From contig SCUM01000001.1 in assembly GCA_004297215.1 (NCBI GenBank), forward strand, positions 289,181 to 353,180: a stretch of 64,000 bases of DNA. The letters are read 5' to 3'. Positions 1 through 64,000 of the stretch are shown here, piece after piece. Position 1 is the first letter of the stretch. Each line of letters begins with the position of its first letter. The notes beneath the pieces were generated by a model. That model was not told the origin of the DNA and searched no databases. It saw only the letters and a list, made by a program, of their open reading frames with translations. The translations under genes and the position numbers were made by a program. This stretch comes from Patescibacteria group bacterium. GTDB lineage: Bacteria > Patescibacteriota > Patescibacteriia > UBA9934 > GWF2-40-263.

Positions 1-129
1 CGTCACCCCGATCACCACGAGATGCCTGGACGGGTGGCCGTACCAATAGGCCGCCAGGTGCGCTAAGCCAAGGTGATACAGAGAAATCACCGGTTCGGGG
101 ACCAGCTTGCGCAGGAGGGATTTGAGCAT
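1..129 (-). CDS. Mur ligase family protein, N-terminal fragment (gene continues past the window start); MLKSLLRKLVPEPVISLYHLGLAHLAAYWYGHPSRHLVVIGVT resembles the region just upstream of the Mur ligase ATP-binding P-loop
   Basis: Translated by hand from the minus strand starting at ATG 129..127. The motif is Mur/FolC-ligase-like and truncated by the window edge. It is not in the ORF track because it is under 60 aa. Confidence 0.4.
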   Translation of the reverse strand, partial: MLKSLLRKLVPEPVISLYHLGLAHLAAYWYGHPSRHLVVIGVT

Positions 130-159
130 GTCGCCGGTTAAGTATAGCATGGCCTCACT

Positions 160-921
160 ATGCCTGCCGCGCCACCGACAAGTTGGGAAAACGTGGCCGA
201 CTGGTACGGCAAGCACCAGGAAGAGACCGGAACGCTGCTCGCGAGCGTCGTCTATCCGGGGGCGTTGAAGCTGCTCGCGCCCAAGTCCGGGGCGTCATAT
301 CTCGACGTGGCCTGCGGCGAGGGGGCGTTTTCCCGATTGGTCGCCGCCAGGACGAAGGGTCACGTGAGCGGGTTCGACGCCGCCCCGAGCCTCATCGCCA
401 TTGCCAAGAAGCAGGCGCTGAAGCACGCGGCCTACGCCATCGCCGACGCACGGGCGTTCTCGAAGCTGTATCCGCTCAACTCCTTCGACGGCGCCACCTG
501 CCTGCTGGCGATACAAAATATCGATGAGCCGGGAAAGGTCTTTCAGGAGGCGTCGAAGGCCCTCAAGCCCGCAGGGACGTTCGTCGTGGTGATGAACCAT
601 CCGGCGTTCCGCGTCCCTGGGGCGAGCAGCTGGGGATACGAGGGGAACGCCAAGATGTTCCGGCGCGTGGACAGGTATCTTTCCGCGCTCGAGATCCCCA
701 TCCAGGCGCATCCAGGAACGGACCCGACGGTCAAGACCGTCTCATACCACCGTCCGATCTCGTCTTACGTGAACGCCCTTGCCGACGCCGGCTTCGCCGT
801 CACGCGCATGGAGGAGTGGACCAGCAACCGCGTAAGCAAGCCCGGCGCGAGGGCCAAGGCCGAAAACCTGTCGCGCAAGGAGATCCCGATGTTCTTAGCA
901 ATCAAGGCAACGAAGGTATGA
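160..921 (+). CDS. Class I SAM-dependent methyltransferase
   Basis: LDVACGEGAFS (motif I, glycine-rich SAM-binding loop) plus downstream acidic-loop and motif-post-I architecture; 253 aa. Confidence 0.75.
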   Translation: MPAAPPTSWENVADWYGKHQEETGTLLASVVYPGALKLLAPKSGASYLDVACGEGAFSRLVAARTKGHVSGFDAAPSLIAIAKKQALKHAAYAIADARAFSKLYPLNSFDGATCLLAIQNIDEPGKVFQEASKALKPAGTFVVVMNHPAFRVPGASSWGYEGNAKMFRRVDRYLSALEIPIQAHPGTDPTVKTVSYHRPISSYVNALADAGFAVTRMEEWTSNRVSKPGARAKAENLSRKEIPMFLAIKATKV

Positions 922-1259
922 GTTGGTGGATCACGCTCGCGAGGACGATGCCGGTGATGGTGCTGCTCCTGTTGAGCGCCGGCTCCGTCATTGCGGGGGA
1001 TTATTTCGGAAAACTCTGGTCGCAGAAGCCGTCCCCGGCGCTCTTCGCGGTCGCGCTCGGCTGGTATCTCCTCTCCGGATTCTTCTATCTCCCCACCCTG
1101 CAGCGCGAAGGGCTCGTCATCACTTCCGTCATCTGGACCGTCATCAGCACGACCGGATTCCTGGTCATCGGACTCCTTCTTTTCAACGAATCCCTCTCGC
1201 CCATCCAGATGGCCGGCGTCGCGCTCGGGGTCGTTTCCCTTATCTTGCTGAGCGTCTGA
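918..1259 (+). CDS. Small 4-TM membrane protein, SMR/EamA-like (DMT superfamily, ArnE/ArnF-like)
   Basis: ATG at 918 overlaps the stop of the upstream gene (ATGA). 113 aa with four hydrophobic segments, matching SMR size and topology. Confidence 0.55.
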   Translation: MSWWITLARTMPVMVLLLLSAGSVIAGDYFGKLWSQKPSPALFAVALGWYLLSGFFYLPTLQREGLVITSVIWTVISTTGFLVIGLLLFNESLSPIQMAGVALGVVSLILLSV

Positions 1260-1320
1260 CCTCCAGAATCAACCAGAGCCGGGTCCTGGAAAGCGTTGGT
1301 CTTACCTCGAAATCCGGCAT

Positions 1321-2787
1321 TCACTTCAAGTTCTTCACCGCCTCCACGAACTGGCCGCCGCGGTCGTAGGCGTTCTTGAACAATCCGAAGCTGGCGGTGC
1401 CGGGAGAGAGCAGTACGATGTCGCCGGCGCTGGCGGCTTTCTTCGCTTCGAGGACGGCGCTTTCCATGTCGCTCACGTTCACGCTCGGGACGGACGTGCC
1501 GACCGCCTGCTCGATCTCGGCCGTCGAGCTTCCCTCGAGGTACACGACGTGCTTGCAATGCTCGCGGATCGCAGCCGCCATCTCGTCGAAGCTGAACCCC
1601 TTGGCCTTGCCGCCCACGATCAGCACGACGCGCTTCTTGTCGTTCGCGAACCGCTTGAGCGCGGCGACCACGGCGTCCGGACTCGTCGCGTTGGTGTCGT
1701 TCACGTAGGTGACGCCGTCGAACTCGCGCACGGTCTGCTGGCGGCCCTGGAGCCCTTCGAAGGTCCGCAGCGACATGCATAAGCCTTCGTCCGGCACGCC
1801 GGCAAGGGCGGCGGCGAGCGTTGCCGCGAGCGCGTTCTGCACGTTGTGCTCGCCCTGCAGGCACGGCCAGTTCTGCGGGTGGCAGATTTCCCTGTCCGTC
1901 CCGCCGAGGCGCAGGTGCAGCGTGCCGTCCTCGGCGATATACGTCCCTTCGACGCTCTCCGGCAACGGCTTCGCGCTGAACCAGAAGGCCCTGGACTTCA
2001 CCCGTTCGCCTACTTTGCGCACGATCTCGTGGTCGTAGTTGAGAACGGCTTTTTGCGACGGCGATTGCGTGTTGAAAATGATCTCCTTGGCCGCGAGATA
2101 TGCGTCGAACGACTCGTAGCGGTCGAGGTGGTCCATGGACACGTTGGTGAGCACGGCCACCTCCGGGCCGACCTTCACGTGATCCAACCCTTCCAGGAGC
2201 CAGCTCGACAACTCGAGCGCCACCGGCACCGGCTTCTCCTCCGTGAGCATCCAATCCAATTCCTCAAGCGGGCTGTGCATGATGTTGCCGGCCACGACGG
2301 TCTTGGGATGCACGCGCTTGAGCATCTCCCCGATGAGCGCCGTCGTGGTGGATTTCCCGCGCGTGCCGGTGACGGCGCAGATAGGATGCGGATAGAAATG
2401 CCAGAACAGCGACACGTCGCTCTCCACGCGCACGCCGTTCTTCTCGGCGAGCTTCACGAACGCGGATTCCTTCGGCACGTCCGGGTTCTTCACCACGAGC
2501 TGCACGTTCTCGAAATCCTCCTCGCGATGTTCGCCCAGCACGAACACGGGCGCATAGATGTCGCGATCCGGGTACTCCTTGCGGTACTCCTCGTACCACT
2601 GGGTCACCAAGTCCACCGACGCCTTGAGGTCGGCCTCGCTCTTCAAGTCGGTCACCACGATCTGCGCGCCGTGGCGCATGAGCCATTTGGCCGCCCCGAT
2701 GCCGCTCCCTTGCTTGAACCTCCCAAGGCCCATCACGGTGACGACGGCGTCCTGGAGGTCTGTAGGTTTGGTGAAATCGATAGGCAT
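1321..2787 (-). CDS. murD: UDP-N-acetylmuramoylalanine--D-glutamate ligase MurD
   Basis: N-terminal Rossmann GLGRFKQGSGIGAAKWL and the Mur ligase P-loop VTGTRGKSTTT; 488 aa. Confidence 0.9.
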   Translation of the reverse strand: MPIDFTKPTDLQDAVVTVMGLGRFKQGSGIGAAKWLMRHGAQIVVTDLKSEADLKASVDLVTQWYEEYRKEYPDRDIYAPVFVLGEHREEDFENVQLVVKNPDVPKESAFVKLAEKNGVRVESDVSLFWHFYPHPICAVTGTRGKSTTTALIGEMLKRVHPKTVVAGNIMHSPLEELDWMLTEEKPVPVALELSSWLLEGLDHVKVGPEVAVLTNVSMDHLDRYESFDAYLAAKEIIFNTQSPSQKAVLNYDHEIVRKVGERVKSRAFWFSAKPLPESVEGTYIAEDGTLHLRLGGTDREICHPQNWPCLQGEHNVQNALAATLAAALAGVPDEGLCMSLRTFEGLQGRQQTVREFDGVTYVNDTNATSPDAVVAALKRFANDKKRVVLIVGGKAKGFSFDEMAAAIREHCKHVVYLEGSSTAEIEQAVGTSVPSVNVSDMESAVLEAKKAASAGDIVLLSPGTASFGLFKNAYDRGGQFVEAVKNLK

Positions 2788-2789
2788 AG

Positions 2790-3446
2790 TCAGAATTCCC
2801 CTTTCAGGGCGGCAATACGGACCAGGATCATTGCTTTAGCCACGACGGTCCACATGCGGACGTATTGTACCAGAGCTTTCCGCCAACCCACCTTTTGGAA
2901 CTTCCGCCGCATGGTGAGGCCCGGGAGCGGCACCGACCCGTACGGCAGGCGGTTGCGACGGCAATAATAGTTGAGCGCCTCTTCCAGCTGGAACCCGCGA
3001 AGCAGATGCGGCGGCACGCGCTCGATGATCTCGCGCGGGAGCGCGCGTTCGCCGGACACGAGCGGGAGCCAGCGCGTGAACGGGGTGAACCACCCGCGGT
3101 CGCGTTGGCTGCAGTTCATCACGCGGCTGCCGTCGAGCACGGGCGCAAGCAGGCGCTCGACATGGTCGGCGGTGAGTCCCACGAGGTCGGCGTCAAGCAG
3201 CAGGACGAGCGGCGCGTCGGTCATGGCGAGGCCGGAGAGCACGGCGGCCCCCTTTCCGCCGTTGGTCGGGCGCTCCACCACCCTGGCGCCGGCCTCGCGG
3301 GCGACGGCGGCCGTCCGGTCGGTGGACGCGTCGGACACGACGATCGTCTCTGACACGAGCGGGCTCGTCCTCACGGCGCGCACCACGTCCGCGACGGTCG
3401 TTTCCTCGTCATACGCGGGGATGATGGCGGCGACGCGCACGCTCAT
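2790..3446 (-). CDS. Family 2 glycosyltransferase (GT2, GpgS/DPM-synthase-like)
   Basis: AAIIPAYDEE...VVSDASTD...DAD motif architecture; 218 aa. The stop abuts the murD start. Confidence 0.75.
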   Translation of the reverse strand: MSVRVAAIIPAYDEETTVADVVRAVRTSPLVSETIVVSDASTDRTAAVAREAGARVVERPTNGGKGAAVLSGLAMTDAPLVLLLDADLVGLTADHVERLLAPVLDGSRVMNCSQRDRGWFTPFTRWLPLVSGERALPREIIERVPPHLLRGFQLEEALNYYCRRNRLPYGSVPLPGLTMRRKFQKVGWRKALVQYVRMWTVVAKAMILVRIAALKGEF

Positions 3447-4141
3447 ATCAGCGGCGTATCCTGCCGGCGCTTCCTTTCTCGCGCGATGCGCGACCGGGCT
3501 TCGGTTACGGCTTCAGCGACCGGCGCGGCAAGCGCGATGAGTCCTTCCTGTTCGGCCGGAAGCCTGCCGGCTGCCCGGAGGGACTCGAGCGAGGCCGTTG
3601 CGCGGGAAAGATATGCCTGCGCGAGCTCGAGTTCCTTGTCCGCCACGTCGAGCGAGTAGGCGTCCTCGTGCGCGAGCTCGTTCAGCGCATACGAGACTTT
3701 CATGGGCACCAAGCACGCGTTGAGGCACACGCGCAGGAGCTGCGGGTGGCGCTCCTTGGCGTAGGCGGCCTTCGCGAAGCGGAACGCCGGGCCGGCCCAT
3801 GCGAGCGCGCGCTCGTACGTGGGCTCGCGCTCGAGGTCGCGACGCAGGAATTCGAGCACCGGCATGTCAGGGCCGTGCGCCGTCGCGTCTGCGGGTTCAT
3901 GCTCATGCCCGTCATGGTGCGGACAGTCCTCGGATTCCTCGAGCCAGCCCGGGCCGATCTTCGCCGTGAGCTCCGCTTCGCTCGCGTCTTCGGTGTCCGC
4001 CTGTTCCCGGACGACCGCCTCCTCCGCCTCAAAGCCTGGGCCGGATTCCCGCTCCTCATGCGCGCGGCACAAATCATCGAAATCCTCTTCAAGGACGGCA
4101 AGCTCGTCCCGGCGGCTTCCCCATGGGTATTCCGGCAACAT
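3443..4141 (-). CDS. Hypothetical acidic protein
   Basis: 232-aa ORF in an operon position, overlapping the GT2 start by 4 nt. GC3-rich codon usage. No recognisable motif. Confidence 0.45.
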   Translation of the reverse strand: MLPEYPWGSRRDELAVLEEDFDDLCRAHEERESGPGFEAEEAVVREQADTEDASEAELTAKIGPGWLEESEDCPHHDGHEHEPADATAHGPDMPVLEFLRRDLEREPTYERALAWAGPAFRFAKAAYAKERHPQLLRVCLNACLVPMKVSYALNELAHEDAYSLDVADKELELAQAYLSRATASLESLRAAGRLPAEQEGLIALAAPVAEAVTEARSRIARERKRRQDTPLI

Positions 4142-4151
4142 ATGGCCGCAT

Positions 4152-6800
4152 TTAACCCTTTCGGGCTCCCTGCGACAAGAACCGGCCTTTCACCGCCTCG
4201 ATCACGACCACGCGCACGGCGCCAAGGGAGAGGACGAGGCCGAGGTCTGCGCCCGTGAGCGGCACATGGCCGAACGCGGCCATGACCGTCGGGACGAACA
4301 GGGTGATGGCGATGAGCAGCATCCCGCACGCCACCCCGGCCACGAGCCACGGATTGGAAAGCGGATGGATGCGCCACAACGGCACGCGCATGTTCTTGAG
4401 CGAGAACGCATGGACCACCGAGATGAACCCGACCGCGGCGAACAGGACGGTCTGCAGGTGGTCGAGCGGATATCCCGCGCGAAGCAGCAGGACGAACGAG
4501 AGGAAGACGGCGATGTCCGTGACGAGGCCGGTGAGGACGATGAGGCGGATCATCCGCCGGTCGAGCACCGGTTCGTCCCGTCGGCGGGGCGGATCCCGCA
4601 TGATTCCCGGTTCGCCCGGCTCCATCGTGAGCGCGGCGCTCGGCAGCCCGTCCGCGACCAGGTTGATCCAGAGGATCTGCAGCGCCGTGAGCGGGAGCGG
4701 AAGGCCGGCAATGATCGATCCGCCGATGAGCAGGATCTCGGTGAAGCAGCTGGACAGCAGGTACACGCTCACGCGGCGGATGTTCTCGAACAGGACGCGC
4801 CCCTGCTCGACCGCGGCCGTCACGGTCCCCAGGTCGTTGTCGAGCAGGATGATGTCGGCGGCTTCCTTCGCCACCTCCGTGCCGGACCCGAGCGCGACCC
4901 CCACGTCCGCGGCCTTGAGCGCCGGGGCGTCGTTCACCCCGTCGCCGACCATGGCGACCGACGCGCCGCGCGCGCGCCAGGCCTCGACCAGTCGGATCTT
5001 GTGGCGCGGCTCCACGCGCGCATACACGTCGATGCCGGTCACCCGTCGCGCGAGCTCGCGGTCGTCCCAACGGTCGAGCTCCTCTCCGGTCACGACGCGA
5101 TGCGTGCGGTCAAGGCCCGCCTCAAGCGCCACCAGCCGCGCGGTGTCGGGGTGATCGCCGGTCACGAGGACCGTGCGCACGCCGGCCGCGCGCGCCCGCG
5201 CGACCTGCTCCTGCGCCTGCGGCCTCAACGGGTCGCGCAGGCCGAGGAACCCGAGGAATGCCATCCCGCGAAGGTCGTCCGCCTCAAGCGTCTTCGCCCG
5301 CGCGCCGGCCTCCCGGGTGGCGCATCCGATCACGCGTACCCCGCCTTTCAGCAGCCGCGCGAGGACGCGGGACACCCGGCGCCGCTCTCCGTCGGTGAAC
5401 GGATGGACGTCGCCGTCCTCTCCCAGGTACGACGCGCATCGCGCAAGCACGAATTCGGGGGCGCCCTTGTACAGGATGCGCGCCTCCTTGCCCGCCCACC
5501 GATGGAGGGTCGCCATGTCCTTGCGACGGGAATCGAACGGGATCTCGGCAAGCCGCGGGTGCCGGAGGCGCAAGGCGGCCGCGTCGATGCCGGCGGAGAG
5601 CCCCGCGCCCATGAGCGCGCGCTCGGTGGGCGACCCGTTCGTCGCCTGCTCGATCCCCTTCACGCGTTCCACCACCGCGTCGTTCACCAGCATCCCCGCT
5701 TCCAGGAGCGCGACGATGCCGCGGGATACCGAGAGGTGGCTCACGTCCGCGGCGGACGGGGCCCCTTCGGCCGGGACGACCTCCGCCACGCGCATCTCCC
5801 CTTCCGTGAGCGTCCCGGTCTTGTCCGTGCAGATCACCGACACGCTCCCGAGCGTCTCGGCCGCCACCAGCCGGCGCACGAGGGATCCCCGTTTGAGGAT
5901 CCGCCGCATGCCGACCGCAAGCACCATGGTGACGGACACCATGAGCCCTTCCGGCACGGCCGACACCGCAAGCGCGATGCCCGTCTTGAGCATCTCGACC
6001 GTGCCGCGGCCGGACGCGATCCCGAGGACGAACAGCGCGAGGACGGTCGCGACCGCGAACAACCCGATCCGGGCGCTCAACTGGCGCAGCTGCGCCTGCA
6101 AGGACGTTTCCGGTTCCTCGGTCCCGACCACGAGCGAGGCGATCTTCCCGAGTTCGGTGAGGGAGCCGGTCGCGACCACCACCGCTTCCGCCCGGCCGGC
6201 CACCACGATCGTGCCGGCAAACGCCATGTTGACGCGCTCGGCGAGGATCGTCCCGATGCGGAGCGCCTCCGGACCTTTTGCGACCGGCATGGATTCCCCG
6301 GTGAGCGGCGCTTCGTTCGTCTCGCACGCCACGGCCTCGATGAGGCGCGCGTCCGCGGCCACCCGGTCTCCCGCGCGCAGCACGAGCCGGTCGCCAAGGA
6401 CCAGCTCGGAAGCGCGGATCTCCCGTTCGCGCCCGTCACGGCGCACCATGGACATCGGCACGACGAGCGACCGGATCGCCTCAAGCGTGCGGGCCGCGCG
6501 GTATTCCTGGAAGAACCCGAGCGCCGCGTTCAGCGCGAACGCGCAGGCGATCACCGCCGCCTCGGCCTTGTCCCCGAGCGCGAGGCTCACGACCGCGGCC
6601 GCGAGCAACAGCAGCATGAGCGGCGCCGAGACCTGCCGGGCGAGCACCCCGGCCCATCCGTCATGACGGACGGTCGGAAGGGCGTTTGGTCCGTGGAGAC
6701 GGAGGCGGCGCGCCGCCTCCGAGCCCGCCAAGCCGCCCGGAGGGGATCCGAGCGCTTTCAAGACGGCCGCAGCGGATTGCGCATGCCAGGGGCGTTCCAT
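4152..6800 (-). CDS. P-type cation-transporting ATPase (P2-type, Ca2+/Mg2+-ATPase-like)
   Basis: ICTDKTGTLT phosphorylation motif, TGDHPDTA and GDGVNDAPALKAADVGVA hinge motifs, N-terminal cation-ATPase domain, 10-TM architecture; 882 aa. Confidence 0.9.
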   Translation of the reverse strand: MERPWHAQSAAAVLKALGSPPGGLAGSEAARRLRLHGPNALPTVRHDGWAGVLARQVSAPLMLLLLAAAVVSLALGDKAEAAVIACAFALNAALGFFQEYRAARTLEAIRSLVVPMSMVRRDGREREIRASELVLGDRLVLRAGDRVAADARLIEAVACETNEAPLTGESMPVAKGPEALRIGTILAERVNMAFAGTIVVAGRAEAVVVATGSLTELGKIASLVVGTEEPETSLQAQLRQLSARIGLFAVATVLALFVLGIASGRGTVEMLKTGIALAVSAVPEGLMVSVTMVLAVGMRRILKRGSLVRRLVAAETLGSVSVICTDKTGTLTEGEMRVAEVVPAEGAPSAADVSHLSVSRGIVALLEAGMLVNDAVVERVKGIEQATNGSPTERALMGAGLSAGIDAAALRLRHPRLAEIPFDSRRKDMATLHRWAGKEARILYKGAPEFVLARCASYLGEDGDVHPFTDGERRRVSRVLARLLKGGVRVIGCATREAGARAKTLEADDLRGMAFLGFLGLRDPLRPQAQEQVARARAAGVRTVLVTGDHPDTARLVALEAGLDRTHRVVTGEELDRWDDRELARRVTGIDVYARVEPRHKIRLVEAWRARGASVAMVGDGVNDAPALKAADVGVALGSGTEVAKEAADIILLDNDLGTVTAAVEQGRVLFENIRRVSVYLLSSCFTEILLIGGSIIAGLPLPLTALQILWINLVADGLPSAALTMEPGEPGIMRDPPRRRDEPVLDRRMIRLIVLTGLVTDIAVFLSFVLLLRAGYPLDHLQTVLFAAVGFISVVHAFSLKNMRVPLWRIHPLSNPWLVAGVACGMLLIAITLFVPTVMAAFGHVPLTGADLGLVLSLGAVRVVVIEAVKGRFLSQGARKG

Positions 6801-6827
6801 GTCCGGACGGTTCCTCCACGGCCCGGT

Positions 6828-7490
6828 TCAACGCCCGAGCGCCAGTCGCGGGACGTACCCGGCCCACGCGAACGAGGTGAGGAACGAGGTCATCTGACGG
6901 GTCAGGATCGGGAGGCTGAGGAGCGTGTCCTTGGGGAGGACTTCCGTGAGCGATACGGCCGCGCCCGGGACGAACAGCGCGAGCTGGGATCCGGTCACCG
7001 GGACGATCAGCTCCTCCCAATGCGTCCCGTATGCCGTCGTCGCGACGCGCTCGCTCGTGAGCAGGCGCGCGACCGGATACAGCGGACGCTCGGGATTCGC
7101 GACCAGCGCGTACACGGCGGCCTGTCCCGGAACCTGCACGAGCGCGCTCCCGGCCTTGGGCAGCATGGGGTCGCCCGCGGGAAGCGATTCGACGGTGGCG
7201 TCGCTTACCAATCGCACGTGGCGGAAGTCCGGCTCGTAGGTGAAGAACTGCACGTCGCTCACGAACGCGCGGGCCTTGAAATCGTCCGCGACATAGACGA
7301 CGCCCGCGTGCCCCGGGCTGCGCAGGTACTCGCCCAGGCAGACGATATCCACGGCTTCCTCGGCGCCCGAGACGGCGCGCACGCGCGTGCCGGGCGCGAC
7401 CGGCGCGTCGCACGACGGCGCGGCAGCGGAGGCAGCAAGCGGGAGGAACAAGGCGGCGACGAACGAGACGAGCGTGAGGCGCATGCGCAT
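6828..7490 (-). CDS. Secreted hypothetical protein (signal peptide)
   Basis: N-terminal MRMRLTLVSFVAALFLPLAASAAAP signal peptide; 220 aa. It is first in the operon with the P-type ATPase. Confidence 0.45.
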   Translation of the reverse strand: MRMRLTLVSFVAALFLPLAASAAAPSCDAPVAPGTRVRAVSGAEEAVDIVCLGEYLRSPGHAGVVYVADDFKARAFVSDVQFFTYEPDFRHVRLVSDATVESLPAGDPMLPKAGSALVQVPGQAAVYALVANPERPLYPVARLLTSERVATTAYGTHWEELIVPVTGSQLALFVPGAAVSLTEVLPKDTLLSLPILTRQMTSFLTSFAWAGYVPRLALGR

Positions 7491-7540
7491 ACGAAAGATT
7501 GTGCGCCTGTGGGGGCGGCGCGATTATGCGAACATCATAC

Positions 7541-7565
7541 CAAAAACCCCGCGAACGTTCGCGGG
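7541..7565 (-). terminator. Rho-independent terminator downstream of typA
   Basis: On the minus strand, hairpin CCCGCGAACGTTCGCGGG followed by a TTTTT run. Confidence 0.6.
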
Positions 7566-7580
7566 ACTCCTGTGCACAGC

Positions 7581-9398
7581 CTAGGCGTTCTGCGCCTCGG
7601 CGCGCTTGCGGGCGTTGTAGTCGAGGAAGGTCTTGCGGATGCGGATGGACTTGGGGGTGACCTCCACCAGCTCGTCGTCCCCGATGTACTCGAGGCTCTG
7701 CTCGAGGGTGAGGATGCGCGGGGGCTCGATCGCCACGCTCGCGCCGTCGCCCTTCGAGCGCATGTTGGAGAGCTTCTTCTCCTTGCACGGGTTCACGTCG
7801 ATGTCCTCGGCTCGGGAGTGCTCTCCGATCACCATGCCCACGTACACCTGCGTCCCGACCGGCACGAACATCACCCCGCGCTCCTGCAAGTTGGTGACGG
7901 CGTAGCCCATCACGGTCCCCTGCTCCATGGAGACGATGGACCCGTGTTCATTGGCGCTCACGTCGCCGGCGAGCGGTCGGTAGCCCAAGAGCAGCGTGTT
8001 GATGATCCCCTGGCCCTTCGTATCCGTCATGAACTCGTTGCGGTAGCCGATGAGCCCGCGCGTGGGGATCTCGAACTCCATGAACGCGGTGCCGTTCTCC
8101 ACCTTCATGTCCTTCATGTCGCCGCGGCGCTTGCCCATCTTCTCGATGATGATCCCCTGGAACGCCTCGGGCGCCTCGATGGACACGGCTTCGAACGGCT
8201 CGGTCTTCTCCCCATGCTCCTCGCGGAAGATCACCTGCGGGCGGCTCACCTGCAGCTCGTACCCCTCGCGGCGCATTTTTTCAATCAGAATCGCCAGGTG
8301 CAGCTCGCCGCGCCCGGAAACGATGAACGCGCCGTCGCCTTCGCCTGGGGCGACGCGCAGCGCCACGTCGTTTTGCAGCTCGCGGTCCAGGCGCTCCTTG
8401 ATGTTGCGGCTGGTGGTGAACTGCCCTTCCTGGCCGGCGAACGGCGAGGTGTTCACGCCGAAGGTCATCTTCACGGTGGGTGCTTCCACGTTGAGCACGG
8501 GGAGCGCGACCGGGTTCGTCGGGTCGGCGAAGGTCTCGCCGATCTGCACGTCCTCGACGCCCGCCACGGCGACGATCTCCCCGGCGGACGCCTCGGGCAG
8601 GTCCACGCGCGCGAGCGCCTGGAACCCCTGGATGGCAACGACCTTGGCCGGCTTCACCTTCCCGTCACGGTCGATGTGCGCGATGCTTTGCCCAACCTTG
8701 ATGCGGCCGTTCACCACGCGCCCCACCGCGATGCGGCCCTTGTAGTTGTCGTACATCACGTTGACGATGGACATCTGGAGCGGCTTCTCGACGTCGGCCT
8801 GCGGGGCCGGGATGTGGTCGACGATCGCCTGGAACAGCGGGGTGATGTCGGTCATCGCCTCGAGGTCCGGGGTAAGGCCGGCCTTGCCGTTCACGGCCGA
8901 GGCGTAGATCACCGGGAAATCGGCCTGCTCTTCGCTCGCCCCCAGGTCCACGAACAGGTCGAAGGTGTGGTTGAGCACCCACTCCGGGCGCGCGTCCTTC
9001 TTGTCGATCTTGTTGATGACCACGATCACCTTGTGCCCGGCCTTGATCGCCTGCTTCAACACGAACTTGGTCTGCGGCATCGGCCCCTCCTTGGCGTCCA
9101 CGAGCAGCAGGCAGCCGTCCACCATGCTCATGATGCGCTCCACCTCGCCGCCGAAATCCGCGTGGCCCGGGGTGTCCACGATGTTGAACTTGATGTCCTT
9201 CCACACGATGGACGCGTTCTTGGCGAGGATGGTGATCCCGCGCTCGCGCTCCAATTCGTTCGAGTCCATGATGGTGGTCCCCATCGCGTCCGCGTTGCGG
9301 AACGTGTTGGACTGCTTCAAAAGCGCGTCCACCAGGGTGGTCTTCCCGTGGTCGACGTGGGCGATGATGGCGAAATTGCGCAGGTCAGGACGGGTCAT
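7581..9398 (-). CDS. typA: Translational GTPase TypA/BipA
   Basis: RNFAIIAHVDHGKTTLVD G1 motif and EF-G-like domain order; start is MTRPDL at 9398. The upstream in-frame extension in the ORF track runs through the tRNA-Lys gene and is rejected. Confidence 0.9.
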   Translation of the reverse strand: MTRPDLRNFAIIAHVDHGKTTLVDALLKQSNTFRNADAMGTTIMDSNELERERGITILAKNASIVWKDIKFNIVDTPGHADFGGEVERIMSMVDGCLLLVDAKEGPMPQTKFVLKQAIKAGHKVIVVINKIDKKDARPEWVLNHTFDLFVDLGASEEQADFPVIYASAVNGKAGLTPDLEAMTDITPLFQAIVDHIPAPQADVEKPLQMSIVNVMYDNYKGRIAVGRVVNGRIKVGQSIAHIDRDGKVKPAKVVAIQGFQALARVDLPEASAGEIVAVAGVEDVQIGETFADPTNPVALPVLNVEAPTVKMTFGVNTSPFAGQEGQFTTSRNIKERLDRELQNDVALRVAPGEGDGAFIVSGRGELHLAILIEKMRREGYELQVSRPQVIFREEHGEKTEPFEAVSIEAPEAFQGIIIEKMGKRRGDMKDMKVENGTAFMEFEIPTRGLIGYRNEFMTDTKGQGIINTLLLGYRPLAGDVSANEHGSIVSMEQGTVMGYAVTNLQERGVMFVPVGTQVYVGMVIGEHSRAEDIDVNPCKEKKLSNMRSKGDGASVAIEPPRILTLEQSLEYIGDDELVEVTPKSIRIRKTFLDYNARKRAEAQNA

Positions 9399-9432
9399 AA
9401 TGGGCGGATGGTAGCCAAAAATCGAATTCAGG

Positions 9433-9460
9433 TCAAGACAAAACCGCCTGAGGCGGTTCT
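9433..9460 (-). terminator. Rho-independent terminator downstream of tRNA-Lys
   Basis: On the minus strand, AACCGCCTCAGGCGGTT hairpin followed by TTTTG. Confidence 0.55.
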
Positions 9461-9466
9461 GACTGG

Positions 9467-9538
9467 TGGGTCGGGTGGGGATCGAACCCACGACCTTGGG
9501 CTTAAAAGGCCCCTGCTCTACCATTGAGCTACCGACCC
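9467..9538 (-). tRNA. tRNA-Lys (anticodon UUU)
   Basis: Manual cloverleaf: acceptor GGGTCGG/CCGACCC, D-arm GCTC-AATGGTA-GAGC, anticodon loop CTTTTAA, T-arm GTGGG-TTCGATC-CCCAC. Confidence 0.8.
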
Positions 9539-9789
9539 GTAGTGAGGAGAAAACGAGCTCGCTCGTATTCGACGAACGAGGGTTGGCAACGGCTTTGCCG
9601 TTACCGACCCATGAATGGCCGGATGGTATCCGAAAATCGACGGGAAATCAAGCCCCTCCGACGCTCCAGCCGGGCTGGAGGTCGGAGCCCCGACCCCCGA
9701 AGGGCGTCGGGGTTGACGTCCTCTTCCCCTCTCGTTCTACTTCGCTACAATATCCAGGTCTTCATTCTTTATCCCCACGCGGAGTCCGT

Positions 9790-9927
9790 ATGAACACGGG
9801 AGTATGCATCACCTGCGGCGCGCAGGACGTCGACCTCGACGATGACACCGAGCAGTGCGCGGACTGCGTAGCCTTGGAAGGCGGAGCGCCCAAGAACGGC
9901 GCCGACGCGCTCGAGGAGACGACCTGA
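9790..9927 (+). CDS. Small acidic Cys-containing protein (CxxC...CxxC, possible zinc ribbon), 45 aa
   Basis: ATG preceded by GGAG; sequence MNTGVCITCG...CADC. Short, so uncertain. Confidence 0.3.
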   Translation: MNTGVCITCGAQDVDLDDDTEQCADCVALEGGAPKNGADALEETT

Positions 9928-9956
9928 CGATGACACCGCCCGACCGGGCGGTGTTT

Positions 9957-11027
9957 TCATTTCGCCATGAGACGCATCAGCCGGTGCGCGATCTTTTCCG
10001 CGACGTCGGTGGGGAGCGCGCGGGCCAGGCGGTCGCCGAGCGCGCGGCGCGCGGGCTCGTCGGCGAGCAGGCCGAGGATCGCCCGTTCGAGGTCGCCGAG
10101 GGTGGCGAGCGGCTGCTGGATCACCTTCGCGGCGCCCGTATCCTCGAGCACGGCGGCGTTGGCCATCTGCAGCGAGCCGTGGATGGGCACCAGCACCGCC
10201 GCCTTGCGCATCGCGGAGAGTTCGCTGATCGTCCCCATCCCGGCGCGGGCGAGCACCACGTCGGCGGCCGCGAGCGCGTCGGCCATGCCTTCGACGAGCA
10301 GCTCGACCGCATGGTAGTGCGCGCCGAACCGCTGGTAGGCGGGCTTCATCTTGCCCGGGCCCGTGATATGGATCACGTTGGCGATCCCCACCAGCTTGGG
10401 CGCCATGTCCATGCACATCTGGTTCAACCACTTGGCGCCTCCTCCCCCGCCGGTCACGAGCAAGGTGGGCAGACGCAGGTCGAGGCCGAAGCGGACGGCC
10501 GCACGGTCCTTGGCGCCGGCACGCACGCAGGCGCGCACGGGGTTGCCCATCAGCTCGGTCTTGCGGCGCGGGAAGGATCCCGCGGTCTGCGGCCAGGCCA
10601 CGGTGACGAGCCGCGCCACGGGGGCGATGAGCCGGTTCGAGAGCAGCGGCCGCACGTCGCTCTGGTGCGTCCACACTGGGATCCCGCGGATGAATGCGGC
10701 ATAGGCCATGGGCACGCCCGTGTATCCGCCGGCGCAGGCCACCAGCGACGGCTTCTCCCGACCGAGCACGAGCCAGGCCGTGACGAACGCTTGGAACGCG
10801 CGGAACGGGAGGGTAAGCCATTCGAGGGATGGATACCGGGTGAAACGCGCCACCGGCAGATGAAGGAATTTCATCCCTTGTTCACGGACGATCGCCCCTT
10901 CCGGGCCTCGTGACGTGCCGACCCACACGAACGAGACGGACGGATCCGTCCGCTTCCATGCCTCGGCCACCGCGATGAGCGGAGTGACCGGACCGAGCGT
11001 GCCGCCGCCGGCGAAAAGGATTTTCAT
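9957..11027 (-). CDS. murG: Undecaprenyldiphospho-muramoylpentapeptide beta-N-acetylglucosaminyltransferase MurG
   Basis: MKILFAGGGTLGPVTPLIAVAEAW N-terminal glycine-rich motif and GT28 architecture. The start is MKIL (11027) or two codons upstream (11033). Confidence 0.85.
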   Translation of the reverse strand: MKILFAGGGTLGPVTPLIAVAEAWKRTDPSVSFVWVGTSRGPEGAIVREQGMKFLHLPVARFTRYPSLEWLTLPFRAFQAFVTAWLVLGREKPSLVACAGGYTGVPMAYAAFIRGIPVWTHQSDVRPLLSNRLIAPVARLVTVAWPQTAGSFPRRKTELMGNPVRACVRAGAKDRAAVRFGLDLRLPTLLVTGGGGGAKWLNQMCMDMAPKLVGIANVIHITGPGKMKPAYQRFGAHYHAVELLVEGMADALAAADVVLARAGMGTISELSAMRKAAVLVPIHGSLQMANAAVLEDTGAAKVIQQPLATLGDLERAILGLLADEPARRALGDRLARALPTDVAEKIAHRLMRLMAK

Positions 11028-11033
11028 AAGCAA

Positions 11034-11111
11034 TATGTAGGATGAAGACTGTAGGAAGTAGGATCGTAAACTCTCGTCTCCGCTTATCCTTCAGTCTACA
11101 TCCTACATCCT
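11034..11111. repeat. Intergenic imperfect palindrome built from ATGTAGGATGAAG / CTTCATCCTACAT motifs (between ftsW and murG)
   Basis: Left arm atgtaggatgaagactgtaggaagtaggat; right arm cttcagtctacatcctacatccttcat. The same motif family occurs at 19002-19076. Confidence 0.6.
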
Positions 11112-12230
11112 TCATCCATTTCCCTTCCTGTACCTCGATATGTTTAACACGACTCCCACCGCGGACAAACTGACGGCCAATGACGTCCCCCCGTAGCTCA
11201 CGAACGGCAACGGGATGCCGGTCATGGGCATGAGCGCGGCCATGGAGCCGATGTTCACCAGGGCCTGGATCGTGAGCCAGGCGCCCACCCCCGAGGCCAC
11301 CAGCTTCCCGAAGCGGTCCGGCGCCTCGTTGGCGATGCGCAAGGTGCGCCACAGCAACGCGATGAATGCCGCGATGAGCAGCGCGCACGCCACGAACCCC
11401 AGCTCCTCGCCGATCACGGCGAAGATGGAATCCCCGGCCACCTCGGGCAGGTATTGGAACTTCTGGCGGCTGTGGCCGTATCCCACGCCGAGGAACCCGC
11501 CGGAGCCGATGGCGAGCAGCGCCTGGTTGATGTGGTACCCGACCCCTTGGGGATCCAGCTCCGGATTGAGGAAGGTCATGAACCGCGCGGCGCGATACGG
11601 GGCGAAGCCGATGAGGGCCGCGAGGCCCAGCACCCCCGTGCTGATGAGCGCGAGCACGTAGGCGATGGGCGCGCCGGCGAGGAAGTACACCACGAGCGAC
11701 ATGGCGACGATGATCACCATGGTGCCGACGTCCGGCTGCAGGATGAGCAGCCCGATCACCGCCCCGAGCACGGCCACGAACGGGAGGAAATCCGCGGACA
11801 TGTCCCTCCCCCCCCGTTCCCCGCGCTTCTCGAGCCAGCCGGCCAGATAGAAAAGGAAGGTCAGCTTCACGAACTCGGACGGCTGCACCGTGAACCAGCC
11901 GCCCACGTTGATCCAGCTGTGCGCGGTGCCGATCCCGGCCGAAAGCCCCGGCAGGAACACGAGCATGAGCAGGGCGATCGAGACGAGCAGCAGGTTCCAG
12001 GCGTTCTTCTTCCACACCGCATACGGGGTCCGCGAAAAGAACAGGAGCCCGGCGATCCCGGGGATGAGCCCGAACACCACCTGGTGCTTGAGGAAATAAT
12101 AGCTGTCGCCGAACCGGTCATACCCGTCGGGCGCCGAGGCGCTCGCAAGCATGAGCAGGCCGAACGTGACCAGCCCGCCGACAAGGGCGAGGTAGGCGTA
12201 GTCCATCGGTTTGGCGTCGCCGGCGCGCAT
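11112..12230 (-). CDS. ftsW: Peptidoglycan glycosyltransferase FtsW/RodA (SEDS family)
   Basis: 10-TM SEDS architecture with the conserved loop motifs. The start is 12230 (MRAGD) or 12206 (MDYAYL). Confidence 0.85.
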   Translation of the reverse strand: MRAGDAKPMDYAYLALVGGLVTFGLLMLASASAPDGYDRFGDSYYFLKHQVVFGLIPGIAGLLFFSRTPYAVWKKNAWNLLLVSIALLMLVFLPGLSAGIGTAHSWINVGGWFTVQPSEFVKLTFLFYLAGWLEKRGERGGRDMSADFLPFVAVLGAVIGLLILQPDVGTMVIIVAMSLVVYFLAGAPIAYVLALISTGVLGLAALIGFAPYRAARFMTFLNPELDPQGVGYHINQALLAIGSGGFLGVGYGHSRQKFQYLPEVAGDSIFAVIGEELGFVACALLIAAFIALLWRTLRIANEAPDRFGKLVASGVGAWLTIQALVNIGSMAALMPMTGIPLPFVSYGGTSLAVSLSAVGVVLNISRYRKGNG

Positions 12231-12233
12231 GCG

Positions 12234-13280
12234 TCAGCGCAGGGCGTCCAGGAGCGCGAGCGACACCCCGAGCGCGGAGGACACCATGGACACCACCCAC
12301 AGGCGCATCACGATCTGCGGTTCGCTCCAGCCGATCGCCTCCAGATGGTGGTGGAACGGCGCGCTCTTCAGCAGCTTGCGCTTGAACAGCATGCGCCAGG
12401 CGAGCTGGAGCAGCACCGAGGCGGATTCGAGCACGAACACGATCCCGATCACCGGAAGCAGCAAGGCGGAGTTGGTGAGCATCGCCACGACCCCGAGGGT
12501 GACGCCGAGCCCCATCGCCCCGGTATCCCCCATGAACATGCGCGCCGGGGTGATGTTGAACCAGAGGAACGCGAGCAGCGCGCCGATGATCGCCCCGCAG
12601 AACGCGGCCAGGTCGTATTTCCCCTGCGCGAACGCGATCACCGCGAACGCGCCGAACGACATGAGCAGCGACCCGCCCGCGAGGCCGTCCAGACCGTCCG
12701 TCTCATTCACCGAGAACGCGGTCGAGACGATCACGAGGATGAAGAACGGCACGTACCACAGCCCCAAGTTGAAATCGCCGACGAACGGCACATGGAGCAG
12801 GTCCCAATCCAGCTTCGTGTAAAACCACCAGGCGCCGACCGCCGCGATGAGGGTATAGACGAGAAGGCGATGGCGCGCGCGCAATCCCCCGCCGTGCGCC
12901 CCGAGGCGTTTGACGTTGAGCCAGTCGTCGGCCAGTCCCACCAAGGCGGAAGCCACGAGCACGCCCAAGGGAAGAAGCGTTTCTGACCGCGAAATGAACG
13001 CCAAGCCGTCCTGAAACGGAAGCTGCGTATCGAAGAGGTTGAGAAGGCCGGCAAGAACCAGCACGGTCCCCCACACGAGCACGCCGCCCATGGTAGGCGT
13101 ACCGGCTTTCTTCGCGTGGAGCTTGGCATACACCGGCGCCTCGTCGCTCGAACGGATCGTCTTCGCCATGCCCGAACGCGTGAGCAGGCGGATGAGGGCG
13201 GGAGCCCACGCGAACGCGGCCGCGAACGAAAGCGCGGCAAGCAGGAGCACCCGGGTGATGGCGAAGGATTCAAGAGGCAT
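12234..13280 (-). CDS. mraY: Phospho-N-acetylmuramoyl-pentapeptide transferase MraY
   Basis: Polyprenyl-phosphate sugar transferase motifs (DDxxN, LGDTGAMGLG-like GDTGAMG). The real start is MPLESFAITRV at 13280. The long GC-rich N-terminal extension in the ORF track is rejected. Confidence 0.85.
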   Translation of the reverse strand: MPLESFAITRVLLLAALSFAAAFAWAPALIRLLTRSGMAKTIRSSDEAPVYAKLHAKKAGTPTMGGVLVWGTVLVLAGLLNLFDTQLPFQDGLAFISRSETLLPLGVLVASALVGLADDWLNVKRLGAHGGGLRARHRLLVYTLIAAVGAWWFYTKLDWDLLHVPFVGDFNLGLWYVPFFILVIVSTAFSVNETDGLDGLAGGSLLMSFGAFAVIAFAQGKYDLAAFCGAIIGALLAFLWFNITPARMFMGDTGAMGLGVTLGVVAMLTNSALLLPVIGIVFVLESASVLLQLAWRMLFKRKLLKSAPFHHHLEAIGWSEPQIVMRLWVVSMVSSALGVSLALLDALR

Positions 13281-13282
13281 GC

Positions 13283-13678
13283 CTACAGGTTCAACAGCAC
13301 CGTGAGCACCATGGCCACGCACAGCATCCCTTCGGCGAAGACGGTCGCGACGGCGAAAAAGGTGGAAAGCATCCGTTCGCGGCGGTAGAAGACGGCTTGG
13401 AACACCGTGTTCACCACGAGGAGCGTGGCTCCGAGCACGCCGGGGATGAACGCGTAATACCACGGCCCGAACCGGTCGATCCCGATGTAGACGTTGTAAT
13501 GCAGCGGGATGAACGGTTCGCTCACGCGCATCGGGACGATCTTCCAGGCCGGCAGCGCGAGGGTCGCCGCCACGAGGAGCACGGAGGCGATCATCGTGCG
13601 ACGGTATACGGATGACGAACGCACGAGGTCGGCGAACGACCCGGCGATGCGCGTGAGGAAGAGCCTGAGGCGAGGCAT
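13283..13678 (-). CDS. Hypothetical 4-TM membrane protein
   Basis: 131 aa, hydrophobic, sitting between the nifU-like gene and mraY. The MPRLRL start lies just downstream of the nifU stop. Confidence 0.45.
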   Translation of the reverse strand: MPRLRLFLTRIAGSFADLVRSSSVYRRTMIASVLLVAATLALPAWKIVPMRVSEPFIPLHYNVYIGIDRFGPWYYAFIPGVLGATLLVVNTVFQAVFYRRERMLSTFFAVATVFAEGMLCVAMVLTVLLNL

Positions 13679-13682
13679 GCGG

Positions 13683-13913
13683 TTATCCGTCAATGGCGAT
13701 CACCTCGCGCACCTCCGGGACGGCGTCCATGAGCGCGGCCTCCACCCCCATCTTGAGGGTGATGGCGGACATGGGGCAGCCCACGCATGCCCCCTGCAAA
13801 CGCACCTTCACGATGCCCGTCGCGAGGTCGCAATCCACGAACGAAATGTCGCCCCCGTGCATGGCAAGGGAGGGACGGATGTCCGCGAGGACGGCTTCGA
13901 CGCGTTCGCGCAT
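13683..13913 (-). CDS. NifU-like Fe-S cluster assembly domain protein (Nfu-type)
   Basis: CVGCPMS...TLK NifU C-terminal-domain motif (CxxC) and MRERVEAVLADIRPSL; 76 aa. Confidence 0.75.
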   Translation of the reverse strand: MRERVEAVLADIRPSLAMHGGDISFVDCDLATGIVKVRLQGACVGCPMSAITLKMGVEAALMDAVPEVREVIAIDG

Positions 13914-13970
13914 AGGTGTTGAAAGCGTATCAAAATATCGTCGTCTTTGCGAGGAGGCACTGCTTTCAAG

Positions 13971-14006
13971 GCCGACGAAGCAACCTCCCGGGAGGTTGCT
14001 TCGTCG
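13971..14006. promoter_or_regulatory. 36-bp perfect palindrome CCGACGAAGCAACCTCCCGGGAGGTTGCTTCGTCGG upstream of the nifU-like gene
   Basis: Read directly from the sequence: 16-bp arms around a CCGG centre. It could be an operator or a strong hairpin. Confidence 0.5.
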
Positions 14007-14027
14007 GCGGAGGCCTCCTCGCAAAGA

Positions 14028-14054
14028 CAAAAGCGGGGGGACTCCCCGCCTTTT
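14028..14054 (-). terminator. Bidirectional rho-independent terminator downstream of rpmA
   Basis: AAAA-GCGGGG-GGACT-CCCCGC-TTTT. Confidence 0.6.
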
Positions 14055-14057
14055 ATA

Positions 14058-14342
14058 TCACTTCGTTTCGGGCAACACGTGGCAGAACGTGCAGACCTTG
14101 AGCTTCCCGGTGAAGTTCGGCATCTGCTTCTTGGTGAACTTCACCTTGCCGGCGGCCTTTGCGTAGAGCGTGTCGTCGCCGCCCTTGGTGACGTTCTTCC
14201 CCGCGCGGATGGGGGTGCCGCGCTGGCGCACGAGGATCTGCCCCGCGCCGGCCTTCTCCCCGTCGCCGATCTTCACGCCAAGGCGCTGGCCATGGGAATC
14301 ACGGCCAAGGGTGGTGGAACCGGCGGCTTTCTTATGGGCCAT
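14058..14342 (-). CDS. rpmA: 50S ribosomal protein L27
   Basis: [24 protein letters not shown]...VRQRGT...GKN, the canonical L27 N-terminus. Confidence 0.9.
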
Positions 14343-14392
14343 ATCGGGGATGAGTCAAGTTGGCGGAAGTATAAGAAAAGACGGGGAAAGCG

Positions 14393-15604
14393 TCAAGCCC
14401 GCTTCACTTCGAAGACGAAACTCTTCAGATAGGCGGATTCCGGGAAATAGACGGACATCGGGTGGTCGGCGCTTTGGCGGACGGAGGCGAGGGTGTGCAG
14501 GTGCACGCCGGCTTGGACAGATGCGCGTCGGAGCGTGAACGCAAGGTCGGCTTCGGGGAAGAAGTGGGAGCAGCTGGACGTGACGAAGGTGCCGCCGTCC
14601 TTCACCAGCTTCATCGCGGCGCGATTGATGAAGTGATACGCCTTGGCTCCGGCTTCGACGTCCTTCTGCCCCTTGATGATGGCCGGCGGGTCGACGATGA
14701 CCATGTCGTATTCGCCCTGGGCGCCCGCAAGCCATTGGAAGATGTCGGTCTGTTCGGTCGTGAACGTTTCGGGTCGTATGCCGTTGAGCTTCGCGTTCTG
14801 CGCGCACAGTTCGAGCGCGCGCGGCGACTCGTCCACGTTATGCACGCGCGCGGCTCCTCCGGCCATGGCGTAGACGCCGGTCGCCCCGGTGTAGGAGAAA
14901 AGGTTGAGCACCGACGCGCCCTTGGCGAAATGACGGACGCGCTCGCGCAGGTCCTTCTGGTCGCAGAAGAACCCGGTCTTCTGCCCGTCGATCGCGTCGG
15001 CCACGAACGTCAGGCCGTTCTCGGTGAACGGGACGGGGGCGGCGACCTTACCAACGCGCACGCCTGCGGAAAGCGCGAGCATCTCATCCTTTCGCCCGCT
15101 CATGTCGCTGCGCTCGACCACGTTCTCGACGCCGAGCGCCGAGACGATGGCCGCCACGATGTCCTCGCGTAGGCCGTCGAGCGCGGCGGTCGCGATCTGG
15201 AACACGGCCGTGTCGCCGTACCGGTCCACCACGAGGCCCGGCAGCCCGTCGGATTCGCCGAAGCAAACGCGGAATCCGGTCGTAGCCGTCCCGGGGCCAT
15301 ATCCCATCCGTACGCGACGTTCATGGGCTTTCCGCAGCCGCGTCTCGATGAACGCCCGGTCGATGGTCGCCTCGCCCGGCGCGAACACGCGCACGGCGAT
15401 GGAGCCCTGGCGCGAGAACGAACCAGTGGCGATCACCTCGCCCTTCCGGTCGGCCACGTGCACGAACGCGCCGTGCGGCACCGACTCAAATGCCCCCTGC
15501 CCTGAGCCTGTCGAAGGGTCGAACGCGCCCGAAAACACCCAAGGGTGCCCGTAGGCGACCGATGCCTCCTTTCCTGCCTTGAGCTTGAGCGTGGGGTAAG
15601 ACAT
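14393..15604 (-). CDS. rlmI: RlmI/RlmK-family 23S rRNA (m5C) methyltransferase (PUA plus class I MTase)
   Basis: GHPWVF hallmark, N-terminal PUA-like domain, and a C-terminal SAM-MTase with the DPPA motif (MVIVDPPA). Confidence 0.75.
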   Translation of the reverse strand: MSYPTLKLKAGKEASVAYGHPWVFSGAFDPSTGSGQGAFESVPHGAFVHVADRKGEVIATGSFSRQGSIAVRVFAPGEATIDRAFIETRLRKAHERRVRMGYGPGTATTGFRVCFGESDGLPGLVVDRYGDTAVFQIATAALDGLREDIVAAIVSALGVENVVERSDMSGRKDEMLALSAGVRVGKVAAPVPFTENGLTFVADAIDGQKTGFFCDQKDLRERVRHFAKGASVLNLFSYTGATGVYAMAGGAARVHNVDESPRALELCAQNAKLNGIRPETFTTEQTDIFQWLAGAQGEYDMVIVDPPAIIKGQKDVEAGAKAYHFINRAAMKLVKDGGTFVTSSCSHFFPEADLAFTLRRASVQAGVHLHTLASVRQSADHPMSVYFPESAYLKSFVFEVKRA

Positions 15605-15709
15605 ATGCGTGTAGCGAAGGGATTACGAGAGGTAAGGGATGAGCGTAACAGAAAATGGGCTTCCGAACCAGGGGCACGGCACTCCTATGATTCATAGGTG
15701 ATTCATGGG

Positions 15710-15738
15710 TTGACCGACGGCCTTTTCCGTCATATATA
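15710..15738 (+). promoter_or_regulatory. Sigma70-type promoter TTGACC-N17-TATATA upstream of the sigma-factor gene
   Basis: -35 at 15710-15715 and -10 at 15733-15738, with a 17-nt spacer. Confidence 0.5.
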
Positions 15739-15772
15739 TGCACGGGCACATTCACAATCGAACGAGGTTGGC

Positions 15773-17350
15773 ATGCCTGAAAGGAAACGGCGACGGGATC
15801 GGATGCGGATCCCAAAAAAACACCTCCTACTCAAGGCGGAAGTGCGGGAGGACTATCACGGCTTTACCGAGTATGTCACGGCCATCCGCCCGTTCGTCCG
15901 CCGGCTCGCGGAACAAGAGCTCGAGGCGGCCATCGAACGTCATCGTCGCCAAGATCCGTCTGGCCGTCCCGCCATCGTGTACGACCAGCTCCCCCACGTG
16001 ATCTGGGTGGCCATGCGCAGAAACGCGCATGAGATGCACCTGATCGATAAGATCCAAGAAGGGATCATCGGCGTCCTGACCGGACTCGAAGGCTATGATC
16101 CGGAGCAGCGGACGAGATTCGGAAACTTCATCCGTGTATGCATCCGGTATGCCATCGACCAGGCAGCCATCACGATGGACGAACGACGCCCGTATCGGAT
16201 TCCTTACTCCGCATACAAGAAAATCTGGCCGGTGCGACGCGCGATCTACGCGCTGACCAAAGATGGAGGCTCCTACCCCACGAATGAGGAAATCTGGCTC
16301 TATCTGTCCAAGGACGAACAACAGCGCCCACACCAAAAAGGAGCCGGGGATCGGGAACTGACCCTGGCGGAGGTGACGCTCGCCCATCGGCTGATTTACG
16401 GGAAAAACATCAGCTGGCATGCGCCCGCCCTTCCTGTGGCAGGAAGCGGCACGACTATCGAGAACCTGATCCCTGCGGACGCAGACACGTCCAGGCTCGC
16501 CGAAAGCATGGATACGGCCGAAGAGTTGGCCGAATTCATGATAAGCGTACGCCAGGTGACGGCACGCATGCCGTGGAAACACCAAGGCGTTGCCAGGCTG
16601 CGGCTGGGCATCGAGACGCCCGAACCGCTGACGCTCGAGGAGATCGCCATGCGCTTCGGTGTCACGAAGCAGGCGAAAAGCCTCATCGTGAAAAACATCG
16701 ACGGACGTCTCGCAGAACGCGGTTGGAGCCTCGACCTCCTCCGAGGACTGGTCGAACGGCTTGAGTCCATAAAAGAATGCCTGGAGGGATGCCCGATCGG
16801 CCTCCCGGATGCGATCGAGTTGTTTCCAGCGCCGCTTGAACGCCCGCTCCTCGATCATCCCATCGTCTCTGACGGCAAGCGGATCGCGGACATCCTTGCT
16901 GAACACGGACGGGAAGACGCACGAGGACTCCTCGTCCCCGCGGCCTTCCGCATCATTGCCGTCCGTTTGCGGCTAACGCCGACGGAAGCAAAGGCGGCAA
17001 TCGCGTCGGCACAGACCGCGGGCATAGTGACGATCATGCCCGAGGGCGCGGTCCTTATGCCGAGCACAAAGAAACCCGTGCCGTTGCGGAGGGAATTGCG
17101 TCCCTTCGATGTGAAAGATTCCGTACGAGCCGATAGGCGCGGCTTGATTCAATGGGACGAGGCTACCTGGGGGACGATACGCGTGCTTGCGCAGCGGGCA
17201 GGAGTCTCTTATCACACGCTCAAGGCGCGGTTCGCCGACGCATTGAATATCAGACGGTTGGAAGCACGTGATGCTGGAGGCAAACCACAGACCTTCTTCA
17301 AGGAATCCGACGCCAAACGCCTCTTGCTGGAGCACTCGTCTCGCGGCTAA
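15773..17350 (+). CDS. Sigma-70 family RNA polymerase sigma factor (regions 2, 3 and 4) with a ~200-aa C-terminal extension
   Basis: Region 2: HLIDKIQEGIIGVLTGLEGYDPEQRTRFGNFIRVCIRYAIDQAA...DERRPYRIP, which aligns with sigma70 LIQEGNIGLMKAVDKF...IR.P. Region 4.2: TLEEIAMRFGVTKQAKSLIVKNIDGRLAER. The start is assumed to be MPERK (15773). The ORF also opens at GTG 15698. Confidence 0.65.
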   Translation: MPERKRRRDRMRIPKKHLLLKAEVREDYHGFTEYVTAIRPFVRRLAEQELEAAIERHRRQDPSGRPAIVYDQLPHVIWVAMRRNAHEMHLIDKIQEGIIGVLTGLEGYDPEQRTRFGNFIRVCIRYAIDQAAITMDERRPYRIPYSAYKKIWPVRRAIYALTKDGGSYPTNEEIWLYLSKDEQQRPHQKGAGDRELTLAEVTLAHRLIYGKNISWHAPALPVAGSGTTIENLIPADADTSRLAESMDTAEELAEFMISVRQVTARMPWKHQGVARLRLGIETPEPLTLEEIAMRFGVTKQAKSLIVKNIDGRLAERGWSLDLLRGLVERLESIKECLEGCPIGLPDAIELFPAPLERPLLDHPIVSDGKRIADILAEHGREDARGLLVPAAFRIIAVRLRLTPTEAKAAIASAQTAGIVTIMPEGAVLMPSTKKPVPLRRELRPFDVKDSVRADRRGLIQWDEATWGTIRVLAQRAGVSYHTLKARFADALNIRRLEARDAGGKPQTFFKESDAKRLLLEHSSRG

Positions 17351-17374
17351 AGGAACGGATCCGACGATCGCGCA

Positions 17375-17403
17375 CTAGCCCTCAAAAGGGCTAGTTTTTC
17401 TTT
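17375..17403 (+). terminator. Rho-independent terminator after the sigma-factor gene (overlaps the pyrG stop)
   Basis: CTAGCCC-TCAAAA-GGGCTAG followed by TTTTTCTTT. Confidence 0.6.
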
Positions 17404-19001
17404 GCCGCGTCCACGAACGCCTGGAACAATGGGTGGGGCTTGAGCGGGGAGCTCTGGAACTCGGGGTGGAACTGGACGCCGACGAAAAACGGGTGGTCCT
17501 TGAGCTCGATGATTTCCACAAGGGCCCCGTCCGGGCTGGTGCCGGCCACCGTGAGCCCGCACGTGGCGAGCTTCTCGCGATACTCGTTGTTGAACTCGTA
17601 GCGGTGGCGGTGGCGTTCCGAGATCGTGTCCGTGCCGTACGCCGCGCGGCTCTTGGTGCCGGGCAGGAGCGCGCAGTCCCACGAGCCCAGGCGCATGGAG
17701 CCGCCGTACTCGCGCTTGAGCATCTTCTTGGCCTGGTCCGGCATCACGTGGATGACGGGCGATTTCGTGTCCGCGGCCACCTCGGTGGTGTGCGCGTCCG
17801 CGATTCCGCACACGTTGCGCGCGAACTCCACGGCGGCAAGCTGCATCCCGTAGCACAATCCGAGGTACGGCACCTTGTTTTCCCGGGCGAAGCGCACGGC
17901 CGCGATCATCCCTTCCACCCCGCGCGTGCCGAACCCGCCCGGCACCACGATGCCGTCGTAGCCCTTGAGCACCGCGTCGGCGCCCAGCTTCTCGATGTCC
18001 CCGGCGTCCACCCAGGTGAGGCGCGGCTGGCGGTGCGTGGCCCAGACCGCGTGCTTCACGGCCTCGATCACGGAAATGTACACGTCCGAAAGCACGAACC
18101 CGCCCGTGGCGAAATATTTCCCGACCATCGCGATATTCAGGGTTTCCGTGTCCGCGCCAATGCGGTCGTTCACCTCCTGCCAACGCGCGAGGTCGACCGG
18201 CTTGTCGGGCAATCCGAGCTGCCCGAGCACCAGGGAGCCGAACCGCTGGTCCTCCAGGATGAGCGGAATCTCGTAGATGCTGCCGACGTCCGGCGCGGCG
18301 ATCACCCGCTCCTTGGGCACGTTGCAGAATAGGGCGATGCGCTCCTTGCGCTTGTCGTCCATCGGGAGGGTGGAGCGGCCCACCACGAACTCGGGCTGGA
18401 TCCCCATCGCGTTCAGCATGCGCACGCTCTGCTGCACGGGCTTGGTCTTCATCTCGCCGAGGTTGCCCGGCACCGGCAGGTACGCCACGTGCACGTGGAT
18501 CACGTCCTCTGGCCTGTGCATCTTCATGATGCGAGCGGCCTCGAAGAAGATCCCGTTCTGGTACTCGCCCACGGTCCCGCCCAGCTCGATCACGCACACG
18601 TCCGAGCCGTTCGCGCCCAGCTCGAACCGGCGGATGATCTCGTCGGTGACGTGCGGGATCGCCTCCACGTCCTCCCCTTCGTACTCGAACGCGCGCTCGC
18701 GGCGCAGCACTTCGGCGTATACCTGGCCGGTGGTGAGATAGTTCACGCGCTTGAGCGGCCGGCCCAGGAACCGCTCGTAGTTGCCCAGGTCCTGGTCGCA
18801 CTCAAGCCCGTCAGAGGTGACGAACACCTCGCCGTGCTCGCTCGGGCGGATCGTCCCCGCGTCCTGGTTCAGGTACATGTCCACCTTCATGGCGGACACG
18901 CGGTAGCCGCGCGCCTCAAGGAGCGCCCCAAGGGAGGCGGTGGTGATCCCTTTTCCGAGCCCGGAAATCACCCCGCCTGATACGAATACGAATTTGGACA
19001 T
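17391..19001 (-). CDS. pyrG: CTP synthase
   Basis: MSKFVFVSGGVISGLGKGITTAS N-terminus and a C-terminal glutamine amidotransferase domain (GLCYGMQ); 536 aa. Confidence 0.95.
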   Translation of the reverse strand: MSKFVFVSGGVISGLGKGITTASLGALLEARGYRVSAMKVDMYLNQDAGTIRPSEHGEVFVTSDGLECDQDLGNYERFLGRPLKRVNYLTTGQVYAEVLRRERAFEYEGEDVEAIPHVTDEIIRRFELGANGSDVCVIELGGTVGEYQNGIFFEAARIMKMHRPEDVIHVHVAYLPVPGNLGEMKTKPVQQSVRMLNAMGIQPEFVVGRSTLPMDDKRKERIALFCNVPKERVIAAPDVGSIYEIPLILEDQRFGSLVLGQLGLPDKPVDLARWQEVNDRIGADTETLNIAMVGKYFATGGFVLSDVYISVIEAVKHAVWATHRQPRLTWVDAGDIEKLGADAVLKGYDGIVVPGGFGTRGVEGMIAAVRFARENKVPYLGLCYGMQLAAVEFARNVCGIADAHTTEVAADTKSPVIHVMPDQAKKMLKREYGGSMRLGSWDCALLPGTKSRAAYGTDTISERHRHRYEFNNEYREKLATCGLTVAGTSPDGALVEIIELKDHPFFVGVQFHPEFQSSPLKPHPLFQAFVDAAKKN

Positions 19002-19076
19002 AAGAAAATGTAGGGTGAAGGATGTAGTATGAAGGATTTACCATCCTACATCCTACATTCTACATCCTACATACAT
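19002..19076. repeat. Intergenic imperfect palindrome of ATGTAGG/GATGAAGG motifs (between rplI and pyrG)
   Basis: Left arm atgtagggtgaaggatgtagtatgaaggat; loop ttacc; right arm atcctacatcctacattctacatcctacat. Same family as 11034-11111. Confidence 0.6.
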
Positions 19077-19517
19077 TTACTTTTTCTCAACCGCCACCGA
19101 CACTTCCGCCTCGAATCCGGCCGGGAGCGACACGGTCGCCCGCCCTTCGCCGACCTCTTTCATGGGCGCCATCCCGATCATGTCTTCTTCGACCTCGAAC
19201 CCGGCCTTGCGCAGCGCCTTCGTGACCGTCTTCGCGGTGACGGCGGCGTAGAGCGTGCCGTCGTCGTTCGCCTTCTCCTTGAGGGTCACGAGGAACCCGT
19301 CCAGCTTCTGGGCGAGCTTCGCCGCCGCGGCCGTCCCTTTCTTCGCCGCCCGCGTCTTGGCCGCCTCCTGCTCCTTGAGCCGCCGCAAGGCGTCGGCCGT
19401 GGCCTGGATGGCGGCATTCTGCGGGAACAGGAAGTTCATGGCGTACCCGTCGGAAACCTCCGCCACCGCCCCGACCTTGCCAAGCGTCTTCACGTCCTTC
19501 AAGAGGATGACCTTCAT
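19077..19517 (-). CDS. rplI: 50S ribosomal protein L9
   Basis: [27 protein letters not shown]...A, the canonical L9 N-domain; 146 aa from MKVIL. Confidence 0.9.
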
Positions 19518-19645
19518 ACTGCGGGCGAGTATAACACGCGACGGGTTGGGGGATGCAAGCGGAGAAACCTTGAGGCGCCCGCGCCATATCTTGACATCGT
19601 ACGAGCGGACACGTATCATCCCGGTTCATCGCTCCAGGAGGATCC

Positions 19646-19861
19646 GTGAAGCAGCCCGTCGCGTTCCATAAGAAAGCCATTTCCGCCGCCAAGACCACCG
19701 CCCAATTGACCCTCGTCGTGGGGGTCGCCGTCCCGGTCATCGCCGCGGCCGGCAGCCTCCTCGCCGCCGACCTTGCCTTCCACCACGCAAGCAAGGCGAT
19801 CAAGCGCCGACTCGCGGAGCGCCACAACGCCAGGCTCGACCGCCGCAGCATCCGCGGCTGA
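19646..19861 (+). CDS. Small hypothetical protein with one predicted TM helix (71 aa)
   Basis: GTG start preceded by AGGAGGA. Hydrophobic core LTLVVGVAVPVIAAAGSLLAA. Confidence 0.35.
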   Translation: MKQPVAFHKKAISAAKTTAQLTLVVGVAVPVIAAAGSLLAADLAFHHASKAIKRRLAERHNARLDRRSIRG

Positions 19862-19979
19862 CCTTCCGCCGCAGCCCCATCAGGAACGAGCCCCTTCGGC
19901 GCGGATGCGCCAGGGCGACCCCGACGAACGGTCGGGGTCATTTTTTACTAAACCCAGCCAAATTATTGCAAACCATCCC

Positions 19980-20008
19980 TTGACAAAACCTCAAAAATAT
20001 GGTATAAA
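19980..20008 (+). promoter_or_regulatory. Strong sigma70-type promoter TTGACA-N17-TATAAA (locus A), near-identical to the promoter at 57801
   Basis: -35 at 19980-19985 and -10 at 20003-20008. The 36-nt block is about 85% identical to 57801-57829. Confidence 0.65.
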
Positions 20009-20039
20009 TATCCACGTGAAGTGATCGTTCCTTCCAAGC

Positions 20040-20239
20040 GGAGTTCGAAGACCGCTACAACCTTAAGGGGGAGAGTCTAAAGAATGCCCGTGGCTGTTGT
20101 TGTCGTGAGTCCCCCTCACACACGACGGCAGCCACGGGCCTTTTTCGTAAAAGGCTCTAACGCGAACCCGCCGACGTCGTCGGCGGTGAAAACAACGTCA
20201 GAAAAACAGGCCGGGTCCCTTGACCCGGCATTGAGGTGA
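20040..20239 (+). promoter_or_regulatory. Conserved 5' leader (locus A): GGAGTTCGAAG motif, SD, ATG micro-ORF (MPVAVVVVSPPH..., 51 codons, 20084-20239), intrinsic terminator (hairpin GCCCGTGGCTG...CAGCCACGGGC plus CTTTTT, 20086-20145)
   Basis: Read directly from the sequence. The architecture parallels the leader at 57860-58102. Confidence 0.5.
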
Positions 20240-20242
20240 TTC

Positions 20243-21547
20243 TTGAAGAACCTGATCCTGATCGCGTCCATGCTTGCCTTCGCTGCCTGCGAGGGACGAA
20301 CGATTGAGACCCCGGCGACGACCGTCAACGCCACCTGCCCGGCCCTGCCGGAGCAGAACGACGACGCGCTCCTCGCCTGTCTCGAGACCATTAGCGAGAT
20401 GACGACCGCTGCGCAGGACGAGGAAAGCCTCGTCGCCTGCCTCGGGGACCTCGAGGCGGCGCTTGACCTCTGCGAAGAGGCTCCCGCGCCCGTCACGGTC
20501 GACGTGATCACGTGCCAGGCCAACAGCGCGGTCGTCGCGAGCGCAACCGATTGCCCTCGCGTCAACCTCGTCTGCGCGCCAGGCACCACGCCGTTTTCGA
20601 GTCCCGACACCGGCGAGTTCCGCTGCGATGAGCAGCATCTCACCATCGACATCGGGAACGGGACGCCGCAAGGCGACCTGGTGCTCCCTGGGACCGGCGT
20701 GGCCGACGTGGCGCACTTCCGCGTGACCAACCTCGGAACGGCGCCGGCTCCGCTCACGGGCGTCAAGCTCGAGAACGTAGCCCAGCAGCCGCTCGAGTCC
20801 GTCTACGTCGTCGACGTCATCCGTAACGGCGTCGGGACCTACGGGGTCTGCACCGGACGGATCGACCTGAATGACGGGAACGGCTGCCTGCGACCGCTCA
20901 CCGCGGTGACGGTCGGCACCAATGAGTCGGTCGACGTGGTGGTGCGGGTGGAGACGCCTGCAGCCGGCACGTGGCCCAACAACGACCGGTACGTGCAGAT
21001 GCGTCTCGTATCCGGCGAGCGTTCGGCCTACGGCAACTGGTTCCTGCTTGCAAACAGCAGGCTCACCGTGAGCAAGGCCAGCGGTTCCCCCTCGGGCGGC
21101 GCCGTTCCCGGGCTCATCGAAGTCGCGCAGATGAACTGGGCAGCGAACGCCCGCGGTGATATCTTCGGCCAACGCATGACGTTCGAGGTGGAAGCGACGG
21201 ACAACGCCGGCAGCGGCTGGATCGACGGCCTGATGAACCCTGCCAAGTGGCAGGTGTTCGACCGCGACGACTCTTCGGAGATGCTCGATACAAACGCCGG
21301 CTGGTCCTTCCAGAGCACGGTCGACGGGCTGGTCATCGCGTCGCTGGACTTCTACCAGAACGGCTCATTGGTCGTCGAACAAGGCAATACGAGGATGTTC
21401 GTCGTAAAAACGGATACGACGGGCGCCGGCGCGAACGACACGTTCAGGCTGACGCTCGTGGACGTCCAGTGGACCGACGGACATGTTTGGTCCGACGGCT
21501 TCTACGTGAACAACCTGCCGGTCGAGTTCGGACGGATCGACTTCTGA
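20243..21547 (+). CDS. Secreted lipoprotein, paralog 1 of a Cys-rich lipoprotein family (434 aa)
   Basis: TTG start with a GAGGTGA SD. Lipobox LAFAAC followed by EGR. Shares the N-terminal pattern and a C-terminal W-x-DG motif with the ORFs at 22232 and 60250. Confidence 0.65.
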   Translation: MKNLILIASMLAFAACEGRTIETPATTVNATCPALPEQNDDALLACLETISEMTTAAQDEESLVACLGDLEAALDLCEEAPAPVTVDVITCQANSAVVASATDCPRVNLVCAPGTTPFSSPDTGEFRCDEQHLTIDIGNGTPQGDLVLPGTGVADVAHFRVTNLGTAPAPLTGVKLENVAQQPLESVYVVDVIRNGVGTYGVCTGRIDLNDGNGCLRPLTAVTVGTNESVDVVVRVETPAAGTWPNNDRYVQMRLVSGERSAYGNWFLLANSRLTVSKASGSPSGGAVPGLIEVAQMNWAANARGDIFGQRMTFEVEATDNAGSGWIDGLMNPAKWQVFDRDDSSEMLDTNAGWSFQSTVDGLVIASLDFYQNGSLVVEQGNTRMFVVKTDTTGAGANDTFRLTLVDVQWTDGHVWSDGFYVNNLPVEFGRIDF

Positions 21548-21713
21548 CAACCCTGCGTCCGGGGCGGTGGAATCGAGAGGGTCTCCTCTCTTCCCCGCCT
21601 CGGCGCGAACACGTTCTGAAGATTCTGCGATTGCGGTCATGCGACCTCAGCCGCGGACCTTTCAGGATAGATAACCAGTGCCGGACTTCGAGCCGGCCAG
21701 TATGGAGGACGCC

Positions 21714-22067
21714 ATGACGTGGAAGAAGTTCGAAGGGAACGTGGTCGGGACCAGGGTCGAAGGCGATCCGTCGGTGCCGCCCACCAGGTGGTACAACCAC
21801 CTGTGGCTGCTGATGTTCGGATGGAAGAAGGTCGCCGTGTTCATGGCGATGAACGCTTCCGCCCCCGCCCGCGTGGGCTTCCGTCCCTTCAGGGGCGACG
21901 CGATGCTCCGCGAGGAACCGCTCGATCGTGGGACCTTCCGGGTCCGGATCGGCCACGAGGCGTGCACCTTCTTCGTCGTCGGCGACGATGGCAAGGAGAT
22001 CCCGCTGGAGCTCCTGAAGGTAACGACCCGGGACGATCCGGGCTACGACAAAGTCCCGCTCCTCTGA
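21714..22067 (+). CDS. Hypothetical protein (117 aa)
   Basis: GGAGGA-N4-ATG start and strong GC3 bias. The ORF also opens at GTG 21678. Confidence 0.4.
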   Translation: MTWKKFEGNVVGTRVEGDPSVPPTRWYNHLWLLMFGWKKVAVFMAMNASAPARVGFRPFRGDAMLREEPLDRGTFRVRIGHEACTFFVVGDDGKEIPLELLKVTTRDDPGYDKVPLL

Positions 22068-22231
22068 GGGGCGAGACGCTACGACGAGGGCGGAGGCAGG
22101 GTTCACTCCTTGCTTCCGCCTCTCCCCCAAGCGGATGAGCGCCACGCGCGTTCGTCCGCCTAGGCCGAGAAACAACCAGAATCCCCTCTGGCAATCCCGC
22201 CGGAGGTGACAATTGAACATAGGAGATACGA

Positions 22232-23251
22232 GTGAAGAACATCATCGCCCTGTTCGCGATCATCCTGGTCGGTTCGGCATGCGAAGGTCGCGTCGAAGTC
22301 GAGAAGATCGTTACGGAAGAGGTCGTCGTCTGGATCTGCACATGCAGCGACGGCACCGACACCGACTGCGATGCCCCGACCTGCGAAGGCGAGGTGATTC
22401 GCGAGACGGTCTGCGAAGCCGACGGTGAGTTGGTCGACGACCAGAGCGAGTGCCCGGAGCCACCGACTCTCGAGTGCGCGCAGGACTCCGATTGCGGAGG
22501 CGTCGGGACCGGATGCAGCGAAACCAACTTCGTGACCACGAACGCCTTGTGCACGGCAGAAGGATTCTGCGACCGGTTCGTGACCGACGTCGATCCCGAG
22601 AGCGAAGCCTGCGGGTTCGTCGGCGAAGGTGAAGGAGAGGGGGAAGGCGAAGGCGAAATGGTCGCGGCACCGATTCTGGTGAGTGATGACTGGTCGACAA
22701 GATCAGGAGACGACACTGCCCTATTCAGGTTTCGTCTGACACCGCCGTCAGACCATGCGATTAGCCTGTACCGAATCGCGTTCCGTATCGATAATCCGTT
22801 TCCAACGGAGACGTTCTGGAACGGGTGCGACCAACTCGCAAACCGATCCCGCTGGAGCACGCATATCGGGCCTGTCCCAGTGGATGGGACCGGTTGGGTA
22901 GTAGGCCAAGATCCCGTTGGGTACTGGGAGTTCTACTATTCGGGCGGCGGCGACCTTGGGATCTGCACGGGGAATGCGCCGCTCCGGTACGCCGTACTGA
23001 CCCTTCCGCACGACTTCGGCATCCCTGGGCGCGACATCCCTCCTGGGATGGACTACGAGGAAACGGTCTACGTGGACCTGACGGGAATCGTCGGCGGCGA
23101 ATGGGTTCAGTTGGGTCTCCCGTCCGACAGTGAGCTTGCTTCGCTTGGGATTGCCACCATCGAGTGGTATGACCGAGAGACGGGAGCGTTGCACCGATCT
23201 GACGAAGAGGCCGAGGGTCTTCCGCTCATCGGGACAGTCACGACCTTCTGA
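22232..23251 (+). CDS. Secreted lipoprotein, paralog 2 (339 aa) with a Cys-rich region and a GEGEGEGEGEGE linker
   Basis: GTG start with a GGAGA SD. Lipobox LVGSAC followed by EGR. Eleven Cys residues lie in the first 130 aa. Confidence 0.65.
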   Translation: MKNIIALFAIILVGSACEGRVEVEKIVTEEVVVWICTCSDGTDTDCDAPTCEGEVIRETVCEADGELVDDQSECPEPPTLECAQDSDCGGVGTGCSETNFVTTNALCTAEGFCDRFVTDVDPESEACGFVGEGEGEGEGEGEMVAAPILVSDDWSTRSGDDTALFRFRLTPPSDHAISLYRIAFRIDNPFPTETFWNGCDQLANRSRWSTHIGPVPVDGTGWVVGQDPVGYWEFYYSGGGDLGICTGNAPLRYAVLTLPHDFGIPGRDIPPGMDYEETVYVDLTGIVGGEWVQLGLPSDSELASLGIATIEWYDRETGALHRSDEEAEGLPLIGTVTTF

Positions 23252-23273
23252 CTCGCACGCGATCACGCCTACG

Positions 23274-23310
23274 ACGCGCCCCATCCCACGGGGCGCGTTT
23301 TCTTTTTTTG
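23274..23310 (+). terminator. Rho-independent terminator
   Basis: ACGCGCCCC-ATCCCAC-GGGGCGCGT followed by TTTCTTTTTTT. Confidence 0.65.
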
Positions 23311-23382
23311 CGGATGGCGTAAGATGGATGTGGATAAGCCGTAATCCCCCACGCTATGGCTACGCGCCGCAAGTAAGCGCTG

Positions 23383-23415
23383 GACGCCCTCGCTACGCCG
23401 AGGGCGTCTTTTTTT
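23383..23415 (+). terminator. Second rho-independent terminator in tandem
   Basis: GACGCCCTCG-CTACGC-CGAGGGCGTC followed by TTTTTTT. Confidence 0.65.
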
Positions 23416-23429
23416 GGTATGATGGCGGC

Positions 23430-25622
23430 ATGAAGCTGTGGAGGATCCGCAAGGAGGAACGTCGGCCGGCCCTGCGGCTGTGGGCCGGGTTGTTCTTGTC
23501 GGCCTGCGCCAACCTGCTCGCCTGGAGCGTGCTCACCGCGGTCTTCCTCAAGACCTACGGGATCGGCTCGTTTCCGCTCGTGTTCCTGTTGAGCTCGGCC
23601 GCGTCCATGGTCGGCTCCGCGCTCTACGCCCGGCTTGCCGCGCGCGCAAGCGCGGGAGCGTCGGCGCGGATCTTCTCGCTTGCCGCGGCCGTGCTGCTCG
23701 CGCTTGCGGCCGCGCGCGCGGGCGAAGGCGGCTTAGCGTTCTTCGCGCTCCTCTTGTTGGGCAACTCGGCGTTCGTGTCGTTCGTGGGGTCGCAGCTCAT
23801 GGTGGTGGCCAACGACCGGTTCACCCCCTCCCAGGGCAAGCGCCTGTTCCCGCTCGTGAACACGGCGCACGTGGTGAGCGGGGTGACGGCCGGATTGTTC
23901 CTTGACCGGTTCGTCGGGACGCTTGGCATCGGCGGGATGCTCATGGCCGCCGCCGCGCTCGCGCTGCTCGCGCTCCCCTGCGCCGCGCGCACGCGCGCGG
24001 ACAAGCGCGAGGCGTCGCAACAGGGAGAGGTCGGGCTTTTCGCATACGTGCGCGGCAACCGCTACGTGCTAGTGCTCGCCGGGATCGTGGCGATCTCCTG
24101 GGTACTCACCCGCGCGTTCGACGTGGCGTTCGCGAGCGTGGCCGATGCGCGCTTCCCCACGGCCGAGGCGTACGTGCGCTTCAGCGGCCTCTACCTGGTG
24201 GTGACGAGCCTCTCCGCGGTGCTGTTCGACGCCCTGCTGCTCAACCGTTTGCTCGAGCGCATCGGGCTCACCCGCGGGATGGCGTTCGTGAGCAACGCGG
24301 TCACCGCGGGCGTGGCAGCGATGCTGATCGTCCCGACCTTCTGGCCCGTGATCGCGGCCAACGCCGTGAGGAGCGTGCTCATCGACCTGCAGGCCACGTC
24401 AATGCAGGTGATGCAGGGGGTGCTTCCCTCCGCGAGGCGCGCCGGGGTGAACGCCTTCCTCGAAGGGTATCTTGCCACGGCCGCGGGGGCGCTGGGCGCG
24501 CTCGCCATGCTCGCCTTCGACGCCCTCGTGCCAAGCGCGTTCGCGCCGTCGGACTCGATGCGCATCCTCGCCGCGCTCATGCTCCTCCTGCTCGCCGTGC
24601 GCGCCTGGTTGAACGCCCGGCTGCGCGCGCGGTTCTTTGAGACGCTGCACGCGCAGGTGAGGCAGGGCGACGACGACGCCCGGCTGCGGGCGCTCGAGAC
24701 CCTCGTCGAGCACAAGTTCTACCGCCAGGAAGGGATCGGACTGGTAATCGACGTGGCCAAGGACCCGCGCGCGAGCGTCGCGCTGAAAGAGACCGCGCTT
24801 TCGACCTTGGGCGCGGTCGCGGACCCATCGACCCTGCGCGTCCTCTACAACCTCCTCTCCGGCCGGGAGCGCGCGGTGCGCCTGGGAGCGGCCCGGGCGA
24901 TCGCCGCGTTCCCCGCGATACGGGATTCCTTCTTCGACGACGCCTTCTCCCGCCACCACGCGGTAGAGAAGCTCCGCGCGCTGTTCGCAGGCGAGCCGGA
25001 CCCGGAGGTGCGCGCCGTCGCGCTTGACGCGCTCGTAAAGCTCGAGGATCCCGACATCGTCCCCTTCCTCGCGAAGCTCCTGCGTGATGGCGATGCGCAG
25101 GCCAAGGCCGACTGCCTGTATTCCCTGCTGCGGTTCAACGACCCGGGCGTGATCGACGACGTGCGGCCGCTCTTGCGCGAGGGCGACCCGGCGCTGCGGG
25201 CGCTCGCCGTGCGCGTCATCTGGCCGTTTCCCTGGGAACGCAAGGCGCTCAAGGACGCGATCGCGGGCCTGTTCCCCGTCCTCAAGGAGGAAACGTTCCG
25301 ACGGCTCCCGGCGGCGCGCAAGGAGGCGTTCCGCCTCGGGACGAAATTGGCGGGCGACATCCGGCTCCAGGCGGAAACGAAACGGCTTCGCGCCCTCCTT
25401 GGCTGGACCGACCGCGCCATCCGGCTTGAAGCCGCCCTTTCCCTCTCGAAACTCGGGGAAAAGGACGGTCCGGAGGCGGTCCGGACCCTCCTTTCCGACA
25501 AGAAACGTCCGGAGCTCGACCGCGTGGATCACTCGCTGAAATGGGGCCGATATGAACCGGATGTGCGGCTGCGCCTCGTAGATACCCTCGAAGAAATGGC
25601 GGAAACCCCTCGGAAGGGTTGA
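23430..25622 (+). CDS. Polytopic MFS/TLC-like transporter fused to C-terminal HEAT/PBS-lyase repeats (730 aa)
   Basis: About 12 hydrophobic segments in the first ~430 aa. The C-terminus has repeated DPEVRAVALDALVKL / DPALRALAVRV HEAT-like units. Confidence 0.55.
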   Translation: MKLWRIRKEERRPALRLWAGLFLSACANLLAWSVLTAVFLKTYGIGSFPLVFLLSSAASMVGSALYARLAARASAGASARIFSLAAAVLLALAAARAGEGGLAFFALLLLGNSAFVSFVGSQLMVVANDRFTPSQGKRLFPLVNTAHVVSGVTAGLFLDRFVGTLGIGGMLMAAAALALLALPCAARTRADKREASQQGEVGLFAYVRGNRYVLVLAGIVAISWVLTRAFDVAFASVADARFPTAEAYVRFSGLYLVVTSLSAVLFDALLLNRLLERIGLTRGMAFVSNAVTAGVAAMLIVPTFWPVIAANAVRSVLIDLQATSMQVMQGVLPSARRAGVNAFLEGYLATAAGALGALAMLAFDALVPSAFAPSDSMRILAALMLLLLAVRAWLNARLRARFFETLHAQVRQGDDDARLRALETLVEHKFYRQEGIGLVIDVAKDPRASVALKETALSTLGAVADPSTLRVLYNLLSGRERAVRLGAARAIAAFPAIRDSFFDDAFSRHHAVEKLRALFAGEPDPEVRAVALDALVKLEDPDIVPFLAKLLRDGDAQAKADCLYSLLRFNDPGVIDDVRPLLREGDPALRALAVRVIWPFPWERKALKDAIAGLFPVLKEETFRRLPAARKEAFRLGTKLAGDIRLQAETKRLRALLGWTDRAIRLEAALSLSKLGEKDGPEAVRTLLSDKKRPELDRVDHSLKWGRYEPDVRLRLVDTLEEMAETPRKG

Positions 25623-25723
25623 CGCGGGCGAGATTTTCGGGTATGTTGGGTGGTCATAGTCCTTTTGACATTTTCATAGCGAATTTTGGCTTTTTCCTGG
25701 CCCCAACAACGAAGGAGCGCGCC

Positions 25724-26608
25724 ATGACGCAGATGCACGAGAACAAGGACGCGTCCCAGGCGGACGCCCCTTCCGAGGCTACCGGTCAAAACGGGAACGA
25801 CAGCCTTGATGAGGTGGACGTTGAGGAAGCCGAAGCCGGGACACCGGCACCGACAGGTACGCAAGCGCCGGCGGACGCGGAGACGCCGGAAGCGAAAACG
25901 GTCACAGCGTCCCCGGCATCGCCGGGGGAGGATGTGTTCATGAGCCAGGACGAGCAGAAGGCGCCGCAGACGCAGGCGTCAGACGGCAATACCCCGTCGG
26001 GCGGAACGTCCGCGCTGGCGGATCTTCCGCGCGGCCAATCGGGCGTATTCCCCGCCCCGAACTTTCCGTCGCCGAACTCGCAGGCACCGGTTGGCGGCGA
26101 GAGCGCGATGGTGAGGCCCGCCACAGGCGCGGACGCGAAATCTCCGCCGTCCAATCGTGATGCGATCATCGCCTTCGCGGACCATCTGGTAAGGGTCGGC
26201 ATCGAAAAGACGGCGGGGGGGAATGTAACCACCTCGATCCAGTGCATCAAACTGATGCAACAGATCGAGGCGACCTACGCGGAGAAAAGGCGGCAACTGG
26301 CACAGGGGATTCTTCCGTCGATGAAGGCTGAGGCGGCAAAGCTCGCTCAAGAGATCGAACCAGAAAGGCGCGAACTCCTGCAGAGGAAAAAGGATCTCGA
26401 CAAGCTCCAGGGGGAGTACGACGCGCTCAGTCAGCTCTGGGCGAGCAAGAGGAAAAAGCTCGAGGAGCTCGAGGGGACGGTCAGGAGTTTCACGCATATG
26501 GCGCGGCAGAACCCCCAGGCGCCGTCCCCCGCTCCGGCGACGGCGCAAAAGGCGCTTCCTCCGGCAGCGACCGCCGCGACGCCGGACCCCGACAAGCCCA
26601 ACGGCTGA
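25724..26608 (+). CDS. Hypothetical protein, disordered acidic N-terminus plus coiled-coil C-terminus
   Basis: AAGGAG SD before ATG 25724. Heptad-rich segment in EIEATYAEKRRQLAQ...KKLEELEG. Confidence 0.45.
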   Translation: MTQMHENKDASQADAPSEATGQNGNDSLDEVDVEEAEAGTPAPTGTQAPADAETPEAKTVTASPASPGEDVFMSQDEQKAPQTQASDGNTPSGGTSALADLPRGQSGVFPAPNFPSPNSQAPVGGESAMVRPATGADAKSPPSNRDAIIAFADHLVRVGIEKTAGGNVTTSIQCIKLMQQIEATYAEKRRQLAQGILPSMKAEAAKLAQEIEPERRELLQRKKDLDKLQGEYDALSQLWASKRKKLEELEGTVRSFTHMARQNPQAPSPAPATAQKALPPAATAATPDPDKPNG

Positions 26609-26674
26609 TCGGCACGCCGCGCCGCGACCGACGAAAGACAGGCCCCCGACACGACATCGGGGGCTTTTTCATTC

Positions 26675-27913
26675 TCAACCCTCGTGGGACGCGTCGCGGA
26701 TGGGCGCGTCGGAACGCCGGAGCAGCATCCCCCACCCGAAGAGCGTCACCACGGCCGCGGCAATGAGCGGGGCGCGCGGGTCGAACCCGCTCAACACGCC
26801 CGCCACGGCCGGGGGAAGCGCCATGGCGAGCGCCTGCACCGACTGGCTGATCCCCATGATCTCCCCTTGCGACCGTGCCCCGACGAGCGCGGAAACCATC
26901 GCGGTGAGATTGGGAACGATGAGCCCCTCCGATACGGAAATGACCGGCAAGATGAGGAACAGCCAACCGAACGTAGGCGGGATGATCAGGCCCGCGAGCG
27001 CCACGGCAAGCAGGGGGCTGCAGGCGCGCAGCACCGCGGACGGGCTCGCGCGCGCGGAGACGAGCCGGGCGAGCGCTCCTTGGGTGAAGGCGATCCACAG
27101 CCCGACGTAGGCGAACACCTGGCCGATCTGCAGCGGAGTCGCCTGGAACCGGTCGATGAGGAACACCTGGAAGAAATTCGTGAAGCAGGTGAACCCGAAG
27201 GTGAGCAGGAACACCACCACGAACATCGACCGCAGTGATGGCTGGGTAAACGCCTTTCGCACGTTGCGCACGCCCGTGAGGAGGCTCGCCGGGTTGTGCA
27301 CGCGCTCGCGCAGCGTCTCTCGGAAAAACGCCAGCACGGCCATCAGGTTCACGAGGCCCAGGAGCCCGGCAAACCAGAACGGCGTGGCAATGGTAAACCA
27401 GGAAACGAGCGACGGATCCGCGAGCGAGCCGCCGAAAAACGGCCCGAGCACGAACCCGACGGCGAACGCCATCCCCACCAGGCCGAAGTTGTGCACCTTG
27501 GTGCGCGCGTCGCTCACGTCCGCAATCGCGGAGTACGCGATGGCGATGTTGCCGCCCGCGAGCCCGGCCACCACGCGGCTTACGGCCAGCAGCCAGAACT
27601 GCCCGCTCCCGACCCCGAAGGCGAACATCGCGTATCCCAACGTGTTCACGGCGATGGAAATGAGGAGCGGCCATTTTCGCCCGAACCGGTCGGACAGCGC
27701 CCCGAGGATGGGAGCCCCGAAGAACTGCGCGAGCGGATACAGCCCCATCACGACGCCCAAAAGCAGCGTGCGCGTGGCGTACGGCACCTCGGGGGAAAAC
27801 AGCGGCGAGGCAGGGTCCACGAACAGCGGCCCGAGCACGGGAATGACGATGCCGAACCCGAGCATGTCGAGGAACACGGTAAGGACGACGGGGAACAGTG
27901 ACGGATGCTTCAT
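26675..27913 (-). CDS. MFS transporter
   Basis: 12-TM organisation with the MFS signature G.LSDRFGRK-like motif (GALSDRFGRKWPL); 412 aa. Confidence 0.85.
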   Translation of the reverse strand: MKHPSLFPVVLTVFLDMLGFGIVIPVLGPLFVDPASPLFSPEVPYATRTLLLGVVMGLYPLAQFFGAPILGALSDRFGRKWPLLISIAVNTLGYAMFAFGVGSGQFWLLAVSRVVAGLAGGNIAIAYSAIADVSDARTKVHNFGLVGMAFAVGFVLGPFFGGSLADPSLVSWFTIATPFWFAGLLGLVNLMAVLAFFRETLRERVHNPASLLTGVRNVRKAFTQPSLRSMFVVVFLLTFGFTCFTNFFQVFLIDRFQATPLQIGQVFAYVGLWIAFTQGALARLVSARASPSAVLRACSPLLAVALAGLIIPPTFGWLFLILPVISVSEGLIVPNLTAMVSALVGARSQGEIMGISQSVQALAMALPPAVAGVLSGFDPRAPLIAAAVVTLFGWGMLLRRSDAPIRDASHEG

Positions 27914-27941
27914 AGGCGTGTACGGTGAAGTATATCATTTC

Positions 27942-29339
27942 ATGCCTATGAAACGACTCGCCGCCGCCGCCTTCGTCCTGTCCGCGTTCCTCCCCGCCCT
28001 GCCGGCCGCAGCCGGCGAGTGCTGGTCCGAGCCCTATCACGAGGCGTCCGGCTCGGCCACGATCCGCTCGGCCGTGTTCATGCACGACGGCCCATGCCAG
28101 GAAAACACCTCGGTGCTCGCCACGGCCCCCACGGGCGCCAGCGTGAACGTGCTCGCGGAGGACCACGAGTGGTACCTCATCCGGCTGGACAACGGGGCAA
28201 CCGGCTGGGTGTGGCACACCTTCCTCAACCTCGGGGCGATTTCCCTGTCCGACTCCGACCGCGCCACCGTGGAATCCAAGTTCCCGCCCACCGGCGCCAC
28301 CGTCTCGGCCCCCGCCCCAACCACCTCAACAACCTCAACCACCTCAACCACCTCGTCCTCCTCCCTGCTCTCCCGCGTCACCGGCCACATCCTCCTGCAG
28401 GTGGAACAGCACGGCGAGGCCTGGTACGTGGACCCGCTCACGAGCGCCCGCTACTACATGAAGGACGGCCCCACGGCATATGAGATGATGCGCACCTTCG
28501 GGCTGGGAGTCACCGAAGGCGACTACGCGAAGATCGCCACCGGAAATGCCGATCTCAAGTCGCGTCTCAAGGGACGCATCGTGCTGCGCGTGCAACTCCA
28601 CGGCGAGGCGTATTACCTCCATCCCGATGGGTCGGTCTATTACCTGAAGGACGGCCCGGCCGCCTACGAGGTGATGCGCGCGCACTCGCTCGGGATCACC
28701 GACGCGGATCTCGCAAAGATCGCGTCGAAGACGCTCATCCTGAAACCCGTTTCCGCCTCAACCTCGACTTCAACCCCCTCAAGCTCCTCTAGCTCCTCAA
28801 GCTCCTTCTCCACGATCCGCATCTCCGACTCCCAGGAAGGGACGATCCCGTCGAACATCGACGTCATCGATCTCAACCGATACTGGATTTCGAAGATCAA
28901 CGCGCTGCGCGCGGAACGCGGGTTGAGACAGCTCGCGCTCGACCAGCGGTTCGTGGACACCGCAAGCGAATGGGCCGGCTACATGGGCGTGAACGACGAT
29001 CTCACGCACGAGCGCCCGGACGGCAAGACCATGCACCAGTGGATCGACGCCAAGGGCCTCGACTTCACGGAGCGTTATTCGCTCCCCGACGGGTGGACCA
29101 GCAACTACTTCACCGAGAACATCTCCTGGGATTTCACGGACGACTCGATGGACGGGGCGCGACAGGCGCTCGACAACACCCTCGCCTTCTATCTCGGAGA
29201 AGCGGCGAGCAACGGCCCGCACTACCGCACCGTCTACCACCCCGATTGGAACGCGGTGGGCGTCGGATTCCATTTCGCGCCCACGGACGACGGGTACAAG
29301 ATGGTGATGGCGTTCCACTACGGGAGCCTGGAACGCTAG
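27942..29339 (+). CDS. Secreted protein with an SH3b-like domain, two ~50-aa repeats and a C-terminal CAP/SCP/PR1-like domain
   Basis: Signal peptide MPMKRLAAAAFVLSAFLPALPAAAG. GWVWHTFL is SH3b-like. Duplicated motif G(H/R)I(L/V)LQV(E/Q)(Q/L)HGEAWY...YY(M/L)KDGPxAYE(M/V)MR. CAP-like C-terminus (GHYTQVVW-type region around HYRTVYHPDWNAVGVG). Confidence 0.6.
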   Translation: MPMKRLAAAAFVLSAFLPALPAAAGECWSEPYHEASGSATIRSAVFMHDGPCQENTSVLATAPTGASVNVLAEDHEWYLIRLDNGATGWVWHTFLNLGAISLSDSDRATVESKFPPTGATVSAPAPTTSTTSTTSTTSSSSLLSRVTGHILLQVEQHGEAWYVDPLTSARYYMKDGPTAYEMMRTFGLGVTEGDYAKIATGNADLKSRLKGRIVLRVQLHGEAYYLHPDGSVYYLKDGPAAYEVMRAHSLGITDADLAKIASKTLILKPVSASTSTSTPSSSSSSSSSFSTIRISDSQEGTIPSNIDVIDLNRYWISKINALRAERGLRQLALDQRFVDTASEWAGYMGVNDDLTHERPDGKTMHQWIDAKGLDFTERYSLPDGWTSNYFTENISWDFTDDSMDGARQALDNTLAFYLGEAASNGPHYRTVYHPDWNAVGVGFHFAPTDDGYKMVMAFHYGSLER

Positions 29340-29341
29340 GC

Positions 29342-29370
29342 TTGACATGCGGCGGAAATCCGCCTACAGT
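29342..29370 (+). promoter_or_regulatory. Sigma70-type promoter TTGACA-N17-TACAGT
   Basis: The spacer contains the small hairpin GCGGCGGAAATCCGCC. Confidence 0.5.
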
Positions 29371-29429
29371 GCGAGGCCCTTGTCGATCGTGACAGGGGCG
29401 AACGCCAGGACAAGAGACAGGAGCACCAA

Positions 29430-30203
29430 GTGAACAGTACGATCCTCGGCTTCCAGGACCAGCGCAGGACGCGATACCGTTGTACGGACCAACCGCCGCC
29501 TGACTTGAAACAGGTGTGCAAGGCGATCGCCAAGGCCGTGCGCCCCAAGCGGGGCGAACTCCTCTCGATTTCCAAGAGCGAGATCAAGAGCCGGGCGAAA
29601 AGCGCCTCGGGGACGTACGACGAACCCGGACCGCAGGACGACCTGTTCCGATTCCTCGACAACAACCACGTGATCGTCGAGGCGAACGGGAGCAGGACGG
29701 AGTTCTACTACGACGCCGACCAGGCGGAAGCCGTCCTGCGATGCTGCCGGGACGGCCGCCTGCCCCCGACTCCCGCCGGCACCGTCGAGGAACGCATCGC
29801 GCTCTTGCGCGAGCGGGCCATGGACCGGCACGCGAACGCCGATGACTCATGCGAGTCTTCCGCGCTCGAGCCCGAGTACGCCCAGCCTTCCGTGCCGCTC
29901 CCCGCGGCGCCCGCGCCCCCTCCCGCCCCGCGCGAGGTGACGGCCGCCCTCTTCACCGACGCGCAGCTGGACGCCATGGACCCCGAGACGCTCGTGCGCG
30001 CGCTCACCGACGTCGACCGGGCCATGAAGCCGCTCCAAACGCTGTCCGCCGCGATCAAGGCGCGCATCGACGCCGCGCGCCGCGCCTTCGAGGACGAGGC
30101 CCGCCGCGAGGAGGCGCAGGCGAAGGCCAAGGAGGAAGAAGCCGCCCTGCACGCCCGCAAGGCCGCGGCCGCGCGGGAGTGGCTCAAGAAGCACTTGGGA
30201 TGA
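29430..30203 (+). CDS. Hypothetical protein (257 aa)
   Basis: GTG start with an AGGAG SD. Its stop overlaps the next gene's ATG (ATGA). Confidence 0.5.
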   Translation: MNSTILGFQDQRRTRYRCTDQPPPDLKQVCKAIAKAVRPKRGELLSISKSEIKSRAKSASGTYDEPGPQDDLFRFLDNNHVIVEANGSRTEFYYDADQAEAVLRCCRDGRLPPTPAGTVEERIALLRERAMDRHANADDSCESSALEPEYAQPSVPLPAAPAPPPAPREVTAALFTDAQLDAMDPETLVRALTDVDRAMKPLQTLSAAIKARIDAARRAFEDEARREEAQAKAKEEEAALHARKAAAAREWLKKHLG

Positions 30204-30643
30204 ACGCACACGAGGAGGATCACAACGTGCCAGACAACCTGATAAGCCCGTCGAACATCGTGGAGCACATCGAGGCGCACGCCAACGGACAGTCCGATTC
30301 CTGCGAAGGCGCCCCGGTGCCGGAACGCCGGAAATACGAATTCGAGGTGTTCCCTCCCAGGGACATGATGGAGATGCCCGAGGAGGAGTTCGCCGCCTAC
30401 TTCGTGCGCATGGCGTCCATGGCGGAGATCATCGACGAGATCATCGTCTCGGGCAAAGTGCTGCGCACCAGCCGCCAAAACGAGCTGCAGCGCAAGATTG
30501 CGGAAGCCGAGGAGAAGACGATGAAGGACGCGGAAGAGGCCGAACGCCTGCAGAAGGAGTTCCAGGCAAAGCGCGAGGCCGCCACCCTCAACGCCAAGGG
30601 CGTCGAGGCCTTGCGAGAGAAGCTCGCGAAGCTCAACGGCTGA
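30200..30643 (+). CDS. Hypothetical acidic coiled-coil protein (147 aa)
   Basis: Translationally coupled to the upstream gene. C-terminal heptads in AEAEEKTMKDAEEAERLQKEFQAKREAA. Confidence 0.5.
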   Translation: MNAHEEDHNVPDNLISPSNIVEHIEAHANGQSDSCEGAPVPERRKYEFEVFPPRDMMEMPEEEFAAYFVRMASMAEIIDEIIVSGKVLRTSRQNELQRKIAEAEEKTMKDAEEAERLQKEFQAKREAATLNAKGVEALREKLAKLNG

Positions 30644-30672
30644 AGGCGGAACGCCAAACGGACGTCCACGCC

Positions 30673-30702
30673 ACGCCCCGGTCCTCGGGGCGTTTTCTTT
30701 TT
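30673..30702 (+). terminator. Rho-independent terminator
   Basis: ACGCCCCG-GTCCT-CGGGGCGT followed by TTTCTTTTT. Confidence 0.65.
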
Positions 30703-30777
30703 CCACAGCCCGACAACCTTGACGCTTCGCGCTCGCGCAGGCATACTTGCGGCTCCCTGCTCTTTTCGGAGGAAACC

Positions 30778-31218
30778 ATGACACGGAAAACGGACCGCTT
30801 CTCCTTGTACCTGGCGCTGTTCGCTACAGACGGCATCGCCACGGGGCTCGCCCTCTCCTATTTGCCCGCGGGCGCGGCGCTCACGCTCGCGATCTTCGCG
30901 GTCCAGGTCGTTCTGCTCGTTCTGCTCGTGCGTGACGTGAAGCAGTCCGACCCCGGAACCTATCCGTCCATGGTCCGGGTCGCGATCGCGGAGGAACCCG
31001 AGCGTACGGATCCGGGCATCCAGGCCCCGGTTTCCGATCTCCCGACCGACCCGGATGCCATGCCGGTGCCGACCCGGGAGCCGGCCGGTCCGGAGCGCGT
31101 CGATGCGCTTACCGCCTTCCTGATGGCGATGGACAAGCCCAAGCCGTCGGCGGAGGAGCTCGACGCCTTCCCGCTCGACCGCGAGTTCCCGACCGATCGG
31201 AACGCCCTCAACGCCTGA
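30778..31218 (+). CDS. Hypothetical membrane protein (146 aa)
   Basis: GGAGGAAACC-ATG. Two hydrophobic helices, then a Pro/Asp-rich tail. Confidence 0.45.
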   Translation: MTRKTDRFSLYLALFATDGIATGLALSYLPAGAALTLAIFAVQVVLLVLLVRDVKQSDPGTYPSMVRVAIAEEPERTDPGIQAPVSDLPTDPDAMPVPTREPAGPERVDALTAFLMAMDKPKPSAEELDAFPLDREFPTDRNALNA

Positions 31219-31250
31219 CCGCGACGGACCTCGTCACGGCCCTCACCAAA

Positions 31251-31277
31251 GCCTGACGCTCGCGTCAGGCTTTTTTC
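31251..31277 (+). terminator. Rho-independent terminator
   Basis: GCCTGACG-CTCG-CGTCAGGC followed by TTTTTT. Confidence 0.65.
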
Positions 31278-31281
31278 TGAC

Positions 31282-31310
31282 AAAAAAACAGGTGCCTAGG
31301 CGGCACCTGT
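31282..31310 (-). terminator. Rho-independent terminator (for plsC; overlaps its stop)
   Basis: On the minus strand, ACAGGTGCC-GCCTA-GGCACCTGT followed by TTTTTTT. Confidence 0.6.
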
Positions 31311-32075
31311 GAGATCCTTTCGCATGCGTTCCCATTCCTCGTCGAGCCAGGCCCTGGCCTGTGCTTCGGCGACCGGCTCGTGGACCCGGACCGTCACCGT
31401 GACCGTGCGGCCAAACAGCGATGCTCCGTCGAGCATGGTGCGCCCCCCTTCCGGCGGCCGGTCCCAGGCGAACGTGACGGACACGACCGGACAGTGCGGC
31501 ATGTTGCGCACGGCGGCCATGAACCCGCCGGCCTTGGGCGGGAGCACCTGCCCAAGCGGCGCGCGCGTCCCTTCCGGGAACAGGGCGAAGGACGCCCCTT
31601 CGCCCGCGGCCGCGGCCGCGGCGGCTTCCACGGCGCGGATGTCGCTCGCATGCCCGCCGCGTCGCACCCAGGCAAAGCCCGACGCGCGGAACATCGGTCC
31701 CCAGCCCCAGGCGCGCTTCATCGCATCCTTCGCGATCCAACGCACGTTGTCGATCCCGAGGCGCTCGAGCAGCCCCGGGAGCACGAGCGGCTCGATGAGA
31801 GAGTGCTGGTGGTTGGAAACCACGATGCACGGCCCGGAGCGCAACGGGACGACCTGCGCGGCGGTCGGGAACCGGTAGGTGACCTTGAGACGCATGAAGG
31901 AACGCAAGACGAGCATGAGCGCGGAACCCCAGAGGGACCGCCAGCGCGACAGGCGCAGGCGCAGGGCCGGACCCGGACGTTCGTCGAAGAGGATGAACGA
32001 CCCATGGGCCACGCTTGCGGCCCACACGAGCGTGCCGACGCACAGGCAAACGAAGAACAGGGCGCGGATCCGCAT
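31296..32075 (-). CDS. plsC: 1-acyl-sn-glycerol-3-phosphate acyltransferase (LPLAT family)
   Basis: NHQHSLIEP (HX4D-type motif I) and FPEGTR (motif III), with an N-terminal TM segment; 259 aa. Confidence 0.75.
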   Translation of the reverse strand: MRIRALFFVCLCVGTLVWAASVAHGSFILFDERPGPALRLRLSRWRSLWGSALMLVLRSFMRLKVTYRFPTAAQVVPLRSGPCIVVSNHQHSLIEPLVLPGLLERLGIDNVRWIAKDAMKRAWGWGPMFRASGFAWVRRGGHASDIRAVEAAAAAAAGEGASFALFPEGTRAPLGQVLPPKAGGFMAAVRNMPHCPVVSVTFAWDRPPEGGRTMLDGASLFGRTVTVTVRVHEPVAEAQARAWLDEEWERMRKDLTGAA

Positions 32076-32121
32076 GGGATCTCCTTCCTGCCGTGAGGCA
32101 TCGGCACGGTAGCACCGACGG

Positions 32122-32150
32122 TTGACAAAATCAACGGATTCCCGTATCTT
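32122..32150 (+). promoter_or_regulatory. Sigma70-type promoter TTGACA-N17-TATCTT for the helicase gene
   Basis: -35 at 32122-32127 and -10 at 32145-32150. Confidence 0.45.
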
Positions 32151-32207
32151 ACCGGCAACGTTACCCGTCTTAAGGCGGGAAGGACTCGACCCTCGGAGTG
32201 CGGAAAG

Positions 32208-32247
32208 CGCGACTCGATGGATGCCGAGTCGCGTTTATCTTTTTTTT
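32208..32247 (+). terminator. Intrinsic-terminator-like hairpin plus U-tract inside the helicase 5' leader (possible attenuator)
   Basis: GCGCGACTCG-ATGGATGC-CGAGTCGCG followed by TTTATCTTTTTTTT, ending 8 nt before the helicase ATG. Confidence 0.5.
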
Positions 32248-32254
32248 GAGGACT

Positions 32255-33736
<1,482 letters not shown>

Positions 33737-33740
33737 TGGG

Positions 33741-33884
33741 GAAAACTTGAAGAACCAAAACTTGAAGGACCAGAGGAGACGTGAAAGGTTGAAGAACGAA
33801 AGGACGAAGTTCAAACTTCGTCCTTTCTTCTTTCTTCCTTTCGGGCGACCTTTGGTCCTTCAAGTTTTGGTTCTTCAAGTTTTT
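33741..33884. repeat. Nested palindrome between convergent genes: 31-bp inverted repeat of an AAAACTTGAAG-containing arm, flanking an inner terminator hairpin
   Basis: Left arm AAACTTGAAGAACCAAAACTTGAAGGACCAG (33743-33773). Right arm TGGTCCTTCAAGTTTTGGTTCTTCAAGTTTT (33853-33883). Inner hairpin AGGACGAAGTT-CAAA-CTTCGTCCT followed by a T-rich run. Confidence 0.6.
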
Positions 33885-33889
33885 TCGCT

Positions 33890-36800
33890 TCATGGTTGCC
33901 GCTTGCGTCGGACCGGACCCTTCGCGGTCGGGAGCTCGAACCAGAACAGGCTGCCCTTCCCCTCCGTCGACAAGAACCCGATGCTCCCCCCGTGCTGCTC
34001 CACGAAATACTTGGCGATGGAAAGCCCGAGCCCCGAGGCGTTTGGCAGCATGGAGGAGGCGTTGCTCGCGCGGTAGAACCGGGTGAAGATGCGCGACTGT
34101 TCCGCCTCCGGGATGCCGATGCCCTCGTCCTCGACTTCGAACCGGACGCGGTTCCCGACCGCGGAAAGGCGCACGGCGACGCGTCCGCCTTTCTTGGAGT
34201 ACGCGATCGCGTTCTCCATGAGCTTCCCCGCGGCCTCCCGGATCTTCTCCGGATCCGCCTCCACGGCCTCGGCGGCCTCCTTGGCGGCCTCGTACGAGCA
34301 ATCGATGCCCTTCGCCCGGCAGCGCGGCTTCCATTCGGTAAGCACGCTGGACACGACGCTCGTGAGCGACAGGCGCTCGCGCGCGAAGGTCACGCGCCCC
34401 TCCTCGATGTCGGTGGCCACGAGCAGGTCGCCGATGCGGCGGATCACCTCGACCTCCGCGCCGTGCGTGATCTCCAGGAGCTGCCGCTGCCGCGCATGCA
34501 GCTTCCCCGCGCGTCCCTCCATGAGCGCCTCGAGGTTCCATCGCACCGCGTTGAGCGGCGTGCGCAGCTGGTGGGCGACGATGCGGATGAAGCTGTTCTT
34601 GAGCTCGTTCAACTCGCGGAGCTTCTCCTCGGAACGGAACCGCTCCGTGACGTCGCGGAAGATCCCCAGGTTGCGGTTGCCGCCCAGGTTGATGATGCGC
34701 ACGTCGGCGATCAGCTCGGTGCCGTCCTTGCGCATGACCGAGGCGTCCATGCCGTTGCGCCCCTCGCGGATGAGGGTGAGCAGGAAGGCGAGCTTCTCCT
34801 CCTCGGTAAGCCGGTGGTCCATGAGGTCGCGCAGCGACATCCCGCGCAATTCCTCCTCGTCGTAGCCGAGCATCGAGCGGGCGGCGGGGTTGGCGTCCAC
34901 GATGCGCCCGTTGTCCGCCATCACGAACACCCCGTCGATGGACTGCTCGATGTAGGAGCGGTACCGCTTCTCGCTCTCCGTGAGCCGTTCCTGCGTCTGC
35001 CGCTCTTCCGTGACATCGAACGCCATGCCCCCCACAAGCCGCACGCCCGCGTCGTTTATGATGGGGAACTTCATCACCTGGAAGGTACGGGGCTTGCCGG
35101 CGATCGTCACCTGCTCGACCGCGTTGAACGGCGCTCCGCTCTCCAGCACCTTCCGGTCGCCTTGCAGCGATGTCTCCGCGACCTTCTTCCCCAGGAGCTT
35201 CGCGACCGTGCGTCCCTGGATTTCCTTCCATGGGCGTCCAAGCGTGCGCCGCAGCGCGGCGTTGCCGTACACGTAGCGCCCGGCGGCGTCCGTCATCCAT
35301 GCGGGGGACGGGTGCATGTCCATGAACAGCTGGAACCGTTGCCGCGCGCGGTCGAGCGCGGTCTCGGCGTGCGCGCGCGCCGCCTTGTTGAGGGAGAAGG
35401 CGTACCCGACCGCGATGTCGTCGGCAAGCTCCTCGAACAGCTTCAGGTCCTCCGCGTGGAACGCGGCGGCGGCCTCCGAGGCGAGGATGAACGCCCCGAA
35501 CGGCTTGCCGTCCATCTTGAGCGGGAAGGCGGCGAGCGACGCGGCTCCGGCGAGGACGAGCTCCGGCGGGAATCCGGAGGCCCGGCCTCCCTCATGCGCG
35601 AGCACGCTTACGCCCTCGCGAAGCGCGCGCGCGACCGGATGCGCCGCGGCGGCCTTCCCCGGCGGGAGCAAGACGGAAGAAGCGACGTCGATGCCGGCGG
35701 CGGCGGCCACGCGCGGCGCGCGGCGCGGCGGCGCGACCACGATCCACGCGCCCAGGAACCCGGCGACGTCCACGCCCACGCGGCACGCCTCCTCGAAGAG
35801 GTCCTGCACGTCCTGCATGCGGAACAGCGCGCGGTTCACGCGCGCCGCCATCTCGCGCCGGCGCGCGAGCTGTTGGATGAGCCGGTCGCGCTCCGTCAGC
35901 CCGTTGACATGGCCTTCCATCGCCTTGGCGGTCGCGTTGAACGCCTCGGCGAGCGCGCGCATCTCGTTGTGCGCCTTCGGCACGTCCAGGCGCGCGCGAT
36001 ACTCCCCGCCTCGCAGGCGGGAAAACCCGTCCGCGAGGGCGCGGATGGGGTCGATGAGCAGGCGGCGGAACGCGTAGAGGGAGAGCGCGAGCGCGGCGAG
36101 GCCGAGCGCGGCGAGCAAGAGGAACGCGAAGGAGAACCTCCGATCGATGTCCGCGAGCACCCTCTCTTCGTCTATGCCGACCGAGGCGTACAGCCGCGCG
36201 TCGTGGGTCTCGCCGACCGGGGCGAACTGGAACGTCCTGCGCTTCCCGTCGAGTCCGGTCGCGCGCACCGACCCCCGCTCCCCGCCCAGCATGGCCTGCG
36301 CGAGCGCCGTCGCGGACGCGTCCATGCCCATGTAGCGCTCCGGCTCCGGGTACCGCGTCACGACCGTGCCGCCGCGGTCCACCTCGAGGAACGCCATCCC
36401 GTCGGGCAGCCCGATGTCGGCGGCCAGCTCGTTGAGCCAATCGAGGTCGAGCGCGATGAACACGACCTGCCGCACGTCCCCCGACGCGTCAAGCACCGGG
36501 TAGGCGGCGTTCAGGGCCCGGCGTCCCGTGATGCGACCGACTTGATAGGAGCCGACGGCGAACCGCTTCGTGGCCACGGCCTGCTTGAACCAATCCCGGT
36601 CCGCGGAACTCGTTTTCTCGACAAGCGGGAGCGCGCTGCAGGTGATGATGCCGTCCGCGCCGACCACCCCGATGTTGGCGAAATTCGGGGTCTCGGTCCT
36701 GATACGGGCCAACGCCAGGCCGCAGGCGGCCGGGTCGTCGCCTGTGACCGTGGAATCCTGGGCGAGCGTGAACAGGTTCTGCCGCGTGGAATCCAACAGG

Positions 36801-37003
36801 GCGTCCTGCTGCGCGACGAACGCCGTCAACAGCCGGCGGGACTGCCCGTGCACGGCCTCGATGCGGTGGGAGCGCTCCGATAACCCGATGCCGACCATGA
36901 TGGCCGCGGCCGGGAGGAATACGATAAGCAGCGCCAACACCGCCCGGGCGCGCAGGGATGCGAATCGCAAAAAACGCGAATGGCGGTGCTCCTCCTTTGG
37001 CAT
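33890..37003 (-). CDS. Large sensor histidine kinase: periplasmic sensor domain, HAMP, GAF, two PAS, HisKA and HATPase_c
   Basis: Start MPKEEH at 37003 (AGGAGGA SD). HisKA H-box RIVAHQLRTPLNAV. G2 box GLGLSIAKYFVEQHGGSI. No receiver domain. Confidence 0.8.
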   Translation of the reverse strand: MPKEEHRHSRFLRFASLRARAVLALLIVFLPAAAIMVGIGLSERSHRIEAVHGQSRRLLTAFVAQQDALLDSTRQNLFTLAQDSTVTGDDPAACGLALARIRTETPNFANIGVVGADGIITCSALPLVEKTSSADRDWFKQAVATKRFAVGSYQVGRITGRRALNAAYPVLDASGDVRQVVFIALDLDWLNELAADIGLPDGMAFLEVDRGGTVVTRYPEPERYMGMDASATALAQAMLGGERGSVRATGLDGKRRTFQFAPVGETHDARLYASVGIDEERVLADIDRRFSFAFLLLAALGLAALALSLYAFRRLLIDPIRALADGFSRLRGGEYRARLDVPKAHNEMRALAEAFNATAKAMEGHVNGLTERDRLIQQLARRREMAARVNRALFRMQDVQDLFEEACRVGVDVAGFLGAWIVVAPPRRAPRVAAAAGIDVASSVLLPPGKAAAAHPVARALREGVSVLAHEGGRASGFPPELVLAGAASLAAFPLKMDGKPFGAFILASEAAAAFHAEDLKLFEELADDIAVGYAFSLNKAARAHAETALDRARQRFQLFMDMHPSPAWMTDAAGRYVYGNAALRRTLGRPWKEIQGRTVAKLLGKKVAETSLQGDRKVLESGAPFNAVEQVTIAGKPRTFQVMKFPIINDAGVRLVGGMAFDVTEERQTQERLTESEKRYRSYIEQSIDGVFVMADNGRIVDANPAARSMLGYDEEELRGMSLRDLMDHRLTEEEKLAFLLTLIREGRNGMDASVMRKDGTELIADVRIINLGGNRNLGIFRDVTERFRSEEKLRELNELKNSFIRIVAHQLRTPLNAVRWNLEALMEGRAGKLHARQRQLLEITHGAEVEVIRRIGDLLVATDIEEGRVTFARERLSLTSVVSSVLTEWKPRCRAKGIDCSYEAAKEAAEAVEADPEKIREAAGKLMENAIAYSKKGGRVAVRLSAVGNRVRFEVEDEGIGIPEAEQSRIFTRFYRASNASSMLPNASGLGLSIAKYFVEQHGGSIGFLSTEGKGSLFWFELPTAKGPVRRKRQP

Positions 37004-37175
37004 GGCTTCAAGTATACCGCATCCCGCGTCCGGGTTCATATCGCGGTGCACACCGCCCGTCGGAAGGAGCGGGCCTACTGCAACCTCCTCCCCTCGGGTA
37101 TACTTGTGGATAACCGACCTGCCTAAGCAGGTCGTCCCAAGGCCGAAGGCCGAAGGATCCTAACCATCGCTTCGT

Positions 37176-37361
37176 ATGTGCGGAGGCTCGTGCGCGTGCG
37201 CCCATCACAAGGTGGGCCCCTTGCTCATCGCCCTGATCGGGCTCCTGTTCCTGCTCAAGACGCTGGGCGTCGTGGGCGCGGCCACCGTGGACCTGGCCTG
37301 GCCGGTGGCGCTCATCGTGATCGGGCTCATGAAGAGCGGGATGTGCAAGTGCTGTAAATGA
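37176..37361 (+). CDS. Small Cys-rich membrane protein (61 aa; N-terminal CGGSCAC, C-terminal CKCCK)
   Basis: ORF flanked by short direct repeats (GGCCGAA...GAAGGATCC on both sides) and followed by a terminator. No clear SD. Confidence 0.3.
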   Translation: MCGGSCACAHHKVGPLLIALIGLLFLLKTLGVVGAATVDLAWPVALIVIGLMKSGMCKCCK

Positions 37362-37434
37362 TTTCGGCCCTAGGCCGAAATCATCCTGAAGCCCATCAGG
37401 GCTGAAGGATCCCGTGAATCGTTTGAATCGAAAG

Positions 37435-37464
37435 ACCGGCCACGCGGCCGGTCTTCGTTTTCTC
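37435..37464 (+). terminator. Rho-independent terminator
   Basis: AGACCGGCC-ACGC-GGCCGGTCT followed by TCGTTTTCT. Confidence 0.6.
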
Positions 37465-37473
37465 GCCGTAAAT

Positions 37474-37869
37474 TCACGCCTTGATCCGAAACCACTCCGA
37501 AACGGTCTTGGGCCAGCCGTATGCCTGCAACAGCGCGAGCGGGGCTCCCCAGTTGGCAAAACGCTCGACGAAGTCCCACACGGGCTCGCCCACGAGCGGG
37601 CGCACGAGCGCGGTCCAGAACCCCCAGATCGCCGCCCACAGGAGCACCGCGCGCGGGACGCCCCGCCACAAAAGCACGGCGGCGGCGACCGCGATGTCCG
37701 ACCATCCGACGAGGGTGAGCAGCGTCGTCGCCGTCGGGGCATTGACCGAAAGGATCTCCTGGATCCAGCCGATCCACTGCGCCTTCCCCTGGACAGCGAA
37801 GACGCCGTGTCCAAGGAATTCGCCGGCGACGGCGATGCGCAGCACCCACTCGAATGTCTTGTTGTTCAT
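37474..37869 (-). CDS. Hypothetical 4-TM membrane protein (DoxX-like size and topology)
   Basis: Start MNNKTFEW at 37869; 131 aa. Last gene of the signalling operon. Confidence 0.45.
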   Translation of the reverse strand: MNNKTFEWVLRIAVAGEFLGHGVFAVQGKAQWIGWIQEILSVNAPTATTLLTLVGWSDIAVAAAVLLWRGVPRAVLLWAAIWGFWTALVRPLVGEPVWDFVERFANWGAPLALLQAYGWPKTVSEWFRIKA

Positions 37870-37910
37870 ACCTTCGTATTGATGATGAGTGAAGTCAGGA
37901 CGGCGTGATT

Positions 37911-38390
37911 TCATCCGTCGGGCGGCTTTGACGGGTTTTCCGGCTCGGCGCGGTCAGGAAACGACGGATCTCCGGGAATCATGAGCGAGAGGCAGGCGGC
38001 GTATCCCTTGTCCATCACGAGGATGTGGGTGGAAAGCCACGACCCTGCGTACTCCGCGATTTCCCTGGCGAACCGGCGGCGGTCATGGACCGTCCCGCGG
38101 ATCTGCGCGATGCGGCGCATCACCTCCTCGCGGAACGAGTTGTGGACGGCCACATGCTTCGCGCCATTCCCGCATTCGGGCAGGAGCAGGTGACGCTCCT
38201 CGGTGGCCAGGTGGAAGTAGGCGTAGTTGGCGAGCGCCATCACGTGCTCCTCCAGGATCTCCGGCGTGGCGTCATCCAGGCCGGCCGTGTCGATGAGCCG
38301 GTTGGCGAGGTCGAAGAACCGCCGATGCTGGCCGTCGATCAGGTCGTTTCCCAGAGCGTACTCGTCCTTCCAGGCGAAATGCTGTCCCAT
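37911..38390 (-). CDS. Bacteriohemerythrin (hemerythrin HHE cation-binding domain)
   Basis: W.DEY..G...ID.QH..F....N N-terminal signature plus downstream His/Glu ligand positions (H..E...H, H....D); 159 aa. Confidence 0.7.
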   Translation of the reverse strand: MGQHFAWKDEYALGNDLIDGQHRRFFDLANRLIDTAGLDDATPEILEEHVMALANYAYFHLATEERHLLLPECGNGAKHVAVHNSFREEVMRRIAQIRGTVHDRRRFAREIAEYAGSWLSTHILVMDKGYAACLSLMIPGDPSFPDRAEPENPSKPPDG

Positions 38391-38399
38391 ACCGCGTGC

Positions 38400-39779
38400 T
38401 TAGGCCGTCGTAACCGGCAGCTCGATCCAAAACGTGCTTCCCTTCCCCTCCTCGCTTTCGAATCCGATCCTGCCCCCGTGTTGTTCCACGAAATACTTGG
38501 AGATGTACAGCCCGAGGCCCGAGGAATCGGGTTTCATGGTGGAGGCGTTCGATGCGCGGAATAAGCGGTTGAACACGCGCGGCTGCTCCACCGCCGGGAT
38601 CCCGATGCCGGTGTCCTTCATGCTGAAGCGGATCGCGCCGTCGCGGTACTCGAGATTCGCGTCCACGCGGCCTTTTTCGGGAGTGTAGGTGACCGCGTTG
38701 TCCATGATCTTGGCGAAGACGTCGCGCAGCTTCTCGCCGTCGCCCTGGAGCGCGGGGAGCGGCGCGCTCGGCGGCGCGTACTCGCAGACGAGGTCCTTGA
38801 GCGTGCAGCGTTTCTTCCACTCGGCCAGCACCCCGTTCCAGATGGTTTCCACGGACACGGTCTCCTTGGAAACGAGGGCGCGCCCCTCCTCGATGTCCAT
38901 GGCCGTGAGCAGGTCGCGGATGCGGGAAATCACGTCGGTGTTGGCGTCGTAGGTGACGCGCAAGAACTCCTTCTGCTCGGCCTTGAGCGGCCCGAGCTGC
39001 TCGTTGAGCAGCGCCTCGATGTTCCAGCGGATGGCGTTGAGCGGGGTGCGGAACTGGTGCGTGACGATGCGGATGAACTTGTCCTTGAGCTGGTCGAGCT
39101 CCCTGATCCTCATCTGGGCCTTCTTCTCCTCGGTGACGTCCTGCACGGTGCCGTCCATTTCCAACGGCGTGCCGTCCTTCCCGTACGACACCTCGGCGCG
39201 CTCGTGCACGACGACGACGCTCCCGTCCGGGCGTACGACGCGATGCTCGATGTCGTACGGCGCATGCCCGCGGATCGACGCGTCGACGGCGCGCTTCACG
39301 AGATCGCGATCCTCGGGATGCACGCGCGCGAGGAACGCGTCGTAGGTGGGCTTGAACTCGCCCGGAGATGTTCCGAACATGCGATAGATCTCATCGGTCC
39401 ACGCGAGCGTCCCCGTAGGCACGTCCCATCGCCACGCCCCGATGTGCGCGAGGCGCTCGGCGTTTTGTAGCATCAGGTTGGTAGTCGTCGAATCCTTCTG
39501 GGACGCGAGCGCGTCGTCGAGCGCGTTGAGCATCGCAGTCCGCGCGTCCTGGAGTTCCTTCGTCTTGAGACGGAGCTTTTCGGCCTCCTCGGAAAGCCGT
39601 TTTTCGCGCTCGCGCCCTTCACGCGAGGAAATCTCGAGCGAACGATCCATGAGCGCGCGGTCCTCGTCAGCGCCCTCGTACGAACGGCTGACGGCCTCAA
39701 GCAACGGCCGGCATTCTTCCGGCACGGTCTCCAAGGTCCCGAAGGCCTTGCGCAGCTGTCGCTCGAGCAGCGGATGCAT
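38400..39779 (-). CDS. Cytoplasmic PAS-domain sensor histidine kinase
   Basis: Coiled-coil N-terminus, a PAS domain, HisKA H-box THQFRTPLNAIRWNIEAL, and HATPase_c G2 box GLGLYISKYFVEQHGGRI. Confidence 0.85.
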   Translation of the reverse strand: MHPLLERQLRKAFGTLETVPEECRPLLEAVSRSYEGADEDRALMDRSLEISSREGREREKRLSEEAEKLRLKTKELQDARTAMLNALDDALASQKDSTTTNLMLQNAERLAHIGAWRWDVPTGTLAWTDEIYRMFGTSPGEFKPTYDAFLARVHPEDRDLVKRAVDASIRGHAPYDIEHRVVRPDGSVVVVHERAEVSYGKDGTPLEMDGTVQDVTEEKKAQMRIRELDQLKDKFIRIVTHQFRTPLNAIRWNIEALLNEQLGPLKAEQKEFLRVTYDANTDVISRIRDLLTAMDIEEGRALVSKETVSVETIWNGVLAEWKKRCTLKDLVCEYAPPSAPLPALQGDGEKLRDVFAKIMDNAVTYTPEKGRVDANLEYRDGAIRFSMKDTGIGIPAVEQPRVFNRLFRASNASTMKPDSSGLGLYISKYFVEQHGGRIGFESEEGKGSTFWIELPVTTA

Positions 39780-39786
39780 ACGGCCT

Positions 39787-40932
39787 TCAGGCCTCGCGCA
39801 GCGTGGTGACGGTCATGGTCTGATTGTGCAGCCGGCACTGCTTCTCGGTCGCCGCCGAGGGCGAAATCTCGCCGTAAGAGTAGAACCCGCAGCTGGCGGC
39901 CTGCTCCCCGACCGCCGCGCGCACGGCCTCTATCTCCTCCTCCACGCGCTCCTTGAGCACGAGCTTGCGGCCCACGCAGCTCACGAGCACCGCAAGCTCG
40001 GCCTGCCCGTTGTCCAATCCTTCGATCCCCATCTTTCCCGCTCCGGATGCGCCGTCCACCAACCGGTCGAAATTCGCCTTCATGAGCCGCGCCAGCGCCC
40101 CTTGTGGCATGTCCCCGGCAAAGGTAAGGCTCTGCGCCTTCTCGTCGACGGCCAACAGCGTGCGCGTCACTTCTTCTTCTTCTTCTTCTTCTTTGAGCCG
40201 CACCTGCAGCGGGAAGAGCAATCCGCTCCCGGGCAGGTCCTTGGCCTTGTCCCCGAGATATTCCTTGTACAAGGCGAGCGCGGGCTTGCCGTCGATCTCG
40301 TAGAGCACGTTCCCTTCCGAACGCGTGATCACGCGCTCGGGCCCGAACGGGTCCCAGCCGCCCAGCGACCCGTGGCCCACGCGCAGCTGCGCGCCGTACA
40401 ACCCCACGAGCACGATCTGTCCCTCCGTTGCCGGGGCATCGAGCCCCACCAGCGTCTTCTTGAAATCCGCCCCGTCGCCCGAAAGCCCGCCTGTGACGGC
40501 CACGCCCTTGGGAAGCGCGCCGGCGAGCCCGCGCACGAGCCGCGTGCCGTTCACGCGCAATCCGTCGGAAAACACCATGGCGTGGACCAACCCCTCGTGC
40601 GGGAGGCACTGGCCGAGCTTGCGCCCCACTTCCTCGCTTTGCGCCGCATCCGAGATGGATTCCGCGCACGCGCGCACGGAGGAAGAGCGGAACCGCACGG
40701 CCGTGACCGAGAGCGACCCGTCGAGCACCTGCGCGCCGTGGATCTCCCCGGCCGTGGAGCAGCTCACGACATGCGCGTCCGGGTACATCGCCTTGAGTTC
40801 GGGATAGGTCGCGCTGTCCTCGAGCTTGGCGCGCGCGCCGAAGGCGAGCACGAGGTGCGCGCTTCCGGAAAGCTTCCCGGTGGCCGGTTTCCATCCGGTT
40901 TCCGCGGTCCACTGTTTCTGTTCTATCTCCAT
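39787..40932 (-). CDS. FIST-domain sensory protein (FIST_N plus FIST_C)
   Basis: 381 aa. The C-terminal GFYSYGEISP motif is typical of FIST_C. Also has an internal EEEEEEE tract. Confidence 0.55.
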   Translation of the reverse strand: MEIEQKQWTAETGWKPATGKLSGSAHLVLAFGARAKLEDSATYPELKAMYPDAHVVSCSTAGEIHGAQVLDGSLSVTAVRFRSSSVRACAESISDAAQSEEVGRKLGQCLPHEGLVHAMVFSDGLRVNGTRLVRGLAGALPKGVAVTGGLSGDGADFKKTLVGLDAPATEGQIVLVGLYGAQLRVGHGSLGGWDPFGPERVITRSEGNVLYEIDGKPALALYKEYLGDKAKDLPGSGLLFPLQVRLKEEEEEEEVTRTLLAVDEKAQSLTFAGDMPQGALARLMKANFDRLVDGASGAGKMGIEGLDNGQAELAVLVSCVGRKLVLKERVEEEIEAVRAAVGEQAASCGFYSYGEISPSAATEKQCRLHNQTMTVTTLREA

Positions 40933-40946
40933 ACGTCCCGTGGGAA

Positions 40947-42662
40947 TCAGGCGCCGGGCTTATCGCCGGTCGTCGCGTGTGGCGTCGCCGTGCCTGGCGA
41001 GGCATCCGCGCCCTCGGCCTGCGCCAGCCGCTTCTTGAGCTCGGCCATGCGCAGCTCGCGGCCCACCAAGTGCGCGTTCACGCGCTCGAGCTCGCGTTTT
41101 TCCGCTTCCAGCTCGCGGACGCGGTCGGCGACTTCCTTTTCCAGGCGTTGTGCGTACGAGCGCTGTTCCTCGGCGAGCCGCTTTTGCTGCGTCACGTCCT
41201 CGAGGATGAGCAGCGCCTCAAGCGCCTTGCGCCCGGCAAGCGGCGTGCCCGTGAGACGGAACGCCCGCCCGTCCGCTCCGGGAATCTCCCGCTCGAAGGG
41301 CGCTCCGGCGAGCGCGCCGCGCAGCTCCCCTTCGAGCGCGCGTTCCCGGCACCAGGCCGAGGCAAGCAGGCCGTCGCCTTCCATGACCCCGGTCCATTCC
41401 TTCGCGCGGGCGTTCGCGGACGCGACCGTCCCGTCGGCGGCGACCGTGATGATCCCCACCGGCGCCTGGGTGAACACGGCCTCGTAGAGCTGGTTGAGGC
41501 TGCCGAAATACTCGTCCAGGCGCTCGGCCATGGCGTTGACCCCCTGCGCGGCCTGGCCGATCTCGTCACGCTTGATGTCGGCGGCCGGCACGCGCGCGCC
41601 GAACTTCCCTTGCGCGAGCTCCTTGATGACCGCCGTGCACGCGCCCACGCGCCGGCCCATCACCACGCTCAACCCCACGCCCAACGAGGCCGAGAACGCC
41701 AAGGTGACGAACAGCACGAGCGCGTTCTGCGCGCGCGCCGCGCGCGCGGCCGCGTCCACTTCGGTCGTGTCGATTTCCGAGACGAGCGTCCACCATCTGC
41801 CCGCCTGGCAGCGCGAGGCGCCGATCACGGGCACACCGCGGTAGTCGATCCACTCTCCGGACGCGGATTCGCCGGCCTCGCGACATCGTCGCACCGGCTC
41901 GGTGTCGACCTTGACCTTGAGCACCACATCCGGGACGAAACGCGACGGAGTGACGAAATGGCCGTCCGCGTTCACCAGATAGGTCTCGAAGGTCGACTCG
42001 GGACGATCGGAAAGGATCTCTCCCAACAGCGCGGTGAGGTCGCGCGCCGAGACATGCAGCACGAGCACGCCGCCCGGCGTGCCTGCCTCCTTGGCGAGCG
42101 GGGCGGAAAAATGCAGGGTCGGCTCGGAGGGGTGTCCTTGCTCGTCACCCTCGAGGACGACGAAGCCGTTTGTCACGGTCTCCACGAACGAGGCGGCCAT
42201 GGCCCGGCGCCAGGCGTATTCGTATTCCAATTCCTCGGCGCTCTCGCTGTGTCCCACCCGCAGCGGCTCGGACGAGGCCACCACGCGCCCGTCGGCGTCG
42301 AACACTTCGGCAATCAGGATGGAACGATCGAGCGGCATCTTGAAGTCGCGCAAATACGCGCCGAGCTCGCGCGAGGCCTCCTGCGCCTCCGGGCTCTCCC
42401 TCGGCAGCGCGGCGATACGCGCGATCAGGGCGTTGATATGCCCGTCCGACGACCAATCGGACGCGCGCTTGGCGAGCCCGTCGAGGTACAGCGTGACGGA
42501 ACGCTCGGCAAGCTCCGCCGTGACGGCCACGTGCTCCGCGAACTTGTCCTCCACGCCCTGCCGGATGGTCCCCAGGCTCACGCCGAACACCACGAGGAGC
42601 GGGACGACCCCCGAAAGCACGAAGGCGAGGACGAGCTTGGAGCGGATGCGCATGGGACGCAA
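40947..42662 (-). CDS. Membrane sensor protein: periplasmic domain, TM, HAMP, PAS and a C-terminal coiled coil, with no catalytic output domain
   Basis: N-terminal TM LVLAFVLSGVVPLLVVFGV. HAMP-like IKELAQGKFGARVPAA...AQGVNAMAERL. PAS segment. Terminal heptads ELEAEKRELERVNAHL. Confidence 0.55.
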   Translation of the reverse strand: MRPMRIRSKLVLAFVLSGVVPLLVVFGVSLGTIRQGVEDKFAEHVAVTAELAERSVTLYLDGLAKRASDWSSDGHINALIARIAALPRESPEAQEASRELGAYLRDFKMPLDRSILIAEVFDADGRVVASSEPLRVGHSESAEELEYEYAWRRAMAASFVETVTNGFVVLEGDEQGHPSEPTLHFSAPLAKEAGTPGGVLVLHVSARDLTALLGEILSDRPESTFETYLVNADGHFVTPSRFVPDVVLKVKVDTEPVRRCREAGESASGEWIDYRGVPVIGASRCQAGRWWTLVSEIDTTEVDAAARAARAQNALVLFVTLAFSASLGVGLSVVMGRRVGACTAVIKELAQGKFGARVPAADIKRDEIGQAAQGVNAMAERLDEYFGSLNQLYEAVFTQAPVGIITVAADGTVASANARAKEWTGVMEGDGLLASAWCRERALEGELRGALAGAPFEREIPGADGRAFRLTGTPLAGRKALEALLILEDVTQQKRLAEEQRSYAQRLEKEVADRVRELEAEKRELERVNAHLVGRELRMAELKKRLAQAEGADASPGTATPHATTGDKPGA

Positions 42663-42705
42663 TCACGGCGCTAATCGCGCCCATCATAGCACGTTTCGCG
42701 CGCCG

Positions 42706-43542
42706 TCAAGAAACGTACACCCTCCGCGACGGCGGGATCGAGGCAATCGCCCGCTCGATGAGCGGCGCGACGGAAACTTGGGAAACCCACGCGGCGGGCG
42801 GACGCGTCGCGACCGTGTCCGTCACGATGATCTCGCGCACGCCCAGGCCGTGCAGCCTCTTCCAGGCCTCTCCGGCGAACAGCCCGTGCGTGACGCAAAT
42901 CAGGAGTTCCTTGGCGCCGGCGCGGCGCAGGCGTTCGCAGGCCGCGACCAGCGTGGAGCCCGTGTCGAGCTGGTCGTCCACGAGCACGCACCGGTTCCCC
43001 ACCGCGCCGACGGGCGCGCCGACCCGGACGCCGCGCGCGGTCCGCGCCTTCTCGAACCGCGTGACGGGACGCTTGTCCTTGAGCGCCCTGGCAACCGCCT
43101 CGCACCGCGCGACGGCGCCGTTGTCCGGAGCGACCAGCGTGGCGTCCTCCCATCCTCGGTCCAGGATCTCCTTCGCGAAAACCGGCGCGGGCGAGAGGGA
43201 AACGATCGGCACGGGGACCAGTTCCCTGTCCCGCAGGCTGTGCAGGTCCACGGTCACGATCCGACCGATGCCGGAGGCGCGGATGAGCTCCCCCAGCCAG
43301 GCGGTCGTGAGGCCAAGCCCCGGCTTCGCCTTGTCCTGGCGCATGTATGCCATGAACGGGATGACGGCCACCACCCGACCAGCCCCTTCCTTCTTGAGCG
43401 TATGCGCGGCAAGGAGCGTCTTAAGCAGGTTCTCGTCCGGAGGAGAAAAAGATCCGAACAGGGCGACCGTTCCGGAGAGCGTCGGGCATCCGGGAAGGTA
43501 CAGCTCCCCGTTCTCATAGCGGCGGAAGGCAAGCGTCGTCAT
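42706..43542 (-). CDS. prs: Ribose-phosphate pyrophosphokinase-like protein (divergent Prs)
   Basis: PFMAYMRQDK (compare Prs PYFGYARQDR) and the PRPP-binding loop VLVDDQLDTGSTL; 278 aa. Confidence 0.65.
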   Translation of the reverse strand: MTTLAFRRYENGELYLPGCPTLSGTVALFGSFSPPDENLLKTLLAAHTLKKEGAGRVVAVIPFMAYMRQDKAKPGLGLTTAWLGELIRASGIGRIVTVDLHSLRDRELVPVPIVSLSPAPVFAKEILDRGWEDATLVAPDNGAVARCEAVARALKDKRPVTRFEKARTARGVRVGAPVGAVGNRCVLVDDQLDTGSTLVAACERLRRAGAKELLICVTHGLFAGEAWKRLHGLGVREIIVTDTVATRPPAAWVSQVSVAPLIERAIASIPPSRRVYVS

Positions 43543-44168
43543 ACTTGTTTCATCATGGCGACCACCTCTTCGTCGCTCACCTGGTCGAACGCCTCGTAAT
43601 AATTGCCGATGGACCCGAGGAACATCGCCGGCTCGTGCAAGACGACGACCTCGTCAACCTCCTTCCCAAGCTCGCGCAGCGTATCGCGCGCCGCCACCGG
43701 GACCGCGATCACGACGGAAGACGGTTCGCGCGTCCGAAGCTCCGACAACGCCGCCTTCATGGTGAGCCCGGTCGCGATCCCGTCGTCGACCACGATGGCG
43801 GCCTTGCCCTTCACGGGGACGGCCGGTCTCCCGGAGAGGTATCGCTCGCGCCGTCGGCGGGCTTCCTCGCGTTGCCGTCGGACTTCCTCGTCGAACCATT
43901 TCGGATCCGCGGACCGGACTTCGTCCTCCTGACGCACGACGGCGCCCGTTTCCGTCACGGAGGCGATGGCGTATTCGGGGTTGTCCGGATGGCCGATCTT
44001 GCGTGGGATGAGCAGGTCGAGCGGGGCCTTGAGGGCCTTTGCGACCGCGACGCCCAGCACCACGCCCCCGCGCGGCAGGGCGTACACGACGACGGGCTTG
44101 CCGGCATAGGGCCGGAGCGCGTCGACGAGCTGCCGTGCCGCGTCCGCGCGATCCTTGAATCGGGGCAT
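43539..44168 (-). CDS. Phosphoribosyltransferase-family protein (PRTase type I fold, about 209 aa)
   Basis: Start MPRFKDRADAARQL at 44168. PRPP-binding motif AAIVVDDGIATGLTM. Overlaps the prs start by 4 nt. Confidence 0.65.
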   Translation of the reverse strand: MPRFKDRADAARQLVDALRPYAGKPVVVYALPRGGVVLGVAVAKALKAPLDLLIPRKIGHPDNPEYAIASVTETGAVVRQEDEVRSADPKWFDEEVRRQREEARRRRERYLSGRPAVPVKGKAAIVVDDGIATGLTMKAALSELRTREPSSVVIAVPVAARDTLRELGKEVDEVVVLHEPAMFLGSIGNYYEAFDQVSDEEVVAMMKQV

Positions 44169-44179
44169 AGGTCGATACC

Positions 44180-47100
44180 CTATTGGCCCGAAGCGGCAGG
44201 GGCAGATCGGACGAACGCGTTCAGGGCCGCCCTCGTAAGCGGTCCGACCAGGCCGATGGGCGGGATGTTCTTCAATGCCTGAAACGCGGCGACGGCGCGC
44301 TGGGTGATCGGTCCATAGGTGCCGGAGGCGGACACGTCTTCTGGGAAATGCTTGAGGCACCGAAGGATCTCCTGCAGTCGTACGACCGCGTCACCGACGT
44401 TCCCAGGGCCGAGGTTCGAGGTGAACGGCGAGGACAGGACGCAGGCGGAGGCCACCGGCTCGGGGGCCCTAGCCTCGACGCACATGGCCGGATCGTCCTT
44501 CGCGTTGATCGTGCGGATGCTCCCCGCGGCCTCGTGGGTGTCGTTCCAGACCACCCGATCGAGCTTCGGCTCCCCGCGCAAGGACACCTGGAGCGCCAGG
44601 CGGTGGTGCCAGGCGGCGTCCAGTTCGAGCAGTTCGAACGTGACGGCGGAACAGTCGCGTGTATCGACTAGGACGCGGACGTCGTTGTAGTCGAAATCCC
44701 GTCCGGAATCCTCGAACCCGACGATGGTCCTGCCGTCGGCGGCGGGCGTCACGCGGACGTACGGCGTCCCCATATGCCGTTCGGTCCCGTCCGGGTTCAC
44801 GATGTACAGGTCGTACCCGACCTCGTCGCACGCGACCTCGCACGGCGCTGGCAGAGCGTCCGCAGCGGGGACGGACGGAGGAGGCTCGACGTCGGTCGTG
44901 GGCGGAAGCGGCGGGAGGACGCCGGCAGGATCGACGTAGGGTTCTTCCACGTCCTCGACGATCGGAAGGATCGCCCCGACGACGTACGCGCCGTCCTCGT
45001 TGGCGTCGATGAGCGCGTACTGGCCGATGCCAAGATGCGAATCCGGCCAGATGAGCAGGTCACTCACGAGCGCTCCCGCGTTGGACAAGGCGATGCGCAC
45101 GTTGTGGAGCCACCCGGCGTCCACCGCGAGCACGGTCACCACGATCCTGGTCCAGTCCGAGTAGTCCACCCGGATCACGACGTCGTCGAAGTCGAAGTCC
45201 GATCCCTTGTCCTCGAACCGGATGATGTCCACGGTGTCGCTCACGCGCTCGACGCGCGCGTACCGCGGGTCGGTCATGTGGCGCTCGGTCCCGTCGGGAT
45301 TCACGATGTAGATGTCGTAGGACGCGGCGGAGAAGTCGACGTCCGGCGGGGCGGGTTGCGACGGCACGGGTTCGGTCACGGGGCTCGGCGGCGGAAGTTC
45401 GCTCGTCGTCTCCGGCGCGGACGGTTCCGGGGAGGTCGTCGTCCCGGTGTCGGATCCGGGATTGCTCGGAGGGTTCACGACGATGCTCCCTCCCCCGCTG
45501 CGCCGGGTGATTGAGAAGGAGATGTCCGTGGCGTCCGCAGCGGCATACGTCCCGTCGGCGTCGATGTCCGCATCGATGGTGCAGGTGCCAGCCGCGACGA
45601 ACGTGACGATGCCGGTGGTCGAGCCGATGGTGCACACTCCGGTCGTGGTGCTCGTGTACGTCTTGGTACCGGCTCCAGCGGAAGCGGTGGACGTGATGGT
45701 CGGCTCCGCTTCGGTGATCAGGTAACTCGACTCGTACGAGCCCGCGTCGATGGTGAGCGTGCGGGCGGCGAGGGTCACGCTGAAGGAGATGTCCGTGGCG
45801 TCGGCCGTGTCATAGGTGCCGTCGGCGTCGATGTCCGCATCGATGGTGCAGGTGCCGGCGGACACGAACGTGACGATCCCCGTGGTGGAACCGATGGTGC
45901 ACACGCCGGTCGTGGTGCTCGTGTACGTCTTGGTACCGGCTCCAGCGGAAGCGGTGGACGTGATGGTCGGAGGCGTGTCCGTGAGCTCGTAGCTGGCGAC
46001 GTACGAGCCCGCGTCGATGGTGAGCGTGCGGGCGGCGAGGGTCACGCTGAAGGAGATGTCCGTGGCGTCGGCCGCGTCGTAGGTGCCGTCGGCGTCGATG
46101 TCGGCGTCGATGGTGCAGGTGCCGGCCGCGACGAAGGTGACGATACCTGTGGTGGAACCGATGGTGCAGACGCCGGTCGTGGTGCTCGTGTAGCTCTTCG
46201 TCCCCGTTCCGGCGGAGGCGGTCGACGTGATGGTGGGCGGGGTGTCCGTGAGCGAATAGCTGGAGACGTACGAGCCTGCGTCGATCGTGAGCGTGCGGGC
46301 GGCCAAGGTGACCGAGAACGAAATGTCCGTCGCGTCGGCCGTGTCATAGGTGCCGTCGGCGTCGATGTCGGCGTCGATGGTGCAGGTGCCGGCCGCGACG
46401 AAGGTGACGATGCCGGTCGTTGATCCGATTGTACAGACGCCTGTGGTCGTGCTCGTGTACGTCTTCGTTCCCGTCCCGGCGGAGGCGGTCGACGTGATGG
46501 TCGGGGGCGTGTCCGTCATGGAGTAACTGGCCACGTACGAGCCCGCGTCGATGGTGAGAGTGCGGGCGGCCAGCGTCACCGAGAACGAGATGTCCGTCGC
46601 GTCGGCCGTGTCATAGGTGCCGTCGCTCGCGATGTCGGCATCGATCGTGCAGGTGCCGGCCGCGACGAAGGTGACGATGCCGGTGGTCGAGCCGATGGTG
46701 CACACGCCAGTCGTGGTACTCGTGTACGTCTTGGTGCCGGCTCCAGCGGAAGCGGTGGACGTAATCGTCGGCGGCGTGTCCGTGAGCGTGTAGCTCGCGA
46801 CGTACGAGCCGGCGTCGATGGTGAGGGTACGGGACGCCAGGCTCGTGGTGAAGTTCAGGATGGATCCTTCGAACGCGGTCGTGCAAGAGACGTTCGGATA
46901 CGTGCCGGTGAGCGCGCTCGTGCACGCGCGGATCTTGAAATAATAGGTGATCCCGGAGGTGAGGCCGGTCACGGCATAGCTGAACGGCTGGGTGGACGAC
47001 CCGCCGGCCGTGAGCGCGGCCGTGCCGGTGCCGTCGTCGACGGTGACGGTCGTCGTCCCGGAAGAAAGATCCGAGACGGTGCCGTACACGAACTGGATGC

Positions 47101-48970
47101 CGGTGATCGGGGTCAGGTTCGGGTTGATAGTGCCGTTCACCGTCGCCGTAGTCGCGGCCACGCTCGTCGCGGCGGTCGTGGTGGGGGTCGGGTCCGCGAG
47201 CACCGCAAGCGTGGTGAACGACAGGATGGTCCCCTGGGCCGATCCCGCCTTCACGCGATAATAGTAGGTCGTGCCGGACGAGAGGCCAGTGAGGCCGAGG
47301 CTGACCGCCGTCGGGTCCGTGAGCCCGTCGAGCGTGCCGGAGGCCGGCGTGGTCGCGGTCGTGGTCGTCGCCCCGACCAAGGTCGGGCTGGTGCCATACT
47401 CGAACTGGCCGGTGAGCACCGCCGTGCCGTTGGGGTCCACCGTGCCGTTGAGCGTCGCGGCGGAGGCGGTGATACTCGTGGCCGGATCCGTGACTGCCGA
47501 GATGCTGAAATCCGCCGTATCGGCGACGACCCCGACCGTGCTGGTGCCTGTGGAGGTGACCGTAATCCTCGACATCGCTGACGCCGTCGCTCCCACGAGG
47601 AAATCGCCGATCTTGGCGTATGCGGTGTTCGCGAAGCTGCCCACCGGCACCCACATCTCGTAGTCGATGCTCGCGGTCGTGCCGGAATTGAGCGTGAACG
47701 GGCCGGTGAAATGCAGCGGCTTGGGGGCCGCGTCCGCGGTGACGGTCACAGGGTCGCCGATCGCGACCCCGGTGCGGCCGATGTCGGTGACGGTCGCGCT
47801 TCCCGGAATGAAGATGGGGCCGGTTGGCGCTTGGTCCACGAACTCGTCCACCGTGAGCGTGGTGGCCGTCGTCGAAGAGGCGGTGAGGCGGTACGGGACC
47901 TCCACGTACGTCTCGCCGCTGCCGCTTTCCCCGGGAACCGCGCACGCGCCCGTGCAGTCCACGACCGTGAGCCCGGTGGTGGTCGTGACGCTCTTGGTAA
48001 GCGCCGCGTTGATGGTGAGCGAGGCGAACGAGATGTCGAGGGTGCCGCCCGCGGCGCCGGTGTCGGAGTGCTTCACCTGGGTGCCGCTCGCGATCTGGGC
48101 GATCGGCACGGCCGTGACCGTGCTCGTTGGGCGCCCCACCACGCGGAAGCCGTAGGAGATGCGGTATTCGGAGTTGTCGACGTTGGTGAGGCCGTTCGCC
48201 CCCGTGATGAGCAGCTGGTTCGCGTAGGTCACCTGGTCGGCGGTGTTGGCCCAGTTGGCGTTGCCGTCGAAGGTGATGGACACGCTTTCAAGGCGCAGCG
48301 CCCGCGTGGGCCAGGTGGACACGGCCGCGGGCGCGAGCCAGATGATGTCGAAATCCGGGGTGGAACCCGCGCCGATCTGCCCGGTCTGGCCCTCGACCGT
48401 GATCGTGACCAGCTGCCCGAGCTCCGGCGAGGTGTCCGAGACCTCGATCGCCGCGGCGCTCGTGAGCCCGTTGTCCGCGAGCTTGTTGGAGGCCGCCTTG
48501 ATGGTCTCCTGCACCTTGGAGAACGAGAAGTCGCATTCGTACAGCACCGTGGCGCCCGCAAGGTCGGGGCGGTCGTCGTACACCTTGAGCGTGTGCCCCT
48601 GCGCCGACATGGTGGCGCCGGTCGCCTTCAGCATGAAGTAGGAGGTGCCGGTCGAGCCATCGGCGAGCGTCGGGAGTTGCATGGCGCTGTCCAGCGCGTT
48701 CGCGAGCGACACGTTGGACCCCGTGAAGGAACTCACCTGCGCCCACAGGCTCGATTGCGAGGATCCCGTCCCGTTGGTCACCCGGTAACCGATGTAGCCC
48801 GCGTCGAGCACCGGCGTGACGCCCGTGTCGATGTAAAACACGTTCCCATGGCTCGGGACCACCGTGATGCCGTTTTGCGCCGCCGCGCCCGAGGAGCAGG
48901 TGACGGCGGAGACGTCGTGGACGTTCGCGAACAGGGACGCGAACGCGGCAAAGACGATGATGCCGCACAT
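44180..48970 (-). CDS. Giant cell-surface protein (~1596 aa): signal peptide, FN3/Ig-like modules, five tandem ~88-aa repeats, two DUF4114-like modules, and a C-terminal peptidoglycan-binding domain
   Basis: Signal peptide MCGIIVFAAFASLFANVHDVSA. FN3-like ...SGTTYYYRVKAGS. Five copies of LAARTLTIDAGSYVASY..TDTPPTITSTASAG.GTKTYTSTTTGVCTIGSTTGIVTFVAAGTCTIDADI..DGTYD.ADATDISFSVT. Two copies of YD(I/L)YIVNPDGTERHM...FED(K/S)G(S/R)DFD(F/Y)(D/N)DV. PG-binding GNVGDAVVRLQEILRCLKHFP...GTYGPITQRAVAAFQ. Confidence 0.8.
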   Translation of the reverse strand: MCGIIVFAAFASLFANVHDVSAVTCSSGAAAQNGITVVPSHGNVFYIDTGVTPVLDAGYIGYRVTNGTGSSQSSLWAQVSSFTGSNVSLANALDSAMQLPTLADGSTGTSYFMLKATGATMSAQGHTLKVYDDRPDLAGATVLYECDFSFSKVQETIKAASNKLADNGLTSAAAIEVSDTSPELGQLVTITVEGQTGQIGAGSTPDFDIIWLAPAAVSTWPTRALRLESVSITFDGNANWANTADQVTYANQLLITGANGLTNVDNSEYRISYGFRVVGRPTSTVTAVPIAQIASGTQVKHSDTGAAGGTLDISFASLTINAALTKSVTTTTGLTVVDCTGACAVPGESGSGETYVEVPYRLTASSTTATTLTVDEFVDQAPTGPIFIPGSATVTDIGRTGVAIGDPVTVTADAAPKPLHFTGPFTLNSGTTASIDYEMWVPVGSFANTAYAKIGDFLVGATASAMSRITVTSTGTSTVGVVADTADFSISAVTDPATSITASAATLNGTVDPNGTAVLTGQFEYGTSPTLVGATTTTATTPASGTLDGLTDPTAVSLGLTGLSSGTTYYYRVKAGSAQGTILSFTTLAVLADPTPTTTAATSVAATTATVNGTINPNLTPITGIQFVYGTVSDLSSGTTTVTVDDGTGTAALTAGGSSTQPFSYAVTGLTSGITYYFKIRACTSALTGTYPNVSCTTAFEGSILNFTTSLASRTLTIDAGSYVASYTLTDTPPTITSTASAGAGTKTYTSTTTGVCTIGSTTGIVTFVAAGTCTIDADIASDGTYDTADATDISFSVTLAARTLTIDAGSYVASYSMTDTPPTITSTASAGTGTKTYTSTTTGVCTIGSTTGIVTFVAAGTCTIDADIDADGTYDTADATDISFSVTLAARTLTIDAGSYVSSYSLTDTPPTITSTASAGTGTKSYTSTTTGVCTIGSTTGIVTFVAAGTCTIDADIDADGTYDAADATDISFSVTLAARTLTIDAGSYVASYELTDTPPTITSTASAGAGTKTYTSTTTGVCTIGSTTGIVTFVSAGTCTIDADIDADGTYDTADATDISFSVTLAARTLTIDAGSYESSYLITEAEPTITSTASAGAGTKTYTSTTTGVCTIGSTTGIVTFVAAGTCTIDADIDADGTYAAADATDISFSITRRSGGGSIVVNPPSNPGSDTGTTTSPEPSAPETTSELPPPSPVTEPVPSQPAPPDVDFSAASYDIYIVNPDGTERHMTDPRYARVERVSDTVDIIRFEDKGSDFDFDDVVIRVDYSDWTRIVVTVLAVDAGWLHNVRIALSNAGALVSDLLIWPDSHLGIGQYALIDANEDGAYVVGAILPIVEDVEEPYVDPAGVLPPLPPTTDVEPPPSVPAADALPAPCEVACDEVGYDLYIVNPDGTERHMGTPYVRVTPAADGRTIVGFEDSGRDFDYNDVRVLVDTRDCSAVTFELLELDAAWHHRLALQVSLRGEPKLDRVVWNDTHEAAGSIRTINAKDDPAMCVEARAPEPVASACVLSSPFTSNLGPGNVGDAVVRLQEILRCLKHFPEDVSASGTYGPITQRAVAAFQALKNIPPIGLVGPLTRAALNAFVRSAPAASGQ
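45495..46850. repeat. Five tandem ~265-bp DNA repeats encoding the 88-aa protein repeats of the giant surface protein
   Basis: Near-identical blocks beginning (minus-strand sense) around 46850, 46590, 46323, 46055, 45790 and 45522. Confidence 0.75.
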
Positions 48971-49068
48971 CCCGATCGCCTTGCCCGCCGAAAACGAGCC
49001 GATTTGACATCGCATATATTGACCCTATCCTACCATGTTCCAATGGAACAGGAGGCGTCCCGTCTCGC

Positions 49069-49218
49069 CTATGCCTCCTCCTGCGGGATTTCGACCGTCA
49101 CCCACCAGTCGTCGTTTTCGCAGCGGTAAAAGACCCTGTCGTACTTTTTTCGGCGGTCGCCGTAGCTCACGTCCTGCCGGAGCTGGCGCATGTTCCGATT
49201 GCAGTTCGGGCATTTCAT
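49069..49218 (-). CDS. Small hypothetical protein (49 aa, CPNC...C, partial zinc-ribbon-like)
   Basis: MKCPNCNRNM...YRCENDDWW. GC3-biased codons and no clear SD. It sits where secE would usually follow tRNA-Trp. Confidence 0.35.
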   Translation of the reverse strand: MKCPNCNRNMRQLRQDVSYGDRRKKYDRVFYRCENDDWWVTVEIPQEEA

Positions 49219-49283
49219 ACGTGAAAATCGTATCACGGCGCGGCGGGAAGCGAAAAATCCCGCTTGAACGAGCGGGATTTTGG

Positions 49284-49354
49284 CAGGGACGGTGGGAATC
49301 GAACCCACGTCAGAGGTTTTGGAGACCTCCGTCCTACCATTGAACGACGTCCCT
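49284..49354 (-). tRNA. tRNA-Trp (anticodon CCA)
   Basis: Manual fold: acceptor AGGGACG/CGTCCCT, anticodon stem GAGGT/ACCTC with loop CTCCAAA, T-arm GTGGG-TTCGATT-CCCAC. Confidence 0.75.
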
Positions 49355-49371
49355 ACGCCGCGGCAGTATGT

Positions 49372-49400
49372 CAAAAACCCGCCCTCTTGTGAAGGGCGGG
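49372..49400 (-). terminator. Rho-independent terminator after rpmG
   Basis: On the minus strand, CCCGCCC-TTCACAAGA-GGGCGGG followed by TTTTT. Confidence 0.6.
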
Positions 49401-49410
49401 GTCTTGATGC

Positions 49411-49566
49411 TTACTTGGTCTCCTTGTGCGGCTGGTGGGCGCGGCAGCCTTTGCAGAACTTCGAAAGCTCCAGGCGCTCCTTGAGCGTCTTCTTGTTCTT
49501 GTGGCTCTGGTAATTGACCGTCTTGCACTGCGTGCACTCCAGCTTGATGAGGAAATCTTGGGACAT
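49411..49566 (-). CDS. rpmG: 50S ribosomal protein L33
   Basis: Hand translation gives MSQDFLIKLECTQCKTVNYQSHKNKKTLKERLELSKFCKGCRAHQPHKETK, which carries the L33 CxxC...CxxC zinc-ribbon and KNKK...ERLEL.K signature. It is under 60 aa, so absent from the ORF track. Confidence 0.8.
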   Translation of the reverse strand: MSQDFLIKLECTQCKTVNYQSHKNKKTLKERLELSKFCKGCRAHQPHKETK

Positions 49567-49623
49567 AATTGGCAATCTGATTGGTCGGAACCTTACGGAA
49601 AAACGCGATTCGTGTCAAGGGAG

Positions 49624-49699
49624 TGGAGCCGTTGACCGGGATTGAACCGGTGACCTCATCCTTACCATGGATGTGCTCTACCAACTGAGCTACAACGGC
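49624..49699 (-). tRNA. tRNA-Thr (anticodon GGU), CCA encoded
   Basis: GCCGTTG-TA-GCTCAGTTGGTAGAGC-A-CATCC-ATGGTAA-GGATG-AGGTC-ACCGG-TTCAATC-CCGGT-CAACGGC-T-CCA. Confidence 0.85.
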
Positions 49700-49790
49700 A
49701 TATTTCTTCTACCAAGTCCGACGCCCTGATGGGGTCGGACCCCCGACCTGCGCCGCAGCGCAGCGTCGGGGCTGAGCTACAACGGCGTGT
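49700..49790 (-). pseudogene. tRNA-Thr 5' fragment (acceptor plus D-arm, 25 nt, identical to tRNA-Thr GGU) interrupted in the D-loop by a structured 57-nt insert; non-functional tRNA-like element
   Basis: Minus strand reads GCCGTTGTAGCTCAG[CCCCGACGCTGCGCTGCGGCGCAGGTCGGGGGTCCGACCCCATCAGGGCGTCGGAC]TTGGTAGAagaaatat and is immediately followed by the intact tRNA-Thr(GGU). Confidence 0.5.
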
Positions 49791-49837
49791 TTTTATCGCG
49801 ATGGCCCCGCCAGCCGAAGCCCCTCAAGGGCGAAGGC

Positions 49838-49912
49838 TGGAGCCGCCTGTCGGATTTGAACCGACGACCTGCTGTTTACAAAACAGCTGCTCTACCCCTG
49901 AGCTAAGGCGGC
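49838..49912 (-). tRNA. tRNA-Thr (anticodon UGU), CCA encoded
   Basis: GCCGCCT-TA-GCTCAGGGGTAGAGC-A-GCTGT-TTTGTAA-ACAGC-AGGTC-GTCGG-TTCAAAT-CCGAC-AGGCGGC-T-CCA. Confidence 0.8.
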
Positions 49913-49913
49913 G

Positions 49914-50150
49914 TTATTCAAGCTTCCAAGTCCCATCCATAAGCTTTTCCTTCTTTATCCTCGACCAGCCCTTAATCTGACGTTCTCTTCTTCTTGCACA
50001 CAGGAGGATCTTGTGGATCTCGTAGTATACGAGACGGACGGGAAGCCGTTTTGCCGTCCATAAAGCGGCCCTGCCCGCACGATGATCTTCCATCCTTCGC
50101 AGAAGATTTTCAGAACAACCTACATAATAACTGCCATCGCCACATTCCAA
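49914..50150 (-). CDS. GIY-YIG nuclease-domain protein (YhbQ/UPF0213-like)
   Basis: VYMLECGDGSYYVGCSENLLRRMEDHRAG...LVYYE follows the GIY-YIG pattern. The start (GTG or ATG near 50150) is uncertain; the ORF track extends to 50246. Confidence 0.55.
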   Translation of the reverse strand: MECGDGSYYVGCSENLLRRMEDHRAGRAALWTAKRLPVRLVYYEIHKILLCARRRERQIKGWSRIKKEKLMDGTWKLE

Positions 50151-50167
50151 CATGTACACGACGACGC

Positions 50168-50301
50168 GCCCTTCGACAAGCTCAAGGCATTCGACTCCTT
50201 TCCTGTTCCCTACGGAAGCGTTTTGCGTCGTATGGTCGCAGACCATGAGCGATCGTCTACCACGGACTCACTGCCCTTCGACAAGCTCAGGGCATTCGAC
50301 T
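50168..50301. repeat. Two 29-nt direct repeats GCCCTTCGACAAGCTCA(A/G)GGCATTCGACT, 105 nt apart, between the GIY-YIG gene and tRNA-Tyr
   Basis: Copies at 50168-50196 and 50273-50301, identical except for one position. Confidence 0.7.
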
Positions 50302-50330
50302 ACCACATAAACGGCACGAAGGTAGTCGAA

Positions 50331-50416
50331 TGGTGGGTGGAGAAGGGTTCGAACCTTCGAAGGCGTGAGCCAGGAGATTTACAGTCTCCCCCGTTTGACC
50401 ACTTCGGTATCCACCC
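50331..50416 (-). tRNA. tRNA-Tyr (anticodon GUA), long variable arm, CCA encoded
   Basis: GGGTGGA-TA-CCG-AAGTGGTCAAA-CGG-G-GGAGA-CTGTAAA-TCTCC-TGGCTCACGCCTTC-GAAGG-TTCGAAC-CCTTC-TCCACCC-A-CCA. Confidence 0.8.
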
Positions 50417-50450
50417 GTTGGTTGGAAAGGTGCCGAAAGGATAGCAAAAC

Positions 50451-51263
50451 CTATCCTTCTTGTGAAGGCTCGGCCTCTGGCAGCGCTGACAGGCTTTCCT
50501 CGAAGACGGGGATCTTCTGGTTGTCAGGATTGCTCGCCTTGAGGCTCGCAATCCCCTTCTCGGCGTCCTTGCGTTCCTTGGCGAGGAGCGCGGTCTCGAT
50601 GTAGCGGTCGAGGTACTTGGGATTGTGGGGCCGCTTCTCCACGGACTCGCGCAGGTGCGCGAGCGCGGCCTGCGTCTTCCCTTCGGCCAGGTCAAGGTCC
50701 GCGAGGCTCATGTGAACCGAAGCGTCCCCCGGAGAAAGGCGCAGCGCGAACGCGAGCGCCTCGCGCGCCTGGTCGTACTGCTTCACCTCGAAATACAGGT
50801 TCCCGAGCCCCTCGTACGCCTCGGCGCACTTCGGGGAATGGCTGATCGCCTCGATGTACTTCTTCTCGGCCTGGATGGGCTCGCCCTCGCGCGCGAACGC
50901 TTCCGCGGCCTCGAGCATCCCGCGGACGGCCTCGGGACCGACCGCCGCGCCGGCGTGCGATGGCGCGCGCTTGAGCTTCTGGTAGTACTGCTCCATCCTG
51001 TACAGCCGCTGCACGGCGAGGCGTCCGAGGCGCATGGCCCCCTTCCCCCCGGCGATGACGGCGCGACCGAGGCGCCCGAGCTTCTCGCTTTGCAGCCGCG
51101 CCACGCGATCGAGGATGATCGCCTCCTTCACGCGCCTGGTCCGCTCATCCGAGTCCGTGGACGTCTCCATCACCCGCAACTGCGGGATCTTGCGGACCAC
51201 GATCACGCCAAGCACCGCGACGGAGGCGAGGAGCAGGAGGAGGGGGATGAGCCAGAGCACCAT
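50451..51263 (-). CDS. Membrane-anchored TPR-repeat protein
   Basis: Start MVLWLIPLLLLLASVAVLG (TM). TPR-like repeats AEAYEGLGNLYFEVKQYDQAREALAFALRLSP. Confidence 0.6.
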   Translation of the reverse strand: MVLWLIPLLLLLASVAVLGVIVVRKIPQLRVMETSTDSDERTRRVKEAIILDRVARLQSEKLGRLGRAVIAGGKGAMRLGRLAVQRLYRMEQYYQKLKRAPSHAGAAVGPEAVRGMLEAAEAFAREGEPIQAEKKYIEAISHSPKCAEAYEGLGNLYFEVKQYDQAREALAFALRLSPGDASVHMSLADLDLAEGKTQAALAHLRESVEKRPHNPKYLDRYIETALLAKERKDAEKGIASLKASNPDNQKIPVFEESLSALPEAEPSQEG

Positions 51264-51264
51264 A

Positions 51265-51390
51265 TCCCGTACTACAACAAGGACGTTCTCGTCAGGCAAG
51301 CGTCCTGAACGACCGTCTGGGAACAACCGGACTCTCGACCTGGATGGAATACCTCGAAGGGAGCCGACAAAAATGTCCTTGTTGTAGTAC
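51265..51390. repeat. Approximately 19-bp inverted repeat (CCGTACTACAACAAGGACG / CGTCCTTGTTGTAGTACGG) flanking an 85-nt loop, between tpiA and the TPR gene
   Basis: Read directly from the sequence. Confidence 0.55.
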
Positions 51391-51401
51391 GGGGCATACG
51401 G

Positions 51402-52172
51402 TCAGCCTTGGGCTTCGATCACGTCGCAGGCGGCAGAGAGGATCTCGGCGAACTCGGTATGCTTCACGGAGGCGCCGCCCACGAGCACGCCGTCGACCTC
51501 CTTCTCGCGCAGGAAGGAATGGGCGTTCTTCCCGTCCACGGATCCGCCGTACAGCACGCTCAAACGGGATGAGAGGGCTGGAGCGAGCTTCGCCACGAGG
51601 CTGCGGACATGCGCGTGCATCGCCGCGGCATCGGCCGGGGAAGCGGAACGGCCGGTGCCGATCGCCCACACGGGCTCGTAGGCGACGAGCAGGCGCGCCT
51701 GGCCTTTCGGCCGCGCGCCCGTGAGTGCCGCGCGCAGCTGGCGCTCGACGACCGCCTCCTGCGCGCCGGCGTCGCGCTCGGCCGCGGTCTCGCCCACGCA
51801 TAAGATCGCGTTCAATCCGGCCTCAAGCGCGGCGCGCGTCTTTTTCCCCACCATCTCGTCGGTCTCGCCCAGGTGCTGCCGGCGCTCGGAGTGACCGATG
51901 ATCGCATGCGTGACCCCGTGCTCGAGCAGCATCCGCGGCGACACCTCGCCCGTGAACGCGCCAGCATCCTCCCAGAACAGGTCTTGCGCGCCGAGCGAGG
52001 CATGGCTTCGCGCGAGCACCTTGCGCACTTCGGAGAGCGCCGGGAACGGCGGGCACAGCACCGTCTCCGGGAAACAGCTGCGGCCGCGCAGCGCCAAAAG
52101 CACCCCGCGCGCGAGCGCCACGCTCTCGCGGGTGCCGACGTTCATCTTCCAGTTGGCGATGACGGTTTTCAT
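51402..52172 (-). CDS. tpiA: Triosephosphate isomerase
   Basis: IANWKMN near the N-terminus, the catalytic AIIGHSERR segment and VAYEPVWAIGTG; 256 aa. Confidence 0.9.
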   Translation of the reverse strand: MKTVIANWKMNVGTRESVALARGVLLALRGRSCFPETVLCPPFPALSEVRKVLARSHASLGAQDLFWEDAGAFTGEVSPRMLLEHGVTHAIIGHSERRQHLGETDEMVGKKTRAALEAGLNAILCVGETAAERDAGAQEAVVERQLRAALTGARPKGQARLLVAYEPVWAIGTGRSASPADAAAMHAHVRSLVAKLAPALSSRLSVLYGGSVDGKNAHSFLREKEVDGVLVGGASVKHTEFAEILSAACDVIEAQG

Positions 52173-52252
52173 AGAGTCGTAGGCGTTGAAGGCCTTAGGC
52201 GTGAAGGCATAAGGGATTTTCCTGAGGCCTTATCCGCCTGAGGCCTTCACGC

Positions 52253-53536
52253 CTATATTTTCAATCCTGCTTTGGCAGCGAATTCCTTTTCCCTCTTGAA
52301 CGGGCCGATGGCTGCCACGGTGAGACGGGACAGGTCGAGCAGCTCCTTGGCCGCGGCTTTCACTTGGGCCGGCGTCACCTTGTCGAGAAGCGCCAGGTAT
52401 TCGTCGGGGGACTTCACCTTCGGATGGAACAGTTCCTGCGTGGCATACCAGTCCGCGCGGTCGGAGGAATCCTCGAGCGCGAGGCGCAGGCGGCCGCGGA
52501 CGTTCTCCTTGGCCTCCTTCAGCTCACGTGAGGTGACACCGATCGTACGCGCCTTCTTGAGTTCCGAAAGGATGGTGGCGACGGCGACCTTGAGCCGCGC
52601 GGCCTCGAGCCCGGAATGCACCTGGAACACCCCGGTATCCTCCATGGGCTGGTGGCTGGCGCGGATGAAATAGCACAATCCCTTGCGCTCACGCACCGAA
52701 ATGAACAGCCTCGAACTCATGGTGCCCCCAAGGATGACGGCAAGCAAGTGCGCGGCCGGGACCCGCTTGTCGCCGATCGGGTAACCTGGAAAGCCGAACG
52801 CTACCTGGATCTGTTTCGTATCCTTGTTTTCCACGATGAGGCGCGGAGCCTTGCCTGGGGCCGGGATGGCCGCCGGGAGGAACGGCGCCGGTCCTTCCTT
52901 GGCGCGCCGCGACGTGCCGAACGTCTTTTTGAGCAGCGGGAGCGCCTTCTTGTCCACCTTGCCGGCGATCACCACCACGGCGCGCTCGCTCGTGTAATAC
53001 GCGTCGCGAAACGCCAGCACCGCCTCGCGCGTCATGCTTCGTACGGTCCGCTCGCTGCCGCCGATGTCCCATCCGAGAGGGCTCCCGTCGAACATCTTCC
53101 CCTCAAGCAGCTCCTCCACGCGCATCATCGGGTTGTCGCGGTACATGTTGATCTCCTCCACGATCACGCCGCGCTCGCGGTCCATTTCCGCCTTGTCGAA
53201 CTTCGAGTGGAACAGCATGTCGTTCAGCAGGTCGACGGCGAGGTCGAGGTGCGCGGCATCCACCTTGATGTGATAGCCGGTCCAGCTCTTGGAGGTGAAC
53301 GCGTTGTAATCGGCGCCCACCGCGTCGAGCGCGCGGGAGATGTCGATCGTCTTCGGCCGGCGCTTGGTCCCCTTGAACATCAGGTGCTCGATGTAGTGCG
53401 CCGCGCCGTTGATGCTTCGCGCCTCATAGCGGCTCCCCACCTTGAACAGCACGAACACGGTGGCCGCATCGGTCCCTTCGAACGGGACCAGGTGCACGCG
53501 CATGCCGTTTGAGAGGACGTGACGGGAAGATTTCAT
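52253..53536 (-). CDS. M16-family zinc peptidase (insulinase-like)
   Basis: Inverted zinc motif GAAHYIEHLMFKGT (HxxEH...E); 427 aa. Confidence 0.85.
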   Translation of the reverse strand: MKSSRHVLSNGMRVHLVPFEGTDAATVFVLFKVGSRYEARSINGAAHYIEHLMFKGTKRRPKTIDISRALDAVGADYNAFTSKSWTGYHIKVDAAHLDLAVDLLNDMLFHSKFDKAEMDRERGVIVEEINMYRDNPMMRVEELLEGKMFDGSPLGWDIGGSERTVRSMTREAVLAFRDAYYTSERAVVVIAGKVDKKALPLLKKTFGTSRRAKEGPAPFLPAAIPAPGKAPRLIVENKDTKQIQVAFGFPGYPIGDKRVPAAHLLAVILGGTMSSRLFISVRERKGLCYFIRASHQPMEDTGVFQVHSGLEAARLKVAVATILSELKKARTIGVTSRELKEAKENVRGRLRLALEDSSDRADWYATQELFHPKVKSPDEYLALLDKVTPAQVKAAAKELLDLSRLTVAAIGPFKREKEFAAKAGLKI

Positions 53537-53595
53537 AGGATGGAAGGCCTTAGGCGGACAAGGCTTCAGCGCTAAGGCCTTAACGCCTGCGGCCT

Positions 53596-54921
53596 TTACG
53601 CCTTCAACTGATTATTCAAATACCCTTCCAACTCCTCGAGCTTCACCCGTTCCTGCTTCATGCTGTCGCGGTCGCGCACGGTCACGGCCTGGTCGGAGAG
53701 CGTGTCGAAGTCGTAGGTGATGCAGTACGGGGTGCCGATCTCGTCCGCTCGGCGGTAGCGCTTGCCGATGGACTGCGTCTCGTCGTATTCCGTGCGCCAG
53801 CTCTTCGCGAGGCGAAGCGCCAGCTCGCGCGCCGGCGCGGTGAGCTCTTCCTTCTTGGACAGCGGGAGTACGGCAACCTTGATGGGCGCGAGCGCCTTCG
53901 GGAATCGTAAGACGACCCGCTTGTCCGTTTCCCCTTCTCCGGTCGGCGCTTCTTCCTCGTGATAGGCCGAAAGCATCACGGCAAGCACCGTGCGATCGAG
54001 GCCGAACGAAGGCTCGATCACGTGCGGGACGTATTTCTCGTTCGTGACCGGGTCGGTGTAGGTGATGTCCTTCCCGGACGCCTTCGCGTGGTTCGTGAGG
54101 TCGAAGTCCGTGCGGTACGCGAGGCCGTACAGCTCTTCCTGCCCGAACGGGTAGTCGAACTCGATGTCCACGGTGCGCTTCGAATAATGGGCCAGGTCCG
54201 CGGCCGCGATCTCGTGGTCGTGCACCTTCCCCGCGGGGATGCCGCAGGCGGCGATGAAGGCGTGCATCTGAAGGAGCCACGCCTCGAAATGCTGTTCCCA
54301 TTCGCTGGGATGCACGAAATACTCGATCTCCATCTGGTCGAACTCCCGCGTGCGGAAGATGAAGTTCCCGGGCGTGATCTCGTTTCGGAACGCCCGGCCG
54401 ATCTGCGCGATGCCGAACGGGACGCGCTTGCGGCTCGTCATGAGCACCTGCGGGAAGTCGGCGAAGATCGCTTGCGCCGTCTCGGGCCGGAAATACGCGA
54501 CGTTCGCCGCGTCTTCCTTGGGACCGATCCAGGTCTTCATCATCAGGTTGAACGACGCCGGCTCGGTGAACGTCCCCTTGTTGCCGCATTTCGCGCACGC
54601 CTTCGAGAGGTCGATCTTATCGGCGCGATAGCGTTCGTGGCACTGCTTGCACTCGACCAGCGGGTCGGTGAACGTCGCGAGATGCCCGGACGCCTCCCAC
54701 ACCTTGGGGTTCATGATGAGGGCGGCGTCGATGCCGACCATGTCGAGGCGCTGTTGGACGAACGTCTTCCACCAGAGCGCTTTCACGTTGTTCTTGAGCT
54801 CGACCCCGAGCGGTCCGTAGTCCCAGGAGTTGGCCATGCCGCCGTAGATCTCGGAACCGGGAAAGATGAAGCCGCGGCTCTTGCACAGCGCGGTGAGGGT
54901 GTCCATGGTGACGTCAGGCAT
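53596..54921 (-). CDS. glyQS: Glycine--tRNA ligase (alpha2 dimeric, archaeal/eukaryal-type GlyRS)
   Basis: Class II motif 2 AQIGRAFRNEITPGNFIFRTREFDQMEIEYFV, nearly identical to the Thermus GlyRS signature. An anticodon-binding C-terminal domain is present. Confidence 0.9.
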   Translation of the reverse strand: MPDVTMDTLTALCKSRGFIFPGSEIYGGMANSWDYGPLGVELKNNVKALWWKTFVQQRLDMVGIDAALIMNPKVWEASGHLATFTDPLVECKQCHERYRADKIDLSKACAKCGNKGTFTEPASFNLMMKTWIGPKEDAANVAYFRPETAQAIFADFPQVLMTSRKRVPFGIAQIGRAFRNEITPGNFIFRTREFDQMEIEYFVHPSEWEQHFEAWLLQMHAFIAACGIPAGKVHDHEIAAADLAHYSKRTVDIEFDYPFGQEELYGLAYRTDFDLTNHAKASGKDITYTDPVTNEKYVPHVIEPSFGLDRTVLAVMLSAYHEEEAPTGEGETDKRVVLRFPKALAPIKVAVLPLSKKEELTAPARELALRLAKSWRTEYDETQSIGKRYRRADEIGTPYCITYDFDTLSDQAVTVRDRDSMKQERVKLEELEGYLNNQLKA

Positions 54922-55048
54922 ATGGGTTTATCTAGGCTGTTGGAGGCTTCGCCGTTGGTACTTCGTGTTGGTGTCGCTTCGCTCCGTTGGGATCTAACCG
55001 CATCAGCGACCAACGCCGCAGGCTCGAACGGCCCGCAGGCCACCAACG

Positions 55049-55603
55049 TCACACCGTCATGATTTCCTCTTCCTTCTTCGCGCCGATCGCATCGGCCTCG
55101 GCCACGAAATCCTTGGTGGCCTTGTCGAGCTCGTCGAGGATCTTGAACTTCTCGTCTTCCGACACGCTCTCCTCCTTGCTGCTCTTCATCACCTCCTCGC
55201 GCGCGGCCTCGCGCACCTGGCGCAGCGACACGCGGGCGTTCTCGAGGCGCTCCTTCATGTTCTTCACGAGGCTCCGGCGGTTTTCCTCGGTCATGGGCGG
55301 AAGGTTCAGTCGCACGCGCTGCCCGTCCACGGCCGGATTGACCCCGATGTCGGCGTCACGGACCCCCTTCTCGATCGCCATGAGCAATGACTTGTCCCAC
55401 GGCTCGATGAGGAGCGTCTTGGCGTCGGACACGGTGATGGAGGCGACGCTCTTCAAATCCATCGCGCTGTCGTACGCCATCACCACCACGTTCTCCACCA
55501 TGGCCGGGTTGGCCCGTCCGGTGCGAAGCGAAGACAGCTCCTTTTGGAGGTGCTCGATGACCGCCCGGAAGGCGGCGTTCTTTTGGCCTACGAATGGATG
55601 CAT
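55049..55603 (-). CDS. frr: Ribosome recycling factor
   Basis: RTGRANPAMVENVVVMAYDS...LNLPPMTEENR, the canonical RRF sequence; 184 aa. Confidence 0.9.
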   Translation of the reverse strand: MHPFVGQKNAAFRAVIEHLQKELSSLRTGRANPAMVENVVVMAYDSAMDLKSVASITVSDAKTLLIEPWDKSLLMAIEKGVRDADIGVNPAVDGQRVRLNLPPMTEENRRSLVKNMKERLENARVSLRQVREAAREEVMKSSKEESVSEDEKFKILDELDKATKDFVAEADAIGAKKEEEIMTV

Positions 55604-55655
55604 AGGGAACGAAAACTTGAAAACTTGAAATCTTGAAGGTCCAAGGGGGGTGTCC

Positions 55656-56738
55656 TTATTTTTTCACTTCGGCGGCGCCGGCGAGATAGAGGACCGAGGC
55701 GTTTTTCGGGTCGAGCGTGAGGAGCTGCGGGATGCGGGCGGTGGGAAGCGGGTCGGTGGCCCAGGTCACCCCGTCGTCGGTGCTCGCATAGAAGGTGCCG
55801 GCGGCCGCATACCAGAGGCGGGACGAGGCCGCGGGATCCATGGCAAGCGCCCTGATGCTCGTCTGGCCCGGAGAGGTGAGGAGCTTGATCCCCTCCCAGG
55901 TGGCGCCGAAATCGCGCGATCGGATGAGGCCGTAGCCCGTGGCGGCCACCACCGTGCCGGAATCCTTGTCCTGCACGAGAGCGGCAACCTTAGTCGCATT
56001 CCGGAAATCCTTCAACTCCTTGGTGACCTGGGTCCAGGCCTTGCCGGCGTCGAGCGTGCGGAAGAATCCGGCCCCGTCGGTCCCGATGAGCATCTGGCGG
56101 CTGTCGGCGCGGCTGAGCATGATCTGCGTGACGGCGGACTTCGTGGAAACCGACGTGCGCCAGCTCTTCCCCTTGTCCGTGCTCTGCAGCACGTCGCCGT
56201 TGCTCAGCCCGATCCACACCACGTTCGGGTTATACCAATCGACGACCAAGGCGGTCACCGACACCTTGGCGCGCGGTTCCACGTACGCCTGGTCATCTAC
56301 GCTCCGCAGGCAGTCCACGGACTTGAGCACGCGGTTCCCGCGCGCCACGTACACCGTGCACGCGTCCTTGGGATCCACGGCCACGTCCACGATCGCGCCG
56401 GCGCGCAGGCTTTCGGCATGCGCCTGGCGCCATGAAGCCGTGCCGTCCTCGCTCAAGAACAGCCCGTTCTCGCGGGTTCCCGCATACGCGACGGACGGGT
56501 CCTGCGGGTCGAAGGTGAGAACGGTGACGTTCGTGCCGGCCATGGTGCCGACCCCTTTGGGACCCGGGACGGCCACGGCCTGGGCCCAGGTCTTTCCCGT
56601 ATTCTCGGAACGCCACAGGCCGCCGTCCGGACCTTTGGCCGGGGTTTTGGGGCCGCCAAGGCCCGGGATGCTGCAGCCGGCGCCTATGAGCGCAAGGGAG
56701 ACGAGCGGGAGAAGCAGGCGCGTACGCATACTGGGCAT
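55656..56738 (-). CDS. Lipoprotein with BNR/Ycf48-like beta-propeller repeats
   Basis: Lipobox LIGAGC. Repeated S.D.G.TW / GxxW motifs. Confidence 0.55.
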   Translation of the reverse strand: MPSMRTRLLLPLVSLALIGAGCSIPGLGGPKTPAKGPDGGLWRSENTGKTWAQAVAVPGPKGVGTMAGTNVTVLTFDPQDPSVAYAGTRENGLFLSEDGTASWRQAHAESLRAGAIVDVAVDPKDACTVYVARGNRVLKSVDCLRSVDDQAYVEPRAKVSVTALVVDWYNPNVVWIGLSNGDVLQSTDKGKSWRTSVSTKSAVTQIMLSRADSRQMLIGTDGAGFFRTLDAGKAWTQVTKELKDFRNATKVAALVQDKDSGTVVAATGYGLIRSRDFGATWEGIKLLTSPGQTSIRALAMDPAASSRLWYAAAGTFYASTDDGVTWATDPLPTARIPQLLTLDPKNASVLYLAGAAEVKK

Positions 56739-56805
56739 ATTCAGGTTTGTCAGGTTTTTTCAGGTTGGTCAGTTGGTGAGGATCTCCTTACCGACCTTAC
56801 AGACC

Positions 56806-57714
56806 TCACAGACTTATCAAGAGATGTTCGAGGGCGAGTTGGGGACTGGCGTTATGCAGGATCCCGCTGCGCGCCTCAGCGAGCCGCCGGAGGGAGCGCG
56901 TAAGGCGCAAGGCGGCGGGCGCGTCGCGCACGCTTCCGAGCATGCGCTCGCGCAACGCGCGTTCCCACGCGTCGAGCGTGCAGAGCGCGACGAGCGCCTT
57001 GTTGGCTTCGTCCTTTGGCATGAGCTCCGCGGCCGCTCGCAGGCGCCGGGCGATCGGAGCAGCCATGAGGTCGCGCACGGCGGCGCTCGCGACGTCTTCC
57101 TGCGCGCGATATTCGCCGTCGGTGAGCAGGCGGATCGCGACGCCCGGCGCGCCATGCGAACGGGCGGCGAGATGCGCCGCTTCCTCATGATCGAGCCCGC
57201 GACGGACGAGCGCCTCGGCGATCGCGGGTTCGGGGACGGCATGGAACCGGACGACCTGGCAACGCGACGCGATCGTCGCCGGCACGTCGTCCGCGCTCGG
57301 GGCGCGCAGCATGATGAGCGCGTTCCCTTTCGGTTCCTCAAGCGTCTTCAGGAGCGCGTTCGCGGCCGCGGCGTTCATCCGGTCGGCCTCCTCGATGAAC
57401 ATCGCCTTGCGCCCGGAAAGGCTCGTGAGGGAAAACCGCTCGCACGCTTCGCGCACCTGTTCCACGGAGATAGCCGATTTCTCCTTGCCCGTCTTCTCAT
57501 CCGTTTCCCGTCGGACGAAGACGGCGTCCGGATGCGTCTCCACGGATCCTTCGCCCATGACCGCATTCAGAAGGGTGAGCGCGACGGTCGTCTTCCCCAC
57601 GCGTGCCGGACCGACGAACAGGAAGGCGTGTGCCATCCGACCGCTGCCATGCATGCGGAAAAGCGCCTCACAGACGAGCGTATGGCCGATAATTCGGGAA
57701 AACGGCAAAGCCAT
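56806..57714 (-). CDS. holB: DNA polymerase III delta-prime subunit (AAA+ clamp-loader)
   Basis: HAFLFVGPARVGKTT Walker-A-like motif and SRC-motif region with the ...EEAD.. box. Confidence 0.75.
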   Translation of the reverse strand: MALPFSRIIGHTLVCEALFRMHGSGRMAHAFLFVGPARVGKTTVALTLLNAVMGEGSVETHPDAVFVRRETDEKTGKEKSAISVEQVREACERFSLTSLSGRKAMFIEEADRMNAAAANALLKTLEEPKGNALIMLRAPSADDVPATIASRCQVVRFHAVPEPAIAEALVRRGLDHEEAAHLAARSHGAPGVAIRLLTDGEYRAQEDVASAAVRDLMAAPIARRLRAAAELMPKDEANKALVALCTLDAWERALRERMLGSVRDAPAALRLTRSLRRLAEARSGILHNASPQLALEHLLISL

Positions 57715-57800
57715 AATGGCGCAAGTATATCATAGGCAAGGTTCCTTGACTCGGTTTCTTTAAACGCAGCTTAGATTAGCCAATATTTTGACGTTTCCCC

Positions 57801-57829
57801 TTGACAAAACCCCTAAAATATGATATAAA
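57801..57829 (+). promoter_or_regulatory. Strong sigma70-type promoter TTGACA-N17-TATAAA (locus B), near-identical to the promoter at 19980
   Basis: -35 at 57801-57806 and -10 at 57824-57829. Confidence 0.65.
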
Positions 57830-57859
57830 TCTTCTCGTACTCTGATCCTTGGATAACTG

Positions 57860-58102
57860 GCGGAAACGCCATTGGGGAGTTCGAAGGCCCTAAATATCCA
57901 TGAATTCAGAGGAGTGAGTATCTCAATGACAGGCGAACAGCCGGTTGTTGGCGTACTTCACGTACTCCCGCAACCGGTTGTTTGTTTTCTTGCCCACCGA
58001 AGCTCATCAGAGCGAAGGAGGGTTGTACCCGGAAATCTGGAGGAGAGAGTCCCCCGCCGAAGCCCGCAAGGGCGACAGTGGGTCGGATGCCTAATGCCAT
58101 GA
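57860..58102 (+). promoter_or_regulatory. Conserved 5' leader (locus B): GGAGTTCGAAG motif, SD AGAGGAG, ATG micro-ORF (MTGEQPVVGVLHVLPQPVV..., 57926-58102), intrinsic terminator (GCCGGTTG...CAACCGGTTG plus TTTGTTTTCTT, about 57940-57991)
   Basis: Read directly from the sequence. Homologous to the locus A leader at 20040-20239. Confidence 0.5.
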
Positions 58103-58230
58103 CTCGGTCTTGTACTGACTCATGTCATACCCCTGGCATCCATGGGCCACACCAGTCGCAAGGCAGGTCACTGGCCCCCGACCCTCCAGATTCCCGGGTG
58201 CAACTTCAACCAGCACCCGTAGGAGGCAGC

Positions 58231-58428
58231 ATGACGCGAATCAATTATGGAGACGACGACGTCCGGATCTTCGTCGACAGCGCGGAGGGCAACGCCGTCC
58301 TCATCGACCTGACCCCGCAGGAGAGGGAGGACGCGATCAGGTTCAACAACCTCCCGCCCGACCTCACCGACGTGGACCTGTCCGCGTTCGTGGACGAGCT
58401 GTTCGACGGCGTCGGCAGCACGAAGTAG
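58231..58428 (+). CDS. Hypothetical small acidic protein (65 aa)
   Basis: AGGAGG-N5-ATG start and GC3-biased codons. Confidence 0.5.
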   Translation: MTRINYGDDDVRIFVDSAEGNAVLIDLTPQEREDAIRFNNLPPDLTDVDLSAFVDELFDGVGSTK

Positions 58429-58580
58429 GCAACGCCCTACAAACGCTCGCCTCTGTCGTGAGACAGGGGCCCAGCAAGGAACCGATGAGACGGATCTCGT
58501 CGTTTGCTTGGTGAATAAGCGACGGAAGTCGCTAAAAGCCATAGCGGGAATGAACCCCCGCACCCAACAACGAGAATCAC

Positions 58581-59039
58581 GTGAACGCACCTCTCCCGAA
58601 TCAGTCCCTCCACAACCTCGACGCCGCGATCGACGCCATCCCCGACACCGACAAGAAGGTGCGCCGCATCAACATCGACCAGCATGGCGTCCAACCGCTC
58701 GAGGTCGTCGCGCTGCTGAAGCGCCTCGTGGCGATCTCGGAGCACATGACGCCCGAGCACGACGCGGAGTTCCGCGCGCTCATGGCGCCGATGGTGATGG
58801 CGAAGTACGCGCGCTTCAACGAGGCGATCCGCGACATCGGCTACGTCGCCACGTGCACGCTCAAACAGCCGGCCATCGGCATCAACGAGGACTACAGCCT
58901 CGAGGACGGCCGGACCGTGGCGCTGCGCCTGCTCGTCGCGGCGCAGTCCAAGGGCGACGTGAAGATCCTCGACGAGGTCTTCAAGACCCTGCTGAAGCAC
59001 GACCTCGTCAGCGTGAGCGACCTCAAGAAGAAGCGCTAG
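58581..59039 (+). CDS. Hypothetical protein (152 aa)
   Basis: GTG start, weak SD, and a consistent GC3 bias. Confidence 0.4.
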   Translation: MNAPLPNQSLHNLDAAIDAIPDTDKKVRRINIDQHGVQPLEVVALLKRLVAISEHMTPEHDAEFRALMAPMVMAKYARFNEAIRDIGYVATCTLKQPAIGINEDYSLEDGRTVALRLLVAAQSKGDVKILDEVFKTLLKHDLVSVSDLKKKR

Positions 59040-59227
59040 TCACGACGACACGGTGGGTCCCCCGCATGCATCCGATACGACATCGGAATCGCGTGCGGGG
59101 ACCCACGACAGAAACGAGATGATGACCCGGCCTTCGCCCGATGCTTCGGCGGACAGGCCCCCGGTTCGTCAGCTGGTTCCTGGAGGATCCCGAACCTTTC
59201 ATGCGGACCAGGACGCAGGAGAACACA

Positions 59228-60024
59228 TGACGAACGTTGCCGTGCAGACCGTTTCCTCGAACTCCGTTTCGGCTCGGGCGAAGAGCTTGGCGCTGAAGGA
59301 GGTGTTCCGGTACGAGGGCCGCCTCAAGCGCGCCCGCAAGGTGAAGCCCGCCGTCATCGACCCCGTCGTGACGGCGGCCAAGGAGGAGGTGGAGCGGCTC
59401 GAAGAGGAGCTCCGTACCACCTCGAGCGCGGCGGCGTGCTACCAGGTCGAGCTCGAGCTCGACCGCGCCCGCCGGGCGCTGCACGTGGCGCACCTGCCGC
59501 CGCTGCCGCCCAAGCCGGTGAAGCGGCCCGTCGTCGCCCTGCCGGCCCCCAAGGCCGTCGAGACGCCGAAGCCGCCGGTGGTCGTCGTGCCCGAGCCCAA
59601 GCTCGAGCCGAAGCCGCCGGTGATCGACGCCACGGAGATCGAGCGGCGGGCCGAGCAGGCGGCGCAGAAGCCGGCGGAGGCCAAGCCGAAGCCCGAGCTC
59701 AAGCTCGTGCCCAGGCCGAAGACGGTCGAGCCGTCGATCCAGGAGATCGACGAGCAGATCGCCGCCATCGAGGCCCGCATGGCCGGTCCCAAGCCGACCG
59801 TCCACAAGCGCAGCCACGAGGGTCAGCGCCTGCGCGCGCAGCTCATCCAGCTGCGTCAGCAGAAGAAGGCCATGGCGCCAGCGCCGGCCAAGGTGCTGGG
59901 CACCATCAAGGTCGAGCCCCGCGGCCCGACCAAGCACAAGCCCATGGTCGCCACGAAGGCCGACAAGGTCATCGTGAACGACCCGCCGAAGAAGCAGAAG
60001 GGCGGCCGGCGCAACAACGCCTAG
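59228..60024 (+). CDS. Hypothetical Pro/Lys-rich protein with coiled-coil segments (265 aa)
   Basis: AGGAGA SD. PPLPPKPVKRPVVALPAPKAVETPKPPVVVVPEPKLEPKPPV low-complexity region. Confidence 0.5.
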
Positions 60025-60249
60025 CCGCCAAAGACACGCATCGTGGCCCCTGCACCCTTCCGACGCCTGTCGGATCGGTGCGGGGCCACGAAAGAAAACT
60101 CCGCCATTCATCCTTGCCTTGGTACGCGCCTTCTGGCACGGACTAAGGTGAGGACGACGGGCGGAGTTTTCGTTTGTCCGACCGTTGACAGACGGCGGAT
60201 TTTTTGATACGCTCGGCACCACTCTTTCACAACTGAAACGAGGAGAAAG

Positions 60250-61980
60250 ATGAGCAAAAGCATCCTGTTCCTATTCGCGTTCCTGACACTCACCGGCTGC
60301 GACGGAAGGACGGTGGTCGAGAATACTCAGAAGGTCCGCGAGTGCTACTGCGGCGAGAACGAGATCGTGTGCGACGTCGACCCATGTGACCGAGAGATCG
60401 TCGAGGTCATCCGCACCGCCTGCCTTGATGGCAGCGTCGTCGACGACCCGCGCGATTGTCCTGCGGCCGGTGAAGGCGAAGGAGAGGGAGAAGGCGACAC
60501 TGGACTTTTCGTCACGCTCTCAAGTTCGACGCCCGCAAGTCAGACGGTCCCGCCCGGCGCCGCCTCGGTGGAGTTCATCAAGGTGCGGCTCGCGGAAACG
60601 GATGCGCTGCTCCCCATCAACGATCTCACCTTCCGCGTCGGCGGCGTGGGTGCCGTCTCCAATATCGATTCGGCCACCTTGTACTTGGCAGATTCCTTCG
60701 ATGATCCGGTTATCGACTTGCGCGTCTCCGATCCGCAGCCGATCGATCCGGTGACGCGCGAGGTGTCGTTTCGAGGAGGTTTCGGTCTCGATCCCGGCGA
60801 GACACGGACGTATGCCGTGCGCTTGGATATCGCCGCCGCCGTGAACAGCGGAGACACGGCGCGACTTGAGCTGGTGTCCATCGCATCCGACGGCCAGGAC
60901 GTGTTTGGCGCGTTCCCGATCAGCGGGAACGCGATGACATTCACGGACCATCCGGTCGGGACGGTCCGGTTCGGACGATTCCCGTCCTTCAGCCCGGTCG
61001 TGGGCGAAACGGACGCCGTCGTGGCGCAATTCACCATCCAGGCCATGTCGGAGGGCGCGAACTTGAAAGCGCTGACGCTCAACTGGCCACAAGCGCTCGA
61101 CAACGGTAACAGTTCGATTTGGAACGATGACGTGAGATTGGGTGATTGCTTCGCCTTCTCCAGGTCGCTGGTCTTTTGCGACCTGGATGACCAGCTCCAC
61201 CTCGATCAGGATGAGATGCGGAGCTTCCAGCTCCGAACCGATCTGTTCGTCGAGGCCGGAGAGGTGATGCAGGTTGCCGTCGAAGACCCGACGGACGTGT
61301 TCGCCTTCGGAGACGAATTCGGCTTCCAGATGGCCGTGGACATCTCGGGATACGACGACGCGGATTCGGCGTGCACGGGACCGGGCCGAGACTGTTCCTA
61401 TTCGGTCGTGAGTCCCGGATGCGCATTCCAAGTCCATGACGAGGGAGGGACGTTGTTCCAGACGCAGGCCCTGCCCTCCTTCTTTCCGACCTCCGGCGGC
61501 GAGGCGACCCGTGAGGTCGTCCCTGGACCGAACTCCGCGCTGACGTTTGAGGCATTTGCCCAGAACGCGTGCGATGGAAACGTGACCCTGTTCTGGATCA
61601 GCGATTTCTCCATCCGGGCTACGGATGAGGACGGAACCGGCTGGGTGGAGGATCTGCACGATAACGCGCCTGACATGATCCGGCTCGTAAACCTGACAAC
61701 CGGCACGCAGACGCCAGGCACCACAGTGACATTCGGCCCGACGGTACATCAAGGAACGACGACGCAGTTCGGCTTCGGCTTCGAGTTCGATCCGGCGGAG
61801 TTCATCGAGAGCGGTGTGTTCTATGCGTATGAGCTCATCGTCGACACGACGGGAGCCTCGGTTGGTTCCAACGACAGCATTGAGGTGTCGACCATGTTCC
61901 TGGCGTATTGGAGCGACGGCAACGTGTCGCTTATGACCTCGAACCTTGGGCCGCAAATCGGGACCGTCCTGATTCACTGA
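60250..61980 (+). CDS. Secreted lipoprotein, paralog 3 (576 aa) with a Cys-rich N-terminal region and a GEGEGEGEGD linker
   Basis: GAGGAGAAAG-ATG start. Lipobox LTLTGC followed by DGR. Cys pattern CYCGENEIVCDVDPCD resembles paralog 2. C-terminal YWSDGNV motif. Confidence 0.65.
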   Translation: MSKSILFLFAFLTLTGCDGRTVVENTQKVRECYCGENEIVCDVDPCDREIVEVIRTACLDGSVVDDPRDCPAAGEGEGEGEGDTGLFVTLSSSTPASQTVPPGAASVEFIKVRLAETDALLPINDLTFRVGGVGAVSNIDSATLYLADSFDDPVIDLRVSDPQPIDPVTREVSFRGGFGLDPGETRTYAVRLDIAAAVNSGDTARLELVSIASDGQDVFGAFPISGNAMTFTDHPVGTVRFGRFPSFSPVVGETDAVVAQFTIQAMSEGANLKALTLNWPQALDNGNSSIWNDDVRLGDCFAFSRSLVFCDLDDQLHLDQDEMRSFQLRTDLFVEAGEVMQVAVEDPTDVFAFGDEFGFQMAVDISGYDDADSACTGPGRDCSYSVVSPGCAFQVHDEGGTLFQTQALPSFFPTSGGEATREVVPGPNSALTFEAFAQNACDGNVTLFWISDFSIRATDEDGTGWVEDLHDNAPDMIRLVNLTTGTQTPGTTVTFGPTVHQGTTTQFGFGFEFDPAEFIESGVFYAYELIVDTTGASVGSNDSIEVSTMFLAYWSDGNVSLMTSNLGPQIGTVLIH

Positions 61981-62008
61981 ACGGACCTCCGCGGCAAAAG
62001 ACGCACCT

Positions 62009-62036
62009 AGCCCTGCGGAAACGTGGGGCTTTTTCT
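62009..62036 (+). terminator. Rho-independent terminator
   Basis: AGCCC-TGCGGAAACGT-GGGGCT followed by TTTTT. Confidence 0.5.
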
Positions 62037-62047
62037 ATTCCAAATTT

Positions 62048-62085
62048 CAAAAGGCCCAGGCAGCGATGCCATGGGCCCTTTCTTC
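62048..62085. terminator. Second, bidirectional terminator hairpin
   Basis: AAAA-GGCCCA-GGCAGCGATGCCA-TGGGCC-CTTTCTTC. Confidence 0.5.
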
Positions 62086-62640
62086 ATCAGGCTACAGCCT
62101 GATGGACTCTCTCCTCTTCCTCCAAACCCGCCATTGCCCTTCGAGAGCGCCGGTGGGTCTTTTTACTCTCTCCCCTTCGTTTCGGGGATATGCCCCTAAC
62201 GGTTCCCTGGAGTTCCAGAGGAACCCAGAAGGCTATCCCTTTCTCCCAAATCTGTCAATCCCTCCATCCCCTTCGGCCCCTTCTCCCCCTTAAATCCCTT
62301 ATAACCCTTCCGTTTCCCTGTCATTCCCCCTTGACACCCCTTAGGAAACCTGATAGCTTGGTCGGTCGTCGAAGCAGGCGTGCAGGCGACCGCCAACCTG
62401 TCGAAAGATGGCGTCTACGCAGGACAAAAAGATGGATCGAGTCAAATCGCAACGGGCGCAAAGCGCGCACAGGCCTGTCCCGTACCCACGGGAACCCCCA
62501 TTGCCGACGGGCCGCAGGTGCCCCACGCCCATCTCCTGTCCGGGAGAAGGCGGCTGCTGAAGACTCCGTTCATCGACGACGACTGCGACGACGCACGACA
62601 CGCCCTCCACAGCTCATCAGAGCGACGGAGGGTCTTTTAT

Positions 62641-63414
62641 TTACACCTTCAGGACGGGGTATTCCGATGCCCCGGCCCAGGCCAGGTCGAACATGATGCG
62701 GATGGCGTCGGCGATCTCCTTGCTCACGATGACGATGGAAAGCGGCGCGGACTTGAAATTCACCAGGAACACGTGGCTGCCGCGTACGGTGATCTCGGCG
62801 TGAAGCGGGAATTTCTCCGGCGGGAGGTAGCGCACTTCCCCGTTCTTCACGCGCGGCAGGCGTTCCGCCGCGCCGGGAGACGTCACCAGCAGGGCGCGAT
62901 GGAACGCTCCCTGGGCCTCCACTTCCGCGACATGTTCCGGTCGCGTCTTCATGATCGTCGGGTTGGCTTCCACGTCGTCGAGCGGGACGATCTGCACGTA
63001 CTCGCCCTTGAGCGACAGGAACACCTCGCGCATGGTCGCCTTCCCTTCCACTCCTTCGAGATAGCGGATCTGCGGCTTGGCCCCCTCCACGTTGAACAGG
63101 CCGAGCAGCGTAGGCAGCACCTTCTCGAACTCGAGCTCCTTCTCCTCGATCTCCCGGCGCTCCATGCGCAGGATGCTGCGCAGGCGATCCGGCGATTCGG
63201 GGACGAAAAAGCGCTTCTTGCCGCGCACGAAGGTGCTCATGAGGCCTCGCCCCGCGAGCGATTCGATCATCACGTACGTGGTGGCGCGGTTCACCTTGGA
63301 CTTGTGCGCGATGTCCTGCACCGGCGCGGGCCCGAGCTCGAGGGACGCGGCATAGACCGCGGCCTCCTTCTCCGACAGGCCAAGGTGCATCAGTTCGCGG
63401 AGGACTTCGTCCAT
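62641..63414 (-). CDS. TrmB-family transcriptional regulator
   Basis: N-terminal wHTH LRELMHLGLSEKEAAVYAASLELGPAPVQDIAHKSKVNRATTYVMIESL (TrmB N-domain signature), followed by a coiled coil and a C-terminal domain; 257 aa. Confidence 0.75.
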   Translation of the reverse strand: MDEVLRELMHLGLSEKEAAVYAASLELGPAPVQDIAHKSKVNRATTYVMIESLAGRGLMSTFVRGKKRFFVPESPDRLRSILRMERREIEEKELEFEKVLPTLLGLFNVEGAKPQIRYLEGVEGKATMREVFLSLKGEYVQIVPLDDVEANPTIMKTRPEHVAEVEAQGAFHRALLVTSPGAAERLPRVKNGEVRYLPPEKFPLHAEITVRGSHVFLVNFKSAPLSIVIVSKEIADAIRIMFDLAWAGASEYPVLKV

Positions 63415-63422
63415 ATGTCAGA

Positions 63423-64000
63423 CTAGTATAACACGCGCCGGAGCGACTCCCAGGTGAGCCGTGCGGTCTCGTCCCAGGAAAAGGCCGCCGCGCGGACGGG
63501 ACCTGTGGCGGCCAGGCGTTCCCGCAGGGAGGCGTCCTCTGCGACGCGACGCATGGCGGCTGCCGCCGCTTGCGCGTCACCGACCGGAACGAAAAGCGGG
63601 GCGTCTCCCCCGACCTCACGGAAGGGCGGGATGTCGGAGGCGATCACCGGCGTGCCGGCGCGCATGGCTTCGAGCGGCGCGATGCCGAACCCTTCGGCAC
63701 GGCTCAAGGCAAGGAGCGCCGTGGCGCTCGCGAGCGCGGAAGCGGCGACCGCTTCAGAGGCGTAACCTTCGAAACGGATCTTCTCGGCATACGGGCTCCT
63801 CGCCGCAAGCGTGCGCGCATCGGATGCCTGGTACCCGTCGCCGCCGAGGAAGCGCAGCTCGAACGGGTCGTCCGCGGGACGGGTCCGCTTGAACGCCTCG
63901 AAGGCGCGGACGGCCACGTCCGCGCCCTTCTTTTTCTCGACGCGACCCAGGACCAGGAAGAACGGGGCTGGCCTCGCGACCTCACCCATGCCCTCTCCTT
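63423..64000 (-). CDS. Family 1 glycosyltransferase, C-terminal part (the 5' end lies beyond the window)
   Basis: GT1 C-domain motifs RAEGFGIAPLEAMRAGTPVIASDI...FREV, with the E-x7-E region. Confidence 0.7.
   Translation of the reverse strand, partial: GEGMGEVARPAPFFLVLGRVEKKKGADVAVRAFEAFKRTRPADDPFELRFLGGDGYQASDARTLAARSPYAEKIRFEGYASEAVAASALASATALLALSRAEGFGIAPLEAMRAGTPVIASDIPPFREVGGDAPLFVPVGDAQAAAAAMRRVAEDASLRERLAATGPVRAAAFSWDETARLTWESLRRVLY

Follow-up and report, generated by a model that had tools for sequence, protein, structure and literature searches.

The gene at positions 15773 to 17350 of the forward strand of the window (the whole 64-kb stretch of DNA analyzed here) encodes a protein of 525 amino acids that its alignments mark as a very divergent member of the sigma-70 family. 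Region 4 ends near residue 315-320, and the approximately 205 residues beyond it form an extension with two parts, a helical segment and one copy of a probable winged helix-turn-helix (HTH) module. This module belongs to a family of repeats of about 73 residues that is undescribed and is covered by no Pfam model. The reading that we favor, which seems to us evenly poised between right and wrong, is that of an acquired alternative sigma factor that would make an extra DNA contact through its tethered winged-HTH module.

Six-frame reading of the window recovered a 550-aa ORF at 15698-17350 (+) as one uninterrupted frame, which contains the two peptide strings quoted in the initial annotation of this DNA (FGNFIRVCIRYAIDQAA and RLESIKECLEGCPIGLPD). 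The GTG at 15698, where that annotation began the protein, is the less plausible start because a promoter-like site, TTGACC-N17-TATATA, falls within the ORF that it opens. The real start is most likely the ATG at 15773, giving the 525-aa product (15773..17350, stop codon included). This codon is preceded by a GAGG Shine-Dalgarno sequence at 15764-15767 and was also picked by the gene caller on an independent (Logan) assembly, from which the identical 525-aa product was obtained. Another in-frame start, giving 546 aa, is probably the TTG at 15710; as the NCBI product TAK03835.1, already annotated as a sigma factor, is 546 aa long, we infer from its length that it starts at this TTG, on the same bases as the -35-like hexamer. 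In addition, a 40-aa fragment from a JGI metagenome shares a 90% cluster with the 525-aa protein. The sigma part and the extension are encoded by a single real gene, since the ORF is continuous, GC3 is even over its two halves (0.72 and 0.67), the same product was called in the separate assembly and a terminator follows the stop codon. The latter combines an intrinsic-terminator-like hairpin, ACTAGCCCTCAAAAGGGCTAGT, with a T run downstream of it (17374..17405, +), and sits between the convergent sigma and pyrG genes. The extension of about 200 residues reported initially is thus genuine, and the even GC3 and the identical protein in two assemblies count against its being a separate gene joined by a frameshift.

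The promoter-like site was read from the sequence at 15710..15738 (+), with TTGACC at 15710-15715, a 17-nt spacer and TATATA at 15733-15738. It had been described as strong; it is of the housekeeping type, but agrees with the consensus at 9 of 12 positions and does not have the conserved T at its end. A stricter consensus scan passes over it on account of the A at position 6 of its -10 hexamer, and two further promoter-like sites in the window likewise end in A. The looser pattern TTGAC-N17-19-TATA occurs four times in the window against 0.07 expected, every time upstream of a gene. The sigma gene promoter looks like the housekeeping promoters of this organism and unlike one that the encoded sigma would read. 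A repeat search of the window located an operator-like element that abuts the -35 hexamer on its upstream side (15684..15709, no strand assigned). It consists of a 15-bp palindrome, CCTATGAtTCATAGG, at 15684-15698, overlapped by a perfect-phase tandem 11-bp repeat, TGATTCATAGG then TGATTCATGGG, at 15688-15709. The 22-mer of the tandem repeat is unique in the window, with 0 occurrences expected at three or fewer mismatches. Palindrome and repeat make up a candidate control site, and the repeat adjoining the -35 hexamer is the only hint of a possible autoregulation. The 11-mer TGATTCATRGG showed no enrichment elsewhere in the window (16 matches versus 14 expected) and therefore no regulon is proposed.

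The sigma-70-family identity proposed initially was borne out by profile and sequence searches, which detected sigma regions 1.2 to 4. Pfam Sigma70_r2 (PF04542) matched with 26.2 bits against a cut-off of 24, and TIGR02937 with 44.8 against 42.9 in a match that runs from r2 to r4. Phmmer against PDB retrieved RpoS at E 3.5e-13 (57 bits over regions 1.2 to 3.0), as well as single RpoD/SigA stretches spanning query residues 68-301, and phrog_351 (sigma factor) matched with 66 bits across residues 69-325. Based on Pfam Sigma70_r2 and the alignments with RpoS and typical sigmas, a 1.2-like region to region 2.4 occupy residues 26-132 (15848..16168, +), with a conserved core-binding helix 2.2, LIDKIQEGIIGV (D-x-IQEG-x-G). 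A region 3.0-like helix, ERRPYRIPYSAYKKI... (16181..16255, +), aligns to TIRLPIHVVKEL of RpoS and to typical sigmas, and keeps the R-I-P motif. Compared with three typical sigmas, the protein has 23 additional residues inserted within sigma3 and the linker (16382..16450, +). Region 4.1-4.2 most probably lies at residues 256-315 (16538..16717, +), where it was placed by alignment and by the TIGR02937, TIGR02393 and phrog_351 matches that run through it; its scaffold LTLEEIAMRFGVT is conserved, with R-x-R-x-G and LTLEEI-x-x-x-x-GVT kept. Pfam Sigma70_r3 did not match the protein, nor did Sigma70_r4 or r4_2 at E<=1, and only weak Pfam HTH_10 and MarR_2 matches were obtained at the position of region 4.

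The residues that read the promoter have been replaced. Region 2.3/2.4 (16115-16168, +) reads RFGNFIRVCIRYAIDQAA in the alignment versus FSTYATWWIRQA in typical primary sigmas, and the positions Y430/W433/W434/Q437/T440 read F/V/C/Y/D, which changes the -10 readers W433/W434 to V/C, Q437 to Y and T440 to D. The divergence of this helix was pointed out initially, and the replacement of the WW pair by V and C is real; however, it is not exceptional, as group-3 sigmas (sigma32, sigma28, sigmaF, sigmaB) also lack this pair. The reported alignment of regions 2.1-2.3 and 4.2 with sigma70 holds for region 2 and for the scaffold helix of 4.2 but not for the 4.2 recognition helix, which is as divergent as region 2.4. 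This -35 recognition helix is VTKQAKSLIV (16661-16690) versus VTRERIRQIE in typical sigmas (RERIRQ to KQAKSL), so that the -35 readers R584/E585/R588/Q589 become K/Q/S/L.

Regions 1.2 and 3.0 align to RpoS, RpoD and RpoH. Because both are present and about 120 residues separate sigma2 (region 2.4) from sigma4 (region 4.1), the architecture indicated by the alignments is that of a group 2 or group 3 sigma and not of an ECF (group 4) sigma; ECF sigmas lack regions 1.2 and 3 and carry sigma2 and sigma4 on a short linker. No curated sigma subfamily accommodates the protein, as every cut-off lies far above its scores: the best group 1/2 (RpoD/RpoS) equivalog score was 57.4 bits against 378.7 and, in group 3, the scores were 26.5 against 189.6 for FliA_WhiG, 33.7 against 323.1 for rpoH and 26.2 against 298.65 for SigK. 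The ECF assignment was rejected on the presence of regions 1.2 and 3.0 and on the absence of SnoaL or TPR domains by Pfam. The C-terminal extensions of ECF sigmas are SnoaL-like, TPR, Cys-rich, DUF1835 or transmembrane and act as regulators (PMC7826278). The likeness to ECF sigmas with fused regulatory domains that had been suggested for this protein does not apply, as the protein is not ECF and its tail ends in a winged-HTH module, which is no ECF extension type (PMC7826278). Its extension is not an ECF-type regulatory domain.

Of the two parts of the extension, the middle segment (residues 316-445; 16718..17107, +) is predicted to be helical by AF2, with a pLDDT of 60-80 for the helices and no alignment support. 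An exhaustive search found no relatives of these 130 residues, one repeat-driven alignment aside. The segment is not a degenerate second copy of the module, a possibility rejected on the lack of a match to the module HMM and an hhalign probability of 1.5%. The second part (residues 446-522; 17108..17338, +) is the single copy of the module. An HMM built from 178 repeat units matched it with 63.8 bits (E 4e-20, HMM positions 5-74 of 79) and hhalign against the repeat family gave a probability of 99.3%. AF2 modeled it at a pLDDT of about 97 in the order beta-hairpin, helix, helix, beta-hairpin, helix, so that structure prediction makes it a probable winged HTH, a fold of the DNA-binding type. 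The family motif is ADxxGFF..G..YGT...L...LGIS..TI..R......GK...G....FY.E.DVR..C.DLL, and its scaffold residues G, GT, L, G-S, R, G and F-F/Y-x-E are kept in the copy of the sigma protein. Between units the scaffold is conserved but the second HTH helix begins with a hypervariable stretch, as would be expected of a DNA-reading surface. Foldseek searches with the module retrieved BldC, Xis, RdfS, NmlR and TraN from PDB (E 0.15-2, target TM-scores 0.3-0.65), and Ant-N, Bro-N, PrtN, MerR-like and Excise folds were matched in BFVD (E 0.006-0.4). These matches are weak yet consistently MerR, excisionase or BldC-like, and the repeat proteins match MerR-like, excisionase and small-terminase PHROGs. 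No Pfam HTH model passed its threshold on the sigma protein, and sub-threshold MerR_1 and HTH_17 matches were found only on its multi-copy relatives.

The exhaustive search retrieved 60 other representative proteins with the module, all of them multi-copy, with 2-13 tandem copies versus one here; it was run with one query, and its threshold lies above the roughly 20-30 bits that a lone copy would score. SF2 helicase domains are present in 14 of the 60, about a quarter: nine ResIII plus Helicase_C, two Helicase_C only and three more with a 69-81-residue leader. One of the helicase-fused proteins is named Uhrbacteria helicase; module arrays, alone or fused to SF2 helicases, occur in Uhrbacteria among others. 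One protein with the module, P0053, combines it with sigma region-4-like HTHs without region 2. A second sigma-module fusion was found neither in the exhaustive search, where a lone copy scores below threshold, nor among the 13 repeat proteins retrieved by a profile search with alignment A1, nor at the three loci, all multi-copy arrays without a sigma domain, retrieved from metagenome contigs with alignment A3. The window contains no second module copy and no other sigma gene.

In the reading of an acquired alternative sigma, the conserved region 2.2 would bind core RNA polymerase and, given that the residues with which sigma70 reads the -10 and -35 elements have been replaced, the polymerase would be sent to promoters in which both elements are non-canonical. 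The replacement of the WW pair and of every -35 reader could equally signify that sigma function has been lost. The tethered module would touch DNA in a sequence-specific manner at a further site, most plausibly on the upstream side of the -35 element, much as an activator or UP-element reader built into the sigma would do. Winged-HTH domains can also mediate contacts between proteins. The housekeeping sigma would transcribe the gene from TTGACC-N17-TATATA, where the palindrome and tandem repeat might serve as a control site, possibly for the module of the protein itself. A more far-reaching proposal, which we advance tentatively and hold to be rather doubtful, is that a sigma without canonical -10/-35 reading finds its promoters through the covalently tethered MerR/Xis-like module, taken from a lineage-specific family of modular DNA readers that form arrays. 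The protein would then be a 'sigma plus activator' polypeptide acting on tripartite promoters or lining up head to tail with array proteins along direct repeats in the DNA; if true, such co-assembly would bring RNA polymerase to loci marked by multi-module arrays.

It is unlikely, in our estimation, that the extension is instead a fused autoinhibitory or sensor domain like those of ECF41, ECF42 and ECF56, which would fold back on sigma2/sigma4 and gate their activity. There is no anti-sigma gene next to the sigma gene, whose neighbors are rlmI-like and pyrG, and the middle segment has no function assigned to it, both of which would suit a gating domain; moreover, C-terminal extensions are the second commonest mode of regulation of ECF sigmas, in 19 groups (PMC7826278). 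However, the presence of regions 1.2 and 3.0 places the protein outside the ECF group, and SnoaL, TPR and Cys-rich domains are absent from the extension by Pfam. The only recognizable part of the tail is the winged-HTH module, whose arrays and helicase fusions elsewhere fit nucleic-acid binding better than the gating of a sigma. The full-length AlphaFold model, built from 4 sequences with a mean pLDDT of 46.9, is unusable for placing the tail relative to sigma2/sigma4 and too poor to reveal whether the tail docks.

We also regard as unlikely that the protein is no longer an initiation factor, and that we are dealing with either an acquired gene in decay or a protein that descends from a sigma and now binds DNA or acts as an adaptor, its sigma domains serving only as HTH or RNAP-docking parts. 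The key residues for promoter melting and for -10/-35 reading are replaced. The lack of Pfam Sigma70_r3 and Sigma70_r4 matches, the subfamily scores far under cut-off, the example of P0053, and a singleton gene with atypical codon usage point in the same direction. On the other hand, the motifs of regions 2.2 and 3.0 are retained, the regions are collinear in an intact 525-codon ORF equipped with promoter, Shine-Dalgarno sequence and terminator, and group-3 sigmas, too, dispense with the WW pair.

The genomic setting favors acquisition. The sigma gene lies in a 1.74-kb cassette (window 15662-17403) whose flanks are 87-90% identical to those in the closest genome, Candidatus Uhrbacteria RIFCSPHIGHO2_01_FULL_63_20. 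This genome lacks the sigma gene and has an unrelated 289-aa ORF in its place. The neighboring PyrG is 94% identical between the two, which assigns the window to a chromosome of Candidatus Uhrbacteria (Patescibacteria/CPR). GC3 is 0.70 in the sigma gene versus 0.84-0.92 in the neighboring genes. As a strain-specific cassette, the gene was probably acquired by horizontal transfer. Insertion scars, such as direct or inverted repeats, were looked for at the cassette ends, where only short repeat matches within the conserved flanking genes were seen and judged to be due to chance. Searches with the whole protein, run against a 5.8-billion-protein index, GTDB genome contigs, 2.9 million viral contigs and metagenome contigs, yielded no orthologue and nothing beyond the identical sequence and generic sigmas (25-27% identity). 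The sigma-module fusion is thus known as a single database sequence, from metagenome assemblies.

What a phage, mobile element or defence system left behind, for example a phage-type sigma or an MzaA-like one, might also occupy such a slot between housekeeping genes, although we consider this clearly improbable. The slot is variable with respect to the nearest genome and its GC3 is low, the best single profile match is a phage family (phrog_351), and the module resembles the excisionase, small terminase subunit and antirepressor domains common in phages. Nevertheless, phrog_351 is merely the generic sigma family of that library, no integrase, other phage gene or defence gene was found in or beside the cassette, and the viral contigs held no relative. 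MzaA was rejected as well, since the weak matches (45 bits to NCBIfam NF041931, with a cut-off of 800, and 19.8 bits in PADLOC) correspond, for the former, to the generic sigma part only, and no MZA partners lie nearby. Finally, a fusion produced in assembly or sequencing by a lost stop or a frameshift is scarcely credible in spite of the single source lineage at the sequence level (the Logan contig and the NCBI MAG may share a sample) and of a middle segment without homologues, as the two assemblies came from different pipelines, codon-position GC is even over the junction, none of the six frames offers a rival long ORF with coding-like GC3 there, and there is one promoter and one terminator.

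Small CPR genomes are generally held to encode few regulators. Promoters are normally read by sigma2 and sigma4 only, and the known additions to sigmas are either regions at the N-terminus or, among ECF sigmas, sensor and inhibitor domains at the C-terminus; our literature searches did not turn up any sigma described as ending in a winged HTH. If the reading of an acquired alternative sigma is true, such a protein, in which a non-ECF sigma carries a third DNA-binding domain on a tether, would represent a new route to promoter specificity and a natural counterpart of the sigma-activator fusions designed in synthetic biology. The winged-HTH repeat family may itself be a modular DNA-recognition system in Patescibacteria.

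Among known systems, the group 1/2 sigmas (RpoD/SigA, RpoS) provide the best sequence matches and share the order 1.2-2-3-4, the IQEG of region 2.2 and the 4.2 scaffold helix with our protein. Unlike them, it scores about 7-fold under the equivalog cut-offs, its -10 and -35 readers are replaced, and it has the 23-residue sigma3 insertion and a 205-residue C-terminal tail. It resembles the group 3 sigmas (FliA/WhiG, RpoH, SigF/SigB, SigK) in a sigma part of about 300 aa with region 3 present, in the missing WW pair and in the idiosyncratic promoter-reading residues; we know of no group 3 family with a C-terminal DNA-binding module. With ECF41, ECF42, ECF56 and ECF238 it has in common a long C-terminal extension and the lack of an adjacent anti-sigma gene, whereas regions 1.2 and 3 and a tail whose recognizable domain is a winged HTH set it apart from the C-terminally extended ECF sigmas. 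Like MzaA of the MZA anti-phage system, it holds a sigma-70 domain within a larger multidomain protein; in MzaA, however, the sigma part occupies the C-terminal portion (profile positions 463-687 of 726). The predicted fold of the module, with beta-hairpin, HTH, wing and helix, finds its best structural matches in MerR-like and excisionase proteins (BldC, Xis, RdfS, TraN, PrtN), but these are weak matches, with E values of 0.006-2 and some 20% identity, and the module has a conserved motif of its own. BldC and Xis-type proteins are single-domain proteins, whereas 2-13 copies of the module are joined covalently in arrays. On direct repeats in DNA, BldC and Xis line up head to tail (PMC5859096), a mode of assembly that, by analogy, would suit covalent arrays of the module.

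The uninterrupted ORF at 15698-17350 on the forward strand codes for 550 amino acids when counted from its first GTG, and both peptide strings quoted in the initial annotation are found in it. The promoter proposed there is also present (TTGACC at 15710-15715, a 17-nt spacer and TATATA at 15733-15738), but since it lies inside the GTG-started ORF, the GTG start and the promoter are mutually incompatible. GAGG (15764-15767) stands 5 nt ahead of the ATG at 15773, and this start gives a 525-aa product, the same as that obtained by the gene caller on an independent Logan assembly; residues are numbered from this ATG. The sigma identity of the protein is not new, as the NCBI version (TAK03835.1, 546 aa, on an 842-kb contig) is already annotated as 'sigma-70 family RNA polymerase sigma factor [Patescibacteria group bacterium]'.

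HMM classification detected the sigma regions. The thresholds of Pfam Sigma70_r2 (26.2 against a gathering score of 24) and TIGR02937 (44.8 against 42.9) were passed, the latter in a single alignment from region 2 through region 4. The best partial HMM matches were to the RpoS and RpoD models over regions 1.2 to 3.0 (57 bits), and PHROG 351 (sigma factor) matched residues 69-325 with 66 bits. In phmmer comparisons with PDB sequences RpoS gave an E value of 3.5e-13, and single alignments with RpoD/SigA chains span residues 68-301. The protein scores nowhere near any cut-off of the curated subfamilies RpoD, RpoS, RpoH, FliA, SigK and MzaA, and an ECF sigma was rejected, as the protein has regions 1.2 and 3.0 and its regions 2.4 and 4.1 lie about 120 residues apart. 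When aligned with three typical sigmas, it conserves the core-binding helix 2.2 (LIDKIQEGIIGV versus LLDLIQEGNIGL in those sigmas), the R-I-P motif of region 3.0 and the 4.1/4.2 scaffold (RLRLGI...LTLEEIAMRFGVT), and its sigma3 carries an insertion of 23 residues. The same alignment bears out the divergent region 2.4 of the initial annotation: region 2.3/2.4 reads FGNFIRVCIRYAID versus FSTYATWWIRQAV, changes that we number, by E. coli sigma70, as Y430F, W433V, W434C, Q437Y and T440D. Group-3 sigmas (sigma32, sigma28, sigmaF, sigmaB) normally lack the WW pair, so that its loss is unremarkable in itself. The match of region 4.2 to sigma70, also claimed, holds for the scaffold but not for the recognition helix (VTKQAKSLIV versus VTRERIRQIE), where R584, E585, R588 and Q589 are replaced by K, Q, S and L; this helix is as divergent as region 2.4, which had been missed.

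Region 4 ends at about residue 315, leaving a tail of about 205-210 residues. An exhaustive HMMER search with the tail against 1.84 billion representative proteins (E<=1e-3) found 61 proteins, the query itself and 60 others, and all of these 60 match the final ~70 residues, each through several stretches. Based on a unit HMM of 79 positions built from 178 units of those proteins, the sigma protein has exactly one module copy, at residues 446-522 (63.8 bits, E 4e-20; hhalign probability 99.3%). The middle segment, residues 316-445, did not match the unit HMM even with filters off (hhalign probability 1.5%), and no further copies were found with this HMM in the window. AlphaFold2, run on the 211-aa tail with an alignment of 72 repeat units, predicted a winged-HTH module at the C-terminal end (pLDDT 93-98) in the order beta-hairpin, helix, helix, beta-hairpin, helix, and helices with pLDDT 60-80, without alignment support, in the middle segment. 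Foldseek matches of the module were weak, yet consistent in direction: the top PDB match was BldC (E 0.15, probability 0.8), with mycobacteriophage Xis, the RdfS excisionase, the MerR-family NmlR, TraN and small terminase subunits as others, and the BFVD matches were an antirepressor N-terminal domain (E 6e-3), Bro-N, PrtN, a MerR-like HTH and Excise.

In the other 60 proteins the module, a unit of ~73 residues, occurs in 2-13 head-to-tail copies. The arrays always extend to the C-terminus and close with a short basic tail (e.g. KKSKK), and the N-terminal parts vary. SF2 helicase domains are fused to the array in 14 of the 60 representatives: nine have ResIII and Helicase_C N-terminal to it (P0007 with its cluster relatives, P0022, P0027, P0037, P0048, P0049, P0060 and P0061 belong to this group), P0028 and P0032 have Helicase_C only, and three more have a leader of 69-81 residues. 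One helicase fusion, MFH1430203.1, is named 'DEAD/DEAH box helicase [Candidatus Uhrbacteria bacterium]'. The module family comprises P0005-P0064 and the loci L082, L083, L085 and L086; several loci show a helicase gene followed by two or three adjoining array ORFs. None of these 60 proteins carries the module on another complete sigma; the sole other protein found to join sigma-derived parts with it is P0053 (683 aa, on a 3.7-kb Logan contig), which has two sigma-region-4-like HTHs (123-184 and 231-294), a coiled coil and two modules, without region 2. No Pfam model exceeded its threshold on the arrays, the sub-threshold families being HTH AsnC-type, HTH_10, DUF2089, MerR_1 and HTH_17, and a multi-copy relative matches PHROGs annotated as DNA-binding protein, small terminase subunit, MerR-like regulator and excisionase. 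Across 338 units the conserved scaffold comprises G457, G467-T468, L472, G477, S479, R486, G503, F508-Y509 and E511, and entropy is highest (3.4-4.0 bits) where the second HTH helix begins, the pattern expected for a DNA-reading surface that would differ between units. From the fold matches, the PHROG matches and this hypervariable helix, the module is interpreted as a MerR/excisionase-type winged HTH, at the level of fold rather than of demonstrated membership, and is probably DNA-binding.

The best-supported reading is that of an acquired alternative sigma that would keep its core-binding surface and read the -10 and -35 elements idiosyncratically, with the tethered winged-HTH module adding a contact, either with DNA or with array proteins. 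As rivals, the tail could be a fused autoinhibitory domain, or the whole could be a sigma-derived protein no longer initiating transcription. The main weakness of the alternative-sigma reading is that the sigma-module protein is a singleton, one metagenomic sequence with weak fold matches; no orthologue or second sigma-module fusion appeared in any search run. Two-copy proteins scored just ~38 bits in the exhaustive search, so that lone single-copy modules would escape it.

The TTGACC-N17-TATATA site was not listed by a strict consensus promoter scan because its -10 hexamer ends in A. Four matches to the pattern TTGAC-N17-19-TATA lie in the window, where 0.07 would be expected, and all are upstream of genes: at 14370-14396 (-) before rpmA (-10 TATACT), at 15710-15738 (+) before the sigma gene (TATATA), at 19980-20006 (+) before ORF 20243 (TATAAA) and at 57801-57827 (+) before ORF 57982 (TATAAA). 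The final base is thus A in three of the four, and the last two sites have a near-identical ~30-nt block in common (CCCTTGACAAAACCYCWAAAATATGRTATAAAT). These sites give a hint of the consensus that housekeeping promoters follow in this Uhrbacteria genome. Judged by its sequence, the sigma-gene promoter is of that housekeeping type, which argues for transcription by the housekeeping sigma rather than by the gene's own product. Directly adjoining its -35 hexamer is a 15-bp palindrome, CCTATGAtTCATAGG, overlapped by a tandem 11-bp repeat (TGATTCATAGG then TGATTCATGGG) whose 22-mer is unique in the window; the whole element, 15684-15709, is a candidate operator. Domains of the BldC and Xis types recognise direct repeats at a spacing of about one helical turn (PMC5859096), so the protein's own module might conceivably bind this element.

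The window is chromosomal, with a mur ligase gene, ftsW, murG, mraY, typA, rpmA, an rlmI-like gene, pyrG, rplI and a tRNA cluster. PyrG shares 94% identity with its counterpart in Candidatus Uhrbacteria RIFCSPHIGHO2_01_FULL_63_20, a genome in which pyrG is again found beside the rlmI-like gene and the flanking DNA is 87-90% identical. The slot between these two genes varies: in place of 15662-17403, the 1742 bp holding the operator-like element, promoter, sigma gene and terminator, this relative has 1141 bp (7567-8707 of its locus, L027) encoding an unrelated 289-aa membrane-anchored protein. Beyond the rlmI-like gene synteny breaks, with rpmA in the window versus different ORFs in the relative. 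GC3 is 0.70 in the sigma gene versus 0.84-0.92 in its neighbours. Given the replaced slot and the low GC3, we regard the sigma gene as an accessory single-gene cassette, probably acquired horizontally. A further rival is that the cassette is left over from a mobile element or defence system; against this, no integrase, phage or defence genes were found with it, and the weak matches to MzaA are confined to the generic sigma part.

Elsewhere in the window, a 267-bp unit is repeated 5.0 times at 45514-46841 (86% identity, TRF score 1849) in the region 44.4-47.3 kb and presumably encodes a repetitive, possibly surface, protein. Short intergenic tandem repeats, which may be regulator binding sites, lie at 19008-19072, 33742-33892, 55611-55637 and 56741-56813. 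Between pyrG and rplI there are two copies of ATGTAGGATGAAGG and 4.4 of CATCCTA; the intergenic region at 33.7-33.9 kb is flanked by two mutually inverted 15-nt repeat pairs; and near 55.6 and 56.8 kb GAAAACTT (3.4 copies) occurs with other 9-10-nt units. The tRNA cluster at 49281-50416 (-) holds Trp-CCA, Thr-GGT, Thr-TGT and Tyr-GTA, and a single tRNA-Lys-TTT called by ARAGORN at 9464-9538 (-) overlaps the 5' end of the typA/bipA-like ORF delimited at 7581-9524. By the standard of CPR genomes, the large sensor histidine kinase at 33890-37051 (-), with dCache, HAMP, GAF, three PAS, HisKA and HATPase domains, is fairly elaborate; a second HAMP-containing protein lies at 40947-42662 (-).

The least credible alternative, a frameshift or assembly artefact joining sigma and tail, is very improbable given that GC3 is even over the ORF (0.72 in the sigma part, 0.67 in the tail), that one promoter-like site lies upstream and one strong terminator-like hairpin with a T run directly 3' of the stop (17374-17395, between the convergent sigma gene and pyrG), and that two assemblies give an identical protein, the second being a 4.2-kb contig of Logan assembly SRR8426588 (100% identity). 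The 90% cluster of this protein also takes in a 40-aa JGI metagenome fragment. The ~200-aa extension proposed in the initial annotation thus belongs to the same gene.

The novelty lies in how the tail is composed and in the repeat family to which its module belongs. The sigma protein has an unusual architecture and a mechanism that can be tested. The literature searched yielded no sigma with a C-terminal winged HTH. The described extensions of ECF sigmas are SnoaL-like, TPR, Cys-rich, DUF1835 or transmembrane (PMC7826278), whereas the tail of the sigma protein ends in a predicted winged-HTH module.

What the first reader, a model, noticed from the sequence alone, without database searches (positions are those of the whole stretch)
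19975..20245. Locus A: strong promoter, conserved leader, and Val-rich micro-ORF embedded in an intrinsic terminator, driving a lipoprotein gene
A textbook TTGACA-N17-TATAAA promoter is followed by about 75 nt containing GGAGTTCGAAGACCGC (a T-arm-like hairpin). A strong SD (AAGGGGGAGAG) then leads to an ATG that opens a 51-codon ORF, MPVAVVVVSPPH.... The first codons of that ORF form the 5' arm of a canonical rho-independent terminator (GCCCGTGGCTG..CAGCCACGGGC-CTTTTT). Two further perfect palindromes follow, and then the TTG start of lipoprotein paralog 1. This is the layout of a leader-peptide transcription attenuator or riboregulator. Nearly the same element recurs 38 kb away (next finding), which argues that it is functional rather than chance.
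Basis: seen in the sequence. Interest (0 to 1): 0.8.

Follow-up and report, generated by a model that had tools for sequence, protein, structure and literature searches.

The report
Conserved structured leader RNA in Uhrbacteria
The flagged stretch is one copy of a previously undescribed, conserved structured RNA of about 135 nt in Uhrbacteria (candidate phyla radiation bacteria): it runs from a strong promoter to a terminator and forms the leader of the genes downstream, and the small Val-rich reading frame inside it is most likely a chance ORF.

Summary
Its coding interpretation does not hold.

- **What it is.** The window comes from a Patescibacteria/Uhrbacteria MAG. Region 20013-20148 and its paralog at 57834-57987 belong to an RNA family with 16 distinct clear members plus 2 weak distant ones. 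No Rfam family matches.
- **Shared anatomy:**
  - an inverted repeat centred near -61;
  - a TTGACA-N14-TGnTA promoter;
  - a 5-bp hairpin with a T-loop-like loop (AGUUCGAAGR);
  - a long hairpin plus U tract whose apical loop carries a CU-rich complement of the box.
- **Structure.** The stems covary strongly: 14 of 18 pairs show double changes.
- **Micro-ORF.** A start codon at SD spacing follows the box in only 5 of 16 members, about the chance rate. ORF lengths run from 6 to 97 aa, and close relatives are frame-shifted.
- **Context.** The element always precedes same-strand genes, sometimes only 14-16 nt after the U tract. It therefore acts as a leader with an internal terminator.
- **Best reading.** A factor-controlled transcription attenuator with an unknown signal. 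The main rival is a small RNA acting in trans.
- **Lipoprotein link.** This link is not conserved.

The parts
19917..19945 (+). Intrinsic terminator of the upstream 71-aa gene (GACCCCGAC/GTCGGGGTC followed by ATTTTTT). It insulates locus A from upstream transcription.
19946..19959 (.). Operator-like inverted repeat (TACTAAACCCAGCC; family consensus GGCTRA-NN-TYAGCC), about 20 nt upstream of the -35 hexamer. The left half is degenerate in this copy.
   Evidence: present at the same distance in all 16 family promoters and absent from the other promoters of the window. Not enriched in the window itself.
19980..20009 (+). Promoter: -35 TTGACA, 14 nt, then TGGTATAAAT (extended -10).
20013..20148 (+). 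Domain-1 structured RNA (copy A), from about the transcription start to the end of the U tract.
   Evidence: covariance model R1, 64.5 bits, E = 1.3e-14; fold z = -3.85; no Rfam match
20037..20056 (+). Hairpin P1b: 5-bp stem AGCGG/CCGCU with the 10-nt loop AGUUCGAAGA, which contains a T-loop-like UUCGA.
   Evidence: stem levels 1-5 are paired in 10-11 of 11 members, with CG/GC/UA/AU exchanges at levels 3-5. See, helix 1.
20067..20076 (+).
   Evidence: invariant G.GAG across the family; all 5 GGRGAGAGW sites of the window lie in the RNA loci
20084..20239 (+). 51-codon micro-ORF (MPVAVVVV...). Judged to be a chance ORF, not a gene.
   Evidence: no Pfam match
20086..20145 (+). Intrinsic terminator: hairpin 20086-20139 with an 18-bp lower stem, then C and UUUUU.
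   Evidence: family-wide covariation
20110..20115 (+). UCCCCC in the apical part of the terminator hairpin, complementary to GGGGGA of the purine box (candidate pseudoknot).
   Evidence: summed box-loop duplex energy of -192 against -138 +/- 9 kcal/mol for shuffled loops. Covariation is not significant.
20168..20229 (+). Two further hairpins in the 5' UTR (20168-20186 and 20210-20229). The second lies just before the SD GAGGUGA of the lipoprotein gene. No homologs were available to test them.
20243..21547 (+). 434-aa lipoprotein gene (TTG start). It has no promoter of its own and no family assignment.
57768..57829 (+). Copy B: operator-like inverted repeat AGCTTAGATTAGCC (57768-57781) and promoter (57801-57829).
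57834..57987 (+). Domain-1 RNA, copy B, divergent from holB.
   Evidence: 115.6 bits, E = 1.7e-27; z = -5.24
58037..58191 (+). Domain 2: a second conserved structured RNA directly after the copy-B terminator. It opens with CUGGAGGAGAGAGU and closes with CCUCCAGAU.
   Evidence: 13 distinct sequences, and 21 of 35 predicted pairs show compensatory changes. No Rfam match.

Best explanation
**Proposed mechanism**

Locus A is one copy of an Uhrbacteria-specific structured RNA, which I call "domain 1".

1. Transcription starts from a strong extended -10 promoter. An operator-like inverted repeat sits upstream of it.
2. The RNA folds into three parts:
   - a 5' domain carrying a T-loop-like hairpin;
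   - a purine (GA) box;
   - a long G+C-rich hairpin followed by a U tract.
3. The hairpin's CU-rich apical loop can pair with the GA box.
4. RNA polymerase mostly stops at that hairpin and releases an RNA of about 135 nt.
5. The fraction that reads through becomes the mRNA of the genes downstream. Here these are the 434-aa lipoprotein, a 129-aa "WKKF" protein and a second lipoprotein.
6. I propose that read-through is controlled by a factor that recognises the folded leader: a protein, another RNA or a small molecule.

**Shown:** the conserved sequence and helices, the terminator anatomy, and the position as the only promoter-proximal element before same-strand genes.

**Inferred:** that termination really occurs, that it is regulated, and what the signal is.

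The micro-ORF plays no part in this model.
For: **Homology**
- 16 distinct members were found in Uhrbacteria MAGs and metagenomes.
- The covariance model recovers 6 members that were not in its seed, at E = 8.6e-9 to 4.2e-4.
- It rejects 26 loci that matched the search pattern by chance.
- Two distant Uhrbacteria (holB 44-45% identical) keep the operator, promoter, GA box, terminator and domain 2 at the same position next to holB.

**Structure**
- 95% of pair cells are paired, and 14 of 18 pairs show changes on both sides. No shuffle out of 500 reaches this, and slid controls pair in at most 56% of cells.
- A test of the T-loop hairpin anchored on its loop, and so not fitted to the structure, shows covariation at stem levels 3-5.

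**Terminator**
- A G+C-rich stem followed by a U run is present in all members.
- Ordinary genes in this genome use the same kind of terminator.

**Leader position**
- In every context, same-strand ORFs follow the element. The contexts are window A, L026, L020, L015/L016 and the holB-divergent type.
- In L015 and L026 the ORF starts 14-16 nt after the U tract, which leaves no room for a promoter.
- No promoter was found between 20148 and 20243.
- Domain 2 is itself highly conserved and has no promoter of its own. It can only be made by read-through of the domain-1 terminator.

**Gene linkage**
- The WKKF-protein gene follows copy A in the window (21678-22067), but lies in the copy-B cluster in L003 and L010.
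- The two copies therefore serve one related gene set.
Against: - No alternative (antiterminator) pairing is conserved between the 5' region or linker and either terminator arm. The switching mechanism is therefore unknown.
- The box-loop pseudoknot rests on conserved complementarity only. Cognate-versus-non-cognate and flank-covariation tests are not significant (p = 0.1; p = 0.18).
- The downstream genes have no known function, so no ligand can be guessed.
- A third RNA with the same GA boxes is a stand-alone gene with its own terminator and convergent neighbours. GA-box RNAs therefore need not act in cis.
- There are no expression data.
Confidence: 0.5

Rival explanations
1. Domain 1 is mainly a trans-acting small RNA gene (promoter to terminator, about 135-240 nt). 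The GA box and the CU-rich loop would be its functional surfaces, for example as a protein-binding or decoy site or as a seed for pairing with Shine-Dalgarno-like sequences. Read-through into the downstream genes would be incidental.
For: - The unit has a consensus promoter and a strong terminator, which together define a discrete short transcript.
- A third conserved RNA (window 62224->62040, minus strand) carries 2-3 copies of the same GA box plus an ACUCC loop. It has its own promoter and terminator and no same-strand gene after it.
- All 5 GA-box sites in the window lie in these RNA loci.
- No antiterminator was found.
- From my own knowledge: (AG)n tracts together with a 3' U tail are what Gram-positive-type Hfq binds. 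This was not tested here.
Against: - In all 5-6 independent contexts the next gene is on the same strand. Under random orientation this would happen about 3% of the time.
- In L015 and L026 that gene starts 14-16 nt after the U tract, so it depends on the RNA's promoter.
- Domain 2 also depends on read-through.
Confidence: 0.3
2. A ribosome translating the Val-rich 51-codon micro-ORF (20084-20239) would occupy the 5' arm of the terminator and control termination according to the supply of charged tRNA-Val.
For: - In the window, both copies have an ATG 6-7 nt after a GGAG-containing purine run. Both ORFs read through GUUGUUG in the 5' arm of the terminator (VAVVVV in copy A, PVVGVL in copy B).
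Against: - A start codon at SD spacing is present in only 5 of 16 members, which is about the chance rate. There is none in L003, L011, L042, L013, L039, L016 or L020.
- The ATG of copy B is missing in its ortholog.
- Stop positions and ORF lengths are not conserved.
- Indels shift the reading frame between L010 and L033, and between copy B and L003.
- The Val codons are the G/U-rich 5' arm of the stem. That arm is conserved at the nucleotide level, with no synonymous variation.
- No 2:3 antiterminator pairing exists.
- No protein family matches the ORF.
Confidence: 0.03
3. The element is a constitutive 5' UTR module with no sensing function. It could be a stabilising or processing structure, or a fixed "dimmer" terminator that lowers expression from a very strong promoter. 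All regulation would come from the upstream operator-like site.
For: - A conserved inverted repeat centred near -61 is present at all 16 family promoters. It suggests control at the level of initiation.
- No alternative pairing was found.
Against: - Conservation is extensive: the T-loop hairpin, the GA box and the complementary loop persist across species whose holB proteins are only 44-66% identical.
- That is more than a simple dimmer or stabiliser would seem to need.
Confidence: 0.15

Closest known systems
Riboswitch-type and protein-dependent transcription attenuators (structured 5' leaders ending in an intrinsic terminator; "orphan riboswitch candidates")
   Same: - A strong promoter.
- A conserved, covarying structured leader.
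- A canonical hairpin plus U tract lying before same-strand genes that have no promoter of their own.
- Several copies per genome, in front of different genes.
   Different: - No match to any of the 4227 Rfam families.
- No conserved terminator/antiterminator alternative was found.
- The terminator's own apical loop seems to be part of the conserved fold.
- The downstream genes are lineage-specific envelope proteins and small acidic proteins, not metabolic genes.
Leader-peptide attenuators (trp, his and ilv/leu operons of Proteobacteria; own knowledge)
   Same: - A short ORF overlaps the 5' arm of a terminator in a leader.
- There is a run of Val codons, as in ilv leaders.
   Different: - The ORF, its start codon, its frame and its length are not conserved in the family.
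- There is no alternative 2:3 hairpin.
- The "SD" is a conserved structural or recognition box that also occurs in non-coding contexts.
tRNA T-arm and T-loop motifs in structured RNAs (tRNA, T-box stem I, RNase P; own knowledge)
   Same: - The loop AGUUCGAAGR contains the T-loop consensus U-U-C-R-A, on a short G-C-rich stem.
   Different: - The loop has 10 nt rather than 7, and there is no tRNA-like context.
- ARAGORN and the Rfam tRNA, tmRNA, T-box and RNase P models do not match.
- The hairpin is degenerate in distant family members.
Small RNAs with repeated purine motifs or C/U-rich loops (CsrB/RsmZ-type sponges; RsaE/RoxS-type C-rich seeds; (AG)n Hfq-binding tracts in Gram-positives; own knowledge)
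   Same: - GA-rich boxes, repeated 2-3 times in the third RNA.
- CU-rich hairpin loops.
- A terminator with a U tail.
   Different: - No partner protein has been identified.
- The motif is GGGGAGAGAGU, not the ANGGA motif in hairpin loops that CsrA recognises.
- The position immediately upstream of dependent genes points to a role in cis.

Membership tests
Leader-peptide transcription attenuator | A short ORF with a start codon and SD that is conserved among homologous leaders | tested here: not met
   a start codon 5-10 nt after the box in 5 of 16 members; the ATG is absent in the ortholog of copy B
Leader-peptide transcription attenuator | A conserved run of regulatory codons in a conserved reading frame | tested here: not met
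   ORF lengths of 6-97 aa and frame shifts between close relatives; GUUGUUG is conserved as the 5' arm of a stem
Leader-peptide transcription attenuator | An alternative antiterminator hairpin that competes with the terminator | tested here: not met
   duplex energies of the 5' segment or linker against either terminator arm are no better than for shuffled sequences
Intrinsic (rho-independent) terminator | A G+C-rich hairpin immediately followed by a U run | tested here: met
   present in all 16 members and in L050/L051. Termination itself was not measured.
Any Rfam 15 family (including tRNA, tmRNA, T-box, RNase P, SRP, 6S, yybP-ykoY and other riboswitches) | A covariance-model score at or near the family's gathering threshold | tested here: not met
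   gathering threshold; only tRNAs elsewhere in the window; E <= 10: only hairpin-type chance matches far below threshold
Riboswitch (generic) | A conserved, covarying structured domain in a 5' leader | tested here: met
Riboswitch (generic) | Ligand binding that changes the fold and switches the expression platform | not testable with these tools
   needs in-line probing or transcription assays; the gene context gives no clue to a ligand
H-type pseudoknot between the GA box and the terminator loop | Complementarity that is kept through compensatory changes | tested here: inconclusive
   Complementarity is far above that of shuffled loops (0 of 2000 shuffles reach it). Permutation tests for covariation give p = 0.1 and p = 0.18.
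tRNA or tRNA-like element | A cloverleaf or T-arm recognised by tRNA models | tested here: not met
   5 tRNAs elsewhere in the window and none at 19975-20245

The most novel reading that the evidence does not exclude
Domain 1 would be a new class of sensor RNA from candidate-phyla-radiation bacteria. Its ligand- or factor-binding fold would be built from a T-loop hairpin and a pseudoknot with the apical loop of the terminator itself. Together with domain 2 and a third GA-box RNA, it would form a small RNA-based regulatory network. That network, linked to a TrmB-type regulator, would control lineage-specific surface proteins in Uhrbacteria.
Probability: 0.25. Interest if true: 0.75.

Novelty: new variant of a known kind. 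Interest (0 to 1): 0.55.

Why it matters
Almost nothing is known about gene regulation or non-coding RNA in candidate-phyla-radiation bacteria, which cannot be grown alone. This analysis defines three structured RNA families that Rfam 15 does not match and that two full-text literature searches did not turn up:

- domain 1, the subject of this finding;
- domain 2;
- a stand-alone RNA with several GA boxes.

The three share a GA-box motif. In Uhrbacteria they sit together next to holB and a TrmB-family regulator gene. Domain 1 promoters also share an operator-like site.

These RNAs precede lipoproteins, secreted proteins and small acidic proteins of unknown function. Such proteins are the kind expected to mediate contact with the host or the environment.

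The family offers a concrete, testable entry point into CPR regulation. It also adds a candidate to the list of orphan leader RNAs.

Tried and rejected
- **Rfam.** Searches at gathering threshold and at E <= 10, on the window and on 14 homologous loci, found nothing relevant.
- **tRNA/tmRNA.** ARAGORN found nothing at the locus.
- **Micro-ORF as a gene.** Rejected on comparative grounds, and it has no Pfam match.
- **Antiterminator search.** I tested the 5' segment and the linker against both terminator arms and found no signal.
- **Pseudoknot covariation.** Two permutation tests were not significant. Only conserved complementarity could be shown.
  - The lipoprotein has one distant homolog among 5.8 billion proteins.
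  - The region upstream of that homolog (L046) lacks the leader.
- **Phage or mobile origin.**
  - Scans of viral contigs gave only chance coding matches for domain 1 and none for domain 2.
  - PHROGs gave no hits.
- **Function of downstream proteins.** Pfam, NCBIfam and PHROGs all gave no hits. My guess that the protein downstream in L026 carries a 3D domain was not confirmed.
- **Literature.** Two full-text searches found nothing on such RNAs in Uhrbacteria or the CPR.
- **Other RNA classes for domain 2 or the whole copy-B RNA.** I considered RNase P (the GGAGGAGAGAGUCC start resembles CR-I), tmRNA, SRP, 6S and the yybP-ykoY GGGGAGUAG motif. None is supported by Rfam scoring.
- **Operator site within the window.** It is not enriched there at 2 mismatches or fewer. 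Its support comes only from conservation across homologs.
Full report
**1. The observation**

Reading 19700-20700, together with the ORF list, confirms each element.
- The -35 hexamer TTGACA lies at 19980-19985. The -10 element TGGTATAAAT lies at 20000-20009, which makes this an extended -10 promoter.
- A hairpin AGCGG[AGUUCGAAGA]CCGCU lies at 20037-20056.
- A purine run GGGGGAGAGU lies at 20067-20076.
- An ATG at 20084 opens a 51-codon ORF.
- A hairpin at 20086-20139 is followed by C and UUUUU.
- Two perfect palindromes lie at 20168-20186 and 20210-20229.
- A TTG at 20243 opens a 434-aa lipoprotein ORF.

The putative transcript folds well beyond shuffled controls (z = -3.85).

The upstream 71-aa gene ends in its own terminator at 19917-19939. 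Locus A is therefore a separate transcription unit.

The second copy is real. The 33-nt promoter pattern occurs twice in the window, against 0 expected. The alignment shows that the copies share four things:
- the promoter;
- a CGU....UGAUC.UU segment;
- the GGAGUUCGAAGRCC hairpin;
- a hairpin plus U tract whose arm sequences differ between the copies.

**2. Where the window comes from, and the homologs**

The lipoprotein is identical to a protein of a Patescibacteria MAG (locus tag EPO34_01615) on an 842-kb contig. It has only one distant relative among 5.8 billion proteins.

I collected homologous loci in four ways.
- A promoter-plus-loop pattern scan of species-representative genomes gave one true hit. 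It is Candidatus Uhrbacteria RIFCSPHIGHO2_01_FULL_63_20 (L003), where the element lies divergent from holB exactly as copy B does in the window.
- I fetched contigs that encode holB homologs of 66-49% identity.
- A looser pattern scan of metagenomes added more loci.
- Together these gave 16 distinct members: winA, winB, L003, L009, L010, L033, L011, L042, L013, L039, L044, L015, L016, L020, L022 and L026.

A covariance model built from 10 of the members used only the T-loop hairpin and the terminator as structure.
- It recovers the 6 members outside its seed at E = 8.6e-9 to 4.2e-4.
- It finds exactly two full copies in the window.
- It gives nothing better than E = 0.003 in 26 loci that had matched the search pattern by chance.

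Two distant Uhrbacteria with about 40% G+C and holB 44-45% identical (L050, L051) still carry most of the arrangement upstream of holB. They keep the operator-like site, the promoter, the GA box, the terminator with a CU-rich loop, and domain 2. Their T-loop hairpin has degenerated.

L026 and L021 come from the same JGI data set as L003. That species therefore also has at least two copies. One is of the holB type. The other sits after clpB and before a gene for a protein with a signal-peptide-like N-terminus.

**3. Anatomy of the family**

From 5' to 3', the members share:
- an inverted repeat GGCTRA-NN-TYAGCC about 20 nt upstream of the -35 hexamer. It is a perfect palindrome in L009 and is centred near -61;
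- a TTGACA-N14-TGRTA promoter;
- a conserved single-stranded 5' segment (CGUnAAAUGAUC);
- a branched 5' domain that contains a 5-bp hairpin with the loop AGUUCGAAGR, which includes the T-loop consensus UUCGA;
- a short linker, often GACAAY;
- a purine box, consensus GGGGAGAGAGU;
- optional inserted hairpins;
- a hairpin of 12-20 bp followed by a U tract.

The apical part of the last hairpin carries a CU-rich stretch on its 5' side (ACUCUC, UCUCUC, GCACUCU, UCCCCC and similar) that is complementary to the box.

**4. Is it a structured RNA?**

Yes.
- On the model-derived alignment, 95% of pair cells are standard pairs.
- 14 of 18 pairs change on both sides.
- No shuffle out of 500 reaches this, and slid registers pair in at most 56% of cells.
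- That alignment is fitted to the model. I therefore also anchored the T-loop hairpin on its invariant loop alone. Stem levels 1-5 are paired in 10-11 of 11 sequences, with GC/CG/UA/AU/GU exchanges at levels 3-5. Pairing falls to background from level 6 onward.
- RNAalifold on a plain MAFFT alignment recovers the terminator, with 8 of 13 pairs compensated.

The box-loop pairing is less certain.
- Summed duplex energy is -192 kcal/mol, against -138 +/- 9 for shuffled loops. No shuffle out of 2000 reaches it.
- 14 of 18 sequences have a perfect 5-nt complement of the box core in the loop.
- Most members share the same core, however. Cognate-versus-non-cognate and flank-covariation tests are not significant (p = 0.1; p = 0.18).
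- I therefore treat the pseudoknot as plausible but unproven.

**5. The micro-ORF**

The comparative data argue against it.
- A start codon 5-10 nt after the box is present only in winA, winB, L033 (all ATG), L010 and L015 (both TTG). That is 5 of 16, against about 25% expected by chance for a 6-nt window.
- Seven members have no candidate start at all.
- ORF lengths run from 6 to 97 aa.
- L010 and L033 are close relatives, yet they are frame-shifted within the loop.
- L003 has CTTCAGCC where winB has ATGACAGG.

The Val codons are simply the G/U-rich 5' arm of the stem (GUUGUUG). A G/U-rich arm tolerates changes in its partner strand, and this explains why the 5' arm is the better conserved of the two.

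The "SD" box also occurs where no ORF follows. It is found at the start of domain 2 and two to three times in a third RNA.

**6. Leader or stand-alone RNA?**

Arguments for a leader:
- In every independent context a same-strand ORF follows the element. In L015 and L026 it starts 14-16 nt after the U tract.
- No promoter of the organism's type lies between 20148 and 20243.
- In the holB-type loci the terminator is followed within 10-45 nt by domain 2. Domain 2 is a separately conserved structured RNA, with 21 of 35 pairs compensated. It includes a neat CUGGAGG/CCUCCAG to CUGAGGG/CCCUCGG exchange in L050. It has no promoter of its own, so read-through must occur.
- The WKKF-protein gene that follows copy A in the window lies in the copy-B cluster in L003 and L010. 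This links the two copies to one gene set.

These points make domain 1 a leader with an internal terminator.

Arguments against a classical riboswitch picture:
- No antiterminator is conserved.
- The downstream proteins have no known function.
- A third GA-box RNA is a stand-alone gene. It lies on the minus strand at 62224->62040 and is conserved in L009, L010 and L020. It has its own promoter and terminator and convergent neighbours.

My estimates are:

| Explanation | Probability |
|---|---|
| Regulated attenuator | 0.5 |
| Primarily trans-acting small RNA | 0.3 |
| Constitutive leader module | 0.15 |
| Leader-peptide model | 0.03 |

**7. The lipoprotein link**

- The three lipoproteins of the window are only distant paralogs.
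- The paralog at 60250 has its own promoter at 60185 with a short plain 5' UTR.
- The sole homolog of the 434-aa protein (L046) has a similar promoter but no domain-1 leader.

The leader is therefore not tied to lipoprotein genes as such.

**8. Comparison with known systems, and novelty**

Nothing in Rfam 15 matches domain 1, domain 2 or the third RNA. Two literature searches found no description of them.

In layout, the element is a transcription-attenuating leader or orphan riboswitch candidate.
- It fails the defining tests for a leader-peptide attenuator.
- It does not match any tRNA-like, T-box, RNase P or tmRNA model.

It is a new family of a known general kind. The finding is solid as an RNA discovery, modest in surprise, and open as to mechanism.

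Noticed in passing
window 58037-58191 (+); also L003 5830-5981, L009 3552-3706, L010 3575-3730, L011 3480-3651, L013 2952-3159, L015 155-324, L016 9802-9968, L022 7180-7330, L033 491-647, L039 3360-3567, L042 3481-3652, L044 2844-3048 (all minus strand): Domain 2 is a second conserved structured RNA of 151-208 nt.
- It opens with CUGGAGGAGAGAGU and closes with CCUCCAGAU, and it lies just after the domain-1 terminator.
- In L015 and L016 a small ORF sits between the two domains.
- 13 distinct sequences were found, and 21 of 35 predicted pairs show compensatory changes.
- There is no Rfam match.
- Its closing CCUCC could also pair with the SD of the ORF that follows. That idea was not tested.
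   Followed up: partly
window 62040-62224 (-), promoter TTGACA at 62258 (-); L009 1479-1680 (+), L010 1999-2200 (+), L020 6400-6602 (-): A third conserved small RNA.
- It has its own promoter and terminator, 2-3 GA boxes (GGGGAGAGAGU, GAGGAGAGAGUCC) and a 5' hairpin with an ACUCC loop.
- Its neighbours are convergent, so it is a stand-alone gene.
- It is transcribed divergently from a promoter at 62331 (+). That promoter drives a short ORF ending in a hairpin terminator at 62602-62633.
   Followed up: partly
window 19946-19959 and 57768-57781; the same distance from the -35 hexamer in all 16 family loci: A conserved inverted repeat, GGCTRA-NN-TYAGCC.
- It is centred near -61 of every domain-1 promoter, which is the position typical of an activator site.
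- It is absent from the other same-type promoters of the window (60185, 62331, 62258).
- A TrmB-family regulator gene (62641-63414, minus strand; Pfam E = 6.6e-12) lies at the far end of the cluster here and in L009 and L010. It is an untested candidate regulator.
   Followed up: partly
window 57992-58023, 58052-58083, 62602-62633: Three copies of a hairpin of about 32 nt (GCCCNCC..GCUCAUCAGAGC..GGAGGGU).
- The outer stem covaries (an A.A mismatch in one copy, a U-A pair in another).
- The first copy is an insertion in copy B relative to L003.
- The second copy is the P2 hairpin of domain 2.
- The third copy acts as a terminator-like hairpin after a small ORF.
   Followed up: no
window 60185-60252 (+): The 576-aa lipoprotein paralog has its own TTGACA-N14-TGATAC promoter and a plain 5' UTR of about 30 nt. 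It has neither the leader RNA nor the operator-like site.
   Followed up: yes
window 21678-22067 (+); L003 3364-3744 (-); L010, ORF about 1372 nt downstream of the promoter: A conserved protein of about 125 aa (M.WKKFEG.V.G....GDPS.P...W.N.WW..FGWKK) with no family assignment. It sits after the lipoprotein of locus A in the window, but inside the holB-side RNA cluster in relatives. This points to a rearrangement or duplication of the cluster.
   Followed up: no
L039 3170-3326: A long, near-perfect inverted repeat of about 157 nt lies between domain 2 and the first ORF. It is rich in GGGACAAA repeats. It produced spurious microRNA-precursor matches in Rfam.
   Followed up: no
window 45506-46873: Five tandem copies of a 267-nt unit, 80-89% identical (repeat family D1). 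It is probably a repeat-domain coding region and is unrelated to this finding.
   Followed up: no

Follow-up and report, generated by a model that had tools for sequence, protein, structure and literature searches.

Three lipoprotein-type genes and their domains

Three intact ORFs, A, B and C, lie on the + strand of the window, the 64-kb stretch of DNA that was analysed, from a Patescibacteria (candidate phyla radiation, CPR) genome: A (20243-21547) encodes 434 aa from a TTG start, B (22232-23251) 339 aa from a GTG start and C (60250-61980) 576 aa from an ATG start. RBS-like sequences precede all three. Their codon-position GC is coding-like, with GC3 of 0.86, 0.72 and 0.77 and GC2 of 0.47, 0.49 and 0.46 for A, B and C, respectively, and the ORFs antisense to them show no such pattern. 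Because the GC3 of B and C (0.72-0.77) falls under the window norm (~0.88), very high expression is not suggested for these two genes. A and C carry the deposited locus tags EPO34_01615 and EPO34_01805, and B is a 339-aa gene call in an independent Logan assembly. The features of the three genes, and of the small gene between A and B, are as follows.

20243-20290, + strand: A, signal peptide and lipobox (MKNLILIASMLAFAA followed by C), then EGR; PROSITE-like rule passed
20291-20632, + strand: A, N-terminal region rich in Cys (aa 17-130); 8 Cys beyond the lipobox Cys
20633-21010, + strand: A, middle beta-rich domain (aa 131-256), with 2 Cys; sub-threshold likeness to a family repeat (i-Evalues 0.16-0.18)
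21011-21547, + strand, stop included: A, family C-terminal domain (CTD; aa 257-434), from the CTD HMM and a match to protein P0002
21714-22067, + strand: orf117, between A and B (129 aa if the GTG at 21678 is used as start)
22232-22282, + strand: B, signal peptide and lipobox (MKNIIALFAIILVGSA followed by C), then EGR; PROSITE-like rule passed
22337-22612, + strand: B, Cys-rich module (aa 36-127), with 12 Cys
22622-22657, + strand: B, (GE)6 spacer (aa 131-142), GEGEGEGEGEGE, read from the sequence
22673-23251, + strand, stop included: B, diverged CTD-like beta domain (aa 148-339), with motifs EWYD and GLPLIGTVTTF; 13.8 bits
60250-60300, + strand: C, signal peptide and lipobox (MSKSILFLFAFLTLTG followed by C), then DGR; PROSITE-like rule and G+LPP regex passed
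60343-60459, + strand: C, 6-Cys module (aa 32-70), C-x-C-x6-C-x4-C-x11-C-x11-C
60469-60495, + strand: C, (GE)4-5 spacer (aa 74-82), read from the sequence
60505-61419, + strand: C, D1 (aa 86-231) and D2 (aa 238-390), predicted tandem beta-sandwich
61501-61980, + strand, stop included: C, family CTD (aa 418-576), with FSIRATDEDGTGW, VDTTGASVGSNDS and YWSDG

The N-termini read MKNLILIASMLAFAAC-EGR in A, MKNIIALFAIILVGSAC-EGR in B and MSKSILFLFAFLTLTGC-DGR in C. A PROSITE PS51257-style lipobox rule, which asks for a positive n-region, then an h-region of 6 or more uncharged residues, and a lipobox Cys at position 15-35, was passed by A, B and C alone among 50 gene-like window ORFs, in agreement with the lipobox and conserved EGR/DGR that the initial annotation had described at all three N-termini. 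Under the strict Gram-positive G+LPP pattern, [LIVMFESTAG][LVIAM][IVMSTAFG][AG]C, C matches, and residue -3 breaks the pattern in A (F) and in B (G). These patterns suggest diacylglyceryl modification of the lipobox Cys in each protein. A scan of ten window genes for Lgt and LspA found neither.

The lipobox is followed in each protein by a Cys-rich segment. The first part of the B module, C-x-C-x7-C-x4-C-x9-C-x12-C, recurs in C. The actual Cys numbers, 12 in the module of B and 6 in that of C, replace the 8-11 first reported for a disulfide module, and the C-terminal parts, which had been called Cys-free, hold 2 Cys each in A and B and 6 in C. Leaving out the lipobox Cys, A has 10, B 14 and C 12, all even counts and so compatible with full disulfide pairing; disulfides are predicted in the Cys regions of all three. 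The GE linkers reported for B and C are present in both, and no (GE)n is present in A. An origin of (GE)n by slippage was rejected, as the six hexamers of B are imperfect and differ by synonymous changes.

An HMM of the CTD, trained on 67 sequences with A, B and C left out, was used to scan 850 ORFs of at least 80 aa from the window and fetched loci. It gave 126.8 bits for A, 39.9 bits for C and 13.8 bits for B, the last with an E of 2.3e-3 among 850 ORFs, so that the place of B in the CTD family is marginal by CTD score alone. The CTD segments listed above score 124 bits in A and 31.5 bits in C (i-E 2.8e-11 for 3 targets). No other window ORF of at least 80 aa was matched. In pairwise comparisons, the N-termini of B and C match at E 9e-7 and the C-termini of A and C at E 8e-5. 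The three genes thus form a paralogous family, as first annotated. The CTD of A, which is 35% identical to P0002 (E 3e-26), carries the motifs F-x-V-x-ATDNAGSGW, VKTDTTGAGANDT, QWTDG and NLPVEFGRIDF. The W-x-DG motif attributed to the family stands for A (WTDG) and C (WSDG) and fails for B, which has WYDR. Relatives end in NLPITGGTLVF or DLPVTGGTIVY where A ends in NLPVEFGRIDF; sortase/LPXTG anchoring was rejected, as only 5-6 residues follow the LPxTG-like motif and neither a membrane segment nor a charged tail is present. A profile of D1-D2 built from 148 sequences matches C across its full length at 320 bits and has no significant match in A or B.

None of the three proteins has a family match in Pfam, NCBIfam, PHROGs, PADLOC or PDB sequences, which bears out the earlier remark that they resemble no family that can be named. 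A phage or defence origin was dropped because nothing was matched in PHROGs, PADLOC or PDB sequences. A word-indexed homologue search returned A itself and P0002 for A, only C itself for C and nothing for B, not even B itself; we suspect that low-complexity GE words swamp the candidate lists for B and C, and the missing match of B is uninformative, since B is a gene call in the Logan assembly. The confident part of the structural model of C predicts D1-D2 as two beta-sandwiches of cohesin/Ig-like fold, and the Cys modules and CTD were modelled with low confidence. Foldseek against the PDB, the comparison proposed with the initial annotation, returned no well-known family, only generic tandem Ig-like matches at TM <0.25. 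This fold likeness is generic, at about 10% identity, and the fold class is common to cohesins, Ig-like adhesins and the carbohydrate-binding N-terminal modules of sialidases.

Upstream elements and the Candidatus Uhrbacteria locus

A locus in Ca. Uhrbacteria that is syntenic with the el2 region (described below) carries orf126, an A-like lipoprotein and a B-like gene. The A-like lipoprotein has an ISC-AGR lipobox, is 27% identical to A over the full length and has in common with it the motif CP..EQ.DD.AL..CLGDL.EALDLCE. The B-like gene combines LAGC-AGR, the CxC module of B and C, GEGEGEGE and a canonical CTD; its Cys module is 50% identical to that of B over 52 aa and its CTD 30% (E 1e-13). 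In the Uhrbacteria MAG the B-like gene has a 1-nt frameshift after the signal peptide, which may be an assembly error. The small conserved protein orf117, which has no signal peptide and no family match in Pfam or NCBIfam, is 46% identical to orf126, the ORF preceding the A-like gene. Identity to Uhrbacteria is 27-33% for the A/B-like proteins versus 59-65% for flanking genes, a faster divergence that is usual for exposed proteins. The non-coding features around the three genes are as follows.

19977-20150, + strand: el1, promoter-like TTGACA-17 nt-TATAAA(T), hairpin and terminator
22076-22231, + strand: B 5' leader, 155 nt, 94% identical over 153 nt in Uhrbacteria
23273-23409, + strand: two hairpins with T-runs that resemble intrinsic terminators, immediately after B
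57798-57992, + strand: el2, second copy of promoter, AGUUCGAAG-loop hairpin and terminator, 2.26 kb upstream of C
62009-62030, + strand: terminator-like hairpin and T-run after C

The part duplicated between el1 and el2 comprises a 33-nt promoter-like block (19977-20009 and 57798-57830, 91% identical), the conserved-loop hairpin and the terminator. In el1, the predicted transcript of ~135 nt contains a hairpin with loop AGUUCGAAG and then an 18-bp terminator hairpin with a U-run; el1 ends ~95 nt upstream of the A start, and its fold has a z of -4.3. A promoter scan that required T at position 6 of the -10 hexamer did not call el1. Judged from sequence, el1 and el2 are each a promoter with a small terminated RNA, and because it ends in a strong terminator, the duplicated element may be an independent small RNA. 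Three ORFs and a terminator-like hairpin lie between el2 and C, and we read C as having a promoter of its own downstream of el2. No copy of el1/el2 lies upstream of B. Two of the three genes had been placed directly behind this duplicated leader; that position applies to A only, with C 2.3 kb downstream and B without a copy. No terminator-like hairpin was found on the + strand between A and B, which implies that A, orf117 and B form one transcription unit.

The B leader contains, in order, a P1 hairpin, CUCUCCCC, a GCGGA/UCCGC stem with an inner hairpin, GGCCGAGA, a CCAGA/UCUGG hairpin and the SD AGGAGA; it includes a mini-ORF, MSATRVRPP*, and its fold has a z of -5.3. The surrounding coding DNA cannot be aligned with Uhrbacteria, and the neighbouring proteins are ~30-50% identical. 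A diverged second copy of the B leader lies upstream of the Uhrbacteria A-like gene. No leader common to A, B and C was found. With Rfam 15 in E-value mode, all matches to el1, the B leader and the el2 region scored less than half the family gathering score, and at the gathering score only tRNAs were found in the window. A metagenome 20-mer scan for the B leader gave 39 loci, which comprise 38 chance 20-21-nt matches and the same Uhrbacteria contig.

The dedicated regulation first proposed for the family survives in part. The duplicated element lies directly upstream of A only and is strongly terminated; the element-lipoprotein association is found again in Uhrbacteria, and the B leader is conserved. 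These upstream RNAs may have a regulatory role. That the B leader is a new cis-regulatory RNA controlling translation of a surface-lipoprotein family is a doubtful, speculative proposal. It would act as an anti-Shine-Dalgarno switch, in which the conserved CUCUCC would pair with either an internal GAGA or the AGGAGA ribosome-binding site, and the el1/el2 small RNAs could possibly act alongside it. If true, the B leader and el1/el2 would constitute a dedicated RNA circuit for surface-coat variation in CPR bacteria.

Relation to a large Patescibacteria protein family

HMMER searches of the full library with C aa 82-390 matched 185 cluster representatives (50% identity clusters, Patescibacteria) at E<=1e-3 and 71 at E<=1e-10, the best at 6e-41. 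The matched proteins are 1,100-1,600 aa long (about 1,200) and align at residues ~240-550, the region to which D1-D2 of C is homologous; the CTD of A matches the extreme C-terminus of those same proteins. By sequence, A, B and C are divergent short members of a widespread, unnamed family. The family had been called lineage-specific; this description does not fit its at least 185 cluster representatives across Patescibacteria or the syntenic A-like and B-like genes of Ca. Uhrbacteria.

An anchor census of 150 representatives identified an unnamed GDLIK/VYY module in ~90, SLH in 24 and PG_binding_1 in 12; a lipobox-type anchor was found in 3 of the 150 by regex, and in P0006 by eye. At three loci (P0009, P0007 and P0029) the gene order is ECF sigma, DUF5667, large protein, TPR protein, a neighbourhood that is absent around A/B and C. 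In another genome (L007), a Peptidase_A8 gene adjoins a large-family member. The large family probably consists of S-layer-type cell-surface proteins and may correspond to the class of 1,131-1,274-aa S-layer proteins predicted in Patescibacteria (preprint 10.1101/2024.05.28.596244).

A proposed lipid-anchored surface protein and its alternatives

Taken together, our results suggest, with a probability of about 0.7, that A, B and C are located outside the cytoplasm, tethered to the membrane at the cell surface, and are miniature paralogs of the large family with a lipid anchor in place of the wall anchor. The lipoprotein-type signal peptides, even numbers of extra Cys, acidic spacers, beta-sandwiches and homology to SLH/PG-binding-anchored proteins all favour the surface-protein family originally proposed. 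Each protein would be exported by its lipoprotein-type signal peptide, receive a diacylglyceryl group on the lipobox Cys and point outward from the membrane. A Cys-rich stalk stabilised by disulfides would come first, continued in B and C by a flexible, acidic (Gly-Glu)n spacer. The distal part would consist of one to three cohesin/Ig-like beta-sandwich modules, with the family-specific CTD last: C would retain D1, D2 and the CTD, A one domain and the CTD, and B the CTD-like domain only. The proteins would be surface-exposed and could co-assemble with a large protein. Their role is most likely structural or adhesive, either as surface-coat components or membrane connectors that dock via the CTD, or as variable adhesins.

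A possible, though not a probable, form of this role is that A, B and C are variable host- or partner-cell adhesins, whose beta-sandwiches bind a ligand and whose divergence reflects host or phage pressure. CPR bacteria are frequently episymbionts, and host attachment is believed to be mediated by their surface proteins. The fast divergence relative to neighbouring genes, the differing domain numbers of the three paralogs and a fold class found in Ig-like adhesins, cohesins and sialidase carbohydrate-binding modules would all fit, but the fold likeness is of the generic kind described above, and no ligand-binding site or partner, such as a dockerin, was found. Work on Paceibacteria reported secreted proteins at high expression levels that carry PG-binding domains, as well as others of Ig-like fold, and proposed Ig-like secreted proteins as attachment factors (PMC10936435). 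By analogy with two-component S-layers, in which one subunit is a membrane-bound stalk, the three proteins could be dedicated S-layer membrane connectors, a lipid-anchored stalk holding a lattice of the large paralogs via CTD-CTD contacts. The CTD is common to the short lipoproteins and the large proteins, the latter have the SLH/PG-binding anchors typical of S-layer proteins, and a stalk-plus-spacer architecture is suitable; however, the large proteins possess wall anchors of their own, no large paralog was found in the 64-kb window, and short and large genes were not seen side by side in four loci. The connector reading is rather unlikely.

That one or more of the ORFs, especially B, represent what is left of a large surface-protein gene in decay or out of function is quite improbable. 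B is truncated with a weak CTD match, GC3 is lower in B and C, and the B-like gene in the Uhrbacteria MAG is frameshifted, yet that frameshift may have arisen in assembly, and the three ORFs are intact, with RBS-like sequences, complete signal peptides and even Cys counts. Moreover, the architecture of lipobox-x-GR, CxC module, GE spacer and CTD is kept between genera, and B is preceded by a highly conserved leader and followed by two terminators. Least probable of all, and very much so, is that the likeness to surface arrays is incidental and the three are ordinary lipoproteins with a substrate-binding or enzymatic function. Lipoproteins of monoderm bacteria are mostly solute-binding proteins or enzymes. 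However, no solute-binding or enzyme family in Pfam or NCBIfam was matched, no ABC transporter genes adjoin A, B or C, and the confident part of the model has two beta-sandwiches rather than the alpha/beta fold of solute-binding proteins.

To our knowledge, the envelopes of CPR/Patescibacteria are almost uncharacterised. As membrane-tethered surface proteins, A, B and C are real but fairly ordinary, of a kind expected in an envelope; the conserved upstream RNAs are less expected. Three 'hypothetical' lipoproteins are now tied to a large family of modular surface proteins not covered by Pfam, with swappable anchors (SLH, PG-binding, the unnamed module or lipid) among which lipid is a rare alternative. 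The resulting domain map, which runs from the anchor through the Cys stalk and (GE)n spacer to the D1-D2 sandwiches and the CTD, could be a starting point for new family models and help to direct proteomics or cryo-ET work on the CPR envelope.

Among the closest known systems are the cohesin modules of cellulosomal scaffoldins and non-cellulosomal cohesins (PDB 2vo8, 5nrk, 1ohz and 2xdh), from which A, B and C differ in having neither a profile match to cohesin (PF00963) nor a dockerin-binding partner. Like the bacterial lipoproteins of monoderms (PS51257, Lgt-LspA substrates), they have Lys in the n-region and a hydrophobic h-region, and small residues precede the Cys at position 16-17; unlike them, they have a mature part that is neither a solute-binding protein nor an enzyme, and at +2 to +4 they carry a conserved [ED]-G-R (A-G-R in Uhrbacteria). 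Lipid-anchored S-layer and surface glycoproteins (reviewed in 10.1101/2024.05.28.596244) are likewise held on the membrane by a lipid at the N-terminus rather than by a domain that binds the wall, but the characterised lipidated S-layer proteins have no sequence relationship to A, B and C, for which both lattice and lipidation are conjectured. With the large family (for example, KKW45233.1 of Parcubacteria GW2011_GWA2_56_7 and EKD47558.1, ACD_66C00007G0001), D1-D2 of C is homologous at 30-36% identity, and the CTD is homologous to that of A, C and, weakly, B. The short proteins have a quarter to a half of the length of the large ones, carry a lipobox in place of the SLH, PG_binding_1 or GDLIK/VYY anchor and add a Cys-rich stalk and a (GE)n spacer, and both groups appear to follow one design, Sec-exported, envelope-attached and modular, of an anchor plus repeated sandwiches.

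Genes A, B and C and their N-termini

Three open reading frames (ORFs) in the window, A, B and C, encode Cys-rich, lipoprotein-like proteins in which a lipobox is followed by [ED]GR. All three were found where the initial annotation had placed them.

20243-21547, + strand: A, 434 aa, TTG start, locus tag EPO34_01615; lipobox, Cys-rich region, one beta domain, family C-terminal domain (CTD)
22232-23251, + strand: B, 339 aa, GTG start; lipobox, 12-Cys module, (GE)6, diverged CTD
60250-61980, + strand: C, 576 aa, ATG start, locus tag EPO34_01805; lipobox, 6-Cys module, (GE)n, tandem beta-sandwich domains D1 and D2, CTD

The window has a G+C content of 65%. GC3 values of A, B and C are 0.86, 0.72 and 0.77, respectively, against a GC2 near 0.47, which is the codon-position pattern of this genome's real genes; their long antisense ORFs lack a coding-like pattern. 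By direct sequence reading, a purine-rich sequence resembling a ribosome-binding site precedes each start. B was missed by a word-indexed search, but because an independent Logan assembly calls it as a 339-aa gene, the miss reflects a search artefact and is no evidence against the gene.

The N-termini read MKNLILIASMLAFAAC-EGR, MKNIIALFAIILVGSAC-EGR and MSKSILFLFAFLTLTGC-DGR. Among 50 gene-like window ORFs tested, only A, B and C pass a PROSITE PS51257-style lipobox rule; of these three, a stricter G+LPP regular expression accepts only C. Excluding the lipobox Cys, the proteins contain 10, 14 and 12 Cys, respectively, even numbers in every case, as expected if all were disulfide-bonded extracellularly. 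A six-Cys module, C-x-C-x(6,7)-C-x4-C-x(9,11)-C-x(11,12)-C, is common to B and C (pairwise E 9e-7); the spacer behind it is (GE)6 in B and (GE)4-5 in C. The underlying hexamers vary by synonymous changes, so the spacer is preserved as peptide sequence and does not stem from recent slippage. A has a Cys-rich region unlike that of B and C, and no GE run. The module, previously described as having 8-11 Cys, has 12 in B and 6 in C, and the C-terminal parts, thought to be Cys-free, do contain Cys.

Relatives among large Patescibacteria proteins

Pairwise similarities among A, B and C are weak yet consistent (A versus C C-termini, E 8e-5). An exhaustive HMMER search with C against 1.84 billion cluster representatives yielded 185 matches with E<=1e-3, of which 71 reached E<=1e-10. 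Residues 82-390 of C align with residues ~240-550 of 1,100-1,600-aa proteins, and the last 180 residues of A match the extreme C-terminus of these large relatives. A CTD profile was built from 67 large relatives, with A, B and C left out, and run on 850 ORFs of at least 80 aa from the window and fetched loci; in the window, it matched only A (126.8 bits), C (39.9 bits) and B (13.8 bits, E 2.3e-3). The profile also weakly matches internal repeats of the large proteins, indicating that their whole body is built from a single diverged module of ~150 aa. The members with database names are annotated 'hypothetical protein' and come from Parcubacteria/Patescibacteria MAGs, and Pfam gave no coverage of the large-relative body.

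By their domain order, A, B and C look like small, lipid-tethered versions of the large protein. They had been proposed as a lineage-specific family; instead, the family is widespread in Patescibacteria, albeit unnamed, and A, B and C are its rare short variant with a Cys stalk and lipid anchor. We infer the lipidation and disulfides, as well as the localization and partners, of the three proteins.

Conserved putative upstream RNAs and the Ca. Uhrbacteria locus

When the duplicated upstream element (window copies el1 and el2) served as a search pattern, a single GTDB genome matched: Ca. Uhrbacteria bacterium RIFCSPHIGHO2_01_FULL_63_20 (locus L008).

19977-20150, + strand: el1, promoter-like block, hairpin, terminator
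57798-57992, + strand: el2, promoter-like block, hairpin, terminator
L008 6000-6180, - strand: Uhrbacteria element copy
L008, downstream of the element: ORF 46% identical to orf117, the small ORF between A and B
L008, downstream of the element: A-like lipoprotein, MNKSIAFVSVLLTISC-AGR, 27% identity to A over its full length
L008, downstream of the element: B-like gene, LAGC-AGR, CxC module, GEGEGEGE, one beta domain, canonical CTD
22076-22231, + strand: B leader, non-coding, ~155 nt
L008 1717-1875 and 3223-3362, - strand: B leader counterparts

The Uhrbacteria locus is syntenic with the el2 region, with flanking genes 59-65% identical; this single locus corresponds to two in the window genome. 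The CxC module of the B-like gene is 50% identical to that of B over 52 aa. Thus, the architecture is conserved between genera, down to the (GE)n spacer and the x-G-R next to the lipobox Cys, and the A-like and B-like proteins diverge much faster than neighbouring genes. Between its signal peptide and CxC module, the B-like gene carries a 1-nt insertion (L008 ~1640-1716, - strand), reading ATCGGTCTGC instead of the in-frame ATCGTCTGC; the resulting frameshift could mean a pseudogene or a fault in the assembly.

The promoter-like block common to el1 and el2, TTGACA-17-TATAAA(T), is 91% identical over 33 nt. It is followed by a T-arm-like hairpin with a conserved loop, AGUUCGAAG, and a stem that differs between copies, and then by an 18-bp terminator stem and U-run, a strong intrinsic terminator. 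The resulting RNA would span ~135-150 nt in el1, el2 and the Uhrbacteria copy. The proposed duplicated leader is thus real and present twice, but it lies directly 5' of A only, not of two family members; el2 is separated from C, further downstream, by 2.26 kb and three ORFs. Given its terminator, the element may be a free-standing small RNA and not a leader, and the three copies look like a small RNA gene family. Upstream of C are a terminator-like hairpin and, by direct reading, a putative TTGACA-17-TACGCT promoter; a promoter scan called neither this promoter nor those of the elements. A, orf117 and B, with no + strand terminator between them and two after B, are probably one operon. Beyond these two terminators, the next gene after B (23427-25622, + strand) encodes a ~730-aa protein with C-terminal HEAT repeats and, by eye, a hydrophobic N-terminal half.

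Unexpectedly, the B leader shares 94% identity with the stretch 5' of the Uhrbacteria B-like gene, whereas the coding DNA on either side does not align. The Uhrbacteria A-like gene has a diverged copy in front of it, with an nhmmer score of 104 bits; none was found 5' of window A or C. All three copies, drawn from two genomes, lend support to one shared fold containing two compensatory pairs, and individual sequences form much more stable structures than their shuffled versions (z = -5.3 and -3.4). A P1 hairpin is predicted, together with a UCUC/GAGA + GCGGA/UCCGC stem. For the conserved CUCUCC of the window copy, two alternative partners are possible, an internal GAGA and the ribosome-binding site, so that anti-SD pairing may occur. 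The leader also contains a mini-ORF, MSATRVRPP*. Its conserved structure is only a lead; of everything covered here, the upstream RNAs merit follow-up most.

Downstream of el2, a ~160-nt non-coding region (~58035-58200, + strand) closed by AUCUGGAGG...CCUCCAGAU is followed closely by a small ORF that begins at 58232 (MTRINYGDDD...). The region is conserved in Uhrbacteria (L008 ~5830-5985, - strand), with 81% identity across the whole ~440-nt intergenic block, and may be another structured leader. Rfam matched no family to el1/el2, the B leader or this region.

Fold, anchors and probable role

An AlphaFold2 model of C (45-sequence alignment) places residues 82-395 in two beta-sandwiches (86-231 and 238-390) with pLDDT >90; the Cys module and CTD are of low confidence. 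The model shows neither a catalytic nor a solute-binding fold, and no relationship by sequence to any solved structure emerged. The family fold is predicted to be generic cohesin/Ig-like.

Across 150 large-family representatives, the N-termini are interchangeable envelope anchors: an unnamed GDLIK...VYY...RYVFPNE..Y.SWY module in about 90, SLH repeats in 24 and PG_binding_1 in 12. A lipobox is rare (3 of 150 by regular expression, plus P0006 by eye). Several large members lie in a conserved one-strand cluster, ECF sigma factor -> DUF5667 protein -> large protein -> TPR protein (L003/P0009, L005/P0007 and L006/P0029). Among the papers searched in full text, none mentioned DUF5667. Near such clusters are genes for S8 peptidase and glycosyltransferase, and one SLH-type member is followed by a TPR gene and another SLH protein. 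On the opposite strand upstream, L003, L005 and L006 encode HTH_17, a GHL15/FG-GAP protein and a ~600-aa protein. In L001, a DsbD_2 + Cupredoxin_1 fusion gene (1321-2421, - strand) lies at a distance of four genes from P0002, a lipobox-type homolog, and on the other strand; it may bear on how these Cys-rich lipoproteins acquire disulfides.

The window encodes further secreted or putative envelope proteins.

6828-7490, - strand: 220-aa secreted protein, stand-alone GDLIK/VYY N-terminal anchor module (E 3e-12 to P0121), no Pfam match
27156-29339, + strand: 727-aa protein, bacterial SH3 domain and C-terminal CAP (cysteine-rich secretory protein) domain, probably envelope or secreted
44180-49015, - strand: 1,611-aa secreted protein, fn3, Big-like and DUF4114 matches, C-terminal PG_binding_1, five tandem 267-bp repeats (45514-46841, 86% matches); another large, wall-attached surface protein, with no relation to the A/B/C family

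The anchor set and neighbourhood of the large relatives bear the signature of wall-attached surface-array proteins. The earlier description of A, B and C holds in its essentials, and homology to these wall-anchored relatives supports its surface-protein reading; the three most likely serve a structural or adhesive function, be it as part of the coat, as a membrane connector or as an adhesin. S-layer proteins of 1,131-1,274 aa have been predicted in several Patescibacteria lineages (preprint 10.1101/2024.05.28.596244), and the secreted proteins reported as highly expressed in Paceibacteria include some that carry PG-binding domains and others that have Ig-like folds (PMC10936435). These published proteins plausibly correspond to the large family.
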